From the NCBI GenBank assembly GCA_000002435.2, contig CM018792.1: a DNA stretch of 64,000 nucleotides; one strand, given 5' to 3'. How positions within the stretch are numbered: the stretch's first letter is position 1; each line of letters starts with the position of its first letter. The DNA comes from Giardia intestinalis (lineage: Eukaryota). This document shows positions 1-64,000 of this stretch, in pieces. The position numbers were made by a program, and so were the translations under genes. The notes under the pieces were generated by a model. It worked only from the letters and a program-made list of their open reading frames with translations, ran no database searches and was not told the DNA's origin.

Positions 1-567
1 AACATGACATATCAACATAACTGAAATAGATGAACCTGCTGGCCGTGCCCCTTGAGGTCGGCAGCCAGAGTTTGCGGTGAGGACTACCGGCCTCAATCCA
101 GTTAGAAGGTCCTTTGCCGCGTCACAGAACTCGTGGAGATAGTCTTCAATAATACAAGCATGTTTGACTGCAAAGTGCGCGGGTCCACGCACATGGGCAA
201 CAAATAACTCGGTGTATATAATCAGTAACAACAGCAAGGAATCATCTTCCCCGCTGCAGAAGGTGTCCCTTGTATCTTCAATAGATGAATTAAAGTCTAT
301 TGCAAAGCAAAGCAATAATGATACAAAATGCTTTGTTTGCTCCTCCGGGCTCGCATAGGAGCCTATAGAGCCTATGGGACGTGTTGCATGAAGATACTGC
401 TCCACTGGAGCCCAATCCTTCATCCACTTCTCTACATTGGAAAATGGAATGTCAATATGGTGATCTTCAAAACTCTTTAGAAACATGCTGGTCAGGCTTT
501 CCAGAGATATAGTACCGGCTTGATGATGCTGCGGCCCCACCTCCACGAAGCAGGCCTCATTGGACAT
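1..567 (-). CDS. Hypothetical protein, N-terminal ~189 codons only; the gene runs off the window start
   Basis: Hand reverse-complement translation of 1-603 gives an uninterrupted frame from ATG at 567-565 (MSNEACFVEVGPQHHQAGTISLESL...) down to position 1. An in-frame stop lies upstream at 603-601. The ORF track omits it, presumably because it has no stop inside the window. Confidence 0.4.
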   Translation of the reverse strand, partial: MSNEACFVEVGPQHHQAGTISLESLTSMFLKSFEDHHIDIPFSNVEKWMKDWAPVEQYLHATRPIGSIGSYASPEEQTKHFVSLLLCFAIDFNSSIEDTRDTFCSGEDDSLLLLLIIYTELFVAHVRGPAHFAVKHACIIEDYLHEFCDAAKDLLTGLRPVVLTANSGCRPQGARPAGSSISVMLICHV

Positions 568-680
568 GGTGTGGTCCGAGGAGTAATCTTTTGAGATTTT
601 TCATTTACTGGCAGGAGACGGAAAATCCGACTGGCAATAATAATGCTCAGCTTTATCTACGAGTCTCTGATCACCTGTGA

Positions 681-2558
681 TTATCTACGCTTGTATCGTT
701 TCTTTGACTTAAACCCTGTTGGCTTTTTACCCCGCTTCATCTGATATGGTGCCACTGTCTGGTCGTCGAGATTGCGGTTGTTCTTAGAGTCAGTCTTTCT
801 TTGCATCCTGATGGCTCGCCGCTGGATCCTGGCCTCCTCATACATTCTGTTGCGGACTTCTCCTGGAGATTCTCCTTCTTCGCGTAGATTCCGTTCTGCT
901 CGCTTCTTAGCCCGAATACTGGCCAACACATCCGGAGGAAGACTGTTTTCTTGGCGATTCTTAACCATCTTGGCCTCAGATGTGATTTTCCGGAGGTACT
1001 TCTGCTCCTCCTTGGAGAGGTCTCGGACGGCTTCCTTATTGGTAATTGCACCCGATACCACGCGGGCATGAAGAGCCCGCAAGTTGGCCTTTTCAGCTTC
1101 TGTCTGGAACCACGTCTTCTTGGGCCTGCTGAAGATCTCATCTTTGAATTCCATTATGTTTTCGGCCTTCTTGATCTTAATCTCCTCCATCTTCACCGCC
1201 ATCTCTAAATTCATCCGATCCACTCTGCGCTTGAGCTTGTCTGGGACAGAATTATGCACAAAATAATGCGTTATGGTAGTAATAAGTTTAGAGTCAATCT
1301 TCCTTTGGCGAAGAGGCTGGCCCTTTGCCCGCTCCTTTTGGCTGTCCTGAATCTCTTTTAGCACGTTCTGTTCCTGAGCATTGTCGTGAACAAAGGTTAT
1401 AGAAGTTCCTGGCGCGTCTGCACGACCGGTGCGACCTACACGGTGAATATGGACGTCAAGGCTGAGAGGAAAGTCATACTGTATGACGACAGTTACATTT
1501 TCAATATCGAGACCTCTGCTAGCGACGTCTGAGCAAACGAGCAAGTTGATGTCTCCCGACCTAAAGCGATCCAGTTCTGTTGCCCGTTCCTTCTGGCTAG
1601 AGTCTCCATGAAGGCACGATGGTCTGATACCAGCGAGTAAACACGAACGGGCTGCGTCCTCCGGTGGCTTACTCAACATGTCAAGGAGTATGAAAACTCT
1701 TCTTACCTCACGCTTGCTATTGCAGAAGACCATAATCTTGTGCTGGCCGTCCTCAGAGGAGAAGTTGTTACGGAGGAGAGACACGAGAAGTATGTCTCGT
1801 GCAATTGCAGAAAGTGTTGAGGACTTTAGTGAACTATCCTCGCCCTTGAACTTCTCTGTGCATTTTCGAAGCAGCGTAGGTGTAATCATAACAAACTCCT
1901 GTGTTATTGTTTGGGCTACTGTCCGGGGAGGATCTATTTGCACCTGGAGCGGCTTCTGCAGAGCGAGGAGTGAGAAGCTTAAGACCTCTTTCTCCATTGT
2001 TGCTGAAAAAAGCAGGGTCTGCCGAGCAACTGGACACAGCGCACAGATTTCCTTCAGCTCGTCGTGAAATCCTATATCTAGCATCTTATCTCCTTCGTCC
2101 AGTACCAGAACCTCAATTGTGTCTAGAGAGAAATTGACCGTGTTGCGGACTAAATCTATGAGCCGTCCTGGGGTTGCTACGATAATGTCAGGCTCGGTAC
2201 GCAATTGTGCAGCCTGCTTCGCCGTGTCAGTGCCACCTATCAAGAGGTAGACACGAAAGTTGGTAAAGTAAGCGAGCTCCTGGAGAACAGCAGCAGTCTG
2301 GGCAGCAAGCTCACGAGTTGGGGAGAGAATAAGCGCAGTAGTCCCGTAGGTATCTCTCCCACGAAGAATCATCCTCTCTAGCAGAGGTATGCCAAATGCC
2401 CCTGTCTTGCCAGAACCAGTCACTGCTGAAACTAGTGCATCTCGGCCAGCAAGTACAATAGGTATAACTTTTTCTTGAACAGTCGTAGGAAACTTCCAGC
2501 CCAGCCGTAGCACTGCGCGAGTGAGTTGGCGGGATAGAGAAAGCCCCTGCCAAGACAT
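681..2558 (-). CDS. DEAD-box ATP-dependent RNA helicase, possibly a nucleolar Drs1/DDX27- or Dbp10/DDX54-like type; motif II reads DEGD
   Basis: Motif I AVTGSGKTGAF, Ia PTRELA, TPGRL, motif II VLDEGDKML, SAT, motif VI HRVGRTGRA, and a Lys/Arg-rich C-terminal tail. The track start at 2567 is TTG; the first ATG is at 2558-2556 (MSWQGLSL...). Confidence 0.85.
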   Translation of the reverse strand: MSWQGLSLSRQLTRAVLRLGWKFPTTVQEKVIPIVLAGRDALVSAVTGSGKTGAFGIPLLERMILRGRDTYGTTALILSPTRELAAQTAAVLQELAYFTNFRVYLLIGGTDTAKQAAQLRTEPDIIVATPGRLIDLVRNTVNFSLDTIEVLVLDEGDKMLDIGFHDELKEICALCPVARQTLLFSATMEKEVLSFSLLALQKPLQVQIDPPRTVAQTITQEFVMITPTLLRKCTEKFKGEDSSLKSSTLSAIARDILLVSLLRNNFSSEDGQHKIMVFCNSKREVRRVFILLDMLSKPPEDAARSCLLAGIRPSCLHGDSSQKERATELDRFRSGDINLLVCSDVASRGLDIENVTVVIQYDFPLSLDVHIHRVGRTGRADAPGTSITFVHDNAQEQNVLKEIQDSQKERAKGQPLRQRKIDSKLITTITHYFVHNSVPDKLKRRVDRMNLEMAVKMEEIKIKKAENIMEFKDEIFSRPKKTWFQTEAEKANLRALHARVVSGAITNKEAVRDLSKEEQKYLRKITSEAKMVKNRQENSLPPDVLASIRAKKRAERNLREEGESPGEVRNRMYEEARIQRRAIRMQRKTDSKNNRNLDDQTVAPYQMKRGKKPTGFKSKKRYKRR

Positions 2559-2660
2559 AAAATACAATTATTATTTTAGCAGCAGCATAAAACTGGATGG
2601 CTGGCATATTTTTTGTGTAGATCCCAGTCTTGCTTCTCTGCGTGCATTGGCCGTGCCCAA

Positions 2661-5600
2661 ATGGTCAGGAACACAACGCACGAGCTCTATGGAGTGAGAA
2701 TCAGTGGAGAGGTCTATAGCCTTCTCAGAGATCTCAGAGACAATTGCCCCCGCAATCTGGGAAGCGTCGACATCGACGTGGCCATTTCACTGATAACGTG
2801 TAAGAGAAGAGACTTCATTACATCATACGACCAGCTCAACGAAATCGTCGTTCTTTTGTCGAAGGTCTGTGGCGACTCTCGACGCTTCGTAGCTACCAAG
2901 ATAATGAACTACTACGCAACCAACTTTCCATCTAAGGTCGAATCCATTCAGTCCTATATTGCTTATATGCCTACGGATAATCTGGATGGAAAGCAACAAT
3001 CCACAGATGACCAAGCTACTGACAAGACTCAACCCCCGTCGACATCTCTCATTACAGGAATCATAAAGGAAGACGATGATGAAAGCGATGATTTGGATAG
3101 CGAAGTAACGTTAAAAGAGCCTGGGACAATGTCCGCAGGGACAGGAAAGCGGAGTAGGCTATCAAAGATGGCGAAGGGCAATAAGGCCAATCGTGTCCAG
3201 GCAAATGATATCAGCTCATTGAAGCTTTCGACACTTCTTTCCACCCTAGTAGGAAAGCCTATCAAACGTGCTCAGCTTGAGGCCCGCAAAGAGTACACAA
3301 GGCAGATAGACGAGTCCCGTGCCTGTTACGGACGCCCCATTAAGTACGACCTGGAGATTCAAGAGTTAGCTATTCAGGTAATGGAGAGTGAGCTTTTGAC
3401 GACATTTTCCTATCTACAAAAACCGATTGTTGCTCACAGTTCGTCTGAGAGGCGCCATTTTTTCATTCCGGGAAATACATTTCCATTTTGCAGTACATCT
3501 CTCCCCATGGTGTATCCGCCACTTGGGACAATCATGGCAGCCCCAGCTGACTTTCTTTGTCGACCACGATTACCTGGGCGTAGAATCACACGCGAGACAA
3601 CCAAGAGAATCCCGCCCAACGAGGTCAGCTCGTATATTTACGACTCGCATCTCCTAGACTATACCAGACATAACGACACAGACGATCCGTCAGACCTTCG
3701 AGTTGAGTTACGGCCTGCGTGGGCCCAGACGATTGACTTTTCTAAGGCTGCATATGATCTTCCGGGAGAAGTTATGTGGCAGTATCCTATGTACAAGCTA
3801 CTCACACAGAAACCTGTTCCGGAGCATCACTCCCTCATAGATTTAACAGGGTGCTACGTGACTGCAGACGCTCTCTTTGATTCTCTAACGACAGAGTTGA
3901 TAGAGCTTGCTCGTAACGTGGTCAAGTGTGCACGGAAGCGAAGACGACTGGCTTACAGACAAAGATCAGCCAGACGAAAGCGACCAATCAGCCTTCCATC
4001 CATTTTCAATGAGTCACTTTCAAAGGACTCTTTCTCGCCTACAAATGACACTGCCGGGGCAGCTGATGCTTTGGGATCCCATAGTGACCTGCCTCTTTCT
4101 CCTGTTACAGTGGATGACTTGTCAGAAACTAACACGGACGAAGAGACTGATGACTCAGACAGTGATTCACAATCGCTTGGCATTGTCATTCTCAACTTGC
4201 TAGAACGACTGCAAAAGATTATCTTCTTTCCACCTTTCCGCGTCTGTGTAGATCAGCGACATCTAGGGAATGTATCCAGGTACGTTCGATTTGTTGAGAG
4301 CCCGTTTGATGCTACATGTTATGTTAAGGCAGTTGGGGTTTCTGGATCCACCCGTCTGCAACTCCACGCAGCAAAAGATCTGCCAGCTAATGCAGAGCTT
4401 ACACTTCACGCTGGGTCCTTTTCCTGGATTAAGTGTACCTCCGAATTAATGCGTTATCTCTACACTCTCGAAGAATATATTTTGTTCACTGATCAGCTGG
4501 CACTAAGGAGGCCGTGGCAATCTCTTTTACATTGCTCATCGTCAAACGACAATACGGAGTCCACACCTACAATCATGGATTCTGCTATGCTTGTTACTCT
4601 TGTGGAGATGCGACTACGAGAAAGTGCAGCATCCTTACTATCCTTAAAGCAGATTGATCTCGACTTCATGACATGGCTATCTGATCAGCTCTATGATGTG
4701 TCCTATGCCGAAGAGTCCTCTCTCGGTGACTTTCGACAGCTTCACATTAGCCTGGCGAGCGTTCTCGATCCCGCAAATGCCGCTATTAACACCACCAACA
4801 ATCGCTGTACTGTATTAGTCAATCCAAAGAACTTTTTTACGCACAGCACGCATGCACACAGCTGCTCGTTAAATATTGTAACAGCGGATACCAATTTCTC
4901 TATGAACGGATACTACCTTTATCACTTTTTCTTGACGCACAAACTTTTAACCGACAGAGACTCCTTAGATACTCTACAGTCTTCTCTCTTACTTACAAAT
5001 GACCAGCAGCGATCCCTGCTAACCACATTACTTGGGGCGCAACTCACAGCTATCTATACGGATCTTGACGGAGGAACCTCTCCTGTGGCTAAGAGCTTTC
5101 AGACAATCGGCTTTGTGTTGGCTCCACCTGACGCTGACAACTTAGCGGAGAGTGCTCTTCCATTAACCATCAAAGTATTAAAGCATGAAGCTCGCTGCAT
5201 CAGCGTAGACTCCTGTCTGAACAGCAAATCTAGTACATGGCACAGTAGTGTCTGTGTCTTTGTTGTACGGGCAGATGGCACAATCGACACCGTAGAATAT
5301 ATTTTTGCCGAGAAGCTACAGAACTATCTATCACTATTACAAAAGAAAAATCCTACCTACAATTGTTACGAGGTTCCCTTGGATCATTACATCATGGGCA
5401 TAATTAAAGGATACATTGAGACAGCCGCTGTGGGGCCATCTGTTGTAATGAAAACGTTTCCTACCTACTACTCAGCTTGGACGCCGTTTGTGCCTGTTTC
5501 AGAAGTGCAGTCACTCACATTTGACCCGCTACTCACTAGGATTTTCTTTACTATTGCCAAATGCTATAAGAACTATAAAATACTACCGGATCTGGCTGCA

Positions 5601-6425
5601 ACTTTGAACGTGCCATTATCAGTTCCATATAGCTCTTCCTCGGCCGTTCCAGCTACCTCAACTGTCGACAAGGTGCTGCTGCAAGGTGCTCCTCCACATT
5701 CGTTTATCCCAACTGCACTCGATGAACAGATAGACGCGCTTCTTCTGCGATTGATACACCATAACACTTACTTCAACCTGATAAGCTATGGAATGGGGAT
5801 CAGCAAGCATAAGTACGTCGACATGATTAAGGAACTTGTCTCCTCTCCTCTCCACTTCAGTCTTGCTGATACTTGGTCCCATCCTCTGGAGCTTTTCGAC
5901 ATTGCGGCACTTCCCAATACCTTGCAGTTCTTATCGAACTATGTCCTACGGTCAAGAAACGAGGATGTCCAATTTCTTCAGTCGACTCTTCTAGACCTGA
6001 AGGGCTGTAACAAAGAGCATAACTATAAGAGCCACATTCTGGTACAAGAGGCATCCATCTTCTCTGATACAGTTTTGCATATGCTTGCAACAGACATTCT
6101 GGCGTTGTTACACAGCATGCCACCTCTGTCTGGAAAAAATAAGCAGGCCAAGGCGAAGCGCAGCCTCATCCAAAAAGAAGCACTCTGGCCAGGAAGCAAA
6201 GAGTATGCCCCACCAGGATACAACGGACTTTACGCTAGGGCAACGCCCCAGACGACTTACTCTTATCTCACTCCAAGCGACTATCTAAAGAAGTACGGGG
6301 ACGACGTGGTTGATGTATCTTTTACTCCGAAAGCAGTTCTAGTGGACAAGCATTTTTCGTCTCCGGTGATGCAGAGAATTTTTGCGGATGCACGCGCCAC
6401 GTTTCAGAATAAAGTAAAAGCTTGA
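2661..6425 (+). CDS. Large hypothetical protein (~1254 aa) with acidic Asp/Ser-rich stretches
   Basis: Uninterrupted 3.8-kb ORF. The track start at 2613 is TTG and the first ATG is 2661 (MVRNTTHEL...). It has acidic runs (DDDESDDLDSE, ETDDSDSDSQS) and no recognisable catalytic motif. Confidence 0.6.
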   Translation: MVRNTTHELYGVRISGEVYSLLRDLRDNCPRNLGSVDIDVAISLITCKRRDFITSYDQLNEIVVLLSKVCGDSRRFVATKIMNYYATNFPSKVESIQSYIAYMPTDNLDGKQQSTDDQATDKTQPPSTSLITGIIKEDDDESDDLDSEVTLKEPGTMSAGTGKRSRLSKMAKGNKANRVQANDISSLKLSTLLSTLVGKPIKRAQLEARKEYTRQIDESRACYGRPIKYDLEIQELAIQVMESELLTTFSYLQKPIVAHSSSERRHFFIPGNTFPFCSTSLPMVYPPLGTIMAAPADFLCRPRLPGRRITRETTKRIPPNEVSSYIYDSHLLDYTRHNDTDDPSDLRVELRPAWAQTIDFSKAAYDLPGEVMWQYPMYKLLTQKPVPEHHSLIDLTGCYVTADALFDSLTTELIELARNVVKCARKRRRLAYRQRSARRKRPISLPSIFNESLSKDSFSPTNDTAGAADALGSHSDLPLSPVTVDDLSETNTDEETDDSDSDSQSLGIVILNLLERLQKIIFFPPFRVCVDQRHLGNVSRYVRFVESPFDATCYVKAVGVSGSTRLQLHAAKDLPANAELTLHAGSFSWIKCTSELMRYLYTLEEYILFTDQLALRRPWQSLLHCSSSNDNTESTPTIMDSAMLVTLVEMRLRESAASLLSLKQIDLDFMTWLSDQLYDVSYAEESSLGDFRQLHISLASVLDPANAAINTTNNRCTVLVNPKNFFTHSTHAHSCSLNIVTADTNFSMNGYYLYHFFLTHKLLTDRDSLDTLQSSLLLTNDQQRSLLTTLLGAQLTAIYTDLDGGTSPVAKSFQTIGFVLAPPDADNLAESALPLTIKVLKHEARCISVDSCLNSKSSTWHSSVCVFVVRADGTIDTVEYIFAEKLQNYLSLLQKKNPTYNCYEVPLDHYIMGIIKGYIETAAVGPSVVMKTFPTYYSAWTPFVPVSEVQSLTFDPLLTRIFFTIAKCYKNYKILPDLAATLNVPLSVPYSSSSAVPATSTVDKVLLQGAPPHSFIPTALDEQIDALLLRLIHHNTYFNLISYGMGISKHKYVDMIKELVSSPLHFSLADTWSHPLELFDIAALPNTLQFLSNYVLRSRNEDVQFLQSTLLDLKGCNKEHNYKSHILVQEASIFSDTVLHMLATDILALLHSMPPLSGKNKQAKAKRSLIQKEALWPGSKEYAPPGYNGLYARATPQTTYSYLTPSDYLKKYGDDVVDVSFTPKAVLVDKHFSSPVMQRIFADARATFQNKVKA

Positions 6426-6659
6426 CTAGGTAATATACTGTCATGATGCACGGAAACATGAAGATGCATATGAAAAAGAGGGGTACAATTGCAGCCAGAA
6501 GATACATGGGAATGGAGATGTACCAGCTTAGTGGGACGGTGTGTTTCAGAGTAGAACAGAGAATTAACGATATAAGAGAAAGGTTGATGGTGGTGCGGAC
6601 TATCCTTCGTCTACGAAAGAACCTGTGACGTGACTCCGTTGGGGACAACTCAGAGTCTC

Positions 6660-9212
6660 CTATTCGTATTCTTTTGATATCCAGGCAAACGTGCCCATGT
6701 ACTTGACAAATAGCTCGGCCGTCCTTGTCCATAAAATAAGGCAGAAATTGCTTGTAGACGCAGATACCCGTACGTTATATACATGTCTACAGGGATCAGC
6801 AGCTGACTCTATATACAGGCCCTTAATTTGCAGAAAATAGAGAACGGTATCTATAATTTCTTTTTCGGTCGCTACCTGCTCTGCGCCATTAGTGCAGCAA
6901 CACACTTTTAGTACTTTTTTTACAAAGCTTTGCAGAATTTCCACTACAGACTCTGTCTCATCTACCTTTAATTGAAGAGAAGGAGTCATGCCGTCATCCT
7001 CATCAGCATCATCTAGGCTAACTCTCTTGGCTGACGCCGGCCACTGAAGCCTAAGAATAGGAAGATGGTTACTTGATGCGAAATTTAAAATGGATTCAAA
7101 CCTGGATGTATATTCAGATTTGTTTGTTGCTGGTCTCCCTTCATGCAGTAAAGAACTTCTATATGCAGTTAGTTGATCCAGTAATGCGCTTGCCAGTATT
7201 GCAAGCGAAAACTTCTTCCCAGATAAGTAGTCATTAGAAAAACACTGTATGAGGATGCACTTAACATGATCACGGTTACCAGTGAGTATGGCCACAATAA
7301 AATCTAGCCTGACTAAGAGTGTCAACCTAGAATCCTGATAGGTAGGCTCAAGCGCACATGACCGATAAGCTAGGGGTGGCTCCACGCTAGGATTGGTCTG
7401 AGGCCGTGATACTATCTTGTTCTTGTACATATTGAAGGCAGTTGTTAAGTAGTAAATCAGAAGGACTATAGTAACAAACATCTGCTTGTGCTTTAGAGAC
7501 ACATCCTCTCCGGAGTCGACCATAGCCTGCTTCATATGCTGTGACAAGGAGTTCTTGATATCGTCCTGCTTATCTAAAGAACTTACAGCCCCAAGGAATC
7601 GGCCCAACTGAAAGAATTCTTCTGTGCTAAAGAACGAGGTGTACTTTATCAAGTCGTCCCGAATACGCTGACTACTCATGTCACCAACGCCAACTATCTT
7701 CTCCGGTTTGTCCTGCTCTGTTACCAACTTGAGATGAAGACTCCGCAGCATGTCTGTACTGCTATAGATAAAGTGATAGTCTGCAGGCTGGCCGCGGCGA
7801 CCACACCGGCCTCCATACTGAATCAGCTCGTTGATGGAGAAGCAGCAGCCACAGACAACAACAAAGTTCACGTCGTGAAGGTCAACACCGTGGGAAAGAG
7901 AGCTTGTAGCAACAACAACATCTGCCTTCGCAATTGTGGATAGTGTGTTGTTTGTGGTCGAGTGAAAAGGAAGAGCAGATATCCCTTTACTCTTCAGTAA
8001 CTTGCAGATAGTGACACACTCACCCTTTGTCAAGCAGAAGATAATTCCTTTGCAATCTAAATTACCCTGATTCATGGGTGTAGTGCCACTCTTGGAAACA
8101 TAGTGTTCCGCTTGAGCTAGGCCTCGTTGAAGTACCTCACCTTGATCAGCACACCGAGTAATTATAAATCGAACATTGGACGGTATTATACGATCTATAG
8201 TAAAGTAATATAAACCACTGCCGCTCCATATCCACGATAGTAGTAAATTCCGCTTTGCTTCCGTGAGAGATCCAGACAAGAGGGATAGATTGGTGTGAAA
8301 GATTCTCCGAAGCCAGGATGCCTTCTTACAAACAACAATATAATCCTTTTTAAACAAAAACGCCCAGGTGATAAGTATGTGACACTCATCGACGACAATG
8401 CGGTTCAATCTCTTACTTTGCGCCAATGGGTACCAGACAGTGTCATGTAATATCAGGAACGATTCCGGTGTTGTGTAGATGAGACGCTTGTTGAAGAGAC
8501 CCGTGACAGGTGAGCCTTTGCCATGCTCGGAATCCTTGTTGCAGAGCTCTAGAATGGTCCTATAGTCCATTGCAAAGGGATGGAGCTCCTTTTTAAGATA
8601 ACGTGCCCTGTTATCTTTACCTATGAAGCACCCAACTAGGTCGTGGATAGAGATTGGCAGCTGAGACCCAAGTATGGCCGAGAGGTCTGGCGCATTGGCG
8701 TGTAGAGATGCAAAACTGTGCAGGTGCGACTCAATAATGGATACAAATGGGACAATAACGACTGTGATAGAAGTTTGCAGAAGGGCAGGCAGGATAAAGC
8801 ATACGGACTTTCCAAAACCCGTGGGAAAGTCCACCAGTGCAGACTTTCCGGCTAGGGACGCATGAATAACGGCCTTCTGTTCGGCTCGAAGCTCAGATAT
8901 ACCCATATACATTGCAATTAATCCAGCTTTCTGCATGTCGGCTGATAGATCTGTCCTCTTATCACAAGAACTATAGGCTAGAAGCTCAGGGACGGGATTT
9001 AGACCAACGTATACTTTTGCTATCTTAGCCTCTATATTCTGCATCCTAGCCAGAGTGTTGTGCGGTTTGTTGTTCAGCAAAGCATTTATGGACTGTAAGC
9101 ACTGACATCTTACTTCTTTGTGCAATCGTGTGCCTCGTTCCTGAATAGCCTTTATGCAATGAGGATCCGAGTTAATAATAGCCTCGTAGGAGTCCAAGGC
9201 ATTGCTCAGCAT
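6660..9212 (-). CDS. RecQ-family DNA helicase
   Basis: Motif I FPTGFGKSVCFILPAL, DECH box (IVVDECHILITW), ATSSLSHGVDLHDVNFVV and motif VI QYGGRCGRRGQPA. The track start at 9233 is TTG; the first ATG is at 9212-9210 (MLSNALDSYEA...). Confidence 0.8.
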   Translation of the reverse strand: MLSNALDSYEAIINSDPHCIKAIQERGTRLHKEVRCQCLQSINALLNNKPHNTLARMQNIEAKIAKVYVGLNPVPELLAYSSCDKRTDLSADMQKAGLIAMYMGISELRAEQKAVIHASLAGKSALVDFPTGFGKSVCFILPALLQTSITVVIVPFVSIIESHLHSFASLHANAPDLSAILGSQLPISIHDLVGCFIGKDNRARYLKKELHPFAMDYRTILELCNKDSEHGKGSPVTGLFNKRLIYTTPESFLILHDTVWYPLAQSKRLNRIVVDECHILITWAFLFKKDYIVVCKKASWLRRIFHTNLSLLSGSLTEAKRNLLLSWIWSGSGLYYFTIDRIIPSNVRFIITRCADQGEVLQRGLAQAEHYVSKSGTTPMNQGNLDCKGIIFCLTKGECVTICKLLKSKGISALPFHSTTNNTLSTIAKADVVVATSSLSHGVDLHDVNFVVVCGCCFSINELIQYGGRCGRRGQPADYHFIYSSTDMLRSLHLKLVTEQDKPEKIVGVGDMSSQRIRDDLIKYTSFFSTEEFFQLGRFLGAVSSLDKQDDIKNSLSQHMKQAMVDSGEDVSLKHKQMFVTIVLLIYYLTTAFNMYKNKIVSRPQTNPSVEPPLAYRSCALEPTYQDSRLTLLVRLDFIVAILTGNRDHVKCILIQCFSNDYLSGKKFSLAILASALLDQLTAYRSSLLHEGRPATNKSEYTSRFESILNFASSNHLPILRLQWPASAKRVSLDDADEDDGMTPSLQLKVDETESVVEILQSFVKKVLKVCCCTNGAEQVATEKEIIDTVLYFLQIKGLYIESAADPCRHVYNVRVSASTSNFCLILWTRTAELFVKYMGTFAWISKEYE

Positions 9213-9343
9213 AAAGGCAAAAACACCAAGCAAAGGTACAAAGCCTCAGCCTCTCGAATTAATATTTACTTTAGAGATCTTTTAGAGTATCAGCGTGCAT
9301 CAACCGTGTCCGGAATTGGGTGCTTCTTCTTGTATAGAATAGT

Positions 9344-10066
9344 ATGTATGTTGCATATATTGCAGGTCACCATGCGCGGCCCTATGGTCTCCCCTCGCCC
9401 CAGGGTGATGACGACGGGGTTTCCGCAACTACTACAGACATACTCAAGTGTTTCCAATTGCATAAGAAAAACCGTCTGTACCGAGAATTTTTTAATTGCA
9501 TCACGCCCCAAATGAGTTCTTCTGGTTTGCTGATACCTCCAGAGCTCCAGACACTGCATGTTGAATTATCGGAATCTGACGGTCCTACTGAAGATGCAGC
9601 GGACCTCCACGCTAAGTCTACCATTGACGAGTCAGCTCCTGCTACAGGAAGTGATCCTTTTCATATCAATCAAAGCACTAACCTCAATGATGGCTTCTCC
9701 TTCACGCAATACTACACTCCCCTTCAGGACGCTGCATTGTCGTTGGATACGCCCATATGCATAGGCCATGTTGAAAGTATTGTTGGAAGCGCCGCTATGG
9801 TCAAGGGCACCCTATCAGCAGCACCTTCTCTAGAGGCAATTGAGGATGCTGATAAGCCTTTCTTCATTGAAGGCGTGGTCTACACTGTCGATGGCGTGCC
9901 CACCGGCCAGATCGTGGATGTTTGGGGAAGCGTTGACAGCCCGATCTATACCATCCAGCTCACAGCCAGCAGTCGTCTGCAGAAAGGCGACAGAGTCCTG
10001 GTGGACCACAGTACTGCAACACGCGCGAAGGTAAACATGGAGAAAAGCGACAGTTCCGATGACTGA
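9344..10066 (+). CDS. Hypothetical protein with a Gar1/Naf1-like beta-barrel segment, a possible H/ACA RNP assembly factor
   Basis: ATG verified at 9344. The C-terminal segment IEGVVYTVDGVPTGQIVDVWGSVDSPIYTIQLTASSRLQKGDRVLVD resembles the Gar1/Naf1 core (GxVxDVFGPVxxPYYxV...KGDxV). There are no Gly-Arg-rich (GAR) flanks, and an acidic N-terminal extension fits Naf1 better. The functional call is low-confidence. Confidence 0.4.
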   Translation: MYVAYIAGHHARPYGLPSPQGDDDGVSATTTDILKCFQLHKKNRLYREFFNCITPQMSSSGLLIPPELQTLHVELSESDGPTEDAADLHAKSTIDESAPATGSDPFHINQSTNLNDGFSFTQYYTPLQDAALSLDTPICIGHVESIVGSAAMVKGTLSAAPSLEAIEDADKPFFIEGVVYTVDGVPTGQIVDVWGSVDSPIYTIQLTASSRLQKGDRVLVDHSTATRAKVNMEKSDSSDD

Positions 10067-10092
10067 GCAGTTATCTGGAAAACTAGAAAATA

Positions 10093-10551
10093 ATGGCTCC
10101 TTTACGCTCCGTTGTTTGGGCACCCATCCCCTGCTTATCGTCTCTCTTTCCGATGCTCGGCCACTTCGGGATAACAGATAGCGTGGGAGTGATCCATGAC
10201 TTCGGAGGCGACTTCTACATAAATAGGTCTGAGACACACACAATCTTCGGACCACCAACTCTCTACACGCAATTATCAGAGGAATGTTGGTCTGCTATTA
10301 GTGACGAGGAATGGGACAGCGCCCTTTCCATAACTATGGCCAACTATCAAAAGAAACGCTACAACTTCTTCATAAACAATTGTCATCACTTTGTAGCCGC
10401 TGTCCTCAAAACACTATCGTCTGGAAAGAAGAACTATACTATTTTCTCTTTGATCAGAGCGTTTCGGCTGGGCAGGACTGTCAAGAAGATGCCTGGCCAC
10501 AATGCTCCTCCAGCTTCTCACAGCGATGTCCTAGGATGTGAAGACGCATAA
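10093..10551 (+). CDS. PPPDE/DeSI-type (DUF862) thiol isopeptidase-like protein
   Basis: ATG verified at 10093. It has a conserved His near the N-terminus (VIHDFGGDFYIN) and the NNCHHF motif that matches the PPPDE catalytic Cys signature NNCNHF. Confidence 0.5.
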   Translation: MAPLRSVVWAPIPCLSSLFPMLGHFGITDSVGVIHDFGGDFYINRSETHTIFGPPTLYTQLSEECWSAISDEEWDSALSITMANYQKKRYNFFINNCHHFVAAVLKTLSSGKKNYTIFSLIRAFRLGRTVKKMPGHNAPPASHSDVLGCEDA

Positions 10552-11240
10552 GAGTAGCACAGTTATAGCGTCTATCAGCTCATTTGCTTATTCCTTATAA
10601 TTTGACGTAGAAGTGATGGAAAGTACTAGGTTTACTTGTGACTAAATTCTCAATCACTTGCTCATACTAATTTTTTAATGTACACTTACAATCTTGGAGT
10701 ATCTGTAAATACATTATACTGGTTGAATGCCTATGTAGCTAAATTCATAAAAGCTGTCATACGTTGCGCAGTCATCGTACCATATGGTGAACCGTGAGCA
10801 AACGTTTGTGTACTTTTATGTTAAAATAAGTATATCAGCTCTGCTAATATCTCTCACACGATGGTTGTATCAGCACAACACTACTTCATAATAGGCTGAC
10901 TTGGGAGTTCCTCGCTTGAAAAATCTTAGGCCTAGATCCCGTTTGCATAGGTCTACTCCACACCGGCACCACAAGGATACAATGTGTGTAAATGTGTTAA
11001 CACCTGAGACTCATGGCCGAAGGACATCATGCATAGATCAAAATGCAACTGGTCATCACTATCAAAAAGCCAAAATAGCGGTGACACCTTTCAGCATACA
11101 CAGATGCCAAGTTCTCCGAGAAGTAATCCACCAAAGGTATTGCTGTCGATAATTCGCTAAATTGTTTCTAAGAAATTAGTTACCTAAATAGGAGCTAGAA
11201 AACATAGTGTAGCCACAAAACTATAAAGAGCTGATACATG

Positions 11241-12809
11241 TTAAGCGAGCCCCATTAGGCGAGCCCAGGTTGGATGCGTTGTGGTGTGTGCCGCAAGATC
11301 CATAGGAAGTAAGTAAGGCTTCGGGCCATCGCCAACTTGAATAGAAACCCCCGTGAGATAGGGAAATCCCGTGGCTTCAATAACCAGTTTGCTGAGCAGC
11401 TCGTGACTGTCCTTTTCAAGTGAAAAGAGCAGGCCCTTTATGGATTCAACAGTTGTTTGCAAAGCAATGCTATGTTCAACACGTAAGTTAGACCGTTGAG
11501 GGGTAATGCACTGGCTAAGCTCAGTCGGTGTTATTTTAAGTGGATGGACCAATAACCGTTTAAGGTCAGACGGAGCCATGGAATCCAAAAGGGCATCTAT
11601 TTCACAGTACCACTTAAGTGCAGAGGTATTGATCAGAGACATCACAGGGCCATCCGAATTAAGAGAGTCACTACCTTGCATAGTGTTTTCAATATCGCTA
11701 CTGCTCCTTCCAGGGGAAAGCGGTGCAGTAAAGACAGTCCTGAAGCCGGTCCTAACCTCCCTATAGAACGCCACAAAGGCTTCCCCGGATCTAATACTAT
11801 CCTGAGTTTTTCTAATCAATTTCAGAACATCGGATTTAGATTGTAGCTTAAAAAATAATTTAAACCTTTGATTATATTCAGTGATAGGGAAATCCTCAAC
11901 ACCATGCAACGCTGAGAGTATGTCTTCAGTGCTTAGCTGGATATCGATGGATGAAGAACTGATTGTGTTAGAAATGTTTGCAAGAGATACGACGTCATCG
12001 CGCACTACATCTAAGAGATGCTTTTGGTAGAAGTCATTTTCATTTTGGGATAGCTCACTAGGCTGTACGCGTAACGCTTGATGGACGATTATCGGTGATA
12101 GCTTATACAGTGGCCTCATCGTTGAGCTTTGCTGCTTTCCAGCGCTAAGTTCAAGGCCATTGGAGAAAATAGAGAGAGTTTCTTTTAGAAAATACCGCCC
12201 TCCACAGAGGGCAGCAAACAGATCGTCTGGAAGGACGTCCGGCACCTGTACATTAAACGCTAGAGAGAGTGCAAGCAACCGCCCAAAGATGAAGGGCAGG
12301 CTTGTGGTAGAAGACCGTCTAGGTTGAACATCACGCCCAACTATTGGCACAGGAATCTGAAGTCTCGGGTAGAGTGTTCGATTGTATTCTAAGAAAAGCG
12401 CCGAATCCCTCAGTCCAGTTGCAGAGGAATTTTGGATTATAGATCGCATAATCATTGAAATACCGACTCTAATGTCCTCGTGGCTGCTAAGATGGGGCAT
12501 GTCAGAGAGCGCGAATATCGGTATCTTAATGCTAGGGTCAGAGCTGTCCAAAAATGGAATCAGATCGTCAAACGCAGTCTCCTTGGATATAGAACACTCA
12601 GCAATGCTACTTCGCAGCACCATCAGCTCAATAAAGGCTCTCTTAAGATGAATACAACACTTTGGAAGATTTTGCGCGCATTGATTGGCAAAGGGACTTT
12701 TTGCGAAATGGATCTGTTCGGCTATGGAATACATCTCTAGTCGGTGTGCAACAGACCGGACGAAGGTGTTAGCCTCTTCTGTCGTGATATCCCTTTCAAT
12801 AACTGACAT
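11241..12809 (-). CDS. Hypothetical protein (~522 aa)
   Basis: Long uninterrupted ORF. The track start at 12881 is TTG; the first ATG is at 12809-12807 (MSVIERDITT...). No recognisable domain. Confidence 0.55.
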   Translation of the reverse strand: MSVIERDITTEEANTFVRSVAHRLEMYSIAEQIHFAKSPFANQCAQNLPKCCIHLKRAFIELMVLRSSIAECSISKETAFDDLIPFLDSSDPSIKIPIFALSDMPHLSSHEDIRVGISMIMRSIIQNSSATGLRDSALFLEYNRTLYPRLQIPVPIVGRDVQPRRSSTTSLPFIFGRLLALSLAFNVQVPDVLPDDLFAALCGGRYFLKETLSIFSNGLELSAGKQQSSTMRPLYKLSPIIVHQALRVQPSELSQNENDFYQKHLLDVVRDDVVSLANISNTISSSSIDIQLSTEDILSALHGVEDFPITEYNQRFKLFFKLQSKSDVLKLIRKTQDSIRSGEAFVAFYREVRTGFRTVFTAPLSPGRSSSDIENTMQGSDSLNSDGPVMSLINTSALKWYCEIDALLDSMAPSDLKRLLVHPLKITPTELSQCITPQRSNLRVEHSIALQTTVESIKGLLFSLEKDSHELLSKLVIEATGFPYLTGVSIQVGDGPKPYLLPMDLAAHTTTHPTWARLMGLA

Positions 12810-12839
12810 CCCAAGCCCCCAACGTTTTATAAAATTTGA
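12810..12839. promoter_or_regulatory. 30-bp AT-rich bidirectional promoter/initiator shared by the divergent genes 11241-12809(-) and 12840-15908(+)
   Basis: The two ATG codons lie at 12809 (minus) and 12840 (plus). The spacer is CCCAAGCCCCCAACGTTTTATAAAATTTGA, AT-rich on both flanks. Confidence 0.5.
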
Positions 12840-15800
12840 ATGCCGCCGACAGACACTAACCAGAGCGTCCAGAAGGCTCAATCAATATTAGATAAATTAG
12901 TAGAAGATAACATCATCGACCGCACGCTCCACAGCATATTTCTGTCAAAGTACAAGAAGGCTGTTGATGTGCTCACTCAATCCCTGCAGAATGAAGCCGT
13001 GCACCTTAACCATCTACAAGATCTCACCACGATGATAGAGACGACAGAACAGACGCTGCAGAGCGAGACCAGGAAGCAGTCTGCCGTCGCCCAGCAGATT
13101 CTGCGGCTGAGGACGGAGCTTTCAGAGAGGGAATCGTGCATTGTGACGCTTCAAGACGACTACACGAAGCTCTCTGCTGAAGAAACCATGCTTATGGAGG
13201 AAAAGACTCTGCTTGAACACGAGCTCACTCTTAGGCGAAATGAATATGCAGAGTCTCTTAGACCACGTATTGCTGCTTTAGAAATGGAGAACAAGGGTAC
13301 TCGTGATAGCATAGCATCCATGGAAGCAATCGAATCGAACTTACAGGCGGAAATAGCACTCAGCGCGAAGCAGCTGGATACCCTTGTCTCTGCCAATAAT
13401 GTTATAGAAGATGAACTGCGGAAGATAACCACAGACAAACAGAGAGCAGGATTGTTGCCAGAAAAGTATCAGCGGCAAGCTGCACTAGTACAGCAGGCGC
13501 TAAATGCTGCCCAAGTCGATGCACAGAAACGTGAAAAGCGATATAATGAGGTGCAAGGTTCATTTGAAAGCGCGCAGGCATCTCTCGAGAACATCAATAA
13601 AGAAATAGCCAACATATGTAACCAGTACACTGATCTCCGCAGCACAGCACTGGCAGCTTGTGTTAAGGAAACTGAACAACATACCAAAGAGCTGCGACAG
13701 ATCAAGACACAGATACGTACTTTGACAGAGGAAAATGCCGTCTTAATGCTCAAAGAAAAGACAACCAAAGCTGCTAAGCAGCTAGACCTTTCGAATGTTG
13801 ACAATTTAAACAAGCAAATAAAAGCACAGCAAAAGAAGATCCAGCGGGTAGAGGCGTTGATATCAAGGAACGAAGAAGCACTAGAGCCGGTGCAAAAGCA
13901 GCTTAAAGACGTTGCAGAGGAAATAAGTACAGAGAAGAATAAGGCCAAGGTTACGACTTCTAAAGTGGAGGCAGTGCGGGGCGAATTGCATAAGAAGATG
14001 CTTCTCTTAGCTAACTCCCTTAACGTGGACGACGACTTTTCTAAGAAGCTGTTGGGGGCTGCAGATTGCAACAAAAAGCACCAGCAAACAGTCAATGAGG
14101 CAGCTGCAGAGTCTAGAGAGCTGGCGGTGCAGATAAAGGTTTGTCAATCTGCACAGCAGGCAGAGACCTCGAGGCTCGCCAAACTTAACTCGAACCTTAA
14201 GCAGCTCATCAGCGAGTTACAAGTTAAAGATACAGAGGCCGACCGATTGTCAATAGAACTGCACAATCTCGAGTCCCGTATGGCAGATTTTTCAATCATG
14301 TACGAGCAGCTGAAAACTCAGAAGAACCGATTGGCTCGCCTGTCGCAAGAAGCCAAGCTTGCAATTTCAGAAATTCAGAAGAAAATTGCAGTGTTAACAT
14401 CCGAGTCCGAGCTTCTTTCTAACGAGTCGCGAGAAAAGTCAAACTTGCTTTCACGTCAAGCCATTGATACAAAAGATGCCCGGCGCAAGGCATCTCAGAT
14501 GTGCCAGAAGCTAGCAGATCAGAAGCGCATCCTCCGTAATCTACACGAGGAGGTCGAACAGCACGTTTCAGAAATAGAGAGCCTGGGGTCCTTGATTGCC
14601 AACGCAGAACAGCAGCTCTTTCAGTTACGAAACATGTACATTGAGGCTGTCGAGCAAAGAAACTATGCCGGAATACAATTGGTTGAGCGAAATGATGAAC
14701 TTTGCATGCTCTATGAGAGGCTCCACACGCAGGAAAACATCCTGCGTGACGCTGAGATCTTTATGAGTGCTCGAGAGGAAGATTTAAGAGTACTAAATAT
14801 AATGTATAAGGAACTTGAGAACGAACGCAATATTGTACGGAAAGACGTTACTACGGATCTCCCGAAATTAATTGAGGAGCGGGCATCTGTCCTCCAAGAA
14901 CTTGCTGAAGCACGTGCTGACAATGAGCAGCTTCTTTTGGATATCCGCGGCGGTGCTTGCGTAAAAGACGACGCAAAGGTAGAGATTTTGGACTTGACTA
15001 ATATCTATGATCCTCAACGGGCCGTTAAACCCGCTGATCCTGACGAGATTTTATTGACAAATGTTATAGATGCGCTAGATGACGGCCAGGGCAGTAATGA
15101 GTTGTCTAGAACTGCAAGCCTCAAGAAACTGAACCAACCTCTGCCGAGAATAGGATCTCTCTCTGCAGATAGCGCAGGAACAAAATCACAAGCACTGGAC
15201 AAATCAGCAACCCAAAAACAAGCAATTAGAAAGCGTACGCTAGGGAAAACGGAGCCGCTAATGGCAAAGTGGAACATGGTCGGGGCGACAGAGCCCGTGT
15301 CGCAGGAAAAGTTATTAGCCAAACAAAGGACGATAGAGGGTCGCATGCAGACTGTTCGGGAGACACTGCTAGAGAAGTTCATATTCAATGAAGAACTGGA
15401 TAGACTAATTGCACAGCTCCAAGAAGATATAGAAGCAGCAAAGCGCGCAGTACCAGCAGAGATCACCACCAAACTCAACTCTACACGAACCCAGCTACGA
15501 GGTGTTACCCGAAAGCTAATGGCCATGGTGTCCGAAGTCTCTATGGAGCAAGCCACAATCATGAAGTTGAAGGCTGTTGCCGAGCAGTTAGAAGATACCG
15601 TGGTCGCCGCAAAGGAGCGTCTAAACATGGGTCTTGCACCAACAGATGAGATAGAGCACGAATGGCTAATTGCGCATCAACATGAAGTGGAGTATCAGCA
15701 CAGCAGAATGTTACTTGAGCAAGAGCTGGCTTCACAAGTTCCTGGCCTTGTACAAACGACTGCTAAGCCTCGATTCGACAGCTATATGTCTCAAGAGAGT

Positions 15801-15908
15801 GGGCTGCCACGGCCCTACGGTGGAAGGGCGCCATTTGCCCCTGCAGATCCTGCACCAAATATCTCCAGGTTCATCAAAAAGCCAGGGCCAGTAGCCATAG
15901 AAATATAG
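12840..15908 (+). CDS. Long coiled-coil protein (1022 aa), a probable cytoskeletal/structural protein
   Basis: ATG verified at 12840. Almost the entire sequence is heptad-like and rich in E/K/Q/L/R (e.g. LQSETRKQSAVAQQILRLRTELSERES...), with no enzymatic motifs. Confidence 0.7.
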   Translation: MPPTDTNQSVQKAQSILDKLVEDNIIDRTLHSIFLSKYKKAVDVLTQSLQNEAVHLNHLQDLTTMIETTEQTLQSETRKQSAVAQQILRLRTELSERESCIVTLQDDYTKLSAEETMLMEEKTLLEHELTLRRNEYAESLRPRIAALEMENKGTRDSIASMEAIESNLQAEIALSAKQLDTLVSANNVIEDELRKITTDKQRAGLLPEKYQRQAALVQQALNAAQVDAQKREKRYNEVQGSFESAQASLENINKEIANICNQYTDLRSTALAACVKETEQHTKELRQIKTQIRTLTEENAVLMLKEKTTKAAKQLDLSNVDNLNKQIKAQQKKIQRVEALISRNEEALEPVQKQLKDVAEEISTEKNKAKVTTSKVEAVRGELHKKMLLLANSLNVDDDFSKKLLGAADCNKKHQQTVNEAAAESRELAVQIKVCQSAQQAETSRLAKLNSNLKQLISELQVKDTEADRLSIELHNLESRMADFSIMYEQLKTQKNRLARLSQEAKLAISEIQKKIAVLTSESELLSNESREKSNLLSRQAIDTKDARRKASQMCQKLADQKRILRNLHEEVEQHVSEIESLGSLIANAEQQLFQLRNMYIEAVEQRNYAGIQLVERNDELCMLYERLHTQENILRDAEIFMSAREEDLRVLNIMYKELENERNIVRKDVTTDLPKLIEERASVLQELAEARADNEQLLLDIRGGACVKDDAKVEILDLTNIYDPQRAVKPADPDEILLTNVIDALDDGQGSNELSRTASLKKLNQPLPRIGSLSADSAGTKSQALDKSATQKQAIRKRTLGKTEPLMAKWNMVGATEPVSQEKLLAKQRTIEGRMQTVRETLLEKFIFNEELDRLIAQLQEDIEAAKRAVPAEITTKLNSTRTQLRGVTRKLMAMVSEVSMEQATIMKLKAVAEQLEDTVVAAKERLNMGLAPTDEIEHEWLIAHQHEVEYQHSRMLLEQELASQVPGLVQTTAKPRFDSYMSQESGLPRPYGGRAPFAPADPAPNISRFIKKPGPVAIEI

Positions 15909-16110
15909 ATAGCAGCTTAAGGGTAGACAGTCGTGGTTAATGAGGAGCTTCTGTAGGAGTTGCAAGTTATTGTATAATGGCGCTCTTTGAAGGGTGTTGT
16001 ACATAAAGTGAAGCATAGTGTTACTATGTTCTCCATGTTCATTTATAACCTTGTGGCACAAACTGGATGGTCAGGACATACGTGTGATGTAGAGCACTTT
16101 AATAGTCTGA

Positions 16111-17574
16111 TTACCCACATCTATTTGCTGCAGAACATCCTCGAGGAGAGCTTACACTGTTACTTTTTCTGCATTTACAGTCAGTATTCAGCTTAATCCA
16201 TCCTACGCTAGTCTTTGTAACCACTGTTGTTTCGTTGAGATGAAATGTTGCTGGATTGCTGGGATTGTTTATTGCCGGACTGAAAATTGTAATAAATGTG
16301 TTACCATCTGGTGATACTGGTCTAAATCGCTTGTCTTTGTGAATGGTTATGTCTGCACTTCTGGGTGTATTGGGTATACTTGTGCTTCTTGCTGATGATC
16401 CATGATTTGTGTATCCTATGTTTCGTATCTGCAGAGGGAACTCTATGGGCACTGAGGTGTAAGGGCTGCTAATAGGGCCTCCTAGCTTCAACAGTGGGGA
16501 AGGCCGAACGATCAGGTGCGACGTTGGCCGTGTACTGGAGACTTTCTTAGGTGACAGTTGCGGTTTTCGAGTTGTGGAATTAGCACCTCGTTTGTTACTA
16601 TTTGGATTGCTTGGGAGCATAGAGGGAGTAGGTGAGGATACAGTGGTGGGTCTGGTCGGGCTGTTTGACCGAAGACTAGGTCGTAGATGCATCGTGGGAG
16701 TTGTGGGAGACGGGGTATTTTTATCTATACCTGTTGCATTGCGTTTAAACGAGAGGAGATTGCTTCCTTCATTGAGTAGCTTGTTTGTGCATGACAGCGG
16801 ATACAAACTGGGCGAATTATGTCTTTGACGAACTGACGCTGGAGGCGAGGAAATGGAAGGCCGAGCTAGTGAGGATTGACGGCGCTGCACTTGATTGGGG
16901 CTTGCTGACAAGGAAGATCTTTTCTGTTGCCGCCACGCAGGACTTGCAGAGGTAAAGCAAACAACTTGTGGCACTTTAGTCATAGTGTATATTGCATTAT
17001 GTGCCTTAGAACTAAAAGCTGACCGTCGTGATAGCTGTGTAAGAGGGATCTGGTTAACGGCAGTGTTCTCTATGGGAGAAGTACCCTTGTAAGCTCTACC
17101 GCTAGTGGATGGGGTGTTAGTGGGTGGATCTAAGTGTGGCTTATCTGTACGTGCGGCCCTGCTACACCCAGCACTGACTGGTGAAGTACTGCTTCGAGTA
17201 TGGTTTAGTCCAGTACCAGAGCCCAGAGGCTTAGCAAGTGATGTTGTTAATGATGTGCTTGTAGTAGCGCGATGATAGGAAACAACGGGCGCAGATCCTA
17301 TGCGGCTGGCATGTACTGTAGGGGTGGCAAAGGCCGCCATATCGATAAGGTCATCACTGCTACTGTCGCTACACGCTAACTGCATAGAAACAAGAGAAGG
17401 GTCGTATGTGCTGAGGTAAGGGGCGTGTGCAGAGGCGGAAAGACTGGCCAATTGAGTTGTCCGATTGGATGAATTCTGGGATAACTGCAGCGTCCCAGAA
17501 GCTATATCATCGAGCCGGATTGGATGAATGAGCTCAATGTTCACTGAACTATCATCAAAGGGGGAACCTTCCAT
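16111..17574 (-). CDS. Ser/Thr/Pro-rich low-complexity protein (487 aa)
   Basis: ATG verified at 17574-17572. It is a 1.46-kb open frame dominated by S, T and P. Low-complexity sequence can stay open by chance, so confidence is moderate. Confidence 0.4.
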   Translation of the reverse strand: MEGSPFDDSSVNIELIHPIRLDDIASGTLQLSQNSSNRTTQLASLSASAHAPYLSTYDPSLVSMQLACSDSSSDDLIDMAAFATPTVHASRIGSAPVVSYHRATTSTSLTTSLAKPLGSGTGLNHTRSSTSPVSAGCSRAARTDKPHLDPPTNTPSTSGRAYKGTSPIENTAVNQIPLTQLSRRSAFSSKAHNAIYTMTKVPQVVCFTSASPAWRQQKRSSLSASPNQVQRRQSSLARPSISSPPASVRQRHNSPSLYPLSCTNKLLNEGSNLLSFKRNATGIDKNTPSPTTPTMHLRPSLRSNSPTRPTTVSSPTPSMLPSNPNSNKRGANSTTRKPQLSPKKVSSTRPTSHLIVRPSPLLKLGGPISSPYTSVPIEFPLQIRNIGYTNHGSSARSTSIPNTPRSADITIHKDKRFRPVSPDGNTFITIFSPAINNPSNPATFHLNETTVVTKTSVGWIKLNTDCKCRKSNSVSSPRGCSAANRCG

Positions 17575-17611
17575 TAAAAATTATCCAAACCATTTTACCT
17601 TAGGATTTAGT

Positions 17612-19072
17612 TTACATGTCTGTAAGTAGAGTGTCGCTTATAGATAGAGTGCGCTCTAATGGTTTCTTTTTCAGAATAACACCATCCTCATTAACCTTTT
17701 CCATAAGCACATAGGACCGACCAGACCTGTCTCCATAAATAGATACGGTAGAGTGCGGCGCAGAATCACCAGTAGCCATTGATACTTCTTGAGAAGAAAA
17801 CTGCTGAACACCCGCTAATGAAGCATCTGTCATTGAGTACGTACTCAGTGATCGTTTTGTCTTGCTCGCGGAAATCTGGGCCTCTTTAACAGGGACAGGC
17901 AGCAATGGGTCGAACGCTTCAATGGTCCGCTCCAAGGGAATGTTAACGGCTGTGCTAGTGGCAAGCGGATAAACAGGTATATATGATGTGCAATCTACCA
18001 ATCGTGCACAGATGAGAAGAAGCGAATGGACAAGGCCCCCCATGAAGTCATGATTGATACCTACTTGGGTTTGCTTAGGAAACAGAAGAGCAAGGACGAT
18101 GTGGGAATCAAATTGAGTAGTGGACGCAGAAGGCTGTAAAATGCACTTGATGAGCAGTAGCTGAACCGGAAAAACTATTTCGTCTAGAGAGCTATTGCTT
18201 GAAGACGCCGATAACACACTCAGGCTGAGGTCGTCATCGGACCCAGGCCGATTTGATCCGTCACTCTGAAGCCTCTCAGTTGAAGCAAGATCCTTTGGCA
18301 AAACAGAGTTAGTCAGTTTTCTAATCCTATCTCGAACAAGAGAAAGGTTCCCTAAGGACTCGTCGAAGAAGAGGTTTTGCAGAGACACATAGTTGCGGCT
18401 TGGGATTGCTTGGCCAACGGGGAGATCTGAAAAGACAGTGACTGCAGACTTAATTAGGACAAAGTTAGTCAGAAAAGGCCCCAAATCGCTCACTACAGTC
18501 CTCCCATTTCTAATCAAAGCACCGCCTATGGAGTGCAGTACCGTCCGCATGTGACTTAGTAGGGTTGCAGAAGCTAAAATGGGGGTAAGGAGATGCTTAG
18601 GAAGGGGAATATGATGGCAGTCGCGCAGTAGAACCAGTGCAAATGGAGAATCGGCCAAGAACCGAAACAGGAATGCATTCAGTGCAGAGGTTGTGGAGTC
18701 GTTTAAGCTGTTCAGCAAAGAGGGTGGCCGGTAATCCGGCAGATGTGCATATATTAGAAGAAGAACCATGTCCAAGGCGGCTAATATGTCGTCTGGTGGC
18801 ACCCGCTGGTCTTTAATAAACACAACATATGTCTGGTCTCTTCGTGCTATTCCAACTGTCTTTGAATCTATGTTGAATATGGTATGCTTATGTGCTGAAG
18901 AGCCAGAGAGCTCGTTAAGTACCGAAAATCCTCCAATGTATACAAGTAGCTGATCTCGCTCTCTCCTTGCCTCAGAGGATGCCGTCACATTTTTTCCCTC
19001 CTTGTAAAGGTAGTGTAGAGTCGAAGACTCTGTTTCACTATTTCCAACTGTGAAGACGGCACATGAGTTCAT
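17612..19072 (-). CDS. Hypothetical protein with a longin-like segment, possibly a Mon1/SAND-family trafficking protein
   Basis: The track start at 19186 is TTG; the first ATG is at 19072-19070 (MNSCAVFTVG...). The segment LLVYIGGFSVLNELSGSSAHKHTIFNIDSKTVGIARRDQTYVVFIKDQ resembles a longin/roadblock fold as in Mon1/Ccz1. The assignment is weak. Confidence 0.5.
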   Translation of the reverse strand: MNSCAVFTVGNSETESSTLHYLYKEGKNVTASSEARRERDQLLVYIGGFSVLNELSGSSAHKHTIFNIDSKTVGIARRDQTYVVFIKDQRVPPDDILAALDMVLLLIYAHLPDYRPPSLLNSLNDSTTSALNAFLFRFLADSPFALVLLRDCHHIPLPKHLLTPILASATLLSHMRTVLHSIGGALIRNGRTVVSDLGPFLTNFVLIKSAVTVFSDLPVGQAIPSRNYVSLQNLFFDESLGNLSLVRDRIRKLTNSVLPKDLASTERLQSDGSNRPGSDDDLSLSVLSASSSNSSLDEIVFPVQLLLIKCILQPSASTTQFDSHIVLALLFPKQTQVGINHDFMGGLVHSLLLICARLVDCTSYIPVYPLATSTAVNIPLERTIEAFDPLLPVPVKEAQISASKTKRSLSTYSMTDASLAGVQQFSSQEVSMATGDSAPHSTVSIYGDRSGRSYVLMEKVNEDGVILKKKPLERTLSISDTLLTDM

Positions 19073-19505
19073 TTTTGCTTTTACCTTGCTTTGCTGATTG
19101 TTTCTAATTGTGGCAAGGTTGGTTCTTTGGTCCTCTGACTGCAGTGTGTAGCAACATCGCTCCTGAGCTGACTTTTGTATGGACAAAGCCTGTGTGAAGA
19201 ACGACGGAGAGCACCTCAGGCAACAGGGGCCTGCTCATTTGCAGCTCACCAGATGCTTGGCTCCAAATATGATTGAACTCCCTTTTAGAGAAAGATCTTA
19301 GTGTGCTCAGTATGCTTTCGACGCCATGAAAAACATATCTAGGGTGTCGTTCGTTTGCAGCGATGTTGTAAGATATAGATTTTAGCGAGATGCTGAGCTG
19401 CTGCAAAGAGGGTATAGAACAGGCACAGATATCTAATTTCCAATCCAAAATTGGCTTTTACTTCGGTTTTTACTAATTTCGTTATCAAGAGCTGCCACAT
19501 ACCAA

Positions 19506-22500
19506 TCACTTCAACATACAAGCCCACATATTGGCCGATGCACTGATGTGCCTTGTAAAAAGCTCGATTTGCCTGAGAACATACTCGAATCTGATCCGAT
19601 AGGAATTCGAAATAAAGTTTAGAGACTCTTTAAGCAGCATGAGTATTGGAAGGGCTATGGTTGTCAGTCCCACAGTTTCACGCAGCACTATTGTATCTAG
19701 TGGGTATGTACTCTTATTTAGACATGGCTCCTGGTTTGGTAGAACATAGGATAAGAGCTGCATTTCTTCCTCTACATCCAGATGCTTACTGACAGATAAG
19801 TGGAGAGACGTGGCCTTATTGTAAGCCTGAGCCGAGAACAGTAGAAAGGAAGTGAAGAGCTTGCAAAGCTTCAATTTAAAAGCCTCCAGCTCGGTGTCCA
19901 TGCTTCTATCGGTCAACGATTGAAGGATATCGTAGTAATTCGTTACAGCGATGTCCTCTGAAAAGCTCCGTGAAAACGTCAGATAAAACGACCTTATACG
20001 TCTTCGAGTAATCAAGTCGGAATGAGCTAAGAGTCCGGATTGCACTATAGCAATCCATCCTGCTGCTGTACAGAAATTTGTAGAGGGTGCAATATCTGCA
20101 TATAGATCGGCAAGCCAATGAGCCGAGGAGATAAGGGCCTTATTAGAAAGACCAGAGTGCTTGTACGTACTGCATAAAGCTGAAAGAAGCATTGCTAGGA
20201 TAACATCCTTGGGCAGAAACCCGGGGGCATCGTGCTCCATAGAGCAAAGGAATACAAATGCAGTTCTGATAACGTAAATCACTGTCGAGCTATTATAATA
20301 AACACTCGTCTCGTTGGTTGTAAGCCACAGGCACAGAGTGGATATTGCCTCAAGAGGTAAGCGAAAGTCAGTTATTAAGCCGAGATGGTGTAGTGCAGAA
20401 TATAGTAGCCTGAATAGCTTAATGCGATTGGAGATAATCGTTACTTGAATATGCTTAGATGAGTCGACGGGTGTTCGCACAATCATCCGAGGAGACTTCT
20501 CTGTTCCGTCTCTAGAGTGAGCAAACTGAAAACTTATTGACTTTGAGCCACAAGCGTCTGTCTCTTGGAAGCTGGGCCAAAAGCTGCAATCTGCATAAGA
20601 GTTAATGCTCAAAATAAAAGCCTCTGTGCTGAAGAATGCGTGCTTTGGAATGCATAATCCATGAAACTTGCGCTTCTCTCTGTCGTCTAGATCTTTGAAG
20701 AGTGGGTGGACTGGCTGATTAAGCTGGACGATGTGCTTCACTAGGTACGTGCCGATAAAGGATTTAGTCTTAAGACTCAATCTGCAGTTAGAAGAGTCTG
20801 TCTCTTTAAGCTTCTCCATGCTGTCAAAAGACGGTCTTGGGCAGAATGTTGTAGAAAGGAATTCATCCACAGATTTGGTGAGGTCTGTGGAGTCCGTAGA
20901 TAACGAGGTGTAAACGCAAAGCAATGAACTGCTGCCCTTGGTAGGTACAAGGCTGGACTGTAGGTTGTACTTCGATAGAATGCGCTTGTAGGAGCTGTGC
21001 CTTCGCGAACCAACAAGAGGATACATTATCTGCTGTATGTAGTCAATGGAATGGGACGTCTCCAGGGAGAAGAGCCTGTTGTGCACGCCGACAAACTCTA
21101 AGTCTTGGATAGATGACATAAGGCGCTTGCTCATGGCAGAATCTCGGCCTTCTATGCGAAAAATATGCGCAGTTATATCGGAAAGTTGTTTAAAGAGACA
21201 TTTGTTAAGGAAGCAGCTTTTTCGACTAAAGTATCCTAAGTGTGTACCTGCAATCGATTGAGATCTTTTTCTCCACAACTGTGGGGCGTGTGACTGATGG
21301 GGCGAGGTAGTATCCGACATAACGCATGAAATGGCTTCAGGAATGAACAAGGCCAGTAACGGGTTTAAGTGCAGCATGTCGTAGAAGGCCGAAACCTTCT
21401 CGTGCTGACCATATTGCTTGAAGAGCTTGTGGAGAGCCTTTTTAAAGTAAGGCTCCCCGTGTAGCGATACCTTATCAAAAAGAATACTAATTATAAGTGC
21501 ACTAATGCCTAAAGGGGATTGGTAGAATGCTGGTATGATGAAATCAGTCAGGAAAGAATAGGCGCACTTCTCTGGAAGAGAAAGGATATCGAGGGCCTCC
21601 CTCTGTAGCTCCGGCAGGGACCCAGAGGTGGGTGAGCGCAGGAGCAGAGTAAGAACCCTTTCATTTATCTTTTGCACAACCTTCGGGGGGAAGTACTGAG
21701 AGTCTTGGAACCACCAAGTGCTGAGGGTGACGGTGCTTTCCTTAATAAGGTTGATGTTCTGTGCAACAAGCAGCTGCAATCTATATAGGCTGGCATCATA
21801 TAAAAATAAAAGCCTTTCAACAGCTTGTGTAGAGTAGGAAGAATATCTGAGAAAGAGCTTGAGCAGAGTGGGGTCCGTGACAATATGCAGTAGGGAACGA
21901 GAAGAATGGAAGGGAGAGGCTTCACCGTTTTTACCGAAATGCGTAATAGCAATATTTCCATCCAGTGCCAATGTGAATCTGACGGTGATCAACGTCGTAA
22001 TTATGATGTAGTGAGTATCTGGCTGAAGCATAGACTCTCTAGAGAAAGCAAACACAAGCGTTATGAGCTTGACAACCCTGCGTACAATGAGTTTGTACAC
22101 ATTGTTAGATAAGGAGTAAATGAGGAGCATCTGCTTGAAGAAATTGTTTAGGTTGGGTTCGTGATAGGATAGTTGGCACAAGTCTGGACGTAGGGAGGCA
22201 CAACTAAGAGCACAGGAGTGCTTATGCAAGAGATATAATAAGATACATTCAGTGACAGAGAACACCACCAACAACACACAGGAGATAACGGTTGCAGTGT
22301 TATTGGAGCGCATAGAAATATCAACGCGCCCTGGGTGCGTGGTCAATTCACGGTAAATTGAAAGAGCCACAACTGGAAACAGAAAAGGTACTATAGTGCG
22401 TAGATACAAGCGAGACCACACACGTGAGACACCATGAGACAGAATCGTTAAGTGTGCAAGCATAGGCAACGCTGTATCTTCGAGTAGAAAGATAAAGGAC

Positions 22501-22838
22501 AAGACCCTAAACAGGCATGTCCCTAGAGGCACGGCATATGAGCCTGAAAAGACAAGAAGGAGTGATATAAAATATAGAGTTACTAGACATACTTTAGAAA
22601 CAGAGATATAAGTAGACATTTCCAACACCCGCAGAAGCCATCCGCCAAAGATATCGTTTGCGCCATCAACCGGCGACGGCTGTGAGTGTATTGATGCTTG
22701 TAAACCGACATCGGGGCCTTGATGCATGATGGTAGATGTAGACCTTCTGGGCCGCGACGTCCGGGGCAGAAAGTACACAAGCACTGCCACCAGCATGTAA
22801 ACGGCCCACGCTTCAACAACCAAATTGGGCAATAGCAT
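19506..22838 (-). CDS. Large multi-pass membrane protein (~1110 aa), function unknown
   Basis: The track start at 22862 is GTG; the first ATG is at 22838-22836 (MLLPNLVVEAWAVYMLVAVLVYF...). Several hydrophobic helices lie in the first ~350 aa, followed by a large soluble region. Confidence 0.6.
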   Translation of the reverse strand: MLLPNLVVEAWAVYMLVAVLVYFLPRTSRPRRSTSTIMHQGPDVGLQASIHSQPSPVDGANDIFGGWLLRVLEMSTYISVSKVCLVTLYFISLLLVFSGSYAVPLGTCLFRVLSFIFLLEDTALPMLAHLTILSHGVSRVWSRLYLRTIVPFLFPVVALSIYRELTTHPGRVDISMRSNNTATVISCVLLVVFSVTECILLYLLHKHSCALSCASLRPDLCQLSYHEPNLNNFFKQMLLIYSLSNNVYKLIVRRVVKLITLVFAFSRESMLQPDTHYIIITTLITVRFTLALDGNIAITHFGKNGEASPFHSSRSLLHIVTDPTLLKLFLRYSSYSTQAVERLLFLYDASLYRLQLLVAQNINLIKESTVTLSTWWFQDSQYFPPKVVQKINERVLTLLLRSPTSGSLPELQREALDILSLPEKCAYSFLTDFIIPAFYQSPLGISALIISILFDKVSLHGEPYFKKALHKLFKQYGQHEKVSAFYDMLHLNPLLALFIPEAISCVMSDTTSPHQSHAPQLWRKRSQSIAGTHLGYFSRKSCFLNKCLFKQLSDITAHIFRIEGRDSAMSKRLMSSIQDLEFVGVHNRLFSLETSHSIDYIQQIMYPLVGSRRHSSYKRILSKYNLQSSLVPTKGSSSLLCVYTSLSTDSTDLTKSVDEFLSTTFCPRPSFDSMEKLKETDSSNCRLSLKTKSFIGTYLVKHIVQLNQPVHPLFKDLDDREKRKFHGLCIPKHAFFSTEAFILSINSYADCSFWPSFQETDACGSKSISFQFAHSRDGTEKSPRMIVRTPVDSSKHIQVTIISNRIKLFRLLYSALHHLGLITDFRLPLEAISTLCLWLTTNETSVYYNSSTVIYVIRTAFVFLCSMEHDAPGFLPKDVILAMLLSALCSTYKHSGLSNKALISSAHWLADLYADIAPSTNFCTAAGWIAIVQSGLLAHSDLITRRRIRSFYLTFSRSFSEDIAVTNYYDILQSLTDRSMDTELEAFKLKLCKLFTSFLLFSAQAYNKATSLHLSVSKHLDVEEEMQLLSYVLPNQEPCLNKSTYPLDTIVLRETVGLTTIALPILMLLKESLNFISNSYRIRFEYVLRQIELFTRHISASANMWACMLK

Positions 22839-23343
22839 TTGTTCAGTGCTTACAGTACTCACGTACTTAGAGAGTTAATTTTAAGGTGGAATTTACAACA
22901 ATAGAAGCCGGCGTATCTTCGCAAGTTTTAAATTAATTGAGAAACCTGTTGATGAAAGTAGTCGATGGATTGAACAGATTGGCCCGTAGTCAGCACACAT
23001 GCGCACACCTGATCCTTTAACACAAAGATGTAGTTACACAGTCTATTAAGATTGACAACACTAGATTGTAGAAGCCCGGCAAATTATATCACTCACAATG
23101 ATTATAACGGAGGAGCTGGTCTATGGTGTGCAGGCTCTATCAGTACCAACACCGTTCAAACTCATAAGCATTGTACAGTTGTTCGCATAGCATGCATCTA
23201 GCTGTAGGTTCTCCGCAAAATGTCATTTGTGGGCTCACACGGCGGTCCAAGTGACAACCAAAATAAAAATCGTCGCTTTGGAGGTTCACTCCATTCTGCA
23301 GTGCAAGGTTGCTTTTTCTCCGGTTTACTTACTCTGTGTTGGA

Positions 23344-24372
23344 ATGGATTCGTTGTCTATCATGATAATAGTCTTCAATACGATCGCGTGCACACTGGCC
23401 ATTGTTGGAGCTGTACTAAATGTTTATACAAGAAAACACCCTTTCAACTCATTTTATAGAGAACGGCTTGCCATCTGCTTCTCCACCGTCGTCTTCACAC
23501 TGGTCTCGTCAGTTTTCAGGTCACCAACTCAGGTAGACATAGGTCAGATCCATACCTCCGTCCAGAGCGGCAAGGCTACCATCGAGTCAGCACTTGTTGC
23601 CGTCGGAAATTGGTTGCTCTGCAGCTACTACTTCGGCATGCACCCCACTTTCAATTGGTGTCTTATCTTTATGGCTTCTTTGCAGACCAAAAGGCGACAG
23701 AGAAAGTTTGAGGCAACTGACTTGAGCCTACTGCCATCTCCTACTGAGACCAACTGTAAGCTACACGGAGCATCAGATGAGGTTAAAGCTGTTAGTACTG
23801 ATACTCTTGCCCTACATTCATTCAATCTGCAGGCGATATACCCCAAGCCCATGAAATTTATCTCTGTCTTCTTCATCGCCACTGGGAGTGCAGTGACCGC
23901 AGGACTGCTCTTGGCAGCCATCCACGCCTTCCACTTTCTGGTCGTGGACAGGGCTGGTGCAATCTCCTCAAATAATAAGATTCCACCTCTGTACAAGGGG
24001 TTGTTTACGTCAGAAAGCAGCAGCGGCAACGTTAGAATAACCTTTCGGATGGGGCTCTACAGCTATTCCTTGCTCTCCACGTGTGCACGCGTCATAGCCA
24101 TATCAGCCTTTTTCATCATAACCGCACTGCAGTTGCGGAACGTAAAGAATCCAAACAAAGTAACTCGTAAGCGTAGCTGGATCAAGTTATCGCTGACCTT
24201 TGTTATTGACATCTTCCCATCGTTACTGACCCTACTGTCCACCTTCATCGATCGCACGTTCCAGTCGTTCACCTCTTTGATGCTGCTCCTCTGTGCAACA
24301 TCGTCCACCATGATATCCTTCAGTATAGTGCCCCCCTGCACTATACTAAACGAGCGAAAGATAAATTCTTAA
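23344..24372 (+). CDS. Multi-pass integral membrane protein (~342 aa)
   Basis: The track start at 23227 is TTG; the first in-frame ATG is 23344 (MDSLSIMIIVFNTIACTLAIVGAVL...). It has at least 6-7 hydrophobic segments. Its TAA stop at 24370-24372 overlaps the stop of the convergent kinase gene. Confidence 0.5.
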   Translation: MDSLSIMIIVFNTIACTLAIVGAVLNVYTRKHPFNSFYRERLAICFSTVVFTLVSSVFRSPTQVDIGQIHTSVQSGKATIESALVAVGNWLLCSYYFGMHPTFNWCLIFMASLQTKRRQRKFEATDLSLLPSPTETNCKLHGASDEVKAVSTDTLALHSFNLQAIYPKPMKFISVFFIATGSAVTAGLLLAAIHAFHFLVVDRAGAISSNNKIPPLYKGLFTSESSSGNVRITFRMGLYSYSLLSTCARVIAISAFFIITALQLRNVKNPNKVTRKRSWIKLSLTFVIDIFPSLLTLLSTFIDRTFQSFTSLMLLLCATSSTMISFSIVPPCTILNERKINS

Positions 24373-26138
24373 CTCCAGTCGCATTCGTCTACAATGTTCT
24401 GCGTTGGCAGACTGAGAGCGACCTTGCGCAGCTCATCTAGGGAGAGCTGTGCTGATACCCCTGCGGTGCCGGACGACTGCCCATCTAGCACAGGGATCTC
24501 CAAATAGGGCGCAGATATCGACTTGGCTGGTTCGCTCGGGGCTTTTATCTCTGCTACCGCCTCGTCATTATCTATACTGTTAGGATTGCTTTTTGCTTTC
24601 TTTGCTTGTTGATTGGCGGGACAGAAGAGACTTGTCAGCTTGGCAATGGATCCTTCGTGGAAGGAGCCTGTCTTAACCCCCACCAGTTTTGATAAGTCGC
24701 TGACACCGGAAACGGTCACGGACGATCCTGTCCCGCAGCGTCTGTCTCCCAGACCAGTTACCAGTGTCTCATGGTGACTCTGAAGGTTGACAATATCACC
24801 GTTCGCGTCAAAAATAACCTGCTTTGGATGTGTAGGAAGCTTTGCCCGCTGGTATGCGCTCAGCACCCCCTTGATGAACTGATCGCACTCTTTCGGCAAA
24901 ATAGCGCCTGTTCCGGCAAAATCCTGGGCTATCTGCTGGTGCTCTCGAGGGAAAACCTCGAAGTTTCTTTTTAGAAGCTCGATGTCCCACTCCTCGCTCC
25001 CTAGATCCTTACTCAGGTTGATGTTCGGGATGGTGGGAGGGTCGTTTATTATGGCAAAATTGATATTTTTAAAAAAGGGGTGGTTCTTCAGTTCGGATGC
25101 GCCCATCTTAGATCCTAGACGGGTTTTGGGATTTATATCCAGCAACCTCTTGATCAGATCTTTGCATTTTTTGCTAACCTTATAGGGCCCATCGGGGAAT
25201 GTGAACACTCCTCGGAGTATTTTCTTGGAAATTGTGTCTAGAGACGCGCCCTTGCTCATGAAGGGTGTCACACCGTAGAGGCACTCATATATGAAAATTC
25301 CGAGAGTCCACCAATCAGCAGCCTGAGAGTGCTCACCTTGAAGGACTTCCGGAGGCAGACACTCAGGCGTGCCAACCAGAGACGCCGTTGTCTCCTGGAA
25401 GCCGGTTGGAAAGATCGTTGTAGTCTTTTTGCCGACAGATAGCTGTACAGGCTTATAGTGGTCCACCGTCGCACCCAATGTGAGTCTTTTAGCTAGATCG
25501 AAGTCCGTCAATCTAATATGGCCGTCGTGGTGTAGAAGAACATTTTCCGTCTTTAGATCTCTGTAAATGATGCCGTGATAATGAAGGTATTCAAACGCAG
25601 TAAGTATTTCGGCTGCGTAATGCTGCACAGTAGACTCTGGGAAACAGCGGTTGGGCTGCCTCTTGAGGACCTCAGCGAACTCACCTCCATTGCAGAATTC
25701 CATCAATAAATAGAAATTCCTTTCGTCTGCAAAACTAGCGTGGAGGGTCATTATGAACGGGTGCCGTGAGGTCATTAAAATGTGCAACTCTGTAAAGAAA
25801 CGGTTAACCTTATTGCGCTTGGTGAGATCGTGCTGACTACATACCTTCAGGGCAAAAACAGTCTCGTTTCTGCCCGTTGGAATCAGCACCTTCTCAGAGC
25901 TACGCTTGACCAGGTATACGCGCCCAGCGTCCCCGATTCCAAGAAGACAAAGAATTTGAAAGTCGGAGGCGCGGTAGTGAGCCATGTTACCGATGCGCTT
26001 TGTGTAGTGGAAGTTGTGGACGTCTGCTAGCCTGCTACCTCCGGTAAAAGCCTCCATCATACTGATGGTCTGCGACGCGGGATAGGACCCGACCTTCGCA
26101 TTTGGAAGAGTTCCTGTCTCCAGGATTGGCCTTGACAT
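24369..26138 (-). CDS. AGC-family Ser/Thr protein kinase with a ~200-aa C-terminal extension
   Basis: Gly loop LGIGDAGRVY, catalytic YRDLKTEN, DFD instead of DFG, then an insert before GTPECLPPEV (NDR/AGC-like), and the AGC C-lobe HPFFKNINF. The track start at 26183 is TTG; the first ATG is at 26138-26136 (MSRPILETG...). Confidence 0.8.
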   Translation of the reverse strand: MSRPILETGTLPNAKVGSYPASQTISMMEAFTGGSRLADVHNFHYTKRIGNMAHYRASDFQILCLLGIGDAGRVYLVKRSSEKVLIPTGRNETVFALKVCSQHDLTKRNKVNRFFTELHILMTSRHPFIMTLHASFADERNFYLLMEFCNGGEFAEVLKRQPNRCFPESTVQHYAAEILTAFEYLHYHGIIYRDLKTENVLLHHDGHIRLTDFDLAKRLTLGATVDHYKPVQLSVGKKTTTIFPTGFQETTASLVGTPECLPPEVLQGEHSQAADWWTLGIFIYECLYGVTPFMSKGASLDTISKKILRGVFTFPDGPYKVSKKCKDLIKRLLDINPKTRLGSKMGASELKNHPFFKNINFAIINDPPTIPNINLSKDLGSEEWDIELLKRNFEVFPREHQQIAQDFAGTGAILPKECDQFIKGVLSAYQRAKLPTHPKQVIFDANGDIVNLQSHHETLVTGLGDRRCGTGSSVTVSGVSDLSKLVGVKTGSFHEGSIAKLTSLFCPANQQAKKAKSNPNSIDNDEAVAEIKAPSEPAKSISAPYLEIPVLDGQSSGTAGVSAQLSLDELRKVALSLPTQNIVDECDWS

Positions 26139-26385
26139 TGCAACTGTTTTTTCTTTCCTATGTGCAAAAATATTTTGCAACAATTTTTTAAACTCATTTT
26201 TTAAACGTCGTTTTTAATATGTTCAGAGATATTAGAATGAACATGCATTTTCGGATGTCGAGCATCGAGGATAAAGCATCTCTCGATCTGCAAGCTCCTT
26301 ACTAGAGACAAGTATCTTTTCAGTGCTGGTCTACACATCTCCACACGGACATGGCACACGCTTTCCCGTTGGGGGTTTTATTAAA

Positions 26386-27042
26386 ATGGTTCCTCAGCCT
26401 CAGCGTGTAGCGATCGCGGTTCCCCCAGGAACAAAAGCAGGCCTCTGGCCCTTCATTGTGACATGCGTGCTGGTTGGCATAGAGGTCGCCGTGGCGTTCA
26501 TCGACCTTATCGTCCAGGCAGCAGGAGGTGCGAAGAACACTAAGGCAATGAACCTCCTGAAGAAGGGGCTTCTGTCCGCCGCTGTCATAAACTTCCACAT
26601 GACGTGGTGCATTCCCTTTTCCCTGACCCTCACCTACATTGTGAGTTCCCTGAGCTGGTCCATGGGCAGGAAGAAGTGTAGTCTATTTCCCCTTCTTAAC
26701 GGCTTCGCATGCTTTCTCTTCCTCGGTGCTGCCATCTACTCGTGGATGTGGGCAAATGATGCAGAGATTATGCTCCAGATTTGTAAGAACTTCCTCATTC
26801 CTCTCGGCCTGAAGAAGAGCCCCGAGCAGCTCAGGCTGACCATCTACACGCCCCAGATCAAGCTTCTTGTGGACATAATGGTCTCATGGGGATATCCCGC
26901 GCAGTGCGTGATTGTATTGACCGACGCATTCCTAGCCATTTGCCGGCGCGGCTCGGACAGGATCATTCACCTCCTCGTCCGCGTTGATAAATATGACAAG
27001 ATACACGTCAAGATGGACCCTTATGATCTGATCAGCAGTTGA
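26386..27042 (+). CDS. Small 4-TM membrane protein (~218 aa)
   Basis: The track start at 26323 is GTG; the first ATG is 26386 (MVPQPQRVAIAV...). Four hydrophobic helices (FIVTCVLVGIEVAVAFIDLIV, LLSAAVINFHMTWCIPFSLTLTYIV, FACFLFLGAAIYSWMW, and others). Confidence 0.5.
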   Translation: MVPQPQRVAIAVPPGTKAGLWPFIVTCVLVGIEVAVAFIDLIVQAAGGAKNTKAMNLLKKGLLSAAVINFHMTWCIPFSLTLTYIVSSLSWSMGRKKCSLFPLLNGFACFLFLGAAIYSWMWANDAEIMLQICKNFLIPLGLKKSPEQLRLTIYTPQIKLLVDIMVSWGYPAQCVIVLTDAFLAICRRGSDRIIHLLVRVDKYDKIHVKMDPYDLISS

Positions 27043-27131
27043 AGAGCTACTGTGAAGCAGATCGAGACCCTTCTTCTAGACCTCCGTGCTCGCTGGCCTG
27101 GTTTAGTAAATTATCCGTTACTTAACACGGT

Positions 27132-27485
27132 CTACAAGTCGGCCTCCCTGATGTGGCTGTAGATGCATGCATCTCCAAACCTGCAGTGCCCTGTTTCGTA
27201 GAAGTCCTTACAGACTCCGTGCGGCACTGCTTTTGTCCTTTTTGCTTTGGGAGGCTCTGTAGGGTCAGACGGAGCCAAGAAAGTAGTAGTGCCGTTCAAG
27301 GCTGTGTCAGCTGACGCCCCGATTGGGTTGTAACTCTGTGCATCGTAGCTGAGCCCTACGGACTCATATTTCCGGTCTGCTTCTTCTCTCGTGATCGACC
27401 GCCTTTGTACAACTGTACCTGGCAGCAATCTGGCGGTCACGTTCATTGCCCATGCGAGGATCTCTTCCGGATCCCGGTGGTCCAT
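27132..27485 (-). CDS. Small CCCH-type zinc-finger protein (117 aa)
   Basis: ATG verified at 27485-27483. The C-terminus CKDFYETGHCRFGDACIYSH is a C-x8-C-x5-C-x3-H zinc finger. Confidence 0.6.
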   Translation of the reverse strand: MDHRDPEEILAWAMNVTARLLPGTVVQRRSITREEADRKYESVGLSYDAQSYNPIGASADTALNGTTTFLAPSDPTEPPKAKRTKAVPHGVCKDFYETGHCRFGDACIYSHIREADL

Positions 27486-27559
27486 CGAAAAGGGCTGCGC
27501 CGTTTACTACCTTTTTTATTAAAGCACGGCAAATACCCCGTTCCCTGCGCCCCTGCGAG

Positions 27560-28978
27560 TCAGTTCCCTGCGGCGTAAATATATAAATTAGAAACTGTAC
27601 TGATTGCTAAAATGTTCTCTGTTGGATGCCAATCAAGATATTGAATCTTCTTTCTGATGTCTACTTGATCTAGCAAGAGATTCTCTCCCAGGACCTTACC
27701 GCTCTCTAAAATGGGGAGCGCTCCAATGCTGCTTGAAGGAATCGTTCTATTATTAAGGTGCTGTAAGACTTGCTTGGAGCGCTTGCGAATCTGACGGGTG
27801 GCGAGGATTGCAATGCCGCTGGACGACGCTATATCGCGGCTACGGGTGCCATAAATGTGGAACTTGTCACTAAAGGAGCCGGTCACAAACGATCTGCAGT
27901 CAGGGGATACGGCAACGTCGTTTCTGTCGAAAAGAGAGTCCGACTCCAAAAGCCTCTGGGCGTAATCCTTCACAAATGGATGGATTGGAAGGGTGATTAG
28001 GGGGCGTCCTTCTGAACGAATGTCCCAGAGTTTGAGGCTCAAGAAGTCACGCGCAATGATTGTGTTGCCGTCCTTTGTGACATGGAGACCAGATATTCCG
28101 GCAGCAATGTCTGACTGGCCGCTGTATGTAGCGAATGCGCCGTACGGGCAATCGGACGTGTTGAGGAACGGATTTGCATACTGCTTGGCGTAGGTGTCAC
28201 AGAGCGCACGCTTCCTCGTGTCGCAGAGCTTGATCGTACCATGAGATGTTCCATAAACGAAGACGCTGCCATTGGTGGGGTGATAATCTGCGAATGTGAC
28301 AACTTCTTGCACGTCCTCCAAAGACGCGGGCTTCAAATCTACCATGGAAAACGCTTCCGTGTTGCTGTCTACTGACCAGATATTGATGCGAAGATCGTCT
28401 GCGACGAGAAATTGGTCCCCGGCACAGGAGGGAGCAATGGAATTGACGTGGAAGGTTGTCACGTTAGAAAAGATCTTTTTCGTTATGGAGGACACCATCT
28501 TCTCTTCGGACTTTATTATCTCAGGGATGTGCAGCTCTCCCTGGAGCTTCCCGTTGGCCGTTCGAGAAAGGTTTGTATGAGCTATTTGTACACTACACCT
28601 ATTCGCAACACGCCAGATTTTGACCGTTCTCTCGTTAGTTGTCAAGAGGAAGAGAGCACCATTGGCTGGTGGCAACCACTGAACCTGCACAATACGTTCA
28701 GATATCTGCATGGAGCGAAGGGAGTCAAAGTCGGGCTCGTGGGATTGGAATTCGGCATAAAATCCGTACTCCACCATGGCCTTATCCTTATTGGCTGAGT
28801 CTGCACGCTCGAAGATTATAACGCGCCCTCCGCGATCGCCTGCAGCTATGTAAGAGCCGTCCTGGTTAAACTTTAACGCAGAGATCATGTCAGCGTCCTG
28901 GATGGCCTCTATCGAGCACGTGTCGCCGAACACCTGCCTGAAGTTCCACTCTATCTGATCGGCCGTCTTGGTGGTCAT
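27560..28978 (-). CDS. Protein phosphatase 2A regulatory subunit B (B55/PR55), a WD40 protein
   Basis: ATG verified at 28978-28976. The N-terminus DQIEWNFRQVFGD...ISALKFNQDGSYIAAGDRGGRVIIFE matches the B55 signature (IQWCFSQVKG...GDKGGRVVIFQ). WD repeats run throughout. Confidence 0.85.
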   Translation of the reverse strand: MTTKTADQIEWNFRQVFGDTCSIEAIQDADMISALKFNQDGSYIAAGDRGGRVIIFERADSANKDKAMVEYGFYAEFQSHEPDFDSLRSMQISERIVQVQWLPPANGALFLLTTNERTVKIWRVANRCSVQIAHTNLSRTANGKLQGELHIPEIIKSEEKMVSSITKKIFSNVTTFHVNSIAPSCAGDQFLVADDLRINIWSVDSNTEAFSMVDLKPASLEDVQEVVTFADYHPTNGSVFVYGTSHGTIKLCDTRKRALCDTYAKQYANPFLNTSDCPYGAFATYSGQSDIAAGISGLHVTKDGNTIIARDFLSLKLWDIRSEGRPLITLPIHPFVKDYAQRLLESDSLFDRNDVAVSPDCRSFVTGSFSDKFHIYGTRSRDIASSSGIAILATRQIRKRSKQVLQHLNNRTIPSSSIGALPILESGKVLGENLLLDQVDIRKKIQYLDWHPTENILAISTVSNLYIYAAGN

Positions 28979-29036
28979 TGCTTAAAAATAGCACAGTTTT
29001 TTAAAATCTGTGAAAAAATACATTCGAAAGGGCTTT
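28979..29036. promoter_or_regulatory. 58-bp AT-rich bidirectional promoter between the B55 gene (ATG 28978, minus) and the Rab-like GTPase gene (ATG 29037, plus)
   Basis: The spacer is TGCTTAAAAATAGCACAGTTTTTTAAAATCTGTGAAAAAATACATTCGAAAGGGCTTT. Confidence 0.4.
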
Positions 29037-29573
29037 ATGCCGGTGGTGATCCGGAGCACGGTGGCCGTCCTTGGAGACCCGCAGACGGGGAAAAGCGCGC
29101 TCCTCAACACCGTTTGCGGGAATGGGGGGCAACATGCCCTGCAGCCGACCATGCGGCCAGATGTTTTCAAGAAGCAAATAAAGATACCAGGGTCAGATTA
29201 CAGCGTCGACCTTATTCTCATCGACTGCCCCTCACATCACCTTTCTTTCTCCCTGACAAAGAAGGCGATAGCAGAATGCCAGCAAATCCTCGTTCTTTCG
29301 TCTTTTCTCAGCGCCGATTCCCTGGCCAATATGGCAAAGTGGATTGAGATGTTTCGGGATGCAACGATGATCCCGAAGGTTTCTGGCGTTGCAGCAATAA
29401 GCTATGCACACGAAGACTCGTCTCAGTTTACATTTGAAGAGGCAGAGCGGCAGGCGAAGTCGCTCGGCCTGGGCGCTGTCCAGTGCAATCCGGCCACTGG
29501 AAGGGACTGTGACACGCCCTTTGCCATGCTCGCCCACCTTGCCCACAAGCGCTTCTTGAAGAACGGGGAGTAA
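29037..29573 (+). CDS. Rab-like small GTPase with a degenerate G3 motif, possibly IFT22/RabL5-like
   Basis: The track start at 29010 is GTG; the first ATG is 29037 (MPVVIRSTVAVLGDPQTGKSALLN...). P-loop GDPQTGKS. The DxxGQ position reads LIDCPSHH, which is atypical and resembles divergent Rab-like IFT GTPases. There is no C-terminal prenylation Cys motif. Confidence 0.55.
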   Translation: MPVVIRSTVAVLGDPQTGKSALLNTVCGNGGQHALQPTMRPDVFKKQIKIPGSDYSVDLILIDCPSHHLSFSLTKKAIAECQQILVLSSFLSADSLANMAKWIEMFRDATMIPKVSGVAAISYAHEDSSQFTFEEAERQAKSLGLGAVQCNPATGRDCDTPFAMLAHLAHKRFLKNGE

Positions 29574-29620
29574 ATATCGTCGAAGTCCTGTGTCCTCCTG
29601 TGTAAGCCTATAATTCAAAA

Positions 29621-29800
29621 ATGCCTATTTTGCTGCATGAAGAAAAGTGTGACGCCTGCTTGACGTGCGTGGGGACCTGCCCCGTTGGCATCATATCGGA
29701 GGAGAAGGGGGCCTTGAAGGTCACGCACGTAGAGGACTGCACGGAGTGCGGAGATTGTGTCGTGTCTTGCCATACAACTGCCCTGGAGGTGGATGTATGA
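29621..29800 (+). CDS. 2[4Fe-4S]-type ferredoxin (59 aa), absent from the ORF track because it falls below the 60-aa cutoff
   Basis: Hand translation from ATG 29621 to TGA 29798-29800 gives MPILLHEEKCDACLTCVGTCPVGIISEEKGALKVTHVEDCTECGDCVVSCHTTALEVDV. It has two CxxCxxCxxxC(P) cluster motifs. An AT-rich TAATTCAAAAATG initiator lies upstream. Confidence 0.75.
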   Translation: MPILLHEEKCDACLTCVGTCPVGIISEEKGALKVTHVEDCTECGDCVVSCHTTALEVDV

Positions 29801-29824
29801 CCGCCCTGTGTGCATCTGTCTACT

Positions 29825-30967
29825 CTATACCGACAGAGGCAGTTTATAGTCTAGCCACTCTGCATAGACAAGCTTTTCATTGGCATAAACAAAGATAGCG
29901 CCCTCAAGATCTTTCTCGAGCGGCATCGCAGCGGCAGGCCCTGGTAGAAGTAAGCGAGAGTAAACTATTCTCTGGTCTGCAACAATGGTAAAGTCTGGGG
30001 CGTTGATGTATTCGGAGACTACACTACTGTATGACCTATCTGGACTGGAGCTAGGCAATGAAAAGGTACAGCTGCAATCTTTCTGGCGCTCTAGGGTGAA
30101 AGCACGGATATAAAGTCCATTGTAGGTGGAGATCATCCATAGGCACTCCTGTGGCCAGGCGTTCCTCGGCAAGCCACCAGTGCCGCTGGTCCTCCGGTCC
30201 AGTGAACCCATGAAATACTTACACCAGAGGGAAACGGCGTAGGAGGCCACCAAACCACTGATGTGAAACGGGGTTGAAACGACCTGCTGCAAGGCATTGG
30301 TAACGTCTCCTGGCGCTATTTGCAGGCCAAGATTGTGTATTTCACCCAGCTCATTGGCCCTTGAAAGCACAGCAGCCTCGTATGATTCTTCGGATTGTGG
30401 ATCATTACCATTGGACTCTGAGAGTGCATATGCAGCGATGAGAATGCAGTCTTCTGCGGTCCTAGGGATTCCTGGGACACTGCATAGAGGGCGCTTTCTC
30501 TTCGGGTACATCCATGACGTACAATAGAAACATGGGTACTGGCTGGAGTAGAGCCTTATACTTCCCGCCAGACCTTCTGATCCCACGTCTATTACTGTTT
30601 TCTGCGCTAGCAATAGTGCAGGGATAATCTTCCTACGTGCCTCCACATTGTCGACACACAGAAACGTCATAGCAGCGGTAGCGAGCTTGGTCACGAACGC
30701 AGGCCGAGCAGCATCTGTGGAATACGCTTCTGCCCGGTAACCTTGGCCCTCAATGAACGCACAAGCCACAGACGACTTGAACTCCCCGACGGATTCTCCA
30801 TTATAGAGGGCTTGCTTGCCAAGATTTGTTTCAGAAATTGTGTCCCTATCTACTATCAGTAACTTTACTTGGTCACTAGAAATGCTCGCTGTGTTAAACG
30901 CATGCATCAAGCTTCGAATCACCTCACAACCGCTCCCTCCAAGCCCTACCACAGCGATCGTGTACAT
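29825..30967 (-). CDS. ThiF/MoeB-fold ubiquitin-like-modifier activating enzyme (E1 catalytic subunit, Uba3/Uba2-like)
   Basis: ATG verified at 30967-30965. Rossmann/ThiF motif IAVVGLGGSGCEVIRSL...LLIVDRDTISETNLGKQ. The catalytic-Cys region PLCSVPGIPRTAEDCI matches Uba3/Uba2 (P.CTIxxxPxxPEHCI). Zn motif CFYC. Confidence 0.7.
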   Translation of the reverse strand: MYTIAVVGLGGSGCEVIRSLMHAFNTASISSDQVKLLIVDRDTISETNLGKQALYNGESVGEFKSSVACAFIEGQGYRAEAYSTDAARPAFVTKLATAAMTFLCVDNVEARRKIIPALLLAQKTVIDVGSEGLAGSIRLYSSQYPCFYCTSWMYPKRKRPLCSVPGIPRTAEDCILIAAYALSESNGNDPQSEESYEAAVLSRANELGEIHNLGLQIAPGDVTNALQQVVSTPFHISGLVASYAVSLWCKYFMGSLDRRTSGTGGLPRNAWPQECLWMISTYNGLYIRAFTLERQKDCSCTFSLPSSSPDRSYSSVVSEYINAPDFTIVADQRIVYSRLLLPGPAAAMPLEKDLEGAIFVYANEKLVYAEWLDYKLPLSV

Positions 30968-31032
30968 TTATTTTCCGATTCCCGGCGCCGTACCCTCCGC
31001 AGGGAACGGCCAGCCGAAATTAGAAACTAGCA

Positions 31033-31959
31033 ATGCCTGTTGTGACGCCAGAGCAGTGCCGAGAGTTCATGAAGAGCACAATCCAGATAGCTGTCACTTT
31101 AATCTGCTTTAAGAGAAGCATATTTCCACCCTCAGCCTTTGGAATTAAACGAATGATGGAGGTAGATGTCAAGTGCCTCGACAAAAGCGATAAGAATGCA
31201 TACGCCCTGTCTCAAGCCCTGGAGCTAGGAGTGTTCGACGCCATCGATAAGGGGTTTCTAAGAGAGGTAATCCTAGGAATCTTCTTGAACCGTGACGCAC
31301 CCATGGAGCTCATCGAGAGCTACAACTTCCGGATAAGCACCAGCCCATCACTGCCTCAATCTGCCCAATCTCTTATGGAAGAGGTTAACCGGTTCACAGG
31401 CCGTCTCCTAGGCACCTTAAACGAGCTACCGTCCTTGCCAGAAGACAAGGACATTCTGCTACGATGCTTTTATAAATCGAACACACCTGAGAGTTACGTT
31501 ATGCCATATTTTTCCCTGTGTAAGAATGCTGGAAGCCTTCATATTTCTTCGGAAAAGGCCCCTTATGAGGTATCTCTCGACCGCTTTGAGACGCCCTACG
31601 AGGCCATTGGCTTGAAACTGTATGTACCAGACTATATCACCTTAGATCACCAGTCAGAGAATCCGGAGCCTCACAAAGAACGCGTGTTGTTGGAGGCAAA
31701 GATAGATGAAATCCTGACCGGAAGGGCTGGAACCAAGGAGTGGGCTCTTGCCATACTACATCGAATCCTCTCTCTCAAATTCCCCATTTCACTCAAAGAC
31801 GCTGCGCAGTTGGTGCAGTGCAGTGTCTACAGAATTCGCAAAGTGGCTGCTGAGCACCCCTTTATCAAAATATCGAAGAGTGTCCTCAATGTCGTCGACG
31901 AATCAAAACTTCAATTCGCCCTGCAGTGCACAACCCGTGAGCTAACCGACCTTCTGTAG
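31033..31959 (+). CDS. HORMA-domain protein (Hop1/HORMAD- or Mad2/Rev7-like)
   Basis: ATG verified at 31033. The N-terminal 200 aa (EQCREFMKSTIQIAVTLICFKRSIFPPSAFGIKRMMEVDVKCL...ELGVFDAIDKGFLREVILGIF) follows the HORMA pattern. Confidence 0.55.
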   Translation: MPVVTPEQCREFMKSTIQIAVTLICFKRSIFPPSAFGIKRMMEVDVKCLDKSDKNAYALSQALELGVFDAIDKGFLREVILGIFLNRDAPMELIESYNFRISTSPSLPQSAQSLMEEVNRFTGRLLGTLNELPSLPEDKDILLRCFYKSNTPESYVMPYFSLCKNAGSLHISSEKAPYEVSLDRFETPYEAIGLKLYVPDYITLDHQSENPEPHKERVLLEAKIDEILTGRAGTKEWALAILHRILSLKFPISLKDAAQLVQCSVYRIRKVAAEHPFIKISKSVLNVVDESKLQFALQCTTRELTDLL

Positions 31960-32043
31960 GCAACACAGAAATGACGACATCCACTGACAGAGGCGTTTGT
32001 CTTAGAGACATAATCTGACGCGACATGACGTGACAATTTTAAA

Positions 32044-35000
32044 ATGATGCTCCTTCTGGCCCTGCTCCTTCAGATCTTGGCGTTTGACGCCATCATTGAT
32101 CTAGGATGCGGGACATATCAGGTTGGTACGCTTAAAAAGAGTGCTGTCGGCAATCCAGTGGATATGATTCTTAACTCGCAATCTAAGCGGCATACGCCTT
32201 CTCTCGTTGCATATGACGGAGAAGTCTTTTTTGTGGGCGAGTATGCGGAGATCTTTCAGAAACGCAAACCCGGGCTTGTCTTCTCTGGATTTACTGCAGG
32301 AGTCATGGAAGACGCTTTAAACTTTGCAATGGACCCTGACGCCTCAGAGCTCAGCGTTTTTAAGGGGCAGCCAGCGACAACTCTCCTCACTGCGCTCATC
32401 AACCACCTTGTTCATTCTCAGATTAATAGACCCAACGAAACCATTGATGTCACGCTTACAATTCCTCCGGGCCTCACTCTCCCGGAGATCTCAGCCATCC
32501 GGGGCGCCATTGAAGCGGTTCCTGGAGTAAAGCTCCTCACTACTGTACCAATTCCGGTGGCAACGGCTATTACCTATTTGAGCTCACGGATGGGGACGAT
32601 TAACAGGACGACAGTTTCTTCTATGTCTTTTGTGGTTGTGGACCTGGGATATCACAGCACAGACGTCTCTGTCGTGGAGGCTCTTTTTAAGCCAGACTCA
32701 ACAGATGTTCAGATGCGTGTTGTGGCGACCAGCAGCTTGAAAGTAGGTGGTCATGCGGTAACAGAAGCACTAATTGAGAAGTATATCAGCCCAAACATTC
32801 CCGGGCTCTCTTTCAGAAAGGATCTGCGGAAGTACAAACGGGCATACGAAGCTATCGAGAGGAGCAAAACCGCCCTTTCTGCTAATACTGAGACACGCAT
32901 GGTGGTCGAAAGTGTCTTGCAAGATGGAGGGGATCTTCATGTTACGCTACTGCGTAGCCAGCTGAACGATCTATTGGATGAGATGTACAACGAGACAGCA
33001 ATGCAGCAGTTTGCAGAACTACGTGCATTGGTGGCTGAAAAATATAAGGACTCCATTTTCTACTTCTATGGTGCAGCGTCTCGCGCACTCCACATGCAAG
33101 CAAAAATGGAGCTGTTCTTTAACACAAGCATCCAGAAGACAGTTAATCTGGATGAGGGGGCGATATACGGTGCTGCCCTCATAGCTGCGCGATATGGGTC
33201 CGGTCATCGTGTTAGTTATAAATTCATTCCCAGCGATCAAACGCGGCCTCAGCTCTTTTATATTCCCAATAGACCGACGACCGAGGAAAGCGAGCATCTA
33301 AGTAACAACAGTGTAACGTCCATCCCGCTAATGAGGCTTAATCCTTACCAACGTAAAAGCATCAATAACGAAATATTTCCATATTTAGATGACGAATTCA
33401 TTGTATCTAATCAAACTATCACTATCAATCTTGAGAAAGAGGTCGATGTAGAGATTGATGACGCAGCCGAAGAAACGAAGGGGCATGCCTTGGAATCTGA
33501 CGAAACCTCCCTTGGAGATGATCTAGACACAGATGTGGCCGAAGGAGAGCCATTTGACGTAGCTCAAGACCCCTCAGCAAACAGTGAGCGCTCAGAGCAA
33601 CAGGAGCAGTCGGAAAAGGTATACGAAGACACCGAGCTGCCTCTCAATGAAACAGATATCGCTGAACGGCTGAAGAAGGCCCTTGAAAATATATCGCTAG
33701 AGCTACCTGAGAAGAAGAAAGTGCAAAAAACAATCTCCATCACTCCTCATAATATTACTGCGAAGTGGATCTCCACAAAAACCACTCCTTTTTATCAGAT
33801 AAACATAAGTGCTGGAGACCTCTTATCGATTGGCTGCAACTTCTACCTCCCAGAGTTCAAGCAGGAGTCTGTGCTGAGCAAATATTCCACTGGTTCTGTT
33901 GTCAAAGAGAAGGACCTTGCGCAACTAGAAAAGGACGTTTCTAATTATAATGCAAAGATTGAGCTTATAACAGAGGCTCTAAGGCAGTATCTCAAATATC
34001 CTCGACCAACAGCAACGAACAAGAAGCAGCGAAAAGATGACATGCAAGACACAAGGGACATACGTGTTAAGTTTTTGGTTAACATCACAACAGATTCTGC
34101 ATCCATACCATCTATTAACTTTGCAGCAATCCAGGTTCAAAATTGGTCCGATTATAATGCCGAGCTTCAAGAGCTTATAAAGGCCAAGAAGACAGACAAG
34201 AAACCTAAGGCTAAAGTTAAGGCCGTGGATATAGAGTTTGAGAGGAGGTGCCACGTGACCTTCAGCCCGGCGTTTTGGAACGGAACAGAGGTCTTTGCCA
34301 ATGGGTATAAGCTCATAGAAGATGCAAATAAGGTGCTACAGAACAGAAACCACTTGAGTCACAGCGTAAATGAAATAGAAAGCGTCATATATGCCGCACG
34401 TGACCTGCTGGAGAAGCACCCACCGAGTAAGATGGACGAGGGCGACGTCTTACTTTATGCGAGCGAGGGTGAGTCTATCGTTAAAGCGATTGACTCTGCC
34501 AAGCTTTTCATGGAAGAATTGGAAGAGAAGGAACCGTGTGGCGTTAACAACACCTGTGTGGTAGAGCGACTGACATCGACTAACGAGACTGTCAGTGCAC
34601 TGCGCAACGCCATGAAAGTCGTTTCAGATAGGCTTGCACACATCAAATGTATCGTCCCTCTTCGCGAGAGCTTTGGTAGCTATATTGCAGACCGGAATTA
34701 TTCCGTCAATAGCCTAAGAGCATACTCGAGGCTTCTGAAGGCAGATACAGCCGGAGAGGAAGGAACTGAAGCAGCAAATATTGCAGTGAGCGACAACGTC
34801 ATCAGCGAGCTGGCTAAACTTAATGAAACCATGAACTCTTTGAATCTGACGATGACATTGAACACTACGGTTGATCAGCTCAGGGAGCTCCGTGACACAG
34901 AGCTCATATGTCGCACAATGACTACACTGGATATTGACTCTCTAGTCAAGGACTACCAGGACGAAGAGGAGAAGCTAGAAACGGAGAAGCTGGAGGCAGA

Positions 35001-35775
35001 AAAGGAGCAAAAGAACAAATCATGGTTCAAAAAGATGATCGGCAAAGGAGGCTCTGAGATAGAGGAAAAAGAGAAAAAGATTCTCTACACAAAAGATGTC
35101 ATTCGCCGTTTGAAACGTGCGAAGATAGACTGTGGTACATTCACGCGATCTGCGGACAGACTGAGAACAAAAATAGATAATGTCGCAGACTTGCATAAAA
35201 AGGCATCAGATCTCTATGCAAGCATCACTGCAGAACTTCAGATGAGGCCAGAAACTAACTGCACGGTAGTCAATGAAACCCGCACTGATCTGGACAAAGC
35301 CATCCGGGAAGCTCGCTGGCAAATAGCCCATACCCAGGAGATTGTAAAGAATACAAAGCTGGCCTCGCTGACAAACGAAATACGGAAACTGAACGAAAAG
35401 GCCCAGAACCACCTTTCATATGCCAAAACGCTATTTCAGCTTCTAAGATCCATCTCAGACGTCAATCTAGAAGATATCACACAAGATGTCCAGGGAAAAC
35501 TCGACGAACTGGTTATTCTTCTTCGCAGATTGCGCGTCACAACTGTGTCAGAAAAACTGCTGGAGTATCTTAAAAATGGAGGGATTGCAGAGCTGAAAGA
35601 GCGCAACGCCTTTGCAGAGGAGCCATCAGAGGCAACGTTTGAAGAATACAACTCCAACGTAACGTCTGTGTTGAAAGCTGCTTTGTTGCCATCACCTTCC
35701 GCAAATGAAACTGTTGCTGATACGGCCAACAAAACTACAATTAACGCTACCAGCACCAAAAAGGAAGAGCTGTAA
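32044..35775 (+). CDS. Hsp70-superfamily ER-lumenal chaperone, GRP170/HYOU1/Lhs1-like (1243 aa), with signal peptide and C-terminal KEEL
   Basis: ATG verified at 32044. Hydrophobic signal MMLLLALLLQILAF. Hsp70 NBD motifs IDLGCGTYQVG and VVDLGYHSTDVSV. A long helical/acidic C-terminal region typical of GRP170. It ends in ...KKEEL (KDEL-type ER retrieval). Confidence 0.7.
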   Translation: MMLLLALLLQILAFDAIIDLGCGTYQVGTLKKSAVGNPVDMILNSQSKRHTPSLVAYDGEVFFVGEYAEIFQKRKPGLVFSGFTAGVMEDALNFAMDPDASELSVFKGQPATTLLTALINHLVHSQINRPNETIDVTLTIPPGLTLPEISAIRGAIEAVPGVKLLTTVPIPVATAITYLSSRMGTINRTTVSSMSFVVVDLGYHSTDVSVVEALFKPDSTDVQMRVVATSSLKVGGHAVTEALIEKYISPNIPGLSFRKDLRKYKRAYEAIERSKTALSANTETRMVVESVLQDGGDLHVTLLRSQLNDLLDEMYNETAMQQFAELRALVAEKYKDSIFYFYGAASRALHMQAKMELFFNTSIQKTVNLDEGAIYGAALIAARYGSGHRVSYKFIPSDQTRPQLFYIPNRPTTEESEHLSNNSVTSIPLMRLNPYQRKSINNEIFPYLDDEFIVSNQTITINLEKEVDVEIDDAAEETKGHALESDETSLGDDLDTDVAEGEPFDVAQDPSANSERSEQQEQSEKVYEDTELPLNETDIAERLKKALENISLELPEKKKVQKTISITPHNITAKWISTKTTPFYQINISAGDLLSIGCNFYLPEFKQESVLSKYSTGSVVKEKDLAQLEKDVSNYNAKIELITEALRQYLKYPRPTATNKKQRKDDMQDTRDIRVKFLVNITTDSASIPSINFAAIQVQNWSDYNAELQELIKAKKTDKKPKAKVKAVDIEFERRCHVTFSPAFWNGTEVFANGYKLIEDANKVLQNRNHLSHSVNEIESVIYAARDLLEKHPPSKMDEGDVLLYASEGESIVKAIDSAKLFMEELEEKEPCGVNNTCVVERLTSTNETVSALRNAMKVVSDRLAHIKCIVPLRESFGSYIADRNYSVNSLRAYSRLLKADTAGEEGTEAANIAVSDNVISELAKLNETMNSLNLTMTLNTTVDQLRELRDTELICRTMTTLDIDSLVKDYQDEEEKLETEKLEAEKEQKNKSWFKKMIGKGGSEIEEKEKKILYTKDVIRRLKRAKIDCGTFTRSADRLRTKIDNVADLHKKASDLYASITAELQMRPETNCTVVNETRTDLDKAIREARWQIAHTQEIVKNTKLASLTNEIRKLNEKAQNHLSYAKTLFQLLRSISDVNLEDITQDVQGKLDELVILLRRLRVTTVSEKLLEYLKNGGIAELKERNAFAEEPSEATFEEYNSNVTSVLKAALLPSPSANETVADTANKTTINATSTKKEEL

Positions 35776-35796
35776 AAATTCTGTGTGTAAATCTCT

Positions 35797-36159
35797 ATGG
35801 CGGTGATTATGGTACGTTGTATCAGTTCGTTCGAGCATGGTGTGGTGCTGTATATGCCCGTCAAAGTGAACGGAGGAGAGACGTTAGCAGACGTGGCCCA
35901 ACAGGTATGTCAACGTGTAAAGACAGAACCCAAATACAAGCCTCTTAAAACGCGGGTTGAGGCCTTCGATACCTTCAAAGTCTATGTCACGCCCGGCCAA
36001 GCAAAGCCCCCCAACCTGGTCATAGCACCCGAAGGCAACGAATTTACGTCGGATAACTGGAGAGGATTGGATGAGCTGGGAATAGAACCTGGCACCGAGC
36101 TTTCGTTCTTCTCCAGTAGCGCCTACAAAAGGTATAAAGAGGGCCGGGCGGCAGAGTAA
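35797..36159 (+). CDS. Small ubiquitin-like-fold (beta-grasp) protein (120 aa)
   Basis: ATG verified at 35797, only 21 nt after the previous stop. The Ubl-like pattern ...LVIAPEGNEFTSDNWRGLDELGIEPGTELSFF resembles the ubiquitin C-terminal beta-strands. Weak assignment. Confidence 0.4.
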   Translation: MAVIMVRCISSFEHGVVLYMPVKVNGGETLADVAQQVCQRVKTEPKYKPLKTRVEAFDTFKVYVTPGQAKPPNLVIAPEGNEFTSDNWRGLDELGIEPGTELSFFSSSAYKRYKEGRAAE

Positions 36160-36182
36160 GTGCGCTTCCGGTCTCATAAAAA

Positions 36183-36959
36183 ATGGAGTCCGTATCTATG
36201 TCAAAGGACGTACTAATCGTTGGCTCTGACGGAGTAGAAGTTATAGTTCCAAAGCAGCTTGTGGCATGCTCCTTAGTTTTGCGGCGACAATCCATTTTGG
36301 GACCCATTACAATGTCATACACTGGAAAAGAGCTGTCCAGTGCAATAGCTACTTACATGGAATGTTTCTTGGCAGGGAAGCACCAGCAAATGGACCCTAG
36401 GGAGGCTGAAATATTAGAGGAAATGGGCCTGGGAGACGCGTCTACAGAGCAGCAACAGCAACAACACACCTGCCAAGCCACAGATCGGGAACCCAGCACT
36501 GGACAGAGATATTCACTTGGAGGTTGTCCCTATCACCACCAGACCCAGGAGATTACGTCATATAATGTTAACGATGCTAACGACATGGCGGATGTAACCA
36601 ATTTACCGACGATCACACTGGAAGAATTTCTGGCCAATGATGGGTCCGATGGCCGCAGACTTTGGATCTTGATAGACACAATAGTATTTGACGTGACAGA
36701 GTACCTTAATAAGCACCCTGGCGGAAGGGTTCCATTGCTAAATGGAGCCGGGAAGGACTCGACGCTGCAGTTCTATCAGCATCATGGCCGCAAGGGCAAC
36801 ACTAGACCGTTATTTAACCGCCTCAGATGCTTGGCAACGGGCCGTATGGACTCGTCCGACCTTCAGCGTGTGCCTGGATATCAAAAGATGAATGTAGAGG
36901 AGTGTGGTAATTCCTCCCTTAGAAAGCAGTTCCTTCAGTATTTTCATGTTGTAGAATGA
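36183..36959 (+). CDS. Cytochrome b5-like heme-binding domain protein
   Basis: ATG verified at 36183. The C-terminal region LEEFLANDGSDGRRLWILIDTIVFDVTEYLNKHPGGRVPLLNGAGKDSTLQFYQHHG carries the b5 HPGG signature and the second axial His. Confidence 0.65.
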   Translation: MESVSMSKDVLIVGSDGVEVIVPKQLVACSLVLRRQSILGPITMSYTGKELSSAIATYMECFLAGKHQQMDPREAEILEEMGLGDASTEQQQQQHTCQATDREPSTGQRYSLGGCPYHHQTQEITSYNVNDANDMADVTNLPTITLEEFLANDGSDGRRLWILIDTIVFDVTEYLNKHPGGRVPLLNGAGKDSTLQFYQHHGRKGNTRPLFNRLRCLATGRMDSSDLQRVPGYQKMNVEECGNSSLRKQFLQYFHVVE

Positions 36960-36981
36960 ACACGCGGGCTTGTGCAGGCAT

Positions 36982-38238
36982 TTAGGACACGATTTTAACG
37001 GAGTAATTGCAGCACCTCTTCTGTTGGCTTAGGCACCCATAGGAAGAGAAGCATACATTAGAAGCAATCTCTTCATCTGGGGACACATACTCTATCTCAA
37101 TAGTGATGTTATGGACCTCTAAACTATGGAAGACAGATTTGACATCCTTCATGATCTGGCAGTGTCTTGTTCGGTCAATGGCGCCCGAGGGATTACAGAC
37201 GACTACGTGACAGTGGCCGATAACAGTCTCATCTGTAAATGTCCAAACGTGCAGGTCGTGTACGCCCAAGACACCGTCCACATCGAGGACCCTCTCTTTC
37301 AAAACGTCCAGAGAGAGGCCTTCGGGGATGGCCTGAAGTAGTATTCGTATGGTGGACTTCAACAGAGGGACTGCTGCACAAACTATTATTATGACCATGA
37401 GCATGGTAGTCATCGGGTCAACCAAGTGAGCAAGGGGATGCGTGACAAACTTTTGTACTAGTGCAGACACGATAGCAACCACAGACCCCATCAGGTCTCC
37501 GAGGACGTGGAGAAACACACCATGCATAGTAATGTTTCTCTGTTTCTTGGGGCCTCTGTGCCCCCTTCTCCTTCTCTTCTGAGCGCCATTAAGGAGCAGT
37601 GTAGTAGACTCAGGTGTGAGCGCAGTGCTGACCACTTGAACGGTGGAAGCAAGCGCATGGGAACCAAGAGAACTCTCAGAATTCCCGTCCGAGTGATCTG
37701 GATGACCTGACTCGTGGTAGTCCTGACAACCGGTATCATGAGCATGAGCATGATCATGATCATGGGCATTCCCGTGCTCATGGAAAATGAAGAGTCCTGC
37801 AATATTGACTACCAAACCGCCGATTGCCACGCCCAAGACTAAATCGATATGGTTCAAGTCAACTCCCTCTGCGGTGATTAGCTTCTGAACAGCTTCTGTC
37901 ACAAGAAAGAAAGCAGTAGATAGGAGAAAGGATGCATTAAAAAACCCTCCTATGGTTTCGCTTCGCTTATATCCAAAGGTAGCCTGTGCCGATGCCTGCT
38001 TCCTCCCCAAAACAAGAGAGATCAGACCTATGACAAGAGATAGCAGGTCTGACAGCATATGAAAGGCGTCTCCCACAAGGGTGAGGGAGTTTCCAACTAT
38101 GCCGACTATAAGCTCTGCCAGCATGTAGAAGAAGACCATCACCAGCATTGCAATCAGACGGCCGGTTCGGCTGTCCTTGGGCCGGATGTACTCTTGATTG
38201 ATAAGGTCTTCTGAGGTGGACTGGCACTCTGGGCTCAT
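36982..38238 (-). CDS. Cation diffusion facilitator (CDF/ZnT-type) zinc transporter with a His-rich cytoplasmic loop
   Basis: The track start at 38325 is TTG; the first ATG is at 38238-38236 (MSPECQSTSEDL...). TM helices with HxxxD-type sites (FHMLSDLLSL; HVLGDLMGSV). His-rich loop HEHGNAHDHDHAHAHDTGCQDYHESGHPDH. C-terminal CDF dimerisation domain. Confidence 0.8.
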   Translation of the reverse strand: MSPECQSTSEDLINQEYIRPKDSRTGRLIAMLVMVFFYMLAELIVGIVGNSLTLVGDAFHMLSDLLSLVIGLISLVLGRKQASAQATFGYKRSETIGGFFNASFLLSTAFFLVTEAVQKLITAEGVDLNHIDLVLGVAIGGLVVNIAGLFIFHEHGNAHDHDHAHAHDTGCQDYHESGHPDHSDGNSESSLGSHALASTVQVVSTALTPESTTLLLNGAQKRRRRGHRGPKKQRNITMHGVFLHVLGDLMGSVVAIVSALVQKFVTHPLAHLVDPMTTMLMVIIIVCAAVPLLKSTIRILLQAIPEGLSLDVLKERVLDVDGVLGVHDLHVWTFTDETVIGHCHVVVCNPSGAIDRTRHCQIMKDVKSVFHSLEVHNITIEIEYVSPDEEIASNVCFSSYGCLSQQKRCCNYSVKIVS

Positions 38239-38399
38239 GAAAACTTTTAAAATCTCGCGTGATTTTTGAGCAGATTGGGTTGGTACCAGAAGATTTGATT
38301 TTAGTGGGTTTCTAATAATGTGCAATATTTAAATGGAAAGCTGCCACATGAGAATGAAAAAGACCTTCAGATGCAATATATAATTGAATTGAAAGAACA

Positions 38400-39836
38400 A
38401 TGGCCGATTCCCTTGGAACCCTTCCGCTGACACCGATGTATCTCTCACAGCAACCATTTCTGAAGCCAGAAGAGCTCCACCCGACCCATCCTGACGTGAT
38501 TTCCCGTCAAGCAACGATTAACATAGGGACTATTGGCCACGTTGCTCACGGCAAGTCAACCCTCGTCAAGGCCATCACGGGGATCACCACCGGGCGCTTC
38601 CACTCAGAAATGGAAAGGAACATCACAATAAAGCTAGGATACGCAAACGCCAAGATATTCAAGTGTCCGAAGTGTCCGGAGCCCCACAACTACTTCCCCA
38701 CAAGCTCTAGCATGCCAGACAACAGTAAGTGCAAGATGTGCGGCTCTGTCGGAACGCTTGTTAGACACATTTCTTTCGTAGATTGCCCAGGACACGACTT
38801 TTACATGGCAACGATGCTTACTGGCGCCTGTGTCATGGATGCTGCTCTGCTGCTCATTGCAGCCGATCAGCCCTGCCCACAGAGCCAGACCAAAGAGCAC
38901 CTGGCGGCCATAGACATTGCAGGAATAACTAAGGCCGATAGAGTCATCATAGTACAGAATAAGATTGACCTCATTAAGGAGCAGGAGGCAAAGAGCCACC
39001 ATCAGCAGATAGTCAACTACCTGAACATATCGTTAAAAACCAAGAATCCCCACATCATCCCTACGTCCGCAGTGAGTGGATATAATGTTGACCTAGTGCT
39101 CCACCACATTGTGAACAAGCTCCCAATACCGAAGCGGGACCTTACGCTGCCGCCACTCTTCATGGTGATACGCTCCTTCGACGTCAACAAGCCGGGGTAT
39201 GACATCGATAACATTCGCGGCGGTGTTGCTGGTGGAACGCTTCTTCAAGGCATGTTTAAGCTGGGAGACACCGTGGAAATTCGCCCCGGATACACCATCA
39301 TGAATGAGAAGACTGGCAAGTGCTCGTGCTATCCCCTCATAACAAAGATTATCTCCATCAAGGCAGATGAGAACGAGCTGCGCTATGCCATCCCTGGTGG
39401 GCTCATCGCCATCGGCACCTTCATAGACCCCTCATACACGCGCCAGGACAGGCTGGTCGGGTCTGTAATAGGATATCCAGGACACATGCCCCCAATAAGG
39501 CTCAACATAACTATTTATTATGAACTGATGCACCAGCTAATCTCTGCCGTCAACACAAATAACACTAAGATAGCAGTATTAGCGGTGAACGAGGTTATTC
39601 TTTTCACAATAGGGAGCAACTCTGTTAGCGGAACTATTAAGGCCGTCAGGACTGTCAATGGTGTGGAGAAGATCGCGGATGTCGTAATGAATAAGCCCAT
39701 ATGCGCCAAGACTGGCGAGCAGATAGCAATTAGCAGAAAGATAGCAACCGGGGCCTCCAGAAGCTGGCGTCTGATAGGCTGGGGGAAGATTCAGGATAAT
39801 CCGGATTGGGAAAATCTCAATTCTACAGAAGCGTAG
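38400..39836 (+). CDS. Translation initiation factor eIF2 gamma subunit
   Basis: ATG verified at 38400. G1 GHVAHGKSTLVKA, DCPGH, NKIDL, a zinc knuckle (CPKCPEP...CKMCG) characteristic of eIF2-gamma, and C-terminal beta-barrel domains. Confidence 0.9.
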   Translation: MADSLGTLPLTPMYLSQQPFLKPEELHPTHPDVISRQATINIGTIGHVAHGKSTLVKAITGITTGRFHSEMERNITIKLGYANAKIFKCPKCPEPHNYFPTSSSMPDNSKCKMCGSVGTLVRHISFVDCPGHDFYMATMLTGACVMDAALLLIAADQPCPQSQTKEHLAAIDIAGITKADRVIIVQNKIDLIKEQEAKSHHQQIVNYLNISLKTKNPHIIPTSAVSGYNVDLVLHHIVNKLPIPKRDLTLPPLFMVIRSFDVNKPGYDIDNIRGGVAGGTLLQGMFKLGDTVEIRPGYTIMNEKTGKCSCYPLITKIISIKADENELRYAIPGGLIAIGTFIDPSYTRQDRLVGSVIGYPGHMPPIRLNITIYYELMHQLISAVNTNNTKIAVLAVNEVILFTIGSNSVSGTIKAVRTVNGVEKIADVVMNKPICAKTGEQIAISRKIATGASRSWRLIGWGKIQDNPDWENLNSTEA

Positions 39837-39841
39837 GGTGC

Positions 39842-40711
39842 TCAAAGCTGTGCTATCAGGGCTCGCGCCTCGTGGCAGTATCCGCCTCCAAACATCAGTG
39901 CATGATTGAGCATGTGAAAGAGATTGTAAATAGGGACTTTTCTCTTAAACTCTGGACTGATGGGGAGAACGCTGCCGTAGTCTCGTAGAAAGTTGGAATC
40001 GAAGCCTCCAAAGAGCTGAGTCATTGCTAGATCCACCTCATTATCTCCATAGTAACACGCTGGATCGTATATGCAGGGCACCCCGCCGGATGAACCTGCG
40101 TTTCCTCCCCACAGATCGCCGTGTAACAGCATCGGCACAACAGATGATGCGAGAGTCAGCAACTGATCACGTACACGCTCCACTGCACCTTGTCTTGTAA
40201 CTCCCTTGGGGAGGACTTTACCAAGAGCCCCAGCGCTTTCGAGCTTGAGGAGAACGTCATTGATCCTGTGCTCTGCAAACCACTCTGGCCAGCCTTGGCT
40301 TGTCTGAGCGTTATCTAACTCCGTTGACCCACAGAAAGTCCTGCACGGAAAGCCAAACTTCTCTGCTACCGAGCCTTTATGCATGGCAGCAAGATGTCTT
40401 CCGAGACCAGATGTGTCTCCAGAGAGACCCTTGAGTTGCGTCATGAGAAGATATGACTTGCCATTAAAGGTACCCACTGAAATTGGGCGAGGACACAGTA
40501 CAGACCTTGTCTCCGAAATGGCCTTCAGCCCATGGTACTCTCCCCTGAATGCCAATTCAGCGTCAGGTCCACCAAGCTTAAGGAATAGAGGCTCCGGTGC
40601 ACGTATTGCATATGTTGATGAAAAGCAACTGCCGCTCATTTCACAAATAGAATCCGGCGTAATACCCTTGATTGATAAGCTATCCAGAAGATTGACCACA
40701 AGAGCGCTCAT
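39842..40711 (-). CDS. Fructosamine-3-kinase family protein (protein-ribulosamine/fructosamine kinase)
   Basis: ATG verified at 40711-40709. FN3K signature LLHGDLWGGN plus CIYDPACYYGDNEVDLAMT. Confidence 0.75.
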   Translation of the reverse strand: MSALVVNLLDSLSIKGITPDSICEMSGSCFSSTYAIRAPEPLFLKLGGPDAELAFRGEYHGLKAISETRSVLCPRPISVGTFNGKSYLLMTQLKGLSGDTSGLGRHLAAMHKGSVAEKFGFPCRTFCGSTELDNAQTSQGWPEWFAEHRINDVLLKLESAGALGKVLPKGVTRQGAVERVRDQLLTLASSVVPMLLHGDLWGGNAGSSGGVPCIYDPACYYGDNEVDLAMTQLFGGFDSNFLRDYGSVLPISPEFKRKVPIYNLFHMLNHALMFGGGYCHEARALIAQL

Positions 40712-41639
40712 GGACTCTTAAAATTAACATTACTTTAACGCAGAGACCTTTAATACAGAGACTCGAACAGCGTGATAAACTTTAATCTGTACAAGTGTGT
40801 AGGGTATGCAAAGCGTGTCCAGGTTTGAAAGTTGTATGGAATTGGAGCTTTCAAGTATGGGTCAGACTTTCATTTGAAGCCCGTCATGGAGCTGGTTCAT
40901 TGGAAAACAGCAACTGTGTGTGTCGTGGCCAATGCAATCATGAGCCTCTAGCTGACCCTCTTTATTCTCAATACAGCATTGAAGCGTGCTTATCTATGTT
41001 AGAGAGTTGAGCCTATGCAATATGAGTGAAAGCTGTCTTGCTTTTTCCACTAGGTGCAAAGCTGTGGCACGGTTTCACACCTGGGCATACATCCTTTGTC
41101 AATGATAAGTGGATTCAGGCCGCGCGTGTTATCGGCCCTGTCTTCAAACCCGATGACACGAATGACCTGGATGCGCAAAGCTCATACAGACGCGTGATTC
41201 TGCCATAAGAGTGGTGATCCAGAAAGGAGTTTCAGGAAGGTTATTAAGGATATCGACAAAGTTGGGCCTACTAATCTATAAGCCAGAAAACGGAGATCAG
41301 CCCATAAAGGTAAGCCACACTGCATTTCCACGTCAGTGCTCTGTGAGGACTAAGGGCTAAGTGGTGTGGATACTTTTGGCAATCCCTTTACAACGAAGCA
41401 CCAAGAGTACTGAATTTCTGGGCCCTTGGAATCTATCCTGTTGACTCTGATGCATTCTAAGGGTGATTATGGTTGTGCAAGGTCTGCTTTTGTATGGTTT
41501 GCTATAGGACAATTAGACCATAGAATACTATATGCTGGGATAAAGCCGCTTACTGAAAATGGATAGAGCGGTATCCATGGCGTTGCCCACGTCGGCGCCC
41601 TGTTGCGAACCCCTTCCATACGTGATGACTGGTCTCCGC

Positions 41640-41697
41640 AACACGGCCTAGGGAGCGCGCGTTGGCCCTCCCATGTGCCCGTTCCCTAGGCCGTGTT
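41640..41697. repeat. Perfect 15-bp inverted repeat (AACACGGCCTAGGGA / TCCCTAGGCCGTGTT) forming a 17-bp stem with a 24-nt GC-rich loop
   Basis: Read directly: the left arm at 41640-41654 and the right arm at 41683-41697 are exact reverse complements. The stem extends by G:U and C:G pairs. It lies in a 1.18-kb region with no convincing ORF. Confidence 0.6.
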
Positions 41698-41888
41698 ACG
41701 GATACTGGCAAGCCAAGATGTGCGTATCGCTCGAGGCCAGTCGTCGCATATGGGAGGGGCATGCGATGGGGGCTCTTGCGCTGGAGGCAGCTGGTCTGAC
41801 AGAGGTCCGGGTGGACAACGTCCTGAGTTCTGGAATTCATTTGATTGAAGCGATAACTTCTTTGTTAGTTAAAGAATTTACATAATTA

Positions 41889-42641
41889 TCAATCTGGCAA
41901 TGCGTCATTTCTGAACCAAAGAGAGCCATTACCAACAATTAGTGGGTGACTCAACAAGTGCTTAAAAGAAAATTCATCGGCTAGTAGAAGACCGGTGAAA
42001 TTCTGATAGTGAGATAAGTTGACTAGTGACAACGCTAAGCTGAATCTGTCTATGTGTGGTATTCCAGTGACAGGATCTGAAAACGCACTGTAGCTGGACT
42101 CGTTTTTCATGGAGCTGCTGATTCCGACGTACCAACTCTCGCCCTGAAGAATATCAATGAACGACGCTGCGTGACACGAGTCAACAAGAATGCAGAGGTA
42201 GGTAAAGCGACCTGCACCTTTCAGCGCATAGAGCACTCGCTCGAGGCTTTGCTTGTAGAGGATTGAAGAGTCTTGGAACCGAATGAACCCGGGAGACCCG
42301 TGACCAGCAAAGTACAAGACAAGAGTGTCTACCTGCGGAAGCGAAGCAGTATCCCACAGCTCCACAGATAAAAAGCGCAGGAATCTCTCTGGGCTGAGTT
42401 CATGCGGATGTATCACTTGATGGATAGCGTTCCTAAAATTAGAGTTCAATTGGAGCCAGCTGTGAGTAGGATCGTTGGCATACAGCAGGATGCTTTTATC
42501 GATCAAACCACTATTCATCAAAGTGCTATCAATTGTGGCTATGTCTACGTAGTGACGACTGTCCCAAAAAGCCCTAGATGTGTCCACACCGAGCAAGACA
42601 GTGGTGGCACTTATAAAATTACAAACCATAAACCATAGCAT
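41889..42641 (-). CDS. Minimal C13-family cysteine peptidase (legumain/GPI8-like) with an N-terminal signal peptide
   Basis: The track start at 42680 is TTG; the first ATG is at 42641-42639 (MLWFMVCNFISATTVLLG...). Catalytic His in YFAGHGSPGFIRF and Cys in ILVDSCHAASF. At ~250 aa it is much shorter than legumain or GPI8 (about 400-430 aa). Confidence 0.6.
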   Translation of the reverse strand: MLWFMVCNFISATTVLLGVDTSRAFWDSRHYVDIATIDSTLMNSGLIDKSILLYANDPTHSWLQLNSNFRNAIHQVIHPHELSPERFLRFLSVELWDTASLPQVDTLVLYFAGHGSPGFIRFQDSSILYKQSLERVLYALKGAGRFTYLCILVDSCHAASFIDILQGESWYVGISSSMKNESSYSAFSDPVTGIPHIDRFSLALSLVNLSHYQNFTGLLLADEFSFKHLLSHPLIVGNGSLWFRNDALPD

Positions 42642-42752
42642 AATGAATAATAAAAGCGATGGACATACGCTACGGTACAATAAAATCTGAGAGCCTTAAG
42701 CAGGTTTGTAGACCTCTTAGTATTGAGAAGGTCTACAAGGATCCACGAGAAT

Positions 42753-45401
42753 CTACAAGAAAAAAGCGTAAAGCTTTCCGTCATGGGTGCCACCGATGAG
42801 TGCTCCTGTGCTGGAGGCGGCTAGCCAGCCAGTGGGAGAGCGGGCTCTGAAGATAGCGGAACTGTCAAAGACTATTCCTGACGTCCGAATGTCATATATT
42901 AGAATGCGTCCTTCATCTCCGGAAACGGCGAGACCGTTGCACTTGGGAAGAAACGCTACTCGTGGATTCGCTTTTACTGCCGATACTCCACTGAATAGTC
43001 GAATTGGTTGTTCAAGTGTCTGCCGCGCATCGTACAGCGCCACTTCTCCAGCTGTCATGCCAGAAGCACTAGTAGCAAAGATGTTCTCTGTCATGGACCC
43101 TAGGCAGGTATATGCCAGGTCAGGCAAGAAGACAGAAGGGGTCCTAGCATGCGGAGACACCTCGTTGCTTATTGTAGCCACCTTCTTCATGCGCGCAATG
43201 TCAACAACGCTCAAGGTATCAGATGGACCATTCTTATCCGATCTTGAATGAGTAAGGAAGCAAACTGGCGACTTGAAGCGAGTAAAGCAGGCACCCCCAT
43301 AAATCACTGATGGGAGACTCAAAACGGTCAGCTCAGTGTACGCCGGTTCCGTACAAGAAGCGCTGTCAGAGAAGCTTCCAGACACATCATATCTGTAGGC
43401 ATAAAGTGACGTATTTGCTGCAGCCAGGCACAGGCCCTCAGTGTCACATCGTGGCCAAATAAATGAGCACCATGCTGTCTCGTGGGGAGAGGCTTTACGA
43501 GGTTCGATTGAGAGGAGTTCCTTTCTGTTGCTCGCTATTGTTCGCCACACTCCTAGCGAGGCGTTTATGCCAGGAGTCAAAAGTAACTGGGAGCTCACAT
43601 GGGAGCTAAATGATGTTATGCGTGTAGAGGGAACGATGGACATCTTAAGCTTTAATGAGGGCCCCTTTTCTGTCGATGTTTTCGTGTATAGACTTATACA
43701 GTTGTCACTGGAGAGGTAAGCCAACGTCCCATCGTCCAAAGCCTCTGCATAAATAATCGGGCTGGATGTGGAAATGACCGCTAGCTGCTTCAGCCGCGAG
43801 TACCGCTTTAAAACCTCTTCCTCTTTGCCCAAGGAAGTAAGACTGGAAGTATTGTTTGGGAGCGATACCTGCTTTTGCTTGCTCAGTTTTTCCTGCTTGA
43901 GCTTCTGCTGCTCACTCCACGGAATAGAAGACGCATATCCAGATGACCTTACCTTATTCGTTGCTATTCGCCCTGTCCCTGCAGAAGCGGTTCTCTTTGC
44001 TTGCAATGAAGAAGCGACTTGTGATGACCTGGAAGGTACACTGGGCGCTCCCAGCTTGGTTCCACGCACAATCCGAGGATGCTGTGGGTTTAGAACTGAC
44101 GTGATGGGAAGAAACCATGTGTGCCCATCACAACTCTTCTGAAAGTCGTCAAATATAAGATCATACGCTTTCGGTTTTGGAGCATAGCCAATGGATAACC
44201 TTGTAAGAAGAGAGGCGTCGGTTGTATGAGCCCGAACTGCTACCATGCGGCTATGAAACAAATAAAGTTTTCGATTAGATGCCTCAATAATATAGAAATG
44301 GCTGCATCCATCCCTCCATTCAAAGACGGAAGACAAGACACTGTATGTACCCTTGCACTCCCTGGCAAGACACATTTCTAAACTCTCCGGGTCTTGATCA
44401 TCTCGTTCCGCTAAAGCAACGTTGCTGGGAGCGAGCGAGTTTGTCGGGACACCAAAGACCCCAACGTCTGTATCAACGAAAAGGGTTGTGGCAAGCATGA
44501 CATCGGGCTCCTCCAGAAGCTCATTTCTCGGCTGCACAGAGTCACGAGACTGGCCTAGACCGGCAGTAAAGATTTTGCTGGCCCCAAGGAAATACCCCAG
44601 CGGGATCTGCTGATCTGAAAACAGTTTGAGTGAGAGCTCAGGGCCGGCCTCACTCTGTGTAACTGAAAGGGTCTGCTTGTAAGGAATCACAGTGATATTT
44701 GTGTCGTTATATGCCACGATGTGTGTTTTGTCGTACCATAGTCCTGTTGGAATAAATGACAAGTGAAGTAAGGACTTGAACTCTCCCACAGCTATAGAAT
44801 TGTCTTCTTTAGAATAAGTAAATGTGAGGGTTGCAATGGACTGGTTTTTGCAGCCTAAGATTCCAGCGTATAACCGAGCACCCGACGACGAAACGGTTTG
44901 CTTCACTATTCCCACAGAGAAGAAATTGTCCTGGCGGTTGATGTAGGTGAACGAGGAAACATACACAAAGATGTCTTCAGAAATAGCGTAGATCAACACA
45001 TCATTGAGTAAAGTGCATATTAGGAAAGCTTCGTCATTGGAGACCGCCAGACACGTCCCAGACACAGGCCTTCCAGCAAGAGGGACCTGGGTTCTTTTCG
45101 TAAGTCTAGACTCGTGCTGCTGGGTCTCTCTAGCGCTTTGGAGAGACCAAGAAAAAAGACCCAGATCAAATCCGTTGTCTGAACGGTACACCACGGCGAG
45201 GAGGCAATTTAAAGTGGAAAGGATGCAGGCCTGTGGACTCTGGCAGCCCGCTCTAAACGTGAATGGTCGCGGGAGAGCCCGTATATGAACAGCTGCCTCG
45301 TGACCACCTACGACTGCACAGACATTTTCAGCAACACAGAAGGACGTGTACGCCTTGAGCGGAAGCTCTATCAGCTTCTCCGGGCTCTGTATAATCTGCA
45401 T
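42753..45401 (-). CDS. Large WD40/beta-propeller protein (~882 aa)
   Basis: The track start at 45455 is TTG; the first ATG is at 45401-45399 (MQIIQSPEKL...). Multiple WD-like strands (GGTHDGKLYAF, LAVSGDEGRILIYDIRT, and others). Confidence 0.6.
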   Translation of the reverse strand: MQIIQSPEKLIELPLKAYTSFCVAENVCAVVGGHEAAVHIRALPRPFTFRAGCQSPQACILSTLNCLLAVVYRSDNGFDLGLFSWSLQSARETQQHESRLTKRTQVPLAGRPVSGTCLAVSNDEAFLICTLLNDVLIYAISEDIFVYVSSFTYINRQDNFFSVGIVKQTVSSSGARLYAGILGCKNQSIATLTFTYSKEDNSIAVGEFKSLLHLSFIPTGLWYDKTHIVAYNDTNITVIPYKQTLSVTQSEAGPELSLKLFSDQQIPLGYFLGASKIFTAGLGQSRDSVQPRNELLEEPDVMLATTLFVDTDVGVFGVPTNSLAPSNVALAERDDQDPESLEMCLARECKGTYSVLSSVFEWRDGCSHFYIIEASNRKLYLFHSRMVAVRAHTTDASLLTRLSIGYAPKPKAYDLIFDDFQKSCDGHTWFLPITSVLNPQHPRIVRGTKLGAPSVPSRSSQVASSLQAKRTASAGTGRIATNKVRSSGYASSIPWSEQQKLKQEKLSKQKQVSLPNNTSSLTSLGKEEEVLKRYSRLKQLAVISTSSPIIYAEALDDGTLAYLSSDNCISLYTKTSTEKGPSLKLKMSIVPSTRITSFSSHVSSQLLLTPGINASLGVWRTIASNRKELLSIEPRKASPHETAWCSFIWPRCDTEGLCLAAANTSLYAYRYDVSGSFSDSASCTEPAYTELTVLSLPSVIYGGACFTRFKSPVCFLTHSRSDKNGPSDTLSVVDIARMKKVATISNEVSPHARTPSVFLPDLAYTCLGSMTENIFATSASGMTAGEVALYDARQTLEQPIRLFSGVSAVKANPRVAFLPKCNGLAVSGDEGRILIYDIRTSGIVFDSSAIFRARSPTGWLAASSTGALIGGTHDGKLYAFFL

Positions 45402-45984
45402 AATCCGTGCTGTTTTTACCTCAAAACTTAAAATCCTTTTGTTTCTAAGGTCCAAGACACCATTCTCATAATCATAAGTGCAGCGGAATTTGAAGTTCTA
45501 TAATAAGCCTGTAAGAAAATAAAACCCCAACGTTTAAAAATACAATCCGAACCTTTACGAACTTAGCTTCATAAGGTTCGTACATAAGAAGGGAGAAAAT
45601 TTGGGAAAAAAGAACAGTCAACCAATCAGTATAAACACAAGCTTAAACTCTGTGTCTGAGTATCTGTACAATGACGACTCTCCAGTCATCGCTGATGCAG
45701 ATTGGTGTGCACATCGAATCGTCAAAGTAGAGGGCCGTACGAGAACGTTCCTAGAGACCTTGGATGTTTATTCGCATTTGCAGAAAGTTGTTGATAGAAG
45801 AGTCAAAGCAAATATTGCTGGCATTGCTGTGCGGGGTGGGACCTGGGCTGATACTCGAAGAAATGCCTGGTTACTGGGGCCCAAGGCAAGGCTTGCTGCC
45901 CTCCGTGTTGAAGCCACAGACAAGCTTCTGGAAAGGGCAGAGTCCAGGGCATCGTCTAGAAGATGCTGCACATGCTTTCACAGA

Positions 45985-47841
45985 ATGATCCTTGAAAGGT
46001 ACAAACGATTATGGACAGCCAAGCTTTCGCTGTTCGAAGAAGACCATTCTCCGTACAGGCAAATACTACTAGCATCCCTGCCTATTATGGGCTCTCTCTT
46101 TCTTGTCTCCTTCTACACCATAGTAGATACAATTATTATTTCACGGCACAACGGTACGCGAGAAATAGCCTCTGTGCTTAATTTTCTACCTTTCGAGCAA
46201 ATCCTCACGCTCAGCCCCATGCAGGCTCTGGGAACTGCAACAGCATCTCAGATATCTGTTGCTATAGGGGCTAAGAACTTCCCAGATGCAGAGATGATCT
46301 TTTCGATATTCTTTGTTGTGGGCTGCTGCATTGCTGTGCTTGTACCGCTTGTTTGTGTCCCTATCTTGCCGTTGGTTCTTCCCAGCTTAGGCGTCATACA
46401 GGAATATGTTCGTGATGTTTTGCGCTATGGTTACATTGCAATGGCCTGCATGCCCTTATGCAACTTTCTAGGACCTGCCATGGTGCCTATTCTCCGTTGT
46501 GAGAACAAGGCCGGCTTGGTCATGCTTCGACAGATCCTGGGAGTAGTCCTCAACATTATCCTTGATCTTATTTTCATCACTGCCCTGCACTTGGGGAACA
46601 GTGGTGCGGCCATAGCGACGGCAATCTCCATGCTTATCACGGGAGCGTGGATCTCCTCTCACTTCTTTATCTGTAAGCAAGCAAAGCTAAAAGCTGAGCA
46701 GGAAAACAGAACGAGATTTATCATTTTCAATCCAGTCCACATTCGCTGTGCCAAGAAGCAGCTTTCTTTGGTCTGCCGTATACTCGGGTTAACCGTTTCA
46801 AGCTATATTCAGTTTTTTCTGTTGAGCTTTGGCGCTCTCCTTTCTCTCTTTCTTCACAAGTATTGGATGCCAGATGCTGTAGCCCACGTCCGACAAGTCG
46901 GAGTTTCAATCGCTGCTCGAACGACTCTCATCTTGTCTAATCCTATCTCTGGTCTTCAAAATGGCATTCTTCCTGTTCTGGGATATACTGTGGGCCAGAA
47001 GTCCCCACGACGCATCTATGAGGTTTCTAAAGCCGGCCTAGTGATTCTTCTCATAGCGACAAGTGCGCAACTTATTCTATTTCAGCTCTTGGCTCCCTTT
47101 GTTATTCGCATATATAATCTTGACAGCGCCTACTATACCGCAGGCGTTCGGGCCCTGAGAATCCTCAACGCCATGGTTCCTATGCTAAGCTTTTCCACAT
47201 TGGCACTAGTCCTGTTTCAGGTTCAAAAGAAGCAGTATCATGCACTTGGGTTGCAGATGGTAAAGGTTGGCATGCAGGTGCTTTGGCAGCTCGTTGTTCC
47301 TTATATCCAGAAGGACTCAAAGGAGCTCGTGGCAGGCGTTCCTTTTTCAGACGCAGTCACAGGCGTCATCGGTCTTGGTATCATCATCGTGGAGTTCCGG
47401 CGCATGAAACAGAGAGCCAAGCAGGAGCTCGATGCTAAATTCGCCCACACGCGTATCCTTAGGACCTTCGATCTTTCAAAGGATGTACCGCAATCCGATA
47501 CTGGTCAGATGACGATGATATATCGGGGAAACGGTGGCTTGAAAAAGAGATGCAAGCCACTGGCATATGTAGATAGGAGGTCGCAATCCATCGAGATGGT
47601 AAAGGTGTCCAGCACTACAGCGCTCCCAATCGACGATGACGGCGCTTTCAGACCTCCTAGTTGGCCCGACCTGGTTACAGCTAGTAACCCGTGTAACCTC
47701 TGTTGTGCTTCGCCACTGACTATGCATCAATCGCGCGGTAAGGACATAGACATAGAACTCAGTAGCGACATAAGCGAGCTCAATGGAGAAAACCTTCCGT
47801 GTTACTATGTGTCATCACCTCAGCGTGCAAACAAAAAATAA
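45985..47841 (+). CDS. MATE-family multidrug/toxin extrusion transporter; the start is uncertain
   Basis: 12 predicted TM helices. The ORF is open from 45601 (TTG) but has no ATG until 45985 (MILERYKRLW...), leaving 128 ATG-less in-frame codons upstream. The annotated start is the first ATG. Confidence 0.65.
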   Translation: MILERYKRLWTAKLSLFEEDHSPYRQILLASLPIMGSLFLVSFYTIVDTIIISRHNGTREIASVLNFLPFEQILTLSPMQALGTATASQISVAIGAKNFPDAEMIFSIFFVVGCCIAVLVPLVCVPILPLVLPSLGVIQEYVRDVLRYGYIAMACMPLCNFLGPAMVPILRCENKAGLVMLRQILGVVLNIILDLIFITALHLGNSGAAIATAISMLITGAWISSHFFICKQAKLKAEQENRTRFIIFNPVHIRCAKKQLSLVCRILGLTVSSYIQFFLLSFGALLSLFLHKYWMPDAVAHVRQVGVSIAARTTLILSNPISGLQNGILPVLGYTVGQKSPRRIYEVSKAGLVILLIATSAQLILFQLLAPFVIRIYNLDSAYYTAGVRALRILNAMVPMLSFSTLALVLFQVQKKQYHALGLQMVKVGMQVLWQLVVPYIQKDSKELVAGVPFSDAVTGVIGLGIIIVEFRRMKQRAKQELDAKFAHTRILRTFDLSKDVPQSDTGQMTMIYRGNGGLKKRCKPLAYVDRRSQSIEMVKVSSTTALPIDDDGAFRPPSWPDLVTASNPCNLCCASPLTMHQSRGKDIDIELSSDISELNGENLPCYYVSSPQRANKK

Positions 47842-47852
47842 AAGCAACGAGC

Positions 47853-48194
47853 ATGGCCAGCGAGGAATCTCATTTATCTACGATCTCTAACAAAGCAAAA
47901 AGCCCCCTGTGCAGCCACGAAGAAGATTCTGACCTTCCTATCCCCCCTAAGTTCTGCTGTGACTGCCATATGAAGACTTTTAGTACCCTTGAGCTGTGGC
48001 TTATCTGGATATTTACTCTGCCTCTCTTTCCTCTCATACTATTCTTTACTCTTGTGATAGCCTTCCAGCCCTTGGAGTACGGCATCTTCACGAGAACGAG
48101 TTTCTTCCTCGGGTGTCTGCTGTCCGGGATCTTCACAATTTGCATCTTTGGGCTGCTCATAGGGAAAGGCATGTATGTTGTGAATCTTGACTAG
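47853..48194 (+). CDS. Small 2-TM membrane protein (113 aa), hypothetical
   Basis: The track start at 47799 is GTG; the first ATG is 47853 (MASEESHLST...), 12 nt after the MATE stop. Two hydrophobic helices sit at the C-terminus. It could be spurious. Confidence 0.35.
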   Translation: MASEESHLSTISNKAKSPLCSHEEDSDLPIPPKFCCDCHMKTFSTLELWLIWIFTLPLFPLILFFTLVIAFQPLEYGIFTRTSFFLGCLLSGIFTICIFGLLIGKGMYVVNLD

Positions 48195-48365
48195 CTGTGA
48201 GGCTCTTTGTTTGTGATGCTTGCATAGATGGGGCCGCGAGAGGATTGCATTGCAGATCTTTAACCTTTAAGTTGTTGGGTTATTGAGTCATCATGCATTG
48301 AAATGTTGCATCTTTTGAAAATTACTTTTTGACTTAGCGGCAAGTCCATTTAACGACAAGTTCGT

Positions 48366-49409
48366 ATGACAACAAAAGACATCGAAAGCGTCGTCGCAGA
48401 ATGGGATCTGGAAAGGCGCCAGAGGGAAGATATCGAGTCAATTGTGGTGGAGCTGCTCGCTGCCGCTGACGCGAAAATTGCTGATACGCATACTCCATAC
48501 GATGTTATTGCAGCTGAGTTCTTACTAGAGACTATAGCCAACGCAGTAATGCTCTCCATTCCTACCCCGTCGCCCCCGGCCGTTCCTAAACTGACCATCT
48601 GTACAACTGCGCCTGGCGTCAACGACAGCGCTGTGACCAACGCGGTCACAAAGGTCTCTGAGAATATTGCGACTAAGTCGGTCGTGAAGACGCACTATGC
48701 CTCCCGGATCCAGGTCAACCAGGCCTCTGTTCAGCTTGTCGACCCTAGTTCTGACAAGGTGAAGATAGCGTCCACCCTTGATGATGTTCCGCTGACAGGA
48801 CAGTTTGACCCTGCAACGATCAAGTTCCTTCGGCCCGCCTCAAATGCGGGGGCACGAAAGCATGCGATGGAGCGTCTCGGGAAGGATGCCAGGAACAACC
48901 GAACCAGAAACACGATAACGCAGCAGCACAGTGACAGAAAGCAAGAGATTCTCGACCTTCTCAATGTCAACACAAAGGGCTCGTATGCAGTGCGCAAGAA
49001 GAAGATTGAAGAGCTTCCAGACAACTTGTACTATGTTGTCGACTCAGCTGGAAAGATCATCGGGCTGTTCAAGAACCAACCCCCGGCACAGTTAGCGCAG
49101 ATATCCGAGATGGCTGTCAAGGCTAAGAACGCAAAGGTGGTTGGCACAAACCGCAACACAGACCTTAACGCAGACCTCCGTCACCTTTCCGAGTCAGAGA
49201 TACGCTCCGAGGCAACGTCCATGATCAAGTCACAGATTAATGATGATGTCTCGTCCATCGGCAAGTCTCTGACTACGTTCCAAAAGGACAACGTAAACGT
49301 CCTGTCAATCCTTGTTCCGTCCCAAGGAGTCATTTTCAAGGGCGATGGAAAGGTGAAGAAGGGCCCCATAGACGAGCGGGTACGGAACGGAATGCGGGGC
49401 CAGCACTGA
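48366..49409 (+). CDS. Hypothetical protein (347 aa)
   Basis: ATG verified at 48366. Uninterrupted ORF with no recognisable motifs. Confidence 0.55.
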   Translation: MTTKDIESVVAEWDLERRQREDIESIVVELLAAADAKIADTHTPYDVIAAEFLLETIANAVMLSIPTPSPPAVPKLTICTTAPGVNDSAVTNAVTKVSENIATKSVVKTHYASRIQVNQASVQLVDPSSDKVKIASTLDDVPLTGQFDPATIKFLRPASNAGARKHAMERLGKDARNNRTRNTITQQHSDRKQEILDLLNVNTKGSYAVRKKKIEELPDNLYYVVDSAGKIIGLFKNQPPAQLAQISEMAVKAKNAKVVGTNRNTDLNADLRHLSESEIRSEATSMIKSQINDDVSSIGKSLTTFQKDNVNVLSILVPSQGVIFKGDGKVKKGPIDERVRNGMRGQH

Positions 49410-49796
49410 GAGTCGCCTGCTTCATCCGTGGTTGGCACCTCCACTGTCGCAATCGTACTGTTACAGTGAACTTATCCTGCCTCTTGCTAGGCTTTATGTG
49501 CAATGAGTTTCACCCATTAATTTCTGTCAATCTCGGTCTCAACGGCCTGACGCCTTTTGCATATCTTTTGTCACGGATTTACTAGTAGTGGAAAAGCATG
49601 TTCTATACCCTGCTAAACCGAGATGCCTCTGGTTCTAGAAATATCCAAAAGCTCAGAACCAGAAACCCAGTAAGGCTTGAGCGAACAGTTCAATTTCCAA
49701 TAGACGACAAAGAGGTATTTACATATAGGCCCATTGCTCAGACGCTTTACCTCGACACCCACACGAAGACAGAGAAAGGATACCAGACGCAAGCCC

Positions 49797-52109
49797 TTAG
49801 TTGCTCCACATGTTTCCAAACTGTGCATAGATATCACCGCCCTCTACATCAGCAACTGCAGCAGACAGCCCCGAGAGGCTAAAACCTGTATCCTCTTTAT
49901 CAGTTGTTGCGAAGTTACCAAAATTGCTGAAAAGGAAGTCTGAATTGTTGTCAGCACCAGAGGTCCAGGAGAAGGTAGTATCGTAGGTACCACCGGTCGC
50001 AGCATTAGCTTGACGGGTGGCCTCGGCGTAGTCAGATGATAGGCGAGCGTCTCCAAAAGTTTTCGGAATGGATTCTTCTGGCTCCAGATGAAGCTTGGAG
50101 AACTCTTTGAACGCTTCATTGTTGATCAGAAAGTTGCACATTGTCGCGTCAAGATCGGCGTAGCCCTCTGTTAGCAGGTTAGCCAAAGCAGGAACTGTCT
50201 GAGGACATGAAATTGTAGTGAGGGTTGCCGAGGTGTTGTTAGAAACGTACTTGCGCTTCTCATCCATGGCTGCTTCGTCGGAGAGCTTCACGCTAATGCG
50301 CAGAAATGCTCTTGCAAAGGTTATATAGTACGTTAGCTTACTATCTCGACGCTTGAACATGGTGTAGTCACTGGACACTTCGTGCATGTCTTTTAGGAGT
50401 GTGGTCTCCTTAAATATATGCATGGAAATCTTTGAGTTGTAGTTGACGAACTCTACCAGTGGCAGCAGTACACGACTAATCACAAAGTGGAGATTGCTGT
50501 GCTCAGGAAAGCGCTTAAAAAGTGTGATCATGAAGGCAGGGATTTGAAGATTGATCAGCTTTAATATTATACTTGACGTGGTAATAACAAATGGGACGAC
50601 GGATCCGTCCGATCCTATCTGAATTGTGTCCACGAATGGTGTGTCGGAGGTCCCACCAGCGCCTGCATGAGCAAAGTTGGAGAGACACGCATATCTACTG
50701 AAGTCGAACAAATTGTTGCTTGCGTTAGCATTGGCCTCACCTGCGATCCACTCCTGAACTGGATTAATGCCGGTTCGCTTGAAGTACAGCTGATCGCGAA
50801 TGTCTGCAGTGATAGCAAGCAACCGGCCGATCATCTTTATCATGTCAAAGCACCCTATGCCCAGCGTGTTAGGAGGTGCCATGTTCATCATGTAGTTGAG
50901 GCGCTCTGGTAGAAGACTGAACAATTGGATTACACGGAAAAATGTCGGAGCGAATGTGGCCTCTAGCTCGTCAATCTCCTTTATGCCGAGGGGTGTCAGT
51001 CTTGGCTCAGTAGTCAACGAAGACGGTGTGCCACTGACTCCGCTTGATGAACTCTTTTTGCTGTCTGCCTTTGCTTTGGAGCAGGAGGCTTGTTTAGGTA
51101 TATGTGCTTCTTCGATATATCCAAGGGCTTCCGCCATACGCTTCTTGTGAACGTCCTCCGGAATCTTCGCGTCAAAGATGACCTGGCTGAGCTCGTGATA
51201 CTTTAGGGCCAAGGTCGTGACAATACTGCTAAGGGCACATATCATAACGTCACTGGCTTGGGGAAGACGGAGAAGTGAGGGTCCATGGAGGTGCGACGAG
51301 AGAACGTACTCGGCAATAACAGGTACTCTGTCGATGATAACCTTATAGAGATACGGAACCCTTTTATATAAGATCTGAGAGAGAATGGAGCTGGCAGACG
51401 TTACGCATTCGAATGGAATGACGGATTTATCAGAGGAAGTCAGAAAAGCTACGAGAGCGTAAATCGTACCCGAAGACATGGCAAGCTCGGCAATACTCTT
51501 GCATGCATCGGGGCAGGTCTCCATGGTATCAATGAGAAACTCCCTCAGTGAGTTCGTGACACAGGAGTTGACGGTGTGAGCGACCCAGGCGCGCATGTAC
51601 CCAATGTTCGCCTTTAGAAACTCCACCAATGGCATCACTCGCTTGGGAGAGAAGAGTATTGCATGGATGAGCTTGTTGAAGCCATTATAAACAAACTGTT
51701 TGCAGAGATCCCCAGGAAGAAGGGGGTCCGTCGCACCTGTGGTTAACTTAGAAATGTTCCTCGTGAGAGCCTCAAAAGGCAGTTGCAGAAGCTCATGTGA
51801 TGCAACCAGATTAGGCAGAATATCTTTGAGATTCTCGGCGCAGGAGAAGACCTCTATTGCACGCTCGGTAATCTCATTCGACTCCTTAACGTTGAAGATA
51901 ATGCGAAGAAGCTTTTTGAGTGTAGCAGGCTTACTGAAATATTCGATCAAGATGTCGGATTGGCTGCGGAGCTCAAACGTAAGGGTCTTGACCTCCAAAA
52001 GCTTCTCAAGACTGTCTGTGGCGATGAGCTGATCTATCGAGGCATCTGCCTCTGACTGATCGTAGATCGACCAATATAGAGCCTGCGACATCCCGCCCTG
52101 TCCCAGCAT
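49797..52109 (-). CDS. SAPS-domain-like protein, a possible Sit4/PP6 phosphatase regulatory subunit
   Basis: ATG verified at 52109-52107. N-terminal architecture SIDQLIATDSLEKLLEVKTLTFELRSQSDILIEYFSKPATLKKLLRIIFNVKES...KLIHAILFSPKRVMPLVEFLK parallels the SAPS N-terminal region. This is by-eye similarity only. Confidence 0.45.
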   Translation of the reverse strand: MLGQGGMSQALYWSIYDQSEADASIDQLIATDSLEKLLEVKTLTFELRSQSDILIEYFSKPATLKKLLRIIFNVKESNEITERAIEVFSCAENLKDILPNLVASHELLQLPFEALTRNISKLTTGATDPLLPGDLCKQFVYNGFNKLIHAILFSPKRVMPLVEFLKANIGYMRAWVAHTVNSCVTNSLREFLIDTMETCPDACKSIAELAMSSGTIYALVAFLTSSDKSVIPFECVTSASSILSQILYKRVPYLYKVIIDRVPVIAEYVLSSHLHGPSLLRLPQASDVMICALSSIVTTLALKYHELSQVIFDAKIPEDVHKKRMAEALGYIEEAHIPKQASCSKAKADSKKSSSSGVSGTPSSLTTEPRLTPLGIKEIDELEATFAPTFFRVIQLFSLLPERLNYMMNMAPPNTLGIGCFDMIKMIGRLLAITADIRDQLYFKRTGINPVQEWIAGEANANASNNLFDFSRYACLSNFAHAGAGGTSDTPFVDTIQIGSDGSVVPFVITTSSIILKLINLQIPAFMITLFKRFPEHSNLHFVISRVLLPLVEFVNYNSKISMHIFKETTLLKDMHEVSSDYTMFKRRDSKLTYYITFARAFLRISVKLSDEAAMDEKRKYVSNNTSATLTTISCPQTVPALANLLTEGYADLDATMCNFLINNEAFKEFSKLHLEPEESIPKTFGDARLSSDYAEATRQANAATGGTYDTTFSWTSGADNNSDFLFSNFGNFATTDKEDTGFSLSGLSAAVADVEGGDIYAQFGNMWSN

Positions 52110-52186
52110 ATTAAAAGTGCACCAAAATACTTTTTATCCTCAGAACAGGGACTTTAGTTTTTTAAAGTAAGTGTCAAACACTAAGC

Positions 52187-55100
52187 ATGATCAATATGGT
52201 CCCCGACTCTCTCTTCTTGCGCATCGTCCAAGGATCGGTGTTGCTAGCGTCGGAAACTAAAGGCTGTGCCCTCAAGTCTCTTCCTATAATTTGCAATGAA
52301 ATTGTCTGCGCAAGGTGTCGGCGTGTTTCTATCCTTGTACGTTCATACAGCTGCGGGCACTGCCTTTGCCTGGAGTGCTCTCCTTTAAGCAACCTGATTT
52401 GTGTTTGCTGCAAAGACTTCATCCAAGACAGCGTAATGTTAGTGTCGCCGGTCGACAGACTTCTCAGTGCGCTGAATGCAGCTATCCAGTGTCCGCACAA
52501 TAAGAGCTGTCGGGCATATTATAGTTTGTCTGCCTATTTGATGCACCTCCACACTGCCCATTATTCTAGAGCATATCTTGCTGACTCTTCGTCACAGAAA
52601 ACAGCCACGGCTATAGCCCCTTTAGAAAATGGGCGCCCTGGTCATGAGATGATACTTGTTGATAGCCAGTCTCCACAGGCGGTGGAGTCTGTTATCGAGC
52701 TACTTTGCACCACTCCGTCCACAGAAAATCTAATGGATGACAGCAAGGCTCTTTATCAACTACAGATAGGAGACAGCGTATTCACTGGCACTCCAGAGGC
52801 ATTACAGAATGACTTTGCCAGGATTGAGGAAGCCATTACCAAATGCTCTGTCTTCTCTCGAAAAGAGTACCAATTCATCGTAGAGAAGACCAGCAAGGCG
52901 TATACCTCCGATGGCGTTCAACAAGGGAAGGCGCTCAACTTTAACATACAGCAGCTTTTTCGGTGGCATATCTATCACTTAGCTGAGCTACCAAATGAGC
53001 TGCAAAAAACCAAGGTCTGCGCGACACTTACTTCTGTTAACTACACACCCCAGTTCTCACATCTTTTCGTCAACTTTATTTGTCAGATGCCTTCTCTCAA
53101 AAGCCTTATCATTGATAACGAAACTTTCCATTTCTCTATATCGACAATCATACAGCTCCAGAATAAAGCCGTACACCTGCGTGAGCTATATATATTTAGT
53201 TGCCATTTTGACATCGACCTTAATATGCTGAGGGAGCTCCGGACTGTATGGCTGCCAACACTAACCACACTGGTCATAGATTTTTCCGTACTCACTAAGG
53301 CGTTCTCTGGCACCTATATATCTATGCTCTCCACCCTTACCTTCATGTACCTCTCAGATTTCATGGGACATGACTACTTAGATTATAGGGCGACAGCCGC
53401 TGCTCCAGGAAAGCGGCAGGGCAAGCAGGGTAGCCTATTGTCAAATCTTTTCTTTAAAAAGCACAGCAGCCCCAGCCCCAAGGACAAGGAAGATAAGAGG
53501 TATAAGCCTTTTGTTTTACAGAAAATAGAGCGGTCTAGCATTCTTTTGAAAAGCGTTTCTGAGAAGCCAAAGACATCTGGAGCCAAGGCACGGGCACTCC
53601 CAGTTCCTATTGCATATGCATCTTATAACCATTCTTCTTCTCGTGAAAACTCTGCCCGTACCAGCGATTGTTCATGCGACAATAACTCCTTCGACAGCAG
53701 CAATGCCCCAAACATATTAGAGGACATCAGATTGAGCGCAACAAGCCCACTAATGATACTCAACTCTTATCACTCGCTTCTCTGCCAACGCTACGGCACA
53801 ACCCTCGGCTTAATCCACTACCCCATCTCCTCGGATCTACCCTTCCTGGGTGCTTGGGGCGAAGAGCCCTCTGGGTTTTTCGGGCTGGTCTTTGATGGGG
53901 TTTCATATGATATCTCCACCGTGGCGCTTAAGCTTATGGAGGACACTGCAATTGAGCCACTGATCCCCTTGGGGGCATTTAGAACCTCTAAGCCCCTCAA
54001 TATTTCATGTCAAGGAGAAGATGGTAAAGGTAAGCGCAAAGAAAAACGAGGACGTCATGAAAAGGGGCAAGACAGCAATCATCTTGCTAAGCACTCCCTC
54101 GCTTATCTGTTCTATACACCCTCTTTTGTTCCTTCCGGCACAGTGACCTTTACGGATTTCTGCAAGTCTTTCACTCCTGAGTGCTTGAATCTCGCTCTTC
54201 TTCTTTTTATATGCAGGTATGATGTCTCGCTGGAACATGTGCGGGTATTAGTGCTTAACTTATCCGAAACCTTAAGTTACAGAAGAAACATTCTTGATTA
54301 TGTGGTCAAGTCGTTGGCCCTGCGTAGTAACGCAGATGTAGAACAGATCCTTGAGTATCGGACAAAGCTCTCGTTTATATCTCGTAGAGATGAGCCTCCA
54401 CCTAAAGGTAGTGAGGCCTCTTTATCTCCTCAATGTGACCCGGACGATTCCACAGGTTATGATGAAAAAGTCGCCTTCTTTCTAGATTCCTTGGTTGCGT
54501 TACTGCCTTACTTGTATAGGATACGGGAGATAAAACTGGGTCCACGCTCTTCAAACATGTCCCTCCTTCTGCCCCCATACAACGGAGCCATTTATGTCTC
54601 TCTTTTGAGGCTGATATTTGTTGCATCGAGACGCCTAATTTCTATTCATCCAGCCATTAATTACATACTCCCTCTTCTCACTGGTGTAGAGCGCTTCAGA
54701 ACGATTGACGTGTTTTACGCCCACGTAAGGTCCGTCTATGAAATGATACGTGGTGAGTATTTTAATACTCATTATCACACGCACACATCTCTCCTGGAAG
54801 ACGGCAAGAAGATCGGAGACCTTGAGATGACAAGCTTAATTGACGATGATCCCAATTGCACAGAGTCACCAGGGGGGACCTTTAATAGTCTATGCAACAT
54901 CACTATCATGACACCTGGTGGGAAGGGCCTGGTTTATGGCAATGAAATTGATGAGGTTCACGTGTCTAGACCCTTTCGGCCTTTCAAATACTCAGTCTCT
55001 TCATTCGACTTTCAGTATGAGATAGAGTCAACCCTACCGCCTGTTCATCCCCAGCAATTGGTAGACTTATATGGACACTCTGGAGGAAGCCTGAAAACTA

Positions 55101-58100
55101 TAGATTCACTAGCCGACGAAACTTATATCTTCTCACACCTGCACCGATTGCTTCAATTGATGCCTCAATCCAACTTTTGTTTTCTTGATTTGCTTCCTCT
55201 CTGCCCGCCCCGCACCGTCGTGTATTGTCTGCAACTTATTAAAGAAGGTAGTGGGTCGTTTTCCTGCTCATCCTTCAACGCCATAGAGATGCTTTCCATT
55301 CCGTGCTCTAAGTTCTTTCTACTTGATACCGTAACAGATCCCACTGTCGTGCTGCTCGATACCTTACAAGAGACTATAGGATATAGAAGGTCTGGGGCCG
55401 GAAACAAATCTGATTCAACTTCTCATAAGCAAAACCGCTATTACAGCTTTGTCAAGTATAAATGTATGCTCGACAAATCTGTCTATGCACAGTCTTTGAT
55501 GGCTCAACACAGATTCATTCGCCATGAGCGGCGTGTCAGACAGCAATACAAACCTTCCATTGTGACCTTATCAAAGCCCCTTGTACTCAACAATTCCTAT
55601 GTCCATTTCTTCTTTAATATAACGCCGAACAGGATTGAAAACTTGTATATGGGACTACGGGCTTTTAACTCAAATAGAAAGCAAAGCGTGGAACAGGTCG
55701 ACTCCTTCAGCATCGACGCTTCTAAGTATATAGCGGAGATAATCAGCAGATTTATTTTGAACTATAGTGACCTTGATTTGCTGAGCTCTGTATGCATCTC
55801 CTCTCCCCTATTAGGAAGGACCATCCAGGAGGGGCATGCATCTAACTTGGATGCTGACGTATCCAATGACAATTCTCTTGTCAATGATGATCTGGCCAGT
55901 CCAATAAAGAAGGAGGTCACTAGAGGTATCCCGGATCCAGCAGACGCTTCTGTTACTCCGGATGAAGCTAAGGACAGTGCTCAGGCACTACCTAATGTGC
56001 TTCCACCTCGACTCCCAACAGCTTCTGCCTCTGCTGTTCCAGCACAGTCTTCTGCAAAAGTCTCAGAAGAAAATAAGAGTAAGCACTCTGACAACGATCC
56101 TTGCTGCTTCGTTGAATCATGCTTGTGCTCATGCGCTGTCCACCAGTCATCTTGCATCTGTACTGGTGGCACAGAGTTCTCGTCTTTAGTCGCTATCCGG
56201 CTTATTTCGTTAACACTATTAAACGTCGATGGCCTGCTATATTCCGATGTTAATCTAATCAATAAAGCAATCTCTGTTAAACTATTACGGCTATTATCGA
56301 AAGATCTAGACTCGCTGCTGCCCACGTATAATACCATGGGATCTCCAAACAGTCGGGGGTATATGTCCTCGAGTCACACGTGTGTAGGTGTGTTTGAAAA
56401 GTATCTAGAAGAGAGTCCTTCACACTTCACAGAACTAGTCACTACGATAGATCGCTTTCTATCCATGCTATTCAGTATTCCTGCACTACATACGGATTCT
56501 ACAATCCTAAATATGATTCTTATGCAACGCAATGCACTGTTTTCACAAGAGTCTTTTCAAGTCCAGAAGGCTCTAGTGTCCGCTCGAGGCACTAAAGATA
56601 AGAGTTCGCAAAAGCAAACCGTGGAAGAGCTCTCACCTGTATCGTGGAGGGTTCCTCGACTGGGACTGCAGTTTGCGCTCAATTTGAAGGGAACGCGCTT
56701 TTCTATTGATTCGTCAGCAGTCGGTACCCTCTCTGAAGTTAAGTCCCAGGTCACAAATACCACAGCGTGTACTTACACTAATTCAATTATAACCATTATC
56801 AAGCGAAGAGATGCGCCAGAGCTTGATATTGATGAGTCTGCACATATAGTTTTCAAGGATCATCCTGCGCCAAAGATCCACACGCTTGACATTCCTTCTA
56901 TTGATGGACTGAGCATAATCACTGCTCTTCACAACGAAGAAGAAGCATGTGCTTCAATCATGGAATCCCCTTGTGCTCAGCAGGCTTTGGCAGAGTCGCT
57001 TTTAGATGCTGGTGGGCCACTTATTGACAAGGAGGCGGTCTTTCTTCAGGACCCCAGTATAGAGTTCCCAACTGTGCTACCCGAAGACTCGCCTTACCAG
57101 GTGACTCCAAATCTCAGGAGCTACGTGGCGTCTCAGCGCCCTGTGGCTCTTCTAACGATCTGCAAGCCTTTATTATACTACTACATGATCTTTAAAGTGC
57201 TTATAGGAGAAAGCTTAAAAAAAGGCGAGTCTTTCTCTCCATTTGACGGGCAAGGAAATACTATTCTTATCGATTCACCTAGCTGCTCTCTTTCAGACCT
57301 TATTGTTCTTCCAATTGGAGGTGCGTCGTTTAAGCCTAACACATGTAGCATTTTCAGCATTTGCAAATCAGCAATACTCACACAAAACTTATTTAGGTGG
57401 CCTTCTCAGGCGGATCTGAATGTGCTAGATGTCCCGAAGCGTCTGAGTACGAAGTACCGATTGCCACAGAACAGCTCTAATCTCAGTGAGCACTCACACA
57501 CTAGCATAGATGCATATCCTTCTGATAACACAGAGGAGATCATCGTGTCTATCTATTTTGCTTATCAACTGCTCTATACTCTCTACAAACGGCCTCCCAG
57601 CACCACCGCACAGCATTTCTGCCTAAAGAAACCCAAGATTGCTCTAATCTATGGATCTGGAAAGTTGTTCAAGTGTGTAGACACCGTTATATCAGCTAAA
57701 TTGCTAGCATTCCTGCTCACGCTCCTTGCCACTGGCGTGCTGACAGACGTCATAGTAGACTCTGACGTTCTCCTACGCTACTTCCCAACTTCCATGGCAT
57801 ACAACGCTTTTATTCTCAACGGATCCATAGTCTCTAAGCTGTACAGGAATGGAAGCCTTGTTTTAGGATGGGATGCTGTTCGAGAGGGTGTTGATATTCC
57901 CTTTGCACTGTACTTGCAGCTTTTCCATGAGATTGGCACCACTAAGCTATCGGCAGAAAGCACTAAGCCTCTCACGTATCTAGACCTGAGTGGCACGCTT
58001 ACAACTGTGCAATCCCATAGTATCTATGACTATCACAACTACTCTGAGTCTCAGTTTGCCGAGTTTCTCAAGAATATTTCCACCCTCGATCAGACTATAG

Positions 58101-58747
58101 GGTTTCGGACGCTCATTCTTCCCACAAAGGTGCTTTCCCTCTCTGACCTTAGAAGGATCTATCGCCTTGCAGATATTGTATCCACTTCGCTTGCATGCAC
58201 GCGACTGCACAATATTGTATTCTCTAGTGTTTGCAGCATCTTCAAGCTGGTCGATGATGGACCAGAGGCAAATGCCGAGCTGCCCGCGAACCAATTCAAC
58301 CCACGTACCCAGATAAGGTCCCTATTTGCACTAAAACAAAACAAATGCTCAACCCTACACGTTTACAATAGAAACTGGAAGGACGCTATATCTTTCTTAA
58401 TCCACGTAGGCTCCAAATCCAAAGCACTATTTACCAGAGTGTGCACGCTAGACTTTTCTCCTCCAGAAGATGACTCGGGAGACAAATCTGTGGTCATATC
58501 CGGGTTGTTTGATCAAACAGTTTCATCATTAGTACTCCAGCTGATATCACTGTGCATAGGCGTCGATAGGCTTGTAATACCGCCACCCTCGGTGAGCGAG
58601 GAAAGGGAGTCTGATATTCAAGTGCTCAAGAAGTGGGTAGAAAAAGCTAACGAAATGAAGAAACTGCAAGAGGTGGTTCTCAATCCTCCAAACAAAGATA
58701 TAGCCTCTGAGCTGAGGCAATCTTTTTGCCATTTGTGCATCGGTTAA
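52187..58747 (+). CDS. Giant (2186 aa) protein with an N-terminal C3HC4 RING finger, a putative E3 ubiquitin ligase
   Basis: ATG verified at 52187. RING residues: VCARC...(11 aa)...CGHCLCLEC...(7 aa)...CVCC fits C-x2-C-x11-C-x-H-x2-C-x2-C-x7-C-x2-C. The remaining ~2100 aa have no recognised domains. Confidence 0.65.
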   Translation: MINMVPDSLFLRIVQGSVLLASETKGCALKSLPIICNEIVCARCRRVSILVRSYSCGHCLCLECSPLSNLICVCCKDFIQDSVMLVSPVDRLLSALNAAIQCPHNKSCRAYYSLSAYLMHLHTAHYSRAYLADSSSQKTATAIAPLENGRPGHEMILVDSQSPQAVESVIELLCTTPSTENLMDDSKALYQLQIGDSVFTGTPEALQNDFARIEEAITKCSVFSRKEYQFIVEKTSKAYTSDGVQQGKALNFNIQQLFRWHIYHLAELPNELQKTKVCATLTSVNYTPQFSHLFVNFICQMPSLKSLIIDNETFHFSISTIIQLQNKAVHLRELYIFSCHFDIDLNMLRELRTVWLPTLTTLVIDFSVLTKAFSGTYISMLSTLTFMYLSDFMGHDYLDYRATAAAPGKRQGKQGSLLSNLFFKKHSSPSPKDKEDKRYKPFVLQKIERSSILLKSVSEKPKTSGAKARALPVPIAYASYNHSSSRENSARTSDCSCDNNSFDSSNAPNILEDIRLSATSPLMILNSYHSLLCQRYGTTLGLIHYPISSDLPFLGAWGEEPSGFFGLVFDGVSYDISTVALKLMEDTAIEPLIPLGAFRTSKPLNISCQGEDGKGKRKEKRGRHEKGQDSNHLAKHSLAYLFYTPSFVPSGTVTFTDFCKSFTPECLNLALLLFICRYDVSLEHVRVLVLNLSETLSYRRNILDYVVKSLALRSNADVEQILEYRTKLSFISRRDEPPPKGSEASLSPQCDPDDSTGYDEKVAFFLDSLVALLPYLYRIREIKLGPRSSNMSLLLPPYNGAIYVSLLRLIFVASRRLISIHPAINYILPLLTGVERFRTIDVFYAHVRSVYEMIRGEYFNTHYHTHTSLLEDGKKIGDLEMTSLIDDDPNCTESPGGTFNSLCNITIMTPGGKGLVYGNEIDEVHVSRPFRPFKYSVSSFDFQYEIESTLPPVHPQQLVDLYGHSGGSLKTIDSLADETYIFSHLHRLLQLMPQSNFCFLDLLPLCPPRTVVYCLQLIKEGSGSFSCSSFNAIEMLSIPCSKFFLLDTVTDPTVVLLDTLQETIGYRRSGAGNKSDSTSHKQNRYYSFVKYKCMLDKSVYAQSLMAQHRFIRHERRVRQQYKPSIVTLSKPLVLNNSYVHFFFNITPNRIENLYMGLRAFNSNRKQSVEQVDSFSIDASKYIAEIISRFILNYSDLDLLSSVCISSPLLGRTIQEGHASNLDADVSNDNSLVNDDLASPIKKEVTRGIPDPADASVTPDEAKDSAQALPNVLPPRLPTASASAVPAQSSAKVSEENKSKHSDNDPCCFVESCLCSCAVHQSSCICTGGTEFSSLVAIRLISLTLLNVDGLLYSDVNLINKAISVKLLRLLSKDLDSLLPTYNTMGSPNSRGYMSSSHTCVGVFEKYLEESPSHFTELVTTIDRFLSMLFSIPALHTDSTILNMILMQRNALFSQESFQVQKALVSARGTKDKSSQKQTVEELSPVSWRVPRLGLQFALNLKGTRFSIDSSAVGTLSEVKSQVTNTTACTYTNSIITIIKRRDAPELDIDESAHIVFKDHPAPKIHTLDIPSIDGLSIITALHNEEEACASIMESPCAQQALAESLLDAGGPLIDKEAVFLQDPSIEFPTVLPEDSPYQVTPNLRSYVASQRPVALLTICKPLLYYYMIFKVLIGESLKKGESFSPFDGQGNTILIDSPSCSLSDLIVLPIGGASFKPNTCSIFSICKSAILTQNLFRWPSQADLNVLDVPKRLSTKYRLPQNSSNLSEHSHTSIDAYPSDNTEEIIVSIYFAYQLLYTLYKRPPSTTAQHFCLKKPKIALIYGSGKLFKCVDTVISAKLLAFLLTLLATGVLTDVIVDSDVLLRYFPTSMAYNAFILNGSIVSKLYRNGSLVLGWDAVREGVDIPFALYLQLFHEIGTTKLSAESTKPLTYLDLSGTLTTVQSHSIYDYHNYSESQFAEFLKNISTLDQTIGFRTLILPTKVLSLSDLRRIYRLADIVSTSLACTRLHNIVFSSVCSIFKLVDDGPEANAELPANQFNPRTQIRSLFALKQNKCSTLHVYNRNWKDAISFLIHVGSKSKALFTRVCTLDFSPPEDDSGDKSVVISGLFDQTVSSLVLQLISLCIGVDRLVIPPPSVSEERESDIQVLKKWVEKANEMKKLQEVVLNPPNKDIASELRQSFCHLCIG

Positions 58748-58760
58748 GATGCCTATGGGC

Positions 58761-60257
58761 TCATTGGAAAAGAATATTTAGAACATATTCAAGATTACCA
58801 CCGTATTGAGAAAGCAACTGAAGGACTTCTTCGTCTCTTCCATAGATTCCCATTGAATGAACCTCATCGAGCTCTTTGGTGAATCGTTGACGAAGCTGGT
58901 CTAGAGTAGAAGAAAAGCTGTTTTCTGATTGGGTACGTGGCTGACTCATTTGTCTATTATTACTAGTGCTAGATGTCCCCGTGTTCAGATAGCGATCCAT
59001 GACACTTGATAGCAGGTCAGGGTTGTTAAGGAGCTCTGTCACATAAGGAGAATTCCCGAATTGCTGTCTAATCATGTGCTGAAATAGAGGGCTATTAAAC
59101 TGTTGCCTGATCAGCTCTGGGTTTCTCGCCATCTCACGAAACATCTCTGCCATCATGGGATTGGACCTGATAAGGTCCATCATCGCATCTGGATTTATGG
59201 CACCAAAGCCCCTGGAGCCCAGCCCGCCATCTTGAACGGTTGGGGGTGGAAAGATTGGCCCCTCAACGATCTCATTCTGCAACATCTGAGAGTATGTCAT
59301 TGGAAAACCTGACTCCGAGAAGCGCGGATTGGTTCGTCCAAGAGTATACGAAAATAGACCTTCCTGGGATGCAGCGTTGAATAAGTTAGTGAACAGCGAA
59401 TTGCTCTCGCTGTTGAATAGGTTCTGCAAATATTCGTAAGCCCTAAGGCTGTCTGCACGCTGCTCCTCCGTCGGCTCATCCGCATCTTGCGACCTGTTCA
59501 ACCCAAATAGGTCTATCGGAGGGCGCTCCATCGACTGGAGGTTGGCCTGTAGGCGATTCATATCATGGCGCAGACGTTCAAGCATGGCAGCGCCACCCGG
59601 CGTTGTCGACATTTGAGTGATGGAGCTATCCACGTCGCGCAAAGCAGCCTGAAGCTTATCGGGGTTGCACATTAGTTCAGTAAACATTTCAATTGCCTCG
59701 GGGCTCTGCATATGTGCCGCAAGCTCTGGGTTACTCTGGAGCATCTCTCGCATCATAGGACTGTTGATAATGTGTTGCCTAACGAAGTCCTTGTTACCCA
59801 ATAAGGATCTAACCATAGGATTTCCCGAGAGTAGAGAAAATACAGAGTCCATAGAATTCATGTTAGCATTAGAAAATAAGTCTCCCGGGGCGGCTGGGAA
59901 CTGTGGCTGTTGCTGTTGCTGCTGTGGCTGTGATTGAGGGGCGGTTGACTGAAAAGGCGCGGGTTGCTGAGTTTGCTCAGCAGAAACCGGCGGTGCAGTC
60001 TGTGCTGGCGTCGGGACCGCGATCTTTGCTTTCTTTACCGATATGTGGATAACACTACCGCTAGAAATCCCAAAATGACTGAGAGGCTTGGAACCAACAA
60101 GCATCTGTCCGCTGTAAATAAGACGCACCAAAGATGGGTCGACAGACAGTTTCAAGCCAACCTGGGTGCGTAAATCATCAACAAGAGCAGTGTCCGGCAC
60201 AGAAAGCTCGAAGTCGACGCTCTTGTCCAGGGGGTTCTTGATGCATAGGTCTAACAT
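58761..60257 (-). CDS. Ubiquilin/Dsk2-like UBL-UBA shuttle protein
   Basis: The track start at 60275 is TTG; the first ATG is at 60257-60255. N-terminal UBL (…VDFELSVPDTALVDDLRTQVG…LIYSGQMLVGSKPLSHFGISSGSVIHI). Central STI1-like repeats (NPMVRSLLGNKDF…NPELAAHMQSPEAIEMF). C-terminal UBA (LDEVHSMGIYGRDEEVLQLLSQYGGNLEYVLNILF). Poly-Q tract. Confidence 0.75.
   Translation of the reverse strand: MLDLCIKNPLDKSVDFELSVPDTALVDDLRTQVGLKLSVDPSLVRLIYSGQMLVGSKPLSHFGISSGSVIHISVKKAKIAVPTPAQTAPPVSAEQTQQPAPFQSTAPQSQPQQQQQQPQFPAAPGDLFSNANMNSMDSVFSLLSGNPMVRSLLGNKDFVRQHIINSPMMREMLQSNPELAAHMQSPEAIEMFTELMCNPDKLQAALRDVDSSITQMSTTPGGAAMLERLRHDMNRLQANLQSMERPPIDLFGLNRSQDADEPTEEQRADSLRAYEYLQNLFNSESNSLFTNLFNAASQEGLFSYTLGRTNPRFSESGFPMTYSQMLQNEIVEGPIFPPPTVQDGGLGSRGFGAINPDAMMDLIRSNPMMAEMFREMARNPELIRQQFNSPLFQHMIRQQFGNSPYVTELLNNPDLLSSVMDRYLNTGTSSTSNNRQMSQPRTQSENSFSSTLDQLRQRFTKELDEVHSMGIYGRDEEVLQLLSQYGGNLEYVLNILFQ
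59901..59936. repeat. Imperfect (CTG/TTG)n trinucleotide repeat encoding the PQSQPQQQQQPQ tract of ubiquilin
   Basis: The run ctgtggctgttgctgttgctgctgtggctgtgattg is read directly on the plus strand. Confidence 0.5.
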
Positions 60258-60317
60258 TTTAAAATGAAAAGCCAAAATTTGAACCGTATGAACCTAATGC
60301 GGTCAGTGTTCGTCGGT

Positions 60318-61310
60318 CTATTGAAGATCCCACATTCGCAAAGACTCAGAGCTGGGGTATGACGATGTGTCTTGTTTTTCAATAAGGTCCAATTGCCCAG
60401 TTCGTGTAAGTCCTAATAAGCAGCAGCCCGACACTGCATCAGCAACGTTGATGCAAAAGGAGGGTGTCACGATGAAGTCTTGATAGACGCATGCGAGCGT
60501 AGTGATTGCGTTGGTAGGAAACCGTGTGGTACTGTGAGCAATAATCCCTTTACTTATGTCGATAATGTAGAAGCAGCCAGCATAATTCCCGATGCCAGAA
60601 ATTACGATCAATAAGAACTCATATGGCAAAAGTACGTGATTATAAATTCCGCTCAATTTGGGCAGAAGCCACTTGCGGGCCGGCGTTAAAGTAATGCTAA
60701 TCCAGCGGGCATCGACGGGGTTATGCCTGTTGTATACAAATTCCCAGAGATCGCTAAAGGATTTCTTTCCGTTTGTTCCCCCGTGCAAAAAGACGCGGTC
60801 GTTAGCAACAGCCATTGCGTGCCCGTATCGTCTCGACGGCCTTTGCGTTTCCGCTCTTTGCAACTCGACAACAGTTCCCTCGTGGAGATCGACTATGTGT
60901 GTATCATTTAGGATGTCAGTTAATATTGTCCGTCCTCCAAAGATCAGCAGGTGTGTATCAGAAAGGAGTGCAATAGCATGCTCCCGCCGTGGCAAGTGAG
61001 GGGCGGCGACGGCCCGCAATGCAGTGCCAGAAAATATCAAAAGATCGCCCAACACCTTCTTCTCCTGCCTGTTGTACCCTCCATGAATGACTGCAATCTT
61101 TCCATTGCACGCAGAGGCTGTTAATATGCGGTTCCGTAGCAGTGGCGCACGCGCATAAAGAACAAACCGAAGCTCCCCGACAAGTGTGTAGTAAATCTCA
61201 TTGTACACTGTGGTGATGAATATGCGATGGTCAATGCTGAACATCTCCCCTTGAGACTCCGCGAATACACGTTCGTGCGTCTTGATCAGGCTATAAGGAA
61301 CGGGCTCCAT
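60318..61310 (-). CDS. Kelch-repeat beta-propeller protein
   Basis: ATG verified at 61310-61308. Repeated Kelch signatures (AVIHGGYN, LLIFGGRT, RVFLHGGTNG, DLWEF). Confidence 0.7.
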   Translation of the reverse strand: MEPVPYSLIKTHERVFAESQGEMFSIDHRIFITTVYNEIYYTLVGELRFVLYARAPLLRNRILTASACNGKIAVIHGGYNRQEKKVLGDLLIFSGTALRAVAAPHLPRREHAIALLSDTHLLIFGGRTILTDILNDTHIVDLHEGTVVELQRAETQRPSRRYGHAMAVANDRVFLHGGTNGKKSFSDLWEFVYNRHNPVDARWISITLTPARKWLLPKLSGIYNHVLLPYEFLLIVISGIGNYAGCFYIIDISKGIIAHSTTRFPTNAITTLACVYQDFIVTPSFCINVADAVSGCCLLGLTRTGQLDLIEKQDTSSYPSSESLRMWDLQ

Positions 61311-61412
61311 GAGCCACCAATTTTTGTCACTTTTGTTACCTTGTTACGGTTGATAGTATCTACGAGATTTACTACTGTGCGAGAGCAATCTCTCATTTGT
61401 TTCTTGCTAGGG

Positions 61413-62561
61413 TCAGCCGTCTATGGATTGAATTGGTTGCCATTTCTCAATGGGTCTACGACAGATCGGGCAGTCCCTTCGATTCATATCCACAAGCCTG
61501 TTTGAGCACTCTACACAGGCACACTTGTGGCCACATGGCAAGCACTCCATTGTACAGCAAGCGTCAAGACAGATGGAGCATTGCCCCAGCTTGTCCTCCT
61601 GACCTTTATACTTCTTCTCCAGAAGAAATTGAAGACCGTTCCCGGCCAGCAGACTCATGCACTCCTTGTTGTCTAATTGCTTGGCTATCTGATAGGGAGT
61701 TACCCCAGCAACGTTTTTCATGTCGTATTCGCGTTCAATTAATAGCTTAATGGACTCAATGGACCCCTTCTGCGTTGCAAACATGAGCGCGAACCAACCA
61801 TCGGGCCGTGACAACCGAGCCTCAGCATCCAGAAGCTCGCGTACGCACTCATGCTTATTGGCAAGAGCTGCACGCATGAGCGCTGTGAGACCGTTGGAGT
61901 CAGTCAGGGTGCTTTCCTTCTGGAGTAACAAGGGTATTACATTGGAGTTTCCATGGGAGGCTGCAAACATCAGCGCAGTCAAGCCGCAATTATCCTGCCG
62001 CCCACCATACTCCTCCAGATACGCCGCGACCTCATCTCGATCGCCCTTACACGCAGCTTCCATAAGCGGCGTCAGCCCCATTGCTTCCTTCTCCAGTGCC
62101 AATAGCTTTTCAACCAGTTCCGTGTTCTTAATGAAGATAGCGAAGTTAAGGGCGCACAATTTGGTTGTGGTGGTCAGACAGGCCTCCGTATCTTTAAGGA
62201 GGTCAACGATGCTTCCGTGCTTATAGACAGTGGCGTAGATAAGAGCGGACCACCCGTCCTTGTCCTGCATACGTGCCTCCTTCTGCATGAGCAACTTTGC
62301 CGAGTTATAGTTCCCTAGGCGAGCAGCATGCATAAGTGCCGTGCGCTTCATGGCATCTCTCATCCCGGCCTCGTGCTCAAGAAGTAAAGGAATAACGTCA
62401 GATGAGTCTCGCATGGCTGCAATAATGAGGGCCGTGTTGCCCACACTATTGACGGAGCCGGCCTTATCTATATGATTTTTAACATTCGCCACGTTATTGT
62501 GAGCCGCAGCAACCATAAGACTGGTGTCCCCTAGAAGCTCCACATATCTGGGCTGTGCCAT
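61413..62561 (-). CDS. Ankyrin-repeat protein with a C-terminal C3HC4 RING finger (E3 ligase-like, XB3/MIB-type architecture)
   Basis: ATG verified at 62561-62559. About 9 ankyrin repeats (TALMHAARLGNYNSAKLLM...GLTALMFAASHGNSNVIPLLL, and others). C-terminal RING CSICLDACCTMECLPCGHKCACVECSNRLVDMNRRDCPICRRPI. Confidence 0.8.
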   Translation of the reverse strand: MAQPRYVELLGDTSLMVAAAHNNVANVKNHIDKAGSVNSVGNTALIIAAMRDSSDVIPLLLEHEAGMRDAMKRTALMHAARLGNYNSAKLLMQKEARMQDKDGWSALIYATVYKHGSIVDLLKDTEACLTTTTKLCALNFAIFIKNTELVEKLLALEKEAMGLTPLMEAACKGDRDEVAAYLEEYGGRQDNCGLTALMFAASHGNSNVIPLLLQKESTLTDSNGLTALMRAALANKHECVRELLDAEARLSRPDGWFALMFATQKGSIESIKLLIEREYDMKNVAGVTPYQIAKQLDNKECMSLLAGNGLQFLLEKKYKGQEDKLGQCSICLDACCTMECLPCGHKCACVECSNRLVDMNRRDCPICRRPIEKWQPIQSIDG

Positions 62562-62610
62562 GGAATGATTGGCAGAAAGCGAAAGTTTTTTGTGATTCTA
62601 ATCTACCATT

Positions 62611-64000
62611 CTAGACATCAAGCTTATCTACTTTCGTCCAAAGAGCTCGACGAACCTGGTCTGCATCAGCCTTAAGTTGGATTTGGTGGTACAGCGTGCA
62701 GAAAGCCCTCTCCATCACGTCTCTGAGGACATCGAATTCTGCTGCCCTTGAATTGGTCTCACTGGCAACCGCTTCATCTACCTCATAAACAATTCTATGG
62801 AGCCGTGTCAGAGTCTCATCAACAAGCAGCTCTCTGTCCTTCCATTCTGTATCCCAGACGGTACCTGTGTTCAGAAGCAGCTGGTGGGCTTGCGTAGTCT
62901 TGCTTATTGACGTGGCAAGCGCATCCTGAACTTTTACGCCGTCACATTCTATTTGCTGCTTGAGCTCTTGGAACAGTGTGCGCATATCCTCTTCTACCTT
63001 TTCAAAGTGCTGCTTCCATAGGGTGTCTGCCTGCTGAAATACCGAAGAGAAGGATGCTAAGTCATCTAGGGCGGCCCTTTGCTCAGTCATGCTCTCCTGC
63101 ACCTGTCCCTTGAGAGACGAGAATTCTAAGAAGGTATCATCGATGTACTGCCGAAGCTCCTTGGAGGTGTTGTCGAGCATTCGCTGAACATCGGTAAGCG
63201 TTGATGACTTCATATCCTCAAAGGACCCCAACAGAGTTGCTTGTGCTGTATCGATGCGGCTAATGGATGAGTTAATCATCTGCACGGTATTGTTAAGGCC
63301 TTGAATATCGGCCTCGCGCCGCTCCGTCTCTTGCTTGATCAGAGATGTCACACTCTGCTCCGCTGCCTGTTGTGCTTCTGAAATCACTTTAGGGATTTCT
63401 GCCACTGCTGACTCTACCTCAGAGCGAATACTTTGAGCAACAGCGGAAAACCTATCTGCATCTTGCTGATATAGCAGCTTAAGGTCATCAAAGGAGTCTC
63501 TGGCGGCAGTCTGTTGCGTCATCATGTCTGCTATCTCTCCCTTGAGACTAGAGAGGTTTGCTTCTAAGGCAGCAATAGTCTTCTGTATTTCTCCTTGCCC
63601 CGATTGTAGAGAGTCAATCTCCTTCCGTGACTCACTGCGGATTGTACTGGCTAGTTCCTTAATACTTGCTGTCTCTTTTTGGAGCTGCATATATCCCTGT
63701 TCAAACTCAAGAACCTTATGGCTGTCGCTACGCAGTGCCTCTACATCTTTTCTAATGTTCTCAATGCTCTCTTGCAGAAATGACTTGAGACTGTCGATGG
63801 AAGCTTGGGTGCTCTGAATGAAGTCCCCTACCTCCGACTCTACTCTGTCTGCAAGTGACAGATCGACCTTATGATCCAACAAGGTACAGACTTCATTTCT
63901 TGTGGGGCACTTGAGGACCCTTTCTTGAACAATGATGGCGGCATCTGCAACCTCCTGGAGCTTGTGGCTTAGGTAGGTTATTTGTTCCTTCAGCTTAAGT
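62611..64000 (-). CDS. Coiled-coil protein, 3' portion only; the gene continues past the window end
   Basis: The track start at 63882 is TTG. The same frame stays open on the minus strand to position 64000 with neither an ATG nor a stop (…LKLKEQITYLSHKLQEVADAAIIVQERVLKCPTRNEVCTLLDHKVDLS…). The sequence is heptad-rich and Q/E/L-rich throughout. Confidence 0.65.
   Translation of the reverse strand, partial: LKLKEQITYLSHKLQEVADAAIIVQERVLKCPTRNEVCTLLDHKVDLSLADRVESEVGDFIQSTQASIDSLKSFLQESIENIRKDVEALRSDSHKVLEFEQGYMQLQKETASIKELASTIRSESRKEIDSLQSGQGEIQKTIAALEANLSSLKGEIADMMTQQTAARDSFDDLKLLYQQDADRFSAVAQSIRSEVESAVAEIPKVISEAQQAAEQSVTSLIKQETERREADIQGLNNTVQMINSSISRIDTAQATLLGSFEDMKSSTLTDVQRMLDNTSKELRQYIDDTFLEFSSLKGQVQESMTEQRAALDDLASFSSVFQQADTLWKQHFEKVEEDMRTLFQELKQQIECDGVKVQDALATSISKTTQAHQLLLNTGTVWDTEWKDRELLVDETLTRLHRIVYEVDEAVASETNSRAAEFDVLRDVMERAFCTLYHQIQLKADADQVRRALWTKVDKLDV

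What the first reader, a model, noticed from the sequence alone, without database searches (positions are those of the whole stretch)
40712..41888. 1.18-kb gene-free stretch containing a perfect 15-bp inverted-repeat hairpin (41640-41697)
Almost everywhere else in this window intergenic spacers are 0-250 bp. Here about 1.2 kb lies between the fructosamine-kinase ATG and the 3' end of the C13 peptidase with only short, basic, ATG-poor ORFs. Inside it is a GC-rich segment (~41560-41830) holding an exact inverted repeat that would fold into a 17-bp stem with a 24-nt loop. That structure is far too stable to be incidental. Candidates are a structured ncRNA (snoRNA- or miRNA-like precursor, RNase P/MRP-type RNA), a regulatory element, or the relic of a decayed gene.
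Basis: seen in the sequence. Interest (0 to 1): 0.55.

Follow-up and report, generated by a model that had tools for sequence, protein, structure and literature searches.

The report
Dead hydrogenase gene plus palindromic scar
The 1.18-kb "empty" stretch in this Giardia intestinalis (assemblage A, WB-type) window is the wreck of a hydrogenase-like gene followed by lineage-specific junction DNA at a chromosome-rearrangement site; the striking hairpin is the core of an imperfect inverted duplication found only in this lineage, so it looks ordinary, not like a conserved RNA gene.

Summary
The gap 40712-41888 is the longest ORF-free stretch in the window, and it holds an exact 15-bp inverted repeat, the longest in 64 kb, inside a 62% GC tract.

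The gap has two parts.
- **40757-41357 (+)** is a decayed copy of a [FeFe]-hydrogenase-like gene. That gene is intact (451-462 aa) next to the fructosamine kinase in assemblage B (GL50581_641) and in two other Giardia lineages. Here it has lost its ATG and its Fe-S cysteine codons, has frameshifts and stops, and has lost about 785 bp internally.
- **About 41444-41835** is orphan DNA with no detectable counterpart beside the orthologous genes in assemblages E, B or a fourth lineage. In each of those, the flank of the C13 peptidase gene holds different DNA, with a VSP gene in E and B. This is a synteny break.

The hairpin is the core of a larger imperfect palindrome (41610-41759). One assemblage-A contig appears to lack 57 nt of it.

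No Rfam family, Giardia ncRNA 3' motif, intron motif or published Argonaute-bound miRNA matches. Expression could not be tested.

Most likely this is a pseudogene plus a rearrangement scar. A young Dicer-substrate hairpin remains possible.

The parts
40712..40756 (.). Short spacer between the kinase ATG and the former start of the hydrogenase-like gene. The two genes are divergently oriented, and the spacer is 44 bp in the intact assemblage B locus. It contains a 15-nt tandem direct repeat that begins at 40733 and runs 6 nt past this part, to 40762.
   Evidence: Homology to P15 and to the other lineages runs through this spacer.
40757..41190 (+). 5' part of the [FeFe]-hydrogenase-like pseudogene, corresponding to aa 1-148 of the intact protein. 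The ATG is lost, there are 7 indels (6 of them frameshifting), in-frame stops are present, and the 4Fe-4S cysteine codons are mutated.
   Evidence: tblastn against the intact proteins gives E 1e-16 to 2e-10. blastn shows 65% identity over 613 nt to L010 and L008. The colinear DNA alignment is A1.
41215..41357 (+). 3' end of the same pseudogene (aa ~410-457 and the stop). It is joined almost directly to the 5' part, so about 785 bp encoding most of the H-cluster domain have been deleted.
   Evidence: blastn matches 41215-41345 to L010 7122-7254 at 64.7%, E 5.5e-9. tblastn matches aa 432-456 at 52%, E 1.4e-5.
41364..41443 (.). Possible remnant of the 3' flank of the hydrogenase-like gene. It shows only weak, ungapped similarity of about 60% to the P15 locus.
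   Evidence: Smith-Waterman score 16 against shuffles of 11.7 +/- 1.3, maximum 15. Marginal.
41444..41835 (.). Orphan junction DNA with no detectable homologue next to the orthologous kinase, hydrogenase-like or C13 genes of assemblages E and B or of the L011/L012/L020-22 lineages. It lies between two blocks whose neighbours differ in every lineage, so it marks a synteny break.
   Evidence: No Pfam hit for any ORF. phmmer of the 70-aa ORF against 1.84 billion representatives gave only a fragment of itself and spurious repeat proteins.
41560..41835 (.). GC-rich tract (61.6% GC) within the orphan DNA.
41610..41759 (.). Extended imperfect palindrome (inverted duplication). The left arm is 41610-41660. 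The right arm is 41677-41705 plus 41738-41759, interrupted by a 32-nt insert (41706-41737). Together the arms match at 43 of 51 positions.
   Evidence: The outer arms match at 18 of 22 positions, all mismatches being transitions. Their score is 24 against shuffles of 15.4 +/- 2.3. The 291-nt fold gives -151.6 kcal/mol, z -7.2 on the + strand, and -132.8, z -6.0 on the - strand.
41632..41705 (.). Core hairpin: 29-nt arms at 86% complementarity, including the exact 15-bp arms 41640-41654 and 41683-41697.
41631..41687 (.). 57-nt segment (left core arm, loop and the first 11 nt of the right arm) that is absent from one assemblage-A contig. This is inferred from an 83-aa ORF product lacking exactly these 19 codons. 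There is 2-nt microhomology (CT) at the junction.
   Evidence: P0136 compared with the window translation. The DNA of that contig could not be fetched.
41673..41885 (+). Annotated 70-aa hypothetical ORF GL50803_22939, which starts inside the right arm of the hairpin. It is probably not a real gene.
   Evidence: Exact match to XP_001707707.1. No homologues were found. It is not conserved in P15 beyond the last ~50 nt, which belong to the C13 3' flank.
41836..41888 (-). Conserved 3' flank of the C13 peptidase / GPI-transamidase gene, probably its 3' UTR and polyadenylation region.
   Evidence: Homology to P15 runs to 41836 and to the L020-22 lineage to 41848.

Best explanation
The gap is a genomic scar, not a gene.

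**Shown.**
- The window is Giardia intestinalis assemblage A (WB-type).
- In other Giardia lineages a 451-462-aa protein with two 4Fe-4S domains and an Fe-hydrogenase large-subunit domain is encoded divergently next to the fructosamine kinase.
- In this lineage, and independently recognisable in assemblage E, that gene is dead. Here 40757-41357 retains only its two ends, riddled with frameshifts and stops.
- To the right of the relic, the neighbourhood differs in every lineage examined. Assemblages E and B carry VSP genes there. The roughly 390 bp between the relic and the conserved 3' flank of the C13 peptidase gene has no detectable counterpart in the other lineages' flanks of these genes.

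**Inferred.**
- The kinase block and the C13 block were joined by a rearrangement in the assemblage A lineage, and the orphan DNA is junction filler.
- The hairpin is the best-preserved core of an inverted duplication with arms of at least 51 nt. Fold-back or template-switch repair of a break could produce such a structure.
- As DNA it is a palindrome that is prone to deletion, which would account for the 57-nt deletion allele.
- It has no selected RNA function. Any transcript through it would fold simply because the DNA is palindromic.
For: **Organism.**
- The kinase is 85% identical to Giardia P15, 79% to the assemblage B cluster, and 45% to G. muris.
- The 70-aa ORF equals XP_001707707.1 of ATCC 50803.

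**Pseudogene.**
- Intact genes sit next to the kinase in L008/L010 (assemblage B; GL50581_641 next to GL50581_640), L011 and L012.
- Pfam finds Fe_hyd_lg_C at 9.5e-33 plus Fer4 domains. Solved [FeFe]-hydrogenases match at 1e-31.
- The window aligns colinearly with these genes but has a lost ATG, 7 indels (6 frameshifting), stops, and Cys codons changed.
- The 3' end of the gene resumes at 41215, which implies an internal deletion of about 785 bp.
- P15 keeps a different fragment, aa 86-170.

**Synteny break.**
- In P15 the kinase side leads to a VSP gene and a metallophosphatase. Its C13 side leads to a paralogous VSP (77% nt identity) and Rio2.
- Assemblage B has a VSP after C13.
- The DNA downstream of C13 is mutually non-homologous among the B, E and L020 lineages and the window.
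- The literature reports that VSP regions are GC-rich and associated with synteny breaks (PMC3091692).

**Inverted duplication.**
- Arm similarity extends beyond the stem, with a 32-nt indel.

**No sign of constraint.**
- A 1%-diverged assemblage-A contig (L003) has 12 SNPs in 1177 nt. One falls in the outer arm and none in the 74-nt core, which is not different from expectation.
- One contig's ORF product lacks 57 nt of the hairpin.
- Another contig (L006) ends at 41629, next to the hairpin.

**A parallel in assemblage B.**
- In about 137 kb of Giardia DNA examined, only two perfect inverted repeats have arms of 13 bp or more. One is this hairpin. The other is a non-homologous one in assemblage B's equally variable tract downstream of C13.
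- One of two B isolates carries an uncompensated stem mismatch in that repeat.

**Negative tests for RNA genes.**
Against: - No expression data could be consulted, so a transcribed and processed hairpin is not excluded.
- The core is perfect while the outer arms have diverged. This could reflect selection on the stem rather than gene conversion or a more recent event.
- The hairpin is present and unchanged in the one contig (L003) that is about 1% diverged. The four contigs that carry the region in full (L001, L002, L004, L005) are identical to the window across it.
- About 150 contigs carry the ORF form compatible with the hairpin, against one carrying the deletion form. The hairpin allele is therefore clearly the common one.
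- The deletion allele is known only from a predicted protein on one Logan contig, not from its DNA.
- The whole WB genome could not be searched, so neither the source of the duplicated unit nor the existence of other copies is known.
- The direction and mechanism of the rearrangement are inferred, not observed.
Confidence: 0.68

Rival explanations
1. A young, assemblage-A-specific hairpin RNA locus. Read-through or pervasive transcription yields a ~74-150-nt foldback that Giardia Dicer cuts into ~26-nt small RNAs (miRNA-like or endo-siRNA), possibly loaded on GlAgo.
For: - The hairpin has the size and stability of reported Giardia pre-miRNAs: a 29-bp imperfect stem at -55 kcal/mol.
- The + strand of the extended fold is more stable, with several mismatches becoming G-U pairs.
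- The published GlAgo study reports that 40% of its putative miRNAs come from unannotated regions, and that 41 of 105 are WB-specific (PMC3937270).
- In other eukaryotes, inverted duplication is a known route to new hairpin RNA genes (my own knowledge).
Against: - None of the sequences in Table S1 of that study contains the arm sequence. None of the 100 sequences in the part of the table that was read (of 105 putative miRNAs) occurs anywhere in the window.
- Nothing was found in the supplements of two extracellular-vesicle small-RNA papers.
- The wobble count gives no strand bias: 4 positions favour one strand and 2 the other.
- There is no conservation outside assemblage A, and a deletion allele apparently exists.
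- The arms show no similarity to any VSP or other gene in the loci held.
Confidence: 0.17
2. A non-autonomous foldback or MITE-like mobile element of about 150 bp, inserted into GC-rich junction DNA.
For: - The element-like unit 41610-41759 consists almost entirely of inverted arms.
- A 5-nt direct repeat, TGCGA, sits 1-2 nt outside each end, at 41604-41608 and 41762-41766 (read).
Against: - There is no second copy in the 64-kb window or in about 70 kb of other Giardia loci.
- To my knowledge, no DNA transposons or MITEs are described in Giardia.
- The deletion allele is not a precise excision.
- A 5-mer repeat at a loose offset is easily chance.
- The flanking DNA is equally GC-rich.
Confidence: 0.05
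3. A conserved structured ncRNA gene (snoRNA, snRNA, RNase P/MRP-type) or a structured intron.
For: Only the strong fold.
Against: - No Rfam family scores at gathering level anywhere in the window. The E<=10 scan of the gap returns only sub-threshold generic miRNA hairpin models at the hairpin, the stronger one on both strands.
- No tRNA is found.
- The 12-nt Giardia ncRNA 3' processing motif is absent from the gap.
- There is no Giardia intron 3' motif.
- No homologous sequence lies beside the orthologous genes in P15, assemblage B or the other lineages.
Confidence: 0.03
4. A real small protein gene (GL50803_22939, 70 aa), or a cis-regulatory element or terminator serving the C13 or kinase genes.
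For: - The ORF was annotated in the first WB genome release.
- The hairpin lies about 190 nt downstream of the C13 stop codon.
Against: - The ORF has no homologue in 1.84 billion representative proteins apart from a fragment of itself, and no Pfam domain.
- Its N-terminus is encoded by the hairpin arm and changes in the deletion allele.
- Homology to the P15, B and L020 C13 flanks stops 5-52 nt past the stop codon, so orthologous genes function without this element.
- The kinase promoter lies at the far end of the gap.
Confidence: 0.05

Closest known systems
Unitary pseudogene of a lineage-variable gene: GL50581_641 of G. intestinalis GS, a [FeFe]-hydrogenase-like protein
   Same: It has the same position and orientation next to the fructosamine kinase. 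Nucleotide homology is colinear over the first ~445 bp and the last ~135 bp.
   Different: The start codon is lost, there are frameshifts and stops, the Fe-S cysteines are lost, and ~785 bp encoding most of the catalytic domain are deleted. It is distinct from the canonical Giardia Fe-hydrogenase-1 (GL50803_6304), which is a separate gene present in all three reference isolates.
Synteny-break regions of Giardia genomes associated with VSP genes (Jerlstrom-Hultqvist et al. 2010, PMC3091692)
   Same: The tract is GC-rich and non-syntenic. It has VSP genes at the corresponding place in assemblages E and B, hypothetical ORFs, and different content in every lineage.
   Different: No VSP gene, and no relic of the VSP extended poly(A) signal, remains in this window. 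Only ~390 bp of orphan DNA is left.
Inverted-duplication (palindromic) scars of break repair, and deletion-prone DNA palindromes
   Same: There are two arms of at least 51 nt in inverted orientation separated by a short spacer. The structure lies at a rearrangement junction, is restricted to one lineage, and has an apparent deletion allele with 2-nt junction microhomology.
   Different: The generating event was not observed. A 32-nt insert interrupts one arm, and a third partial copy of the arm's outer motif lies in the loop (41663-41678, pair I2). The history is therefore more complex than a single fold-back.
Giardia miRNA precursors (Saraiya et al., PMC2583053, PMC3937270)
   Same: It is a hairpin of ~75 nt in an 'unannotated / hypothetical ORF' region, and it is WB-lineage-specific like many reported candidates.
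   Different: No matching ~26-nt Argonaute-associated RNA appears in the published list. Dicer dependence and expression are untested.

Membership tests
Pseudogene of the [FeFe]-hydrogenase-like gene (orthologue of GL50581_641) | Colinear homology to an intact gene at the syntenic position | tested here: met
   Intact genes lie next to the kinase in L008/L010, L011 and L012. The window aligns at 62-65% nt identity over 478-621 nt, and tblastn gives E down to 1e-16.
Pseudogene of the [FeFe]-hydrogenase-like gene (orthologue of GL50581_641) | Disabling mutations (lost start, frameshifts, stops, deletion of essential domain) | tested here: met
   ATG changed to AGA or GTG, 7 indels (6 frameshifting), in-frame stops, Cys codons of both 4Fe-4S motifs changed, and ~785 bp deleted internally.
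Rfam families (RNase P, RNase MRP, snoRNA, snRNA, miRNA, others) | Covariance-model score at or above the family's gathering threshold | tested here: not met
   0 hits in the whole window at gathering level. The best sub-threshold hit is mir-3155, at 27.9 bits (- strand) and 26.2 bits (+ strand) against 70 required.
Giardia sno/snRNA-type ncRNA genes (Hudson et al. 2012, PMC3510501) | 12-nt 3'-end processing motif (CCTTYNHTHAA / HCMTTYHHTHAA) downstream of the RNA | tested here: not met
   No match lies between 40712 and 41888 on either strand. Matches across the whole window are at chance level.
Giardia sno/snRNA-type ncRNA genes (Hudson et al. 2012, PMC3510501) | Sequence conservation at the corresponding locus in WB, P15 and GS | tested here: not met
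   No similarity of 41444-41835 to the P15 or assemblage B flanks of the same genes. Other genomic locations could not be searched.
Giardia miRNA precursor | Hairpin of roughly 60-100 nt able to serve as a Dicer substrate | tested here: met
   A 74-nt hairpin with a 29-bp imperfect stem and MFE of -55 kcal/mol on either strand.
Giardia miRNA precursor | A ~26-nt Argonaute-associated small RNA mapping to an arm | tested here: not met
   The arm sequence is absent from Table S1 (105 putative miRNAs) of PMC3937270. None of the 100 sequences read from that table occurs in the window. This covers one published list only; raw small-RNA data are not testable here.
Giardia miRNA precursor | Dicer-dependent biogenesis and target repression | not testable with these tools
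   Requires experiments or read-level data.
Inverted-duplication scar at a rearrangement junction | Arm similarity extends beyond the thermodynamic stem, as for duplicated DNA | tested here: met
   Outer arms 41610-41631 and 41738-41759 match at 18 of 22 positions. The score is 24 against shuffles of 15.4 +/- 2.3; the maximum of 300 shuffles was also 24.
Inverted-duplication scar at a rearrangement junction | Location at a lineage-specific break of synteny | tested here: met
   The neighbours of the kinase/hydrogenase block and of the C13 block differ in the P15, B, L011 and G. muris loci. The C13-downstream DNA is non-homologous among the window, P15, B and the L020 lineage, with no comparison made for G. 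muris.
Inverted-duplication scar at a rearrangement junction | Structural instability (indel polymorphism at the palindrome) | tested here: inconclusive
   An 83-aa ORF product on one Logan contig lacks exactly 19 codons, corresponding to 41631-41687. The DNA was not retrievable, and only one contig shows it.
MITE / foldback transposon | Multiple dispersed copies with target-site duplications | tested here: inconclusive
   No other copy was found in the window or in the other Giardia loci held. The full genome is not searchable here. TGCGA repeats near both ends may be chance.
Protein-coding gene GL50803_22939 | Homologues or conservation of the reading frame in related lineages | tested here: not met
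   phmmer against 1.84 billion representatives finds only a fragment of itself and spurious repeat proteins. There is no Pfam domain, and no P15 or B counterpart.

The most novel reading that the evidence does not exclude
The palindrome is a newborn hairpin-RNA gene, specific to assemblage A. It would have been created by inverted duplication at a rearrangement junction, be processed by Giardia's minimal Dicer into ~26-nt RNAs, and still be segregating as a presence/absence polymorphism among isolates. That would be a natural experiment in de novo small-RNA gene birth in a deep-branching eukaryote.
Probability: 0.12. Interest if true: 0.55.

Novelty: new member of a known kind. Interest (0 to 1): 0.2.

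Why it matters
Mostly this is a clean-up of annotation. The longest 'empty' stretch in the window is explained by an unannotated pseudogene and a rearrangement scar. The hypothetical ORF GL50803_22939 is probably spurious.

Two points have modest wider interest:
- Giardia lineages differ in having a second, divergent [FeFe]-hydrogenase-like gene. It is intact in assemblage B and two other lineages, dead in A and E, and mis-named in some assemblage B records. This could bear on differences in anaerobic metabolism between assemblages.
- In the ~137 kb examined, the two strongest perfect inverted repeats both lie in the hypervariable tract next to the same gene, in two different assemblages. That fits a link between palindromes and genome instability at synteny breaks.

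Tried and rejected
- **Rfam.** The gathering scan of the whole window and the E<=10 scan of the gap found nothing beyond generic hairpin models.
- **tRNA / tmRNA.** None found.
- **Bacterial promoter and terminator scan.** At chance level and irrelevant for a eukaryote.
- **Giardia ncRNA 3' motif, VSP extended poly(A) signal, intron 3' motif.** None is present in the gap.
- **Homology of the orphan segment to other Giardia loci.** Tested against the flanks of the orthologous genes in P15, assemblage B, the L011/L012/L020-22 lineages and G. muris, using blastn (word size 7), tblastx and Smith-Waterman with shuffles. Nothing was found except a marginal 80-nt stretch at 41364-41443.
- **Missing middle of the hydrogenase gene present but inverted in the orphan segment.** No significant minus-frame hits.
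- **Protein relics.** Pfam on 8 ORFs gave none. phmmer of the 70-aa ORF against 1.84 billion representatives gave only a fragment of itself and spurious repeat proteins.
- **Metagenome scan for the 15-mer arm.** 113 single chance matches, none with both arms and none extending beyond 28 nt.
- **Literature.** The arm sequence and 'GL50803_22939' were not found in full text, nor in the supplements of three small-RNA papers and one transcriptome paper.
- **More diverged assemblage-A-like contigs.** Contigs carrying the kinase variants P0001 and P0006 reach only ~230 nt upstream of the kinase. The look-up cap then prevented fetching the contigs of P0136, P0138 and P0139.
- **Strand preference from G-U wobbles between the arms.** 4 against 2, uninformative.
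Full report
**Organism and setting**

The flanking genes identify the window as Giardia intestinalis of the assemblage A (WB) type.
- The fructosamine-3-kinase (39842-40711, -) is 85% identical to that of isolate P15 (assemblage E). It is 79% identical to the cluster holding the GS/assemblage B protein, and 45% identical to G. muris.
- The C13 peptidase (41889-42629, -) is the putative GPI-anchor transamidase, 100% identical to a G. duodenalis entry.
- A 70-aa ORF inside the gap is identical to XP_001707707.1, 'Hypothetical protein GL50803_22939' of ATCC 50803.

**Checking the observation**

- The arms 41640-41654 and 41683-41697 are exact complements. They extend to 29-nt arms at 86% complementarity.
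- It is the longest perfect inverted repeat with a loop of 100 nt or less in the window; the runner-up has 10-bp arms. Only 1 of 100 Markov-simulated windows reached 15 bp.
- The 101-nt fold has z-scores of -6.3 (+ strand) and -5.8 (- strand).
- The tract 41560-41840 is 61.6% GC, against 47.3% for the window.
- The 1177-bp gap is the largest ORF-free interval. The next largest is 689 bp, and the median is 86.5 bp.

**The left half is a dead gene**

Contigs from other Giardia lineages that carry the orthologous kinase show an intact gene immediately next to it, transcribed divergently. It is 457 aa in L008/L010, 457 aa in L011 and 451 aa in L012.
- The L008/L010 lineage is assemblage B. The protein clusters with EET02101.1 (GL50581_641, 'hypothetical protein'), whose accession neighbours the GS kinase EET02100.1.
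- The protein has two 4Fe-4S ferredoxin motifs and an Fe-hydrogenase large-subunit domain (Pfam PF02906, 9.5e-33). It matches solved [FeFe]-hydrogenases at 1e-31.
- It is not the canonical Giardia Fe-hydrogenase-1 (GL50803_6304), which all three reference isolates share.

The window aligns colinearly with these genes from 40757 to about 41190 (aa 1-148). In this stretch:
- both possible ATGs are lost;
- there are seven indels of 1, 2, 1, 1, 7, 13 and 1 nt;
- there are in-frame stops;
- the cysteine codons of the Fe-S motifs are replaced.

Homology resumes at 41215-41357 with the last ~45 codons and the stop. About 785 bp encoding most of the catalytic domain have therefore been deleted. P15 retains a different fragment, aa 86-170 at L007 5844-5593. 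The gene is thus also dead in assemblage E.

**The right half is lineage-specific junction DNA**

Homology with the 3' flank of the C13 gene ends at different points in different lineages:
- 41836 in P15;
- 41848 in the L020-22 lineage;
- 41884 in assemblage B.

Between the relic and that point, blastn, tblastx and Smith-Waterman comparisons with shuffled controls find nothing in the corresponding flanks of any other lineage. The one exception is a marginal 80-nt stretch at 41364-41443 against P15.

The neighbourhoods themselves differ.
- In P15 the kinase side continues into a VSP gene and a metallophosphatase.
- In P15 the C13 side continues into a paralogous VSP (77% nt identity) and Rio2.
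- Assemblage B has a VSP after C13.
- L011 has an unrelated gene after the hydrogenase gene.
- G. muris has other neighbours and carries the two genes on different contigs.
- The DNA downstream of C13 is mutually non-homologous among the B, E and L020 lineages.

This matches published descriptions of GC-rich, VSP-associated synteny breaks in Giardia (PMC3091692). I infer that the adjacency of the kinase and C13 blocks is a rearrangement of the assemblage A lineage, and that 41444-41835 is junction DNA. No VSP poly(A) signal relic survives.

**The hairpin is the core of an inverted duplication**

Folding 41550-41840 revealed a much longer helix: -151.6 kcal/mol, z -7.2 on the + strand, and -132.8, z -6.0 on the - strand.

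Direct comparison shows that sequence similarity between the arms continues outward.
- 41610-41631 matches the reverse complement of 41738-41759 at 18 of 22 positions.
- All four mismatches are transitions.
- The score of 24 equals the maximum reached in 300 shuffles, which averaged 15.4 +/- 2.3.
- A 32-nt insert (41706-41737) interrupts the right arm.
- A third partial copy of the outer motif lies in the loop (pair I2).

This is the pattern expected of duplicated DNA that has since diverged. It is not what a minimal RNA stem kept by selection would look like. The mismatches give G-U pairs 4 times on one strand and 2 times on the other, so they do not identify a functional strand.

**Variation within assemblage A**

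Four Logan contigs (L001, L002, L004, L005) are identical to the window over the whole gap. A fifth (L006) is identical as far as it reaches, ending at 41629 right beside the hairpin.

One contig (L003) differs at 12 of 1177 positions. One of these lies in the outer arm (41750) and none in the 74-nt core. At 1% divergence this says nothing about constraint.

The more informative result comes from the protein cluster of the annotated ORF. It contains an 83-aa variant (P0136, one contig of 3660 nt) that reads MALPTSAPCCEPLPYVMT|RPCYGYW.... The window, in the same frame, reads ...YVMTGLRNTA*GARVGPPMCPFPRPCYGYW.... The variant therefore lacks exactly 19 codons, 41631-41687. That span covers the left core arm, the loop and 11 nt of the right arm. 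The junction has 2-nt microhomology (CT).

The 55-aa form, expected when the hairpin's stop codon is present, occurs on about 150 contigs. The hairpin allele is therefore the common one, and the deletion is rare and probably derived.

**Tests of RNA-gene hypotheses**

- No Rfam family reaches threshold anywhere in the window. The only hits at the hairpin are miRNA hairpin models far below threshold, the stronger one (mir-3155) on both strands.
- The 12-nt 3' processing motif that marks Giardia sno/snRNA genes (PMC3510501) is absent from the gap.
- The Giardia intron 3' motif is absent.
- No sequence in Table S1 (105 Argonaute-associated putative miRNAs) of PMC3937270 contains the arm sequence. 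None of the 100 sequences read from that table occurs in the window.
- The supplements of two extracellular-vesicle small-RNA studies and one transcriptome study do not contain the arm sequence or the ORF number.
- A scan of the metagenome collection for the 15-mer returned only single chance matches.
- The annotated 70-aa ORF has no homologue apart from a fragment of itself, and no domain.

**A parallel in assemblage B**

One is this hairpin. The other is an unrelated 13-bp repeat at L016 7598-7632, in assemblage B's own GC-rich variable tract downstream of the same C13 gene. One of the two B isolates carries an uncompensated mismatch in its stem. This suggests that palindromes accumulate in, or contribute to, these unstable junctions without being conserved.

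**Verdict**

- 'Relic of a decayed gene' is right for the left half.
- The hairpin is best explained as the core of an inverted-duplication scar in lineage-specific junction DNA (confidence about 0.68).
- The main rival is a young Dicer-substrate hairpin (about 0.17). It cannot be excluded without small-RNA read data.
- A mobile foldback element, a conserved ncRNA, and a real small protein or cis-element are each unlikely.

Interest is low (0.2). This is an ordinary kind of feature, usefully explained, with a minor side finding about a lineage-variable second hydrogenase-like gene.

Noticed in passing
L010 5896-7269; L008 3-962; L011 1541-2914; L012 2611-3966: Assemblage B and two other Giardia lineages carry an intact second, divergent [FeFe]-hydrogenase-like gene (2x 4Fe-4S domains plus Fe_hyd_lg_C). 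It is only ~27-30% identical to its best non-Giardia matches. In GS it is 'hypothetical protein GL50581_641'. In two other assemblage B records (ESU41340.1, KWX12496.1) the same protein is named 'SSU ribosomal protein S7E', apparently a mis-annotation. The motifs VPCTSKKDE and FCPGGCKNGGGQ are kept, but the first H-cluster motif reads SARCP rather than the canonical TSCCP (the canonical motif is from my own knowledge).
   Followed up: partly
L007 2158-4569 and L013 7512-9923: P15 has two paralogous 803-aa VSP genes (77% nt identity over 2.3 kb). One is next to the hydrogenase relic and kinase, the other next to the C13 peptidase gene. They sit on different contigs with different outer neighbours.
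   Followed up: partly
L016 7598-7632 (also L017): A perfect 13-bp inverted repeat with a 9-nt loop (TCCAGAAGCGCCA / TGGCGCTTCTGGA) lies in assemblage B's GC-rich 1.36-kb tract between the C13 gene and a VSP gene. It is not homologous to the window's hairpin. L017 has one uncompensated stem mismatch.
   Followed up: partly
L007 7965-8036 and L012 547-618: A 12-nt perfect inverted repeat with a 48-nt spacer (CAGAGCCACACA / CAGAACCACACA) lies at the same place inside the eIF2-gamma coding sequence of two diverged lineages. In the window the corresponding repeat is shorter than 11 bp.
   Followed up: no
window 41629 (end of contig L006): One Logan contig (SRR3596231) stops 2-3 nt before the hairpin. 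This would fit an assembly-graph branch caused by hairpin-present and hairpin-absent alleles in one sample, or simply a coverage drop at a stable hairpin.
   Followed up: no
window 41764-41805 vs 42794-42835: A weak direct similarity (32 of 42 nt, E 0.008 in a search limited to the window) links the GC-rich tract to the 3' end of the 900-aa gene 1 kb away. It may be chance, or a trace of local template copying.
   Followed up: no
window 40733-40762: A tandem 15-nt direct repeat (CTTTAACGCAGAGAC / CTTTAATACAGAGAC) lies in the short divergent spacer between the kinase ATG and the former start of the hydrogenase-like gene.
   Followed up: no
window 10552-11240, 45402-45984, 22839-23343, 19073-19505, 49410-49796: Other ORF-free intervals of 387-689 bp exist in the window, so spacers above 250 bp are not unique to the reported gap. 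None has an Rfam hit at gathering level.
   Followed up: no
ENA contigs encoding P0138 / P0139 (not fetched): The 60-aa ORF inside the pseudogene relic (41026-41208) has variants with 6 of 60 residue differences on ENA contigs. An assemblage-A-like lineage several percent diverged therefore exists in public data, and it could show how the hairpin evolves.
   Followed up: no

Follow-up and report, generated by a model that had tools for sequence, protein, structure and literature searches.

Is the giant protein GL50803_17431 of Giardia intestinalis WB, annotated as 'hypothetical protein', a ubiquitin ligase, and what is the bulk of its sequence? The question is raised by a short Cys/His cluster at its very start, encoded in the 64,000-nucleotide stretch of DNA analysed here (the window). 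An earlier note on this DNA had read the cluster as a C3HC4 RING finger, the remainder as unassigned sequence and the whole as a candidate giant E3. The features identified are collected in Table 1.

Gene structure and conservation

The ORF list and translation reproduced the uninterrupted reading frame of 2186 aa exactly as described. The gap between the upstream in-frame stop and the ATG is 7 codons only, M1 is the start kept in the orthologs, and the 99%-identity cluster contains the 2186-aa hypothetical protein GL50803_0017431 (XP_037902040.1, UniProt D3KGZ8). The searchable literature yielded no experimental data on this gene. It shares a 77-bp divergent spacer with a minus-strand gene ending at 52109, and the AT-rich stretch tttagttttttaaagtaag in this spacer is probably an initiator or promoter region, as Giardia promoters are short and AT-rich.

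GL50803_17431 is a real gene under purifying selection over its whole length, since dN/dS is 0.065-0.077 along the full sequence in comparison with two other assemblages. The overall identity of the orthologs from four assemblages is 69-76%, and the segment with the two finger motifs (aa 36-130) has dN/dS of 0.06. The sole region of increased dN/dS is a linker (0.30-0.34 versus ~0.07 gene-wide), which has ~40% identity with gaps versus 70-90% in the rest of the protein; it is probably disordered and lies between two conserved halves. A Cys-rich patch in this linker (aa 1303-1327) is not conserved. The most conserved block, aa 1501-1650, matched no Pfam or PDB entry and is mostly coil of very low confidence in the AF2 model.

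When 1.84 billion proteins were scanned exhaustively by HMMER with aa 1-1200 as the query, matches came from G. intestinalis only, so that the lineage specificity proposed earlier is borne out among these representatives. One more divergent Giardia-like lineage has the gene in conserved synteny: its copy (L004:1818-2201(-)) is 41% identical to aa 2084-2185 (E=7e-30). The gene order is just that of the window: the copy and the ubiquilin-like ortholog (51% identity) stand tail-to-tail, and the spacers measure 11-17 bp. By these sequence comparisons, GL50803_17431 is a genus-restricted orphan giant protein.

Table 1. Features of the GL50803_17431 locus (window coordinates)
Feature	Coordinates	Strand	Basis
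AT-rich stretch tttagttttttaaagtaag	52154..52172		15-33 bp 5' of ATG; read from sequence
Complete CDS GL50803_17431, single exon, 2186 aa + stop	52187..58747	+	ORF list, translation
Divergent C3HC4 RING-type finger (probable), aa 41-75	52307..52411	+	Regex, shuffles, ortholog invariance
Second zinc-finger-type motif, aa 102-125, C102-P-x4-C108-x11-H120-x4-H125, unclassified	52490..52561	+	Invariance
Four strand-helix units, period 27-28 aa, aa 278-390, LRR-like, low confidence	53018..53356	+	AF2 N-tile
Basic cluster GKGKRKEKRGRHEKG, aa 612-626, NLS-like	54020..54064	+	Ortholog invariance
Fast-evolving, indel-prone linker, aa 1201-1350	55787..56236	+	Identity, gaps, dN/dS
Most conserved block, aa 1501-1650	56687..57136	+	83-91% identity, dN/dS 0.02
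C-terminal region, ~10 alternating strand-helix units 32-46 aa apart (predicted), aa 1818-2175	57638..58711	+	AF2 C-tile
Hydrophobic helix LLAFLLTLLATGVLTDVIV, aa 1839-1857	57701..57757	+	Kyte-Doolittle, ortholog conservation
C-terminal segment kept in divergent Giardia-like lineage, aa 2084-2185	58436..58741	+	L004:1818-2201(-) match

The N-terminal zinc-finger-type and other motifs

The cluster reads C41-x2-C44-x11-C56-x-H58-x2-C61-x2-C64-x7-C72-x2-C75 and occurs once in the protein by regex. Its spacing, 2/11/1/2/2/7/2, agrees with the RING-HC rule (C-x2-C-x9-39-C-x1-3-H-x2-3-C-x2-C-x4-48-C-x2-C). Shuffling the whole protein 5000 times never produced the pattern, and 5000 shuffles limited to the Cys-rich first 140 aa produced it twice. 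None of the eight ligands varies among four assemblages when DNA upstream of mis-started gene calls is taken into the comparison. The ligand pattern is thus non-random and invariant.

Family-level similarity is below threshold. The best Pfam match of the finger is PF25080 (zf_RING-like) with E=0.1 and 13 bits versus a cutoff of 27, and it is the one match common to all four orthologs; PF13639, PF00097, PF13920 and their relatives gave none with GL50803_17431 at E<=10. The earlier note had made the RING assignment dependent on PF13639 or PF00097, and by that measure it fails because neither matches. Similarly, PDB profile searches matched RINGs at sub-threshold E=0.2-0.9, those of ML-IAP, TRIM21 and cIAP1 at E=0.22-0.69; five of the eight best matches are E3 RING domains with the ligands in register. 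In UniProt the orthologs from assemblage B go under the name 'RING-type domain-containing protein'. Two extra cysteines of the finger, C59 and C74, are invariant as well, and the ligand assignment is therefore ambiguous. The AF2 N-tile does not fold the RING (aa 1-90, pLDDT ~22-26, no secondary structure). We conclude that the finger is probably a divergent RING, for which a cross-brace fold of aa 41-75 with two zinc sites would be expected; of the C3HC4 claim, the ligand pattern stands and the significance of a RING Pfam model does not. A 2020 HMM-based inventory lists about 71 Giardia RING E3s, and GL50803_17431 is not among them (PMC7029713).

The RING did not prove to be the only motif. 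In the second finger the four ligands do not vary among the four assemblages, nor does most of the segment NAAIQCPH..C.R.YYSLSAYL.HL..AHY, and no Pfam or PDB family was matched by aa 102-125. Residues K614, K616-R621 and R623 (KxKRKEKRxR, aa 614-623) are also invariant in four assemblages, with the surrounding 50 aa 58% identical, and this basic cluster may direct the protein to nuclei.

The earlier observation that the protein bears no signature of HECT, IBR or helicase and is not dominated by coiled coil was reproduced. At E<=10 no Pfam family was found on the full protein or on eight tiles, no P-loop or IBR regex matched, and no heptad-like window indicated a coiled coil. In particular, a RING1-IBR-RING2 triad has neither an IBR Pfam match nor an IBR-like Cys pattern, the sole CxxC pair beyond aa 75 being CHLC at aa 2181. 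A HECT domain was detected neither by motif nor by Pfam, whether the whole sequence or the C-terminal tile was searched. An AAA+ core is lacking by searches for Walker A (including a loose form of the pattern), Walker B and AAA Pfam families.

Predicted structure of the orphan body

The ~2050 aa outside the N-terminal zinc module keep their description as a body without an assignable family, as no tile matched Pfam or PDB. The AlphaFold models (pLDDT 28 and 37) are unusable, and therefore no fold is assigned; for the C-terminal region, Foldseek returned no significant PDB match (best E=0.039, TM<=0.12) from a poor model. The best-scoring part of the AF2 N-tile (pLDDT ~47-50) has strands at aa 278, 306, 333 and 361, in units (LKSLIID.., LRELYIF.., LTTLVID..) that may be LRR-like. 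In LRR proteins of the RNI-like/CC type, LxxLxLxxN/C units of 24-29 aa follow one another as strand-helix repeats; here the LRR regex shows no enrichment (7 matches versus 4.7+/-2.1 in shuffles), and the Pfam LRR search of the tiles gave no match. Long helical stretches are modelled with low confidence at aa 655-860, 979-1190 and 1330-1465. The C-tile, with pLDDT of 50-70 in places over aa 1818-2175, tentatively suggests a parallel beta/alpha repeat architecture. Inside this region AF2 places aa 1839-1857 as a helix; conserved in the orthologs, it is the sole segment with a Kyte-Doolittle 19-residue mean above 2.0 (2.32) and would either be buried or cross a membrane once. The modelled strand-helix periodicity suggests a repeat scaffold; self-BLAST found no internal repeat.

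Comparison with known ubiquitin ligases

The closest resemblance in spacing is to the IAP/TRIM-type RINGs (PF13920 zf-C3HC4_3, PF00097; ML-IAP/BIRC7 4auq, TRIM21 6s53), which gave the best, though sub-threshold, PDB matches and share the C3HC4 spacing, the 7-residue second loop, the CGHxxCxxC core and a basic residue after the last Cys. GL50803_17431 differs from them in scoring below every curated threshold, in having a basic residue or Met for the hydrophobic E2 contact, in lacking C-P-x-C, and in the absence of BIR, B-box and coiled-coil partner domains. Its finger is N-terminal, whereas those of the IAP type and of the Giardia ankyrin-RING proteins are C-terminal. The latter family has about 30 genes (PMC7029713). 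One of them lies nearby in the window (61413-62561, minus strand), and its RING, placed after the ankyrin repeats, passes Pfam (PF13920, E=7e-10). This family, from the same genome, has the same C3HC4 pattern class and a common CGH.C.C.ECS core, but GL50803_17431 is ~6 times longer than the neighbour, has no ankyrin repeats and carries its RING at the other end; no paralogy with the ankyrin-RING genes was detectable.

Listerin/Ltn1 and RNF213 are likewise very large, have one RING each and devote little of their length to the catalytic module. However, the RING of listerin is C-terminal, after HEAT/ARM repeats and RWD, and its N-terminal domain is conserved, while the body of GL50803_17431 has no family match; RNF213 has a dynein-like AAA core, while GL50803_17431 has no P-loop, Walker B or Pfam match. 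No homology to either was detected, and the analogy drawn earlier has no support, because the RING is N-terminal and AAA, P-loop and repeat-family matches are absent. The quality-control role attached to that analogy is speculation.

SIAH/TRAF-type E3s combine a RING with adjacent zinc-finger modules. In GL50803_17431 the C3HC4 RING is followed, ~25 residues on, by C-P-x4-C-x11-H-x4-H, a ligand spacing compatible with TRAF/Sina-type fingers. The likeness ends with this spacing: no SIAH or TRAF chain was found at E<=10 with the finger or the N-terminal profile, BLASTP with an approximate SIAH1 sequence gave E=0.26, and no MATH or Sina substrate-binding domain was matched by Pfam.

Possible mode of action

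Three features make up the canonical E2-binding surface of RINGs: ligands 1 and 2 enclose a hydrophobic residue, ligand 7 is followed by Pro, and ligand 8 by a basic linchpin. In GL50803_17431 the first position, which is Ile in TRIM21 and Val in ML-IAP, is occupied by R43 between C41 and C44 (Lys or Met in orthologs), and V73 (Ile or Thr in orthologs) replaces the usual Pro. K76 (R76 in assemblage B) aligns with the TRIM21 Arg after the last Cys, the 'linchpin' position of active RINGs. RINGs without E2 binding, BARD1 among them, can have a basic residue at the first E2-contact position. The substitution of Arg, Lys or Met at this position therefore makes catalytic E3 activity an unsafe conclusion. 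It is plausible that GL50803_17431 is a ubiquitin ligase, because a probable divergent zinc-binding RING finger stands at the protein start. The earlier proposal of a giant E3 is borne out in part: the protein and its RING ligand pattern are real, and it is a candidate E3.

We infer the following as the most likely mode of action, for and against which the chances seem evenly balanced: GL50803_17431 would act as a single-subunit RING-type E3 built on its orphan body. The disordered, fast-evolving linker would connect the halves that are conserved (aa 1-1200, aa 1350-2186). A divergent RING-HC finger with short loops and IAP/TRIM-like spacing at the extreme N-terminus, together with the invariant C2H2-type finger 26 residues after it, would recruit a ubiquitin-charged (or UBL-charged) E2. 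The body, with its predicted helical segments, LRR-like repeats and C-terminal beta/alpha repeats, would serve as a scaffold for substrates and partners, and the basic cluster may target the protein to nuclei.

The N-terminal module might instead be a true but non-catalytic RING used for dimerisation or protein binding, as in those members of heterodimeric RING pairs that leave E2 unbound, with the giant protein a structural or regulatory scaffold and not an E3 on its own. We consider this rather unlikely, as a Lys or Arg persists after C75, where the linchpin would be, the canonical hydrophobic contact is not used by all active RINGs and no partner RING protein was identified; the unusual E2-contact residue, the missing Pro and the divergence that puts the finger below every RING HMM are in its favor, as are the helices predicted by AF2 right after the RING (aa 88-131), since helices flanking heterodimeric RINGs form the dimer interface. 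That the cluster is some other small zinc-binding or Cys-rich module, fitting the permissive C3HC4 rule by chance in a protein unrelated to ubiquitin, appears improbable. Such a reading would accommodate the sub-threshold family scores, the blurring of the ligands by C59 and C74 and the failure of AF2 to give a fold, but shuffling of the whole protein never yields the pattern, the top PDB matches, in which ligands 1-8 align, come specifically from RING E3s, the CGHxxCxxC core equals that of the Pfam-validated RING of the ankyrin-RING neighbour, and UniProt calls the orthologs RING-type.

For the body, a known fold class diverged past sequence detection (an LRR/RNI-like horseshoe, an ARM/HEAT solenoid or other repeats) is a real possibility, somewhat short of probable. 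It would make the protein an ordinary RING-plus-repeat E3, LRSAM1-like in logic and without a new architecture, and is compatible with the single-subunit E3 proposed above. The modelled strand-helix periods (27-28 aa at aa 278-390, 32-46 aa at aa 1818-2175), the long modelled helical stretches and the great divergence of Giardia proteins in general point to it; the lack of any Pfam repeat family at E<=10 on any tile, of LRR regex enrichment, of internal repeats in self-BLAST and of Foldseek matches (with a poor model) argue against it. It seems unlikely that the ~2050-aa body is a new architecture without relatives in other lineages, defining a Giardia-genus-specific family of giant RING ligases. 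Such a ligase might act in concert with the ubiquilin-like shuttle gene next to it, to which it is locked in synteny, or in nuclei via the invariant KRKEKR.

Biological implications

With dN/dS of ~0.07 the orphan body is strongly constrained and therefore must do something specific. Large hypothetical proteins restricted to the lineage are common in Giardia, and there is no sign of a new mechanism here; GL50803_17431 is therefore a candidate for tagging and biochemistry and not a surprise. If its N-terminal module is an active RING, it would add to the E3s that the HMM-based Giardia inventory (PMC7029713) overlooked and would be a parasite-specific E3 without a host homolog, and threshold-based RING censuses would undercount in very divergent protists. 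If the body is a new architecture in a family of giant RING ligases, a giant E3 would have arisen independently in a parasite whose ubiquitin system is reduced (no APC/C).

Gene structure, orthologs and selective constraint

The gene GL50803_17431 (52187..58747, + strand) encodes 2186 amino acids with no interruption, and the ORF list and translation returned the same span that the earlier note had described as a single uninterrupted frame. The window is from Giardia intestinalis WB (assemblage A), and genes are densely packed on both of its strands, with long ORFs lacking introns. The distance from the upstream in-frame stop to the ATG is only seven codons, the first methionine is kept in orthologs (M4 is not), and a divergent 77-bp spacer containing an AT-rich stretch lies 5' of the gene. 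The 99%-identity cluster of the protein includes the 2186-aa 'hypothetical protein GL50803_0017431' (XP_037902040.1, UniProt D3KGZ8). The current annotation is hypothetical, with orthologs already marked as RING-type in UniProt (assemblage-B entries are named 'RING-type domain-containing protein'); the identifiers do not occur in the searchable full-text literature.

Orthologs of equal length in other G. intestinalis assemblages share 75%, 72% and 69% identity with this protein. The Nei-Gojobori dN/dS ratio, with synonymous sites saturated, is 0.077 between assemblages A and B and 0.065 between A and the most divergent assemblage. In 150-codon windows, several of which were too saturated at synonymous sites to yield a ratio, it is at most 0.19 wherever computable, except for residues 1201-1350 (0.30-0.34), the sole segment with approximately 40% identity and indels. 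Since only this segment is fast-evolving and indel-bearing, a variable linker divides the protein into two halves that are both under constraint. By this conservation, GL50803_17431 encodes a real, constrained protein.

Gene calls of 2078 and 2095 aa on Logan contigs (L001, 3001-9237; L002, 3001-9288; and L003) begin at an internal Met and drop the RING finger. The RING-coding DNA is intact and in frame 5' of these calls, which are start-codon miscalls; in L002 (2733-2900) and L003 a spurious 55-aa minus-strand ORF is called over it. Domain censuses built on such automated calls would therefore miss the RING.

Zinc-finger motifs of the N-terminal region

The C3HC4 RING proposed in the earlier note fits C41-x2-C44-x11-C56-x-H58-x2-C61-x2-C64-x7-C72-x2-C75, which occurs once in the protein. 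In shuffled sequences the pattern was found in 0 of 5000 cases for the whole protein and in 2 of 5000 for the Cys-rich first 140 residues, and all eight ligands are invariant across four assemblages. The ligand pattern is thus non-random and invariant, whereas every RING family score is below threshold. The full-length protein matched no Pfam family at E<=10, and the N-terminal 140 residues of all four orthologs matched only PF25080 (zf_RING-like; E=0.1, 13 bits against a cutoff of 27). PF00097, PF13639 and PF13920 were not among these matches, so that the assignment fails with both models (PF13639/PF00097) by which the earlier note had proposed to check it. A profile of residues 1-140 retrieved from PDB sequences ML-IAP (E=0.22), TRIM21 (0.32-0.91), cIAP1 (0.69) and parkin (6.5); these matches are all insignificant, but every alignment runs through the RING ligands. 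AF2 produced no fold over this region (pLDDT ~23). The gene is missing from a 2020 Pfam-HMM inventory of approximately 71 Giardia RING E3s (PMC7029713). On balance, a divergent RING fold at the N-terminus is probable.

A second, unclassified zinc-finger motif, C-P-x4-C-x11-H-x4-H (residues 102-125), is invariant in four assemblages. Its ligand spacing is compatible with SIAH/TRAF fingers. A SIAH/TRAF-type RING plus zinc finger was not supported: no SIAH or TRAF chain was found in PDB at E<=10 with profiles of the finger (residues 84-140) or of residues 1-140, and direct BLASTP comparison with SIAH1 was insignificant.

Body of the protein

Eight tiles of the protein compared with Pfam at E<=10 gave one chance match; all Pfam runs at this threshold (full protein, N-terminal 140 aa and tiles) gave the marginal RING-like match, two chance matches and nothing else. 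Profiles of residues 1-1200 and 1320-2186 found no PDB sequence outside the RING, and the single protein sequence found nothing for the body. The motif scan detected no P-loop, Walker B, IBR or HECT-like motif, and there were no heptad-like windows. The absence of HECT, IBR, helicase and coiled-coil signatures stated in the earlier note is therefore upheld, and the body has no assignable family. Orphan large proteins are common in the window, which makes the unassigned body less significant: the long ORFs at 49797-52109 (-), 42753-45455 (-) and 48366-49409 (+) also lack a Pfam family at E<=0.001.

Confidence was very low in the AF2 models of both tiles, whose mean pLDDT values were 28 and 37; this is unsurprising, as the alignments comprised only 3-4 sequences 70-77% identical to the query. 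The best Foldseek match of the C-terminal model in PDB (E=0.039, TM<=0.12) is meaningless. Leucine-rich repeats, considered for the body, find no support in the sequence itself: the corresponding regular expression was not enriched, and self-BLAST found no internal repeats in the protein. The support left for them is secondary-structure periodicity, and it is weak.

Other conserved segments are listed in the table. The basic cluster is NLS-like and a candidate nuclear localisation signal, and the hydrophobic segment may either anchor the protein in a membrane or form a helix buried within the C-terminal beta/alpha region. Other assemblages have a shorter form of the Cys-rich patch in which little is conserved, so it is probably not the third zinc site for which it was considered.

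Features of the giant protein with a probable RING and the genes next to it
Feature	Window	Residues	Strand	Remarks
Strand-helix units, 27-28 aa period (LRR-like)		278-390	+	AF2 secondary structure, very low confidence
Helical stretches		655-860, 979-1190, 1330-1465	+	AF2 secondary structure, very low confidence
About 10 strand-helix units 32-46 aa apart		1818-2175	+	AF2 secondary structure, very low confidence
Basic cluster K614-x-KRKEKR-x-R623 (GK.KRKEKR.R)	54020-54064	612-626	+	Invariant inside a weakly conserved stretch
Cys-rich patch CCFVESCLCSCAVHQSSCIC	56093-56167	1303-1327	+	In the variable linker (assemblage A)
Hydrophobic 19-residue segment	57701-57757	1839-1857	+	Single, conserved; Kyte-Doolittle mean 2.32
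Ubiquilin-like UBL-STI1 protein	58761-60275		-	Second of four
Kelch-repeat protein	60318-61310		-	Third of four
Ankyrin + zf-C3HC4_3 RING protein	61413-62561		-	Fourth of four

Distribution and genomic context

When 1.84e9 representatives were scanned exhaustively by HMMER with the profile of residues 1-1200, one ortholog and two frameshifted fragments were recovered, all from G. intestinalis; word-indexed searches, run with the whole protein and with the full-length alignment, gave the same set. P0037 and P0038, which seemed divergent when judged by bits per position, are frameshifted assemblage-A fragments. No relatives came from two scans of JGI metagenomes, run with alignments of the C-terminus and of the full length, and in Spironucleus salmonicida no giant RING ORF is present beside the ubiquilin gene. 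The lineage-specificity proposed in the earlier note is borne out, and in these searches the family is restricted to Giardia.

The Logan contig L004 (sample SRR25288549) carries a ubiquilin-like ortholog with 51% identity (271-1803) and, convergent with it at 11 bp, the 3' end (128 codons) of a gene matching residues 2084-2185 of the giant protein (41% identity, E=7e-30). The spacer in the window is 13 bp, and the two genes are tail-to-tail with spacers of 11-17 bp across lineages, including L004. Since both gene order and C-terminus agree, the family reaches at least one more divergent Giardia-like lineage. Base composition varies strongly among the lineages carrying the locus, with GC contents of 38.9% (L001, ERR3333382), 44.7% (L002), 47.3% (window) and 50.3% (L004; GC3 ~58-60%); L004 is probably a distinct Giardia species.

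The giant RING gene (+) is the first of four consecutive ubiquitin-system-type genes (52187-62561), whose order is kept in other assemblages. Given approximately 70-80 Giardia RING genes, this clustering could be due to chance. The Giardia ubiquilin-like protein (window copy and L004, 271-1803) gave no Pfam match to a UBA domain; its C-terminus (…EVHSMGIYGRDEEVLQLLSQYGGNLEYVLNILFQ; 58764-58940, -) nevertheless resembles a divergent UBA, and a weak UBA match was obtained for the Spironucleus ortholog.

Putative E2 surface and possible function

In the alignments of the 1-140 profile, R43, located between C41 and C44 (Lys or Met in orthologs), is opposite an Ile of TRIM21 and a Val of ML-IAP, which are core E2 contacts in established RING:E2 structures. 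Directly after ligand 7, where RINGs usually carry Pro, this finger has Val, Ile or Thr. The basic 'linchpin' position is taken by K76 (R76 in assemblage B). By these comparisons the E2 surface appears atypical; the Arg, Lys or Met at the contact position and the missing Pro, set against the retained Lys/Arg at the linchpin position, make catalytic competence uncertain. The main alternative, a non-catalytic RING used in dimerisation or binding, is favoured by the basic character of the E2-contact residue, and we regard it as unlikely though worth serious weight. A Cys/His zinc cluster other than a RING is more improbable still, as both the C3HC4 pattern statistics and the weak matches specific to RINGs speak against it. 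The body may, tentatively, have a known repeat fold, which would be compatible with a giant RING-type E3.

The analogies with listerin and RNF213 drawn in the earlier note do not hold, since the protein fails the defining features of both. What the present analysis adds is the evidence for a real and constrained protein, its division into two halves, the invariant finger that follows the RING pattern, the finding that RING HMMs fail and that the E2 surface appears atypical, the Giardia restriction by exhaustive search and one divergent syntenic ortholog. The giant protein is probably a divergent RING-type protein with an unassigned body. Its best-supported reading, with about an even chance, is a genus-restricted giant RING-type E3, in which the N-terminal RING and zinc finger would recruit E2 and the orphan body would be a scaffold for substrate or partner.
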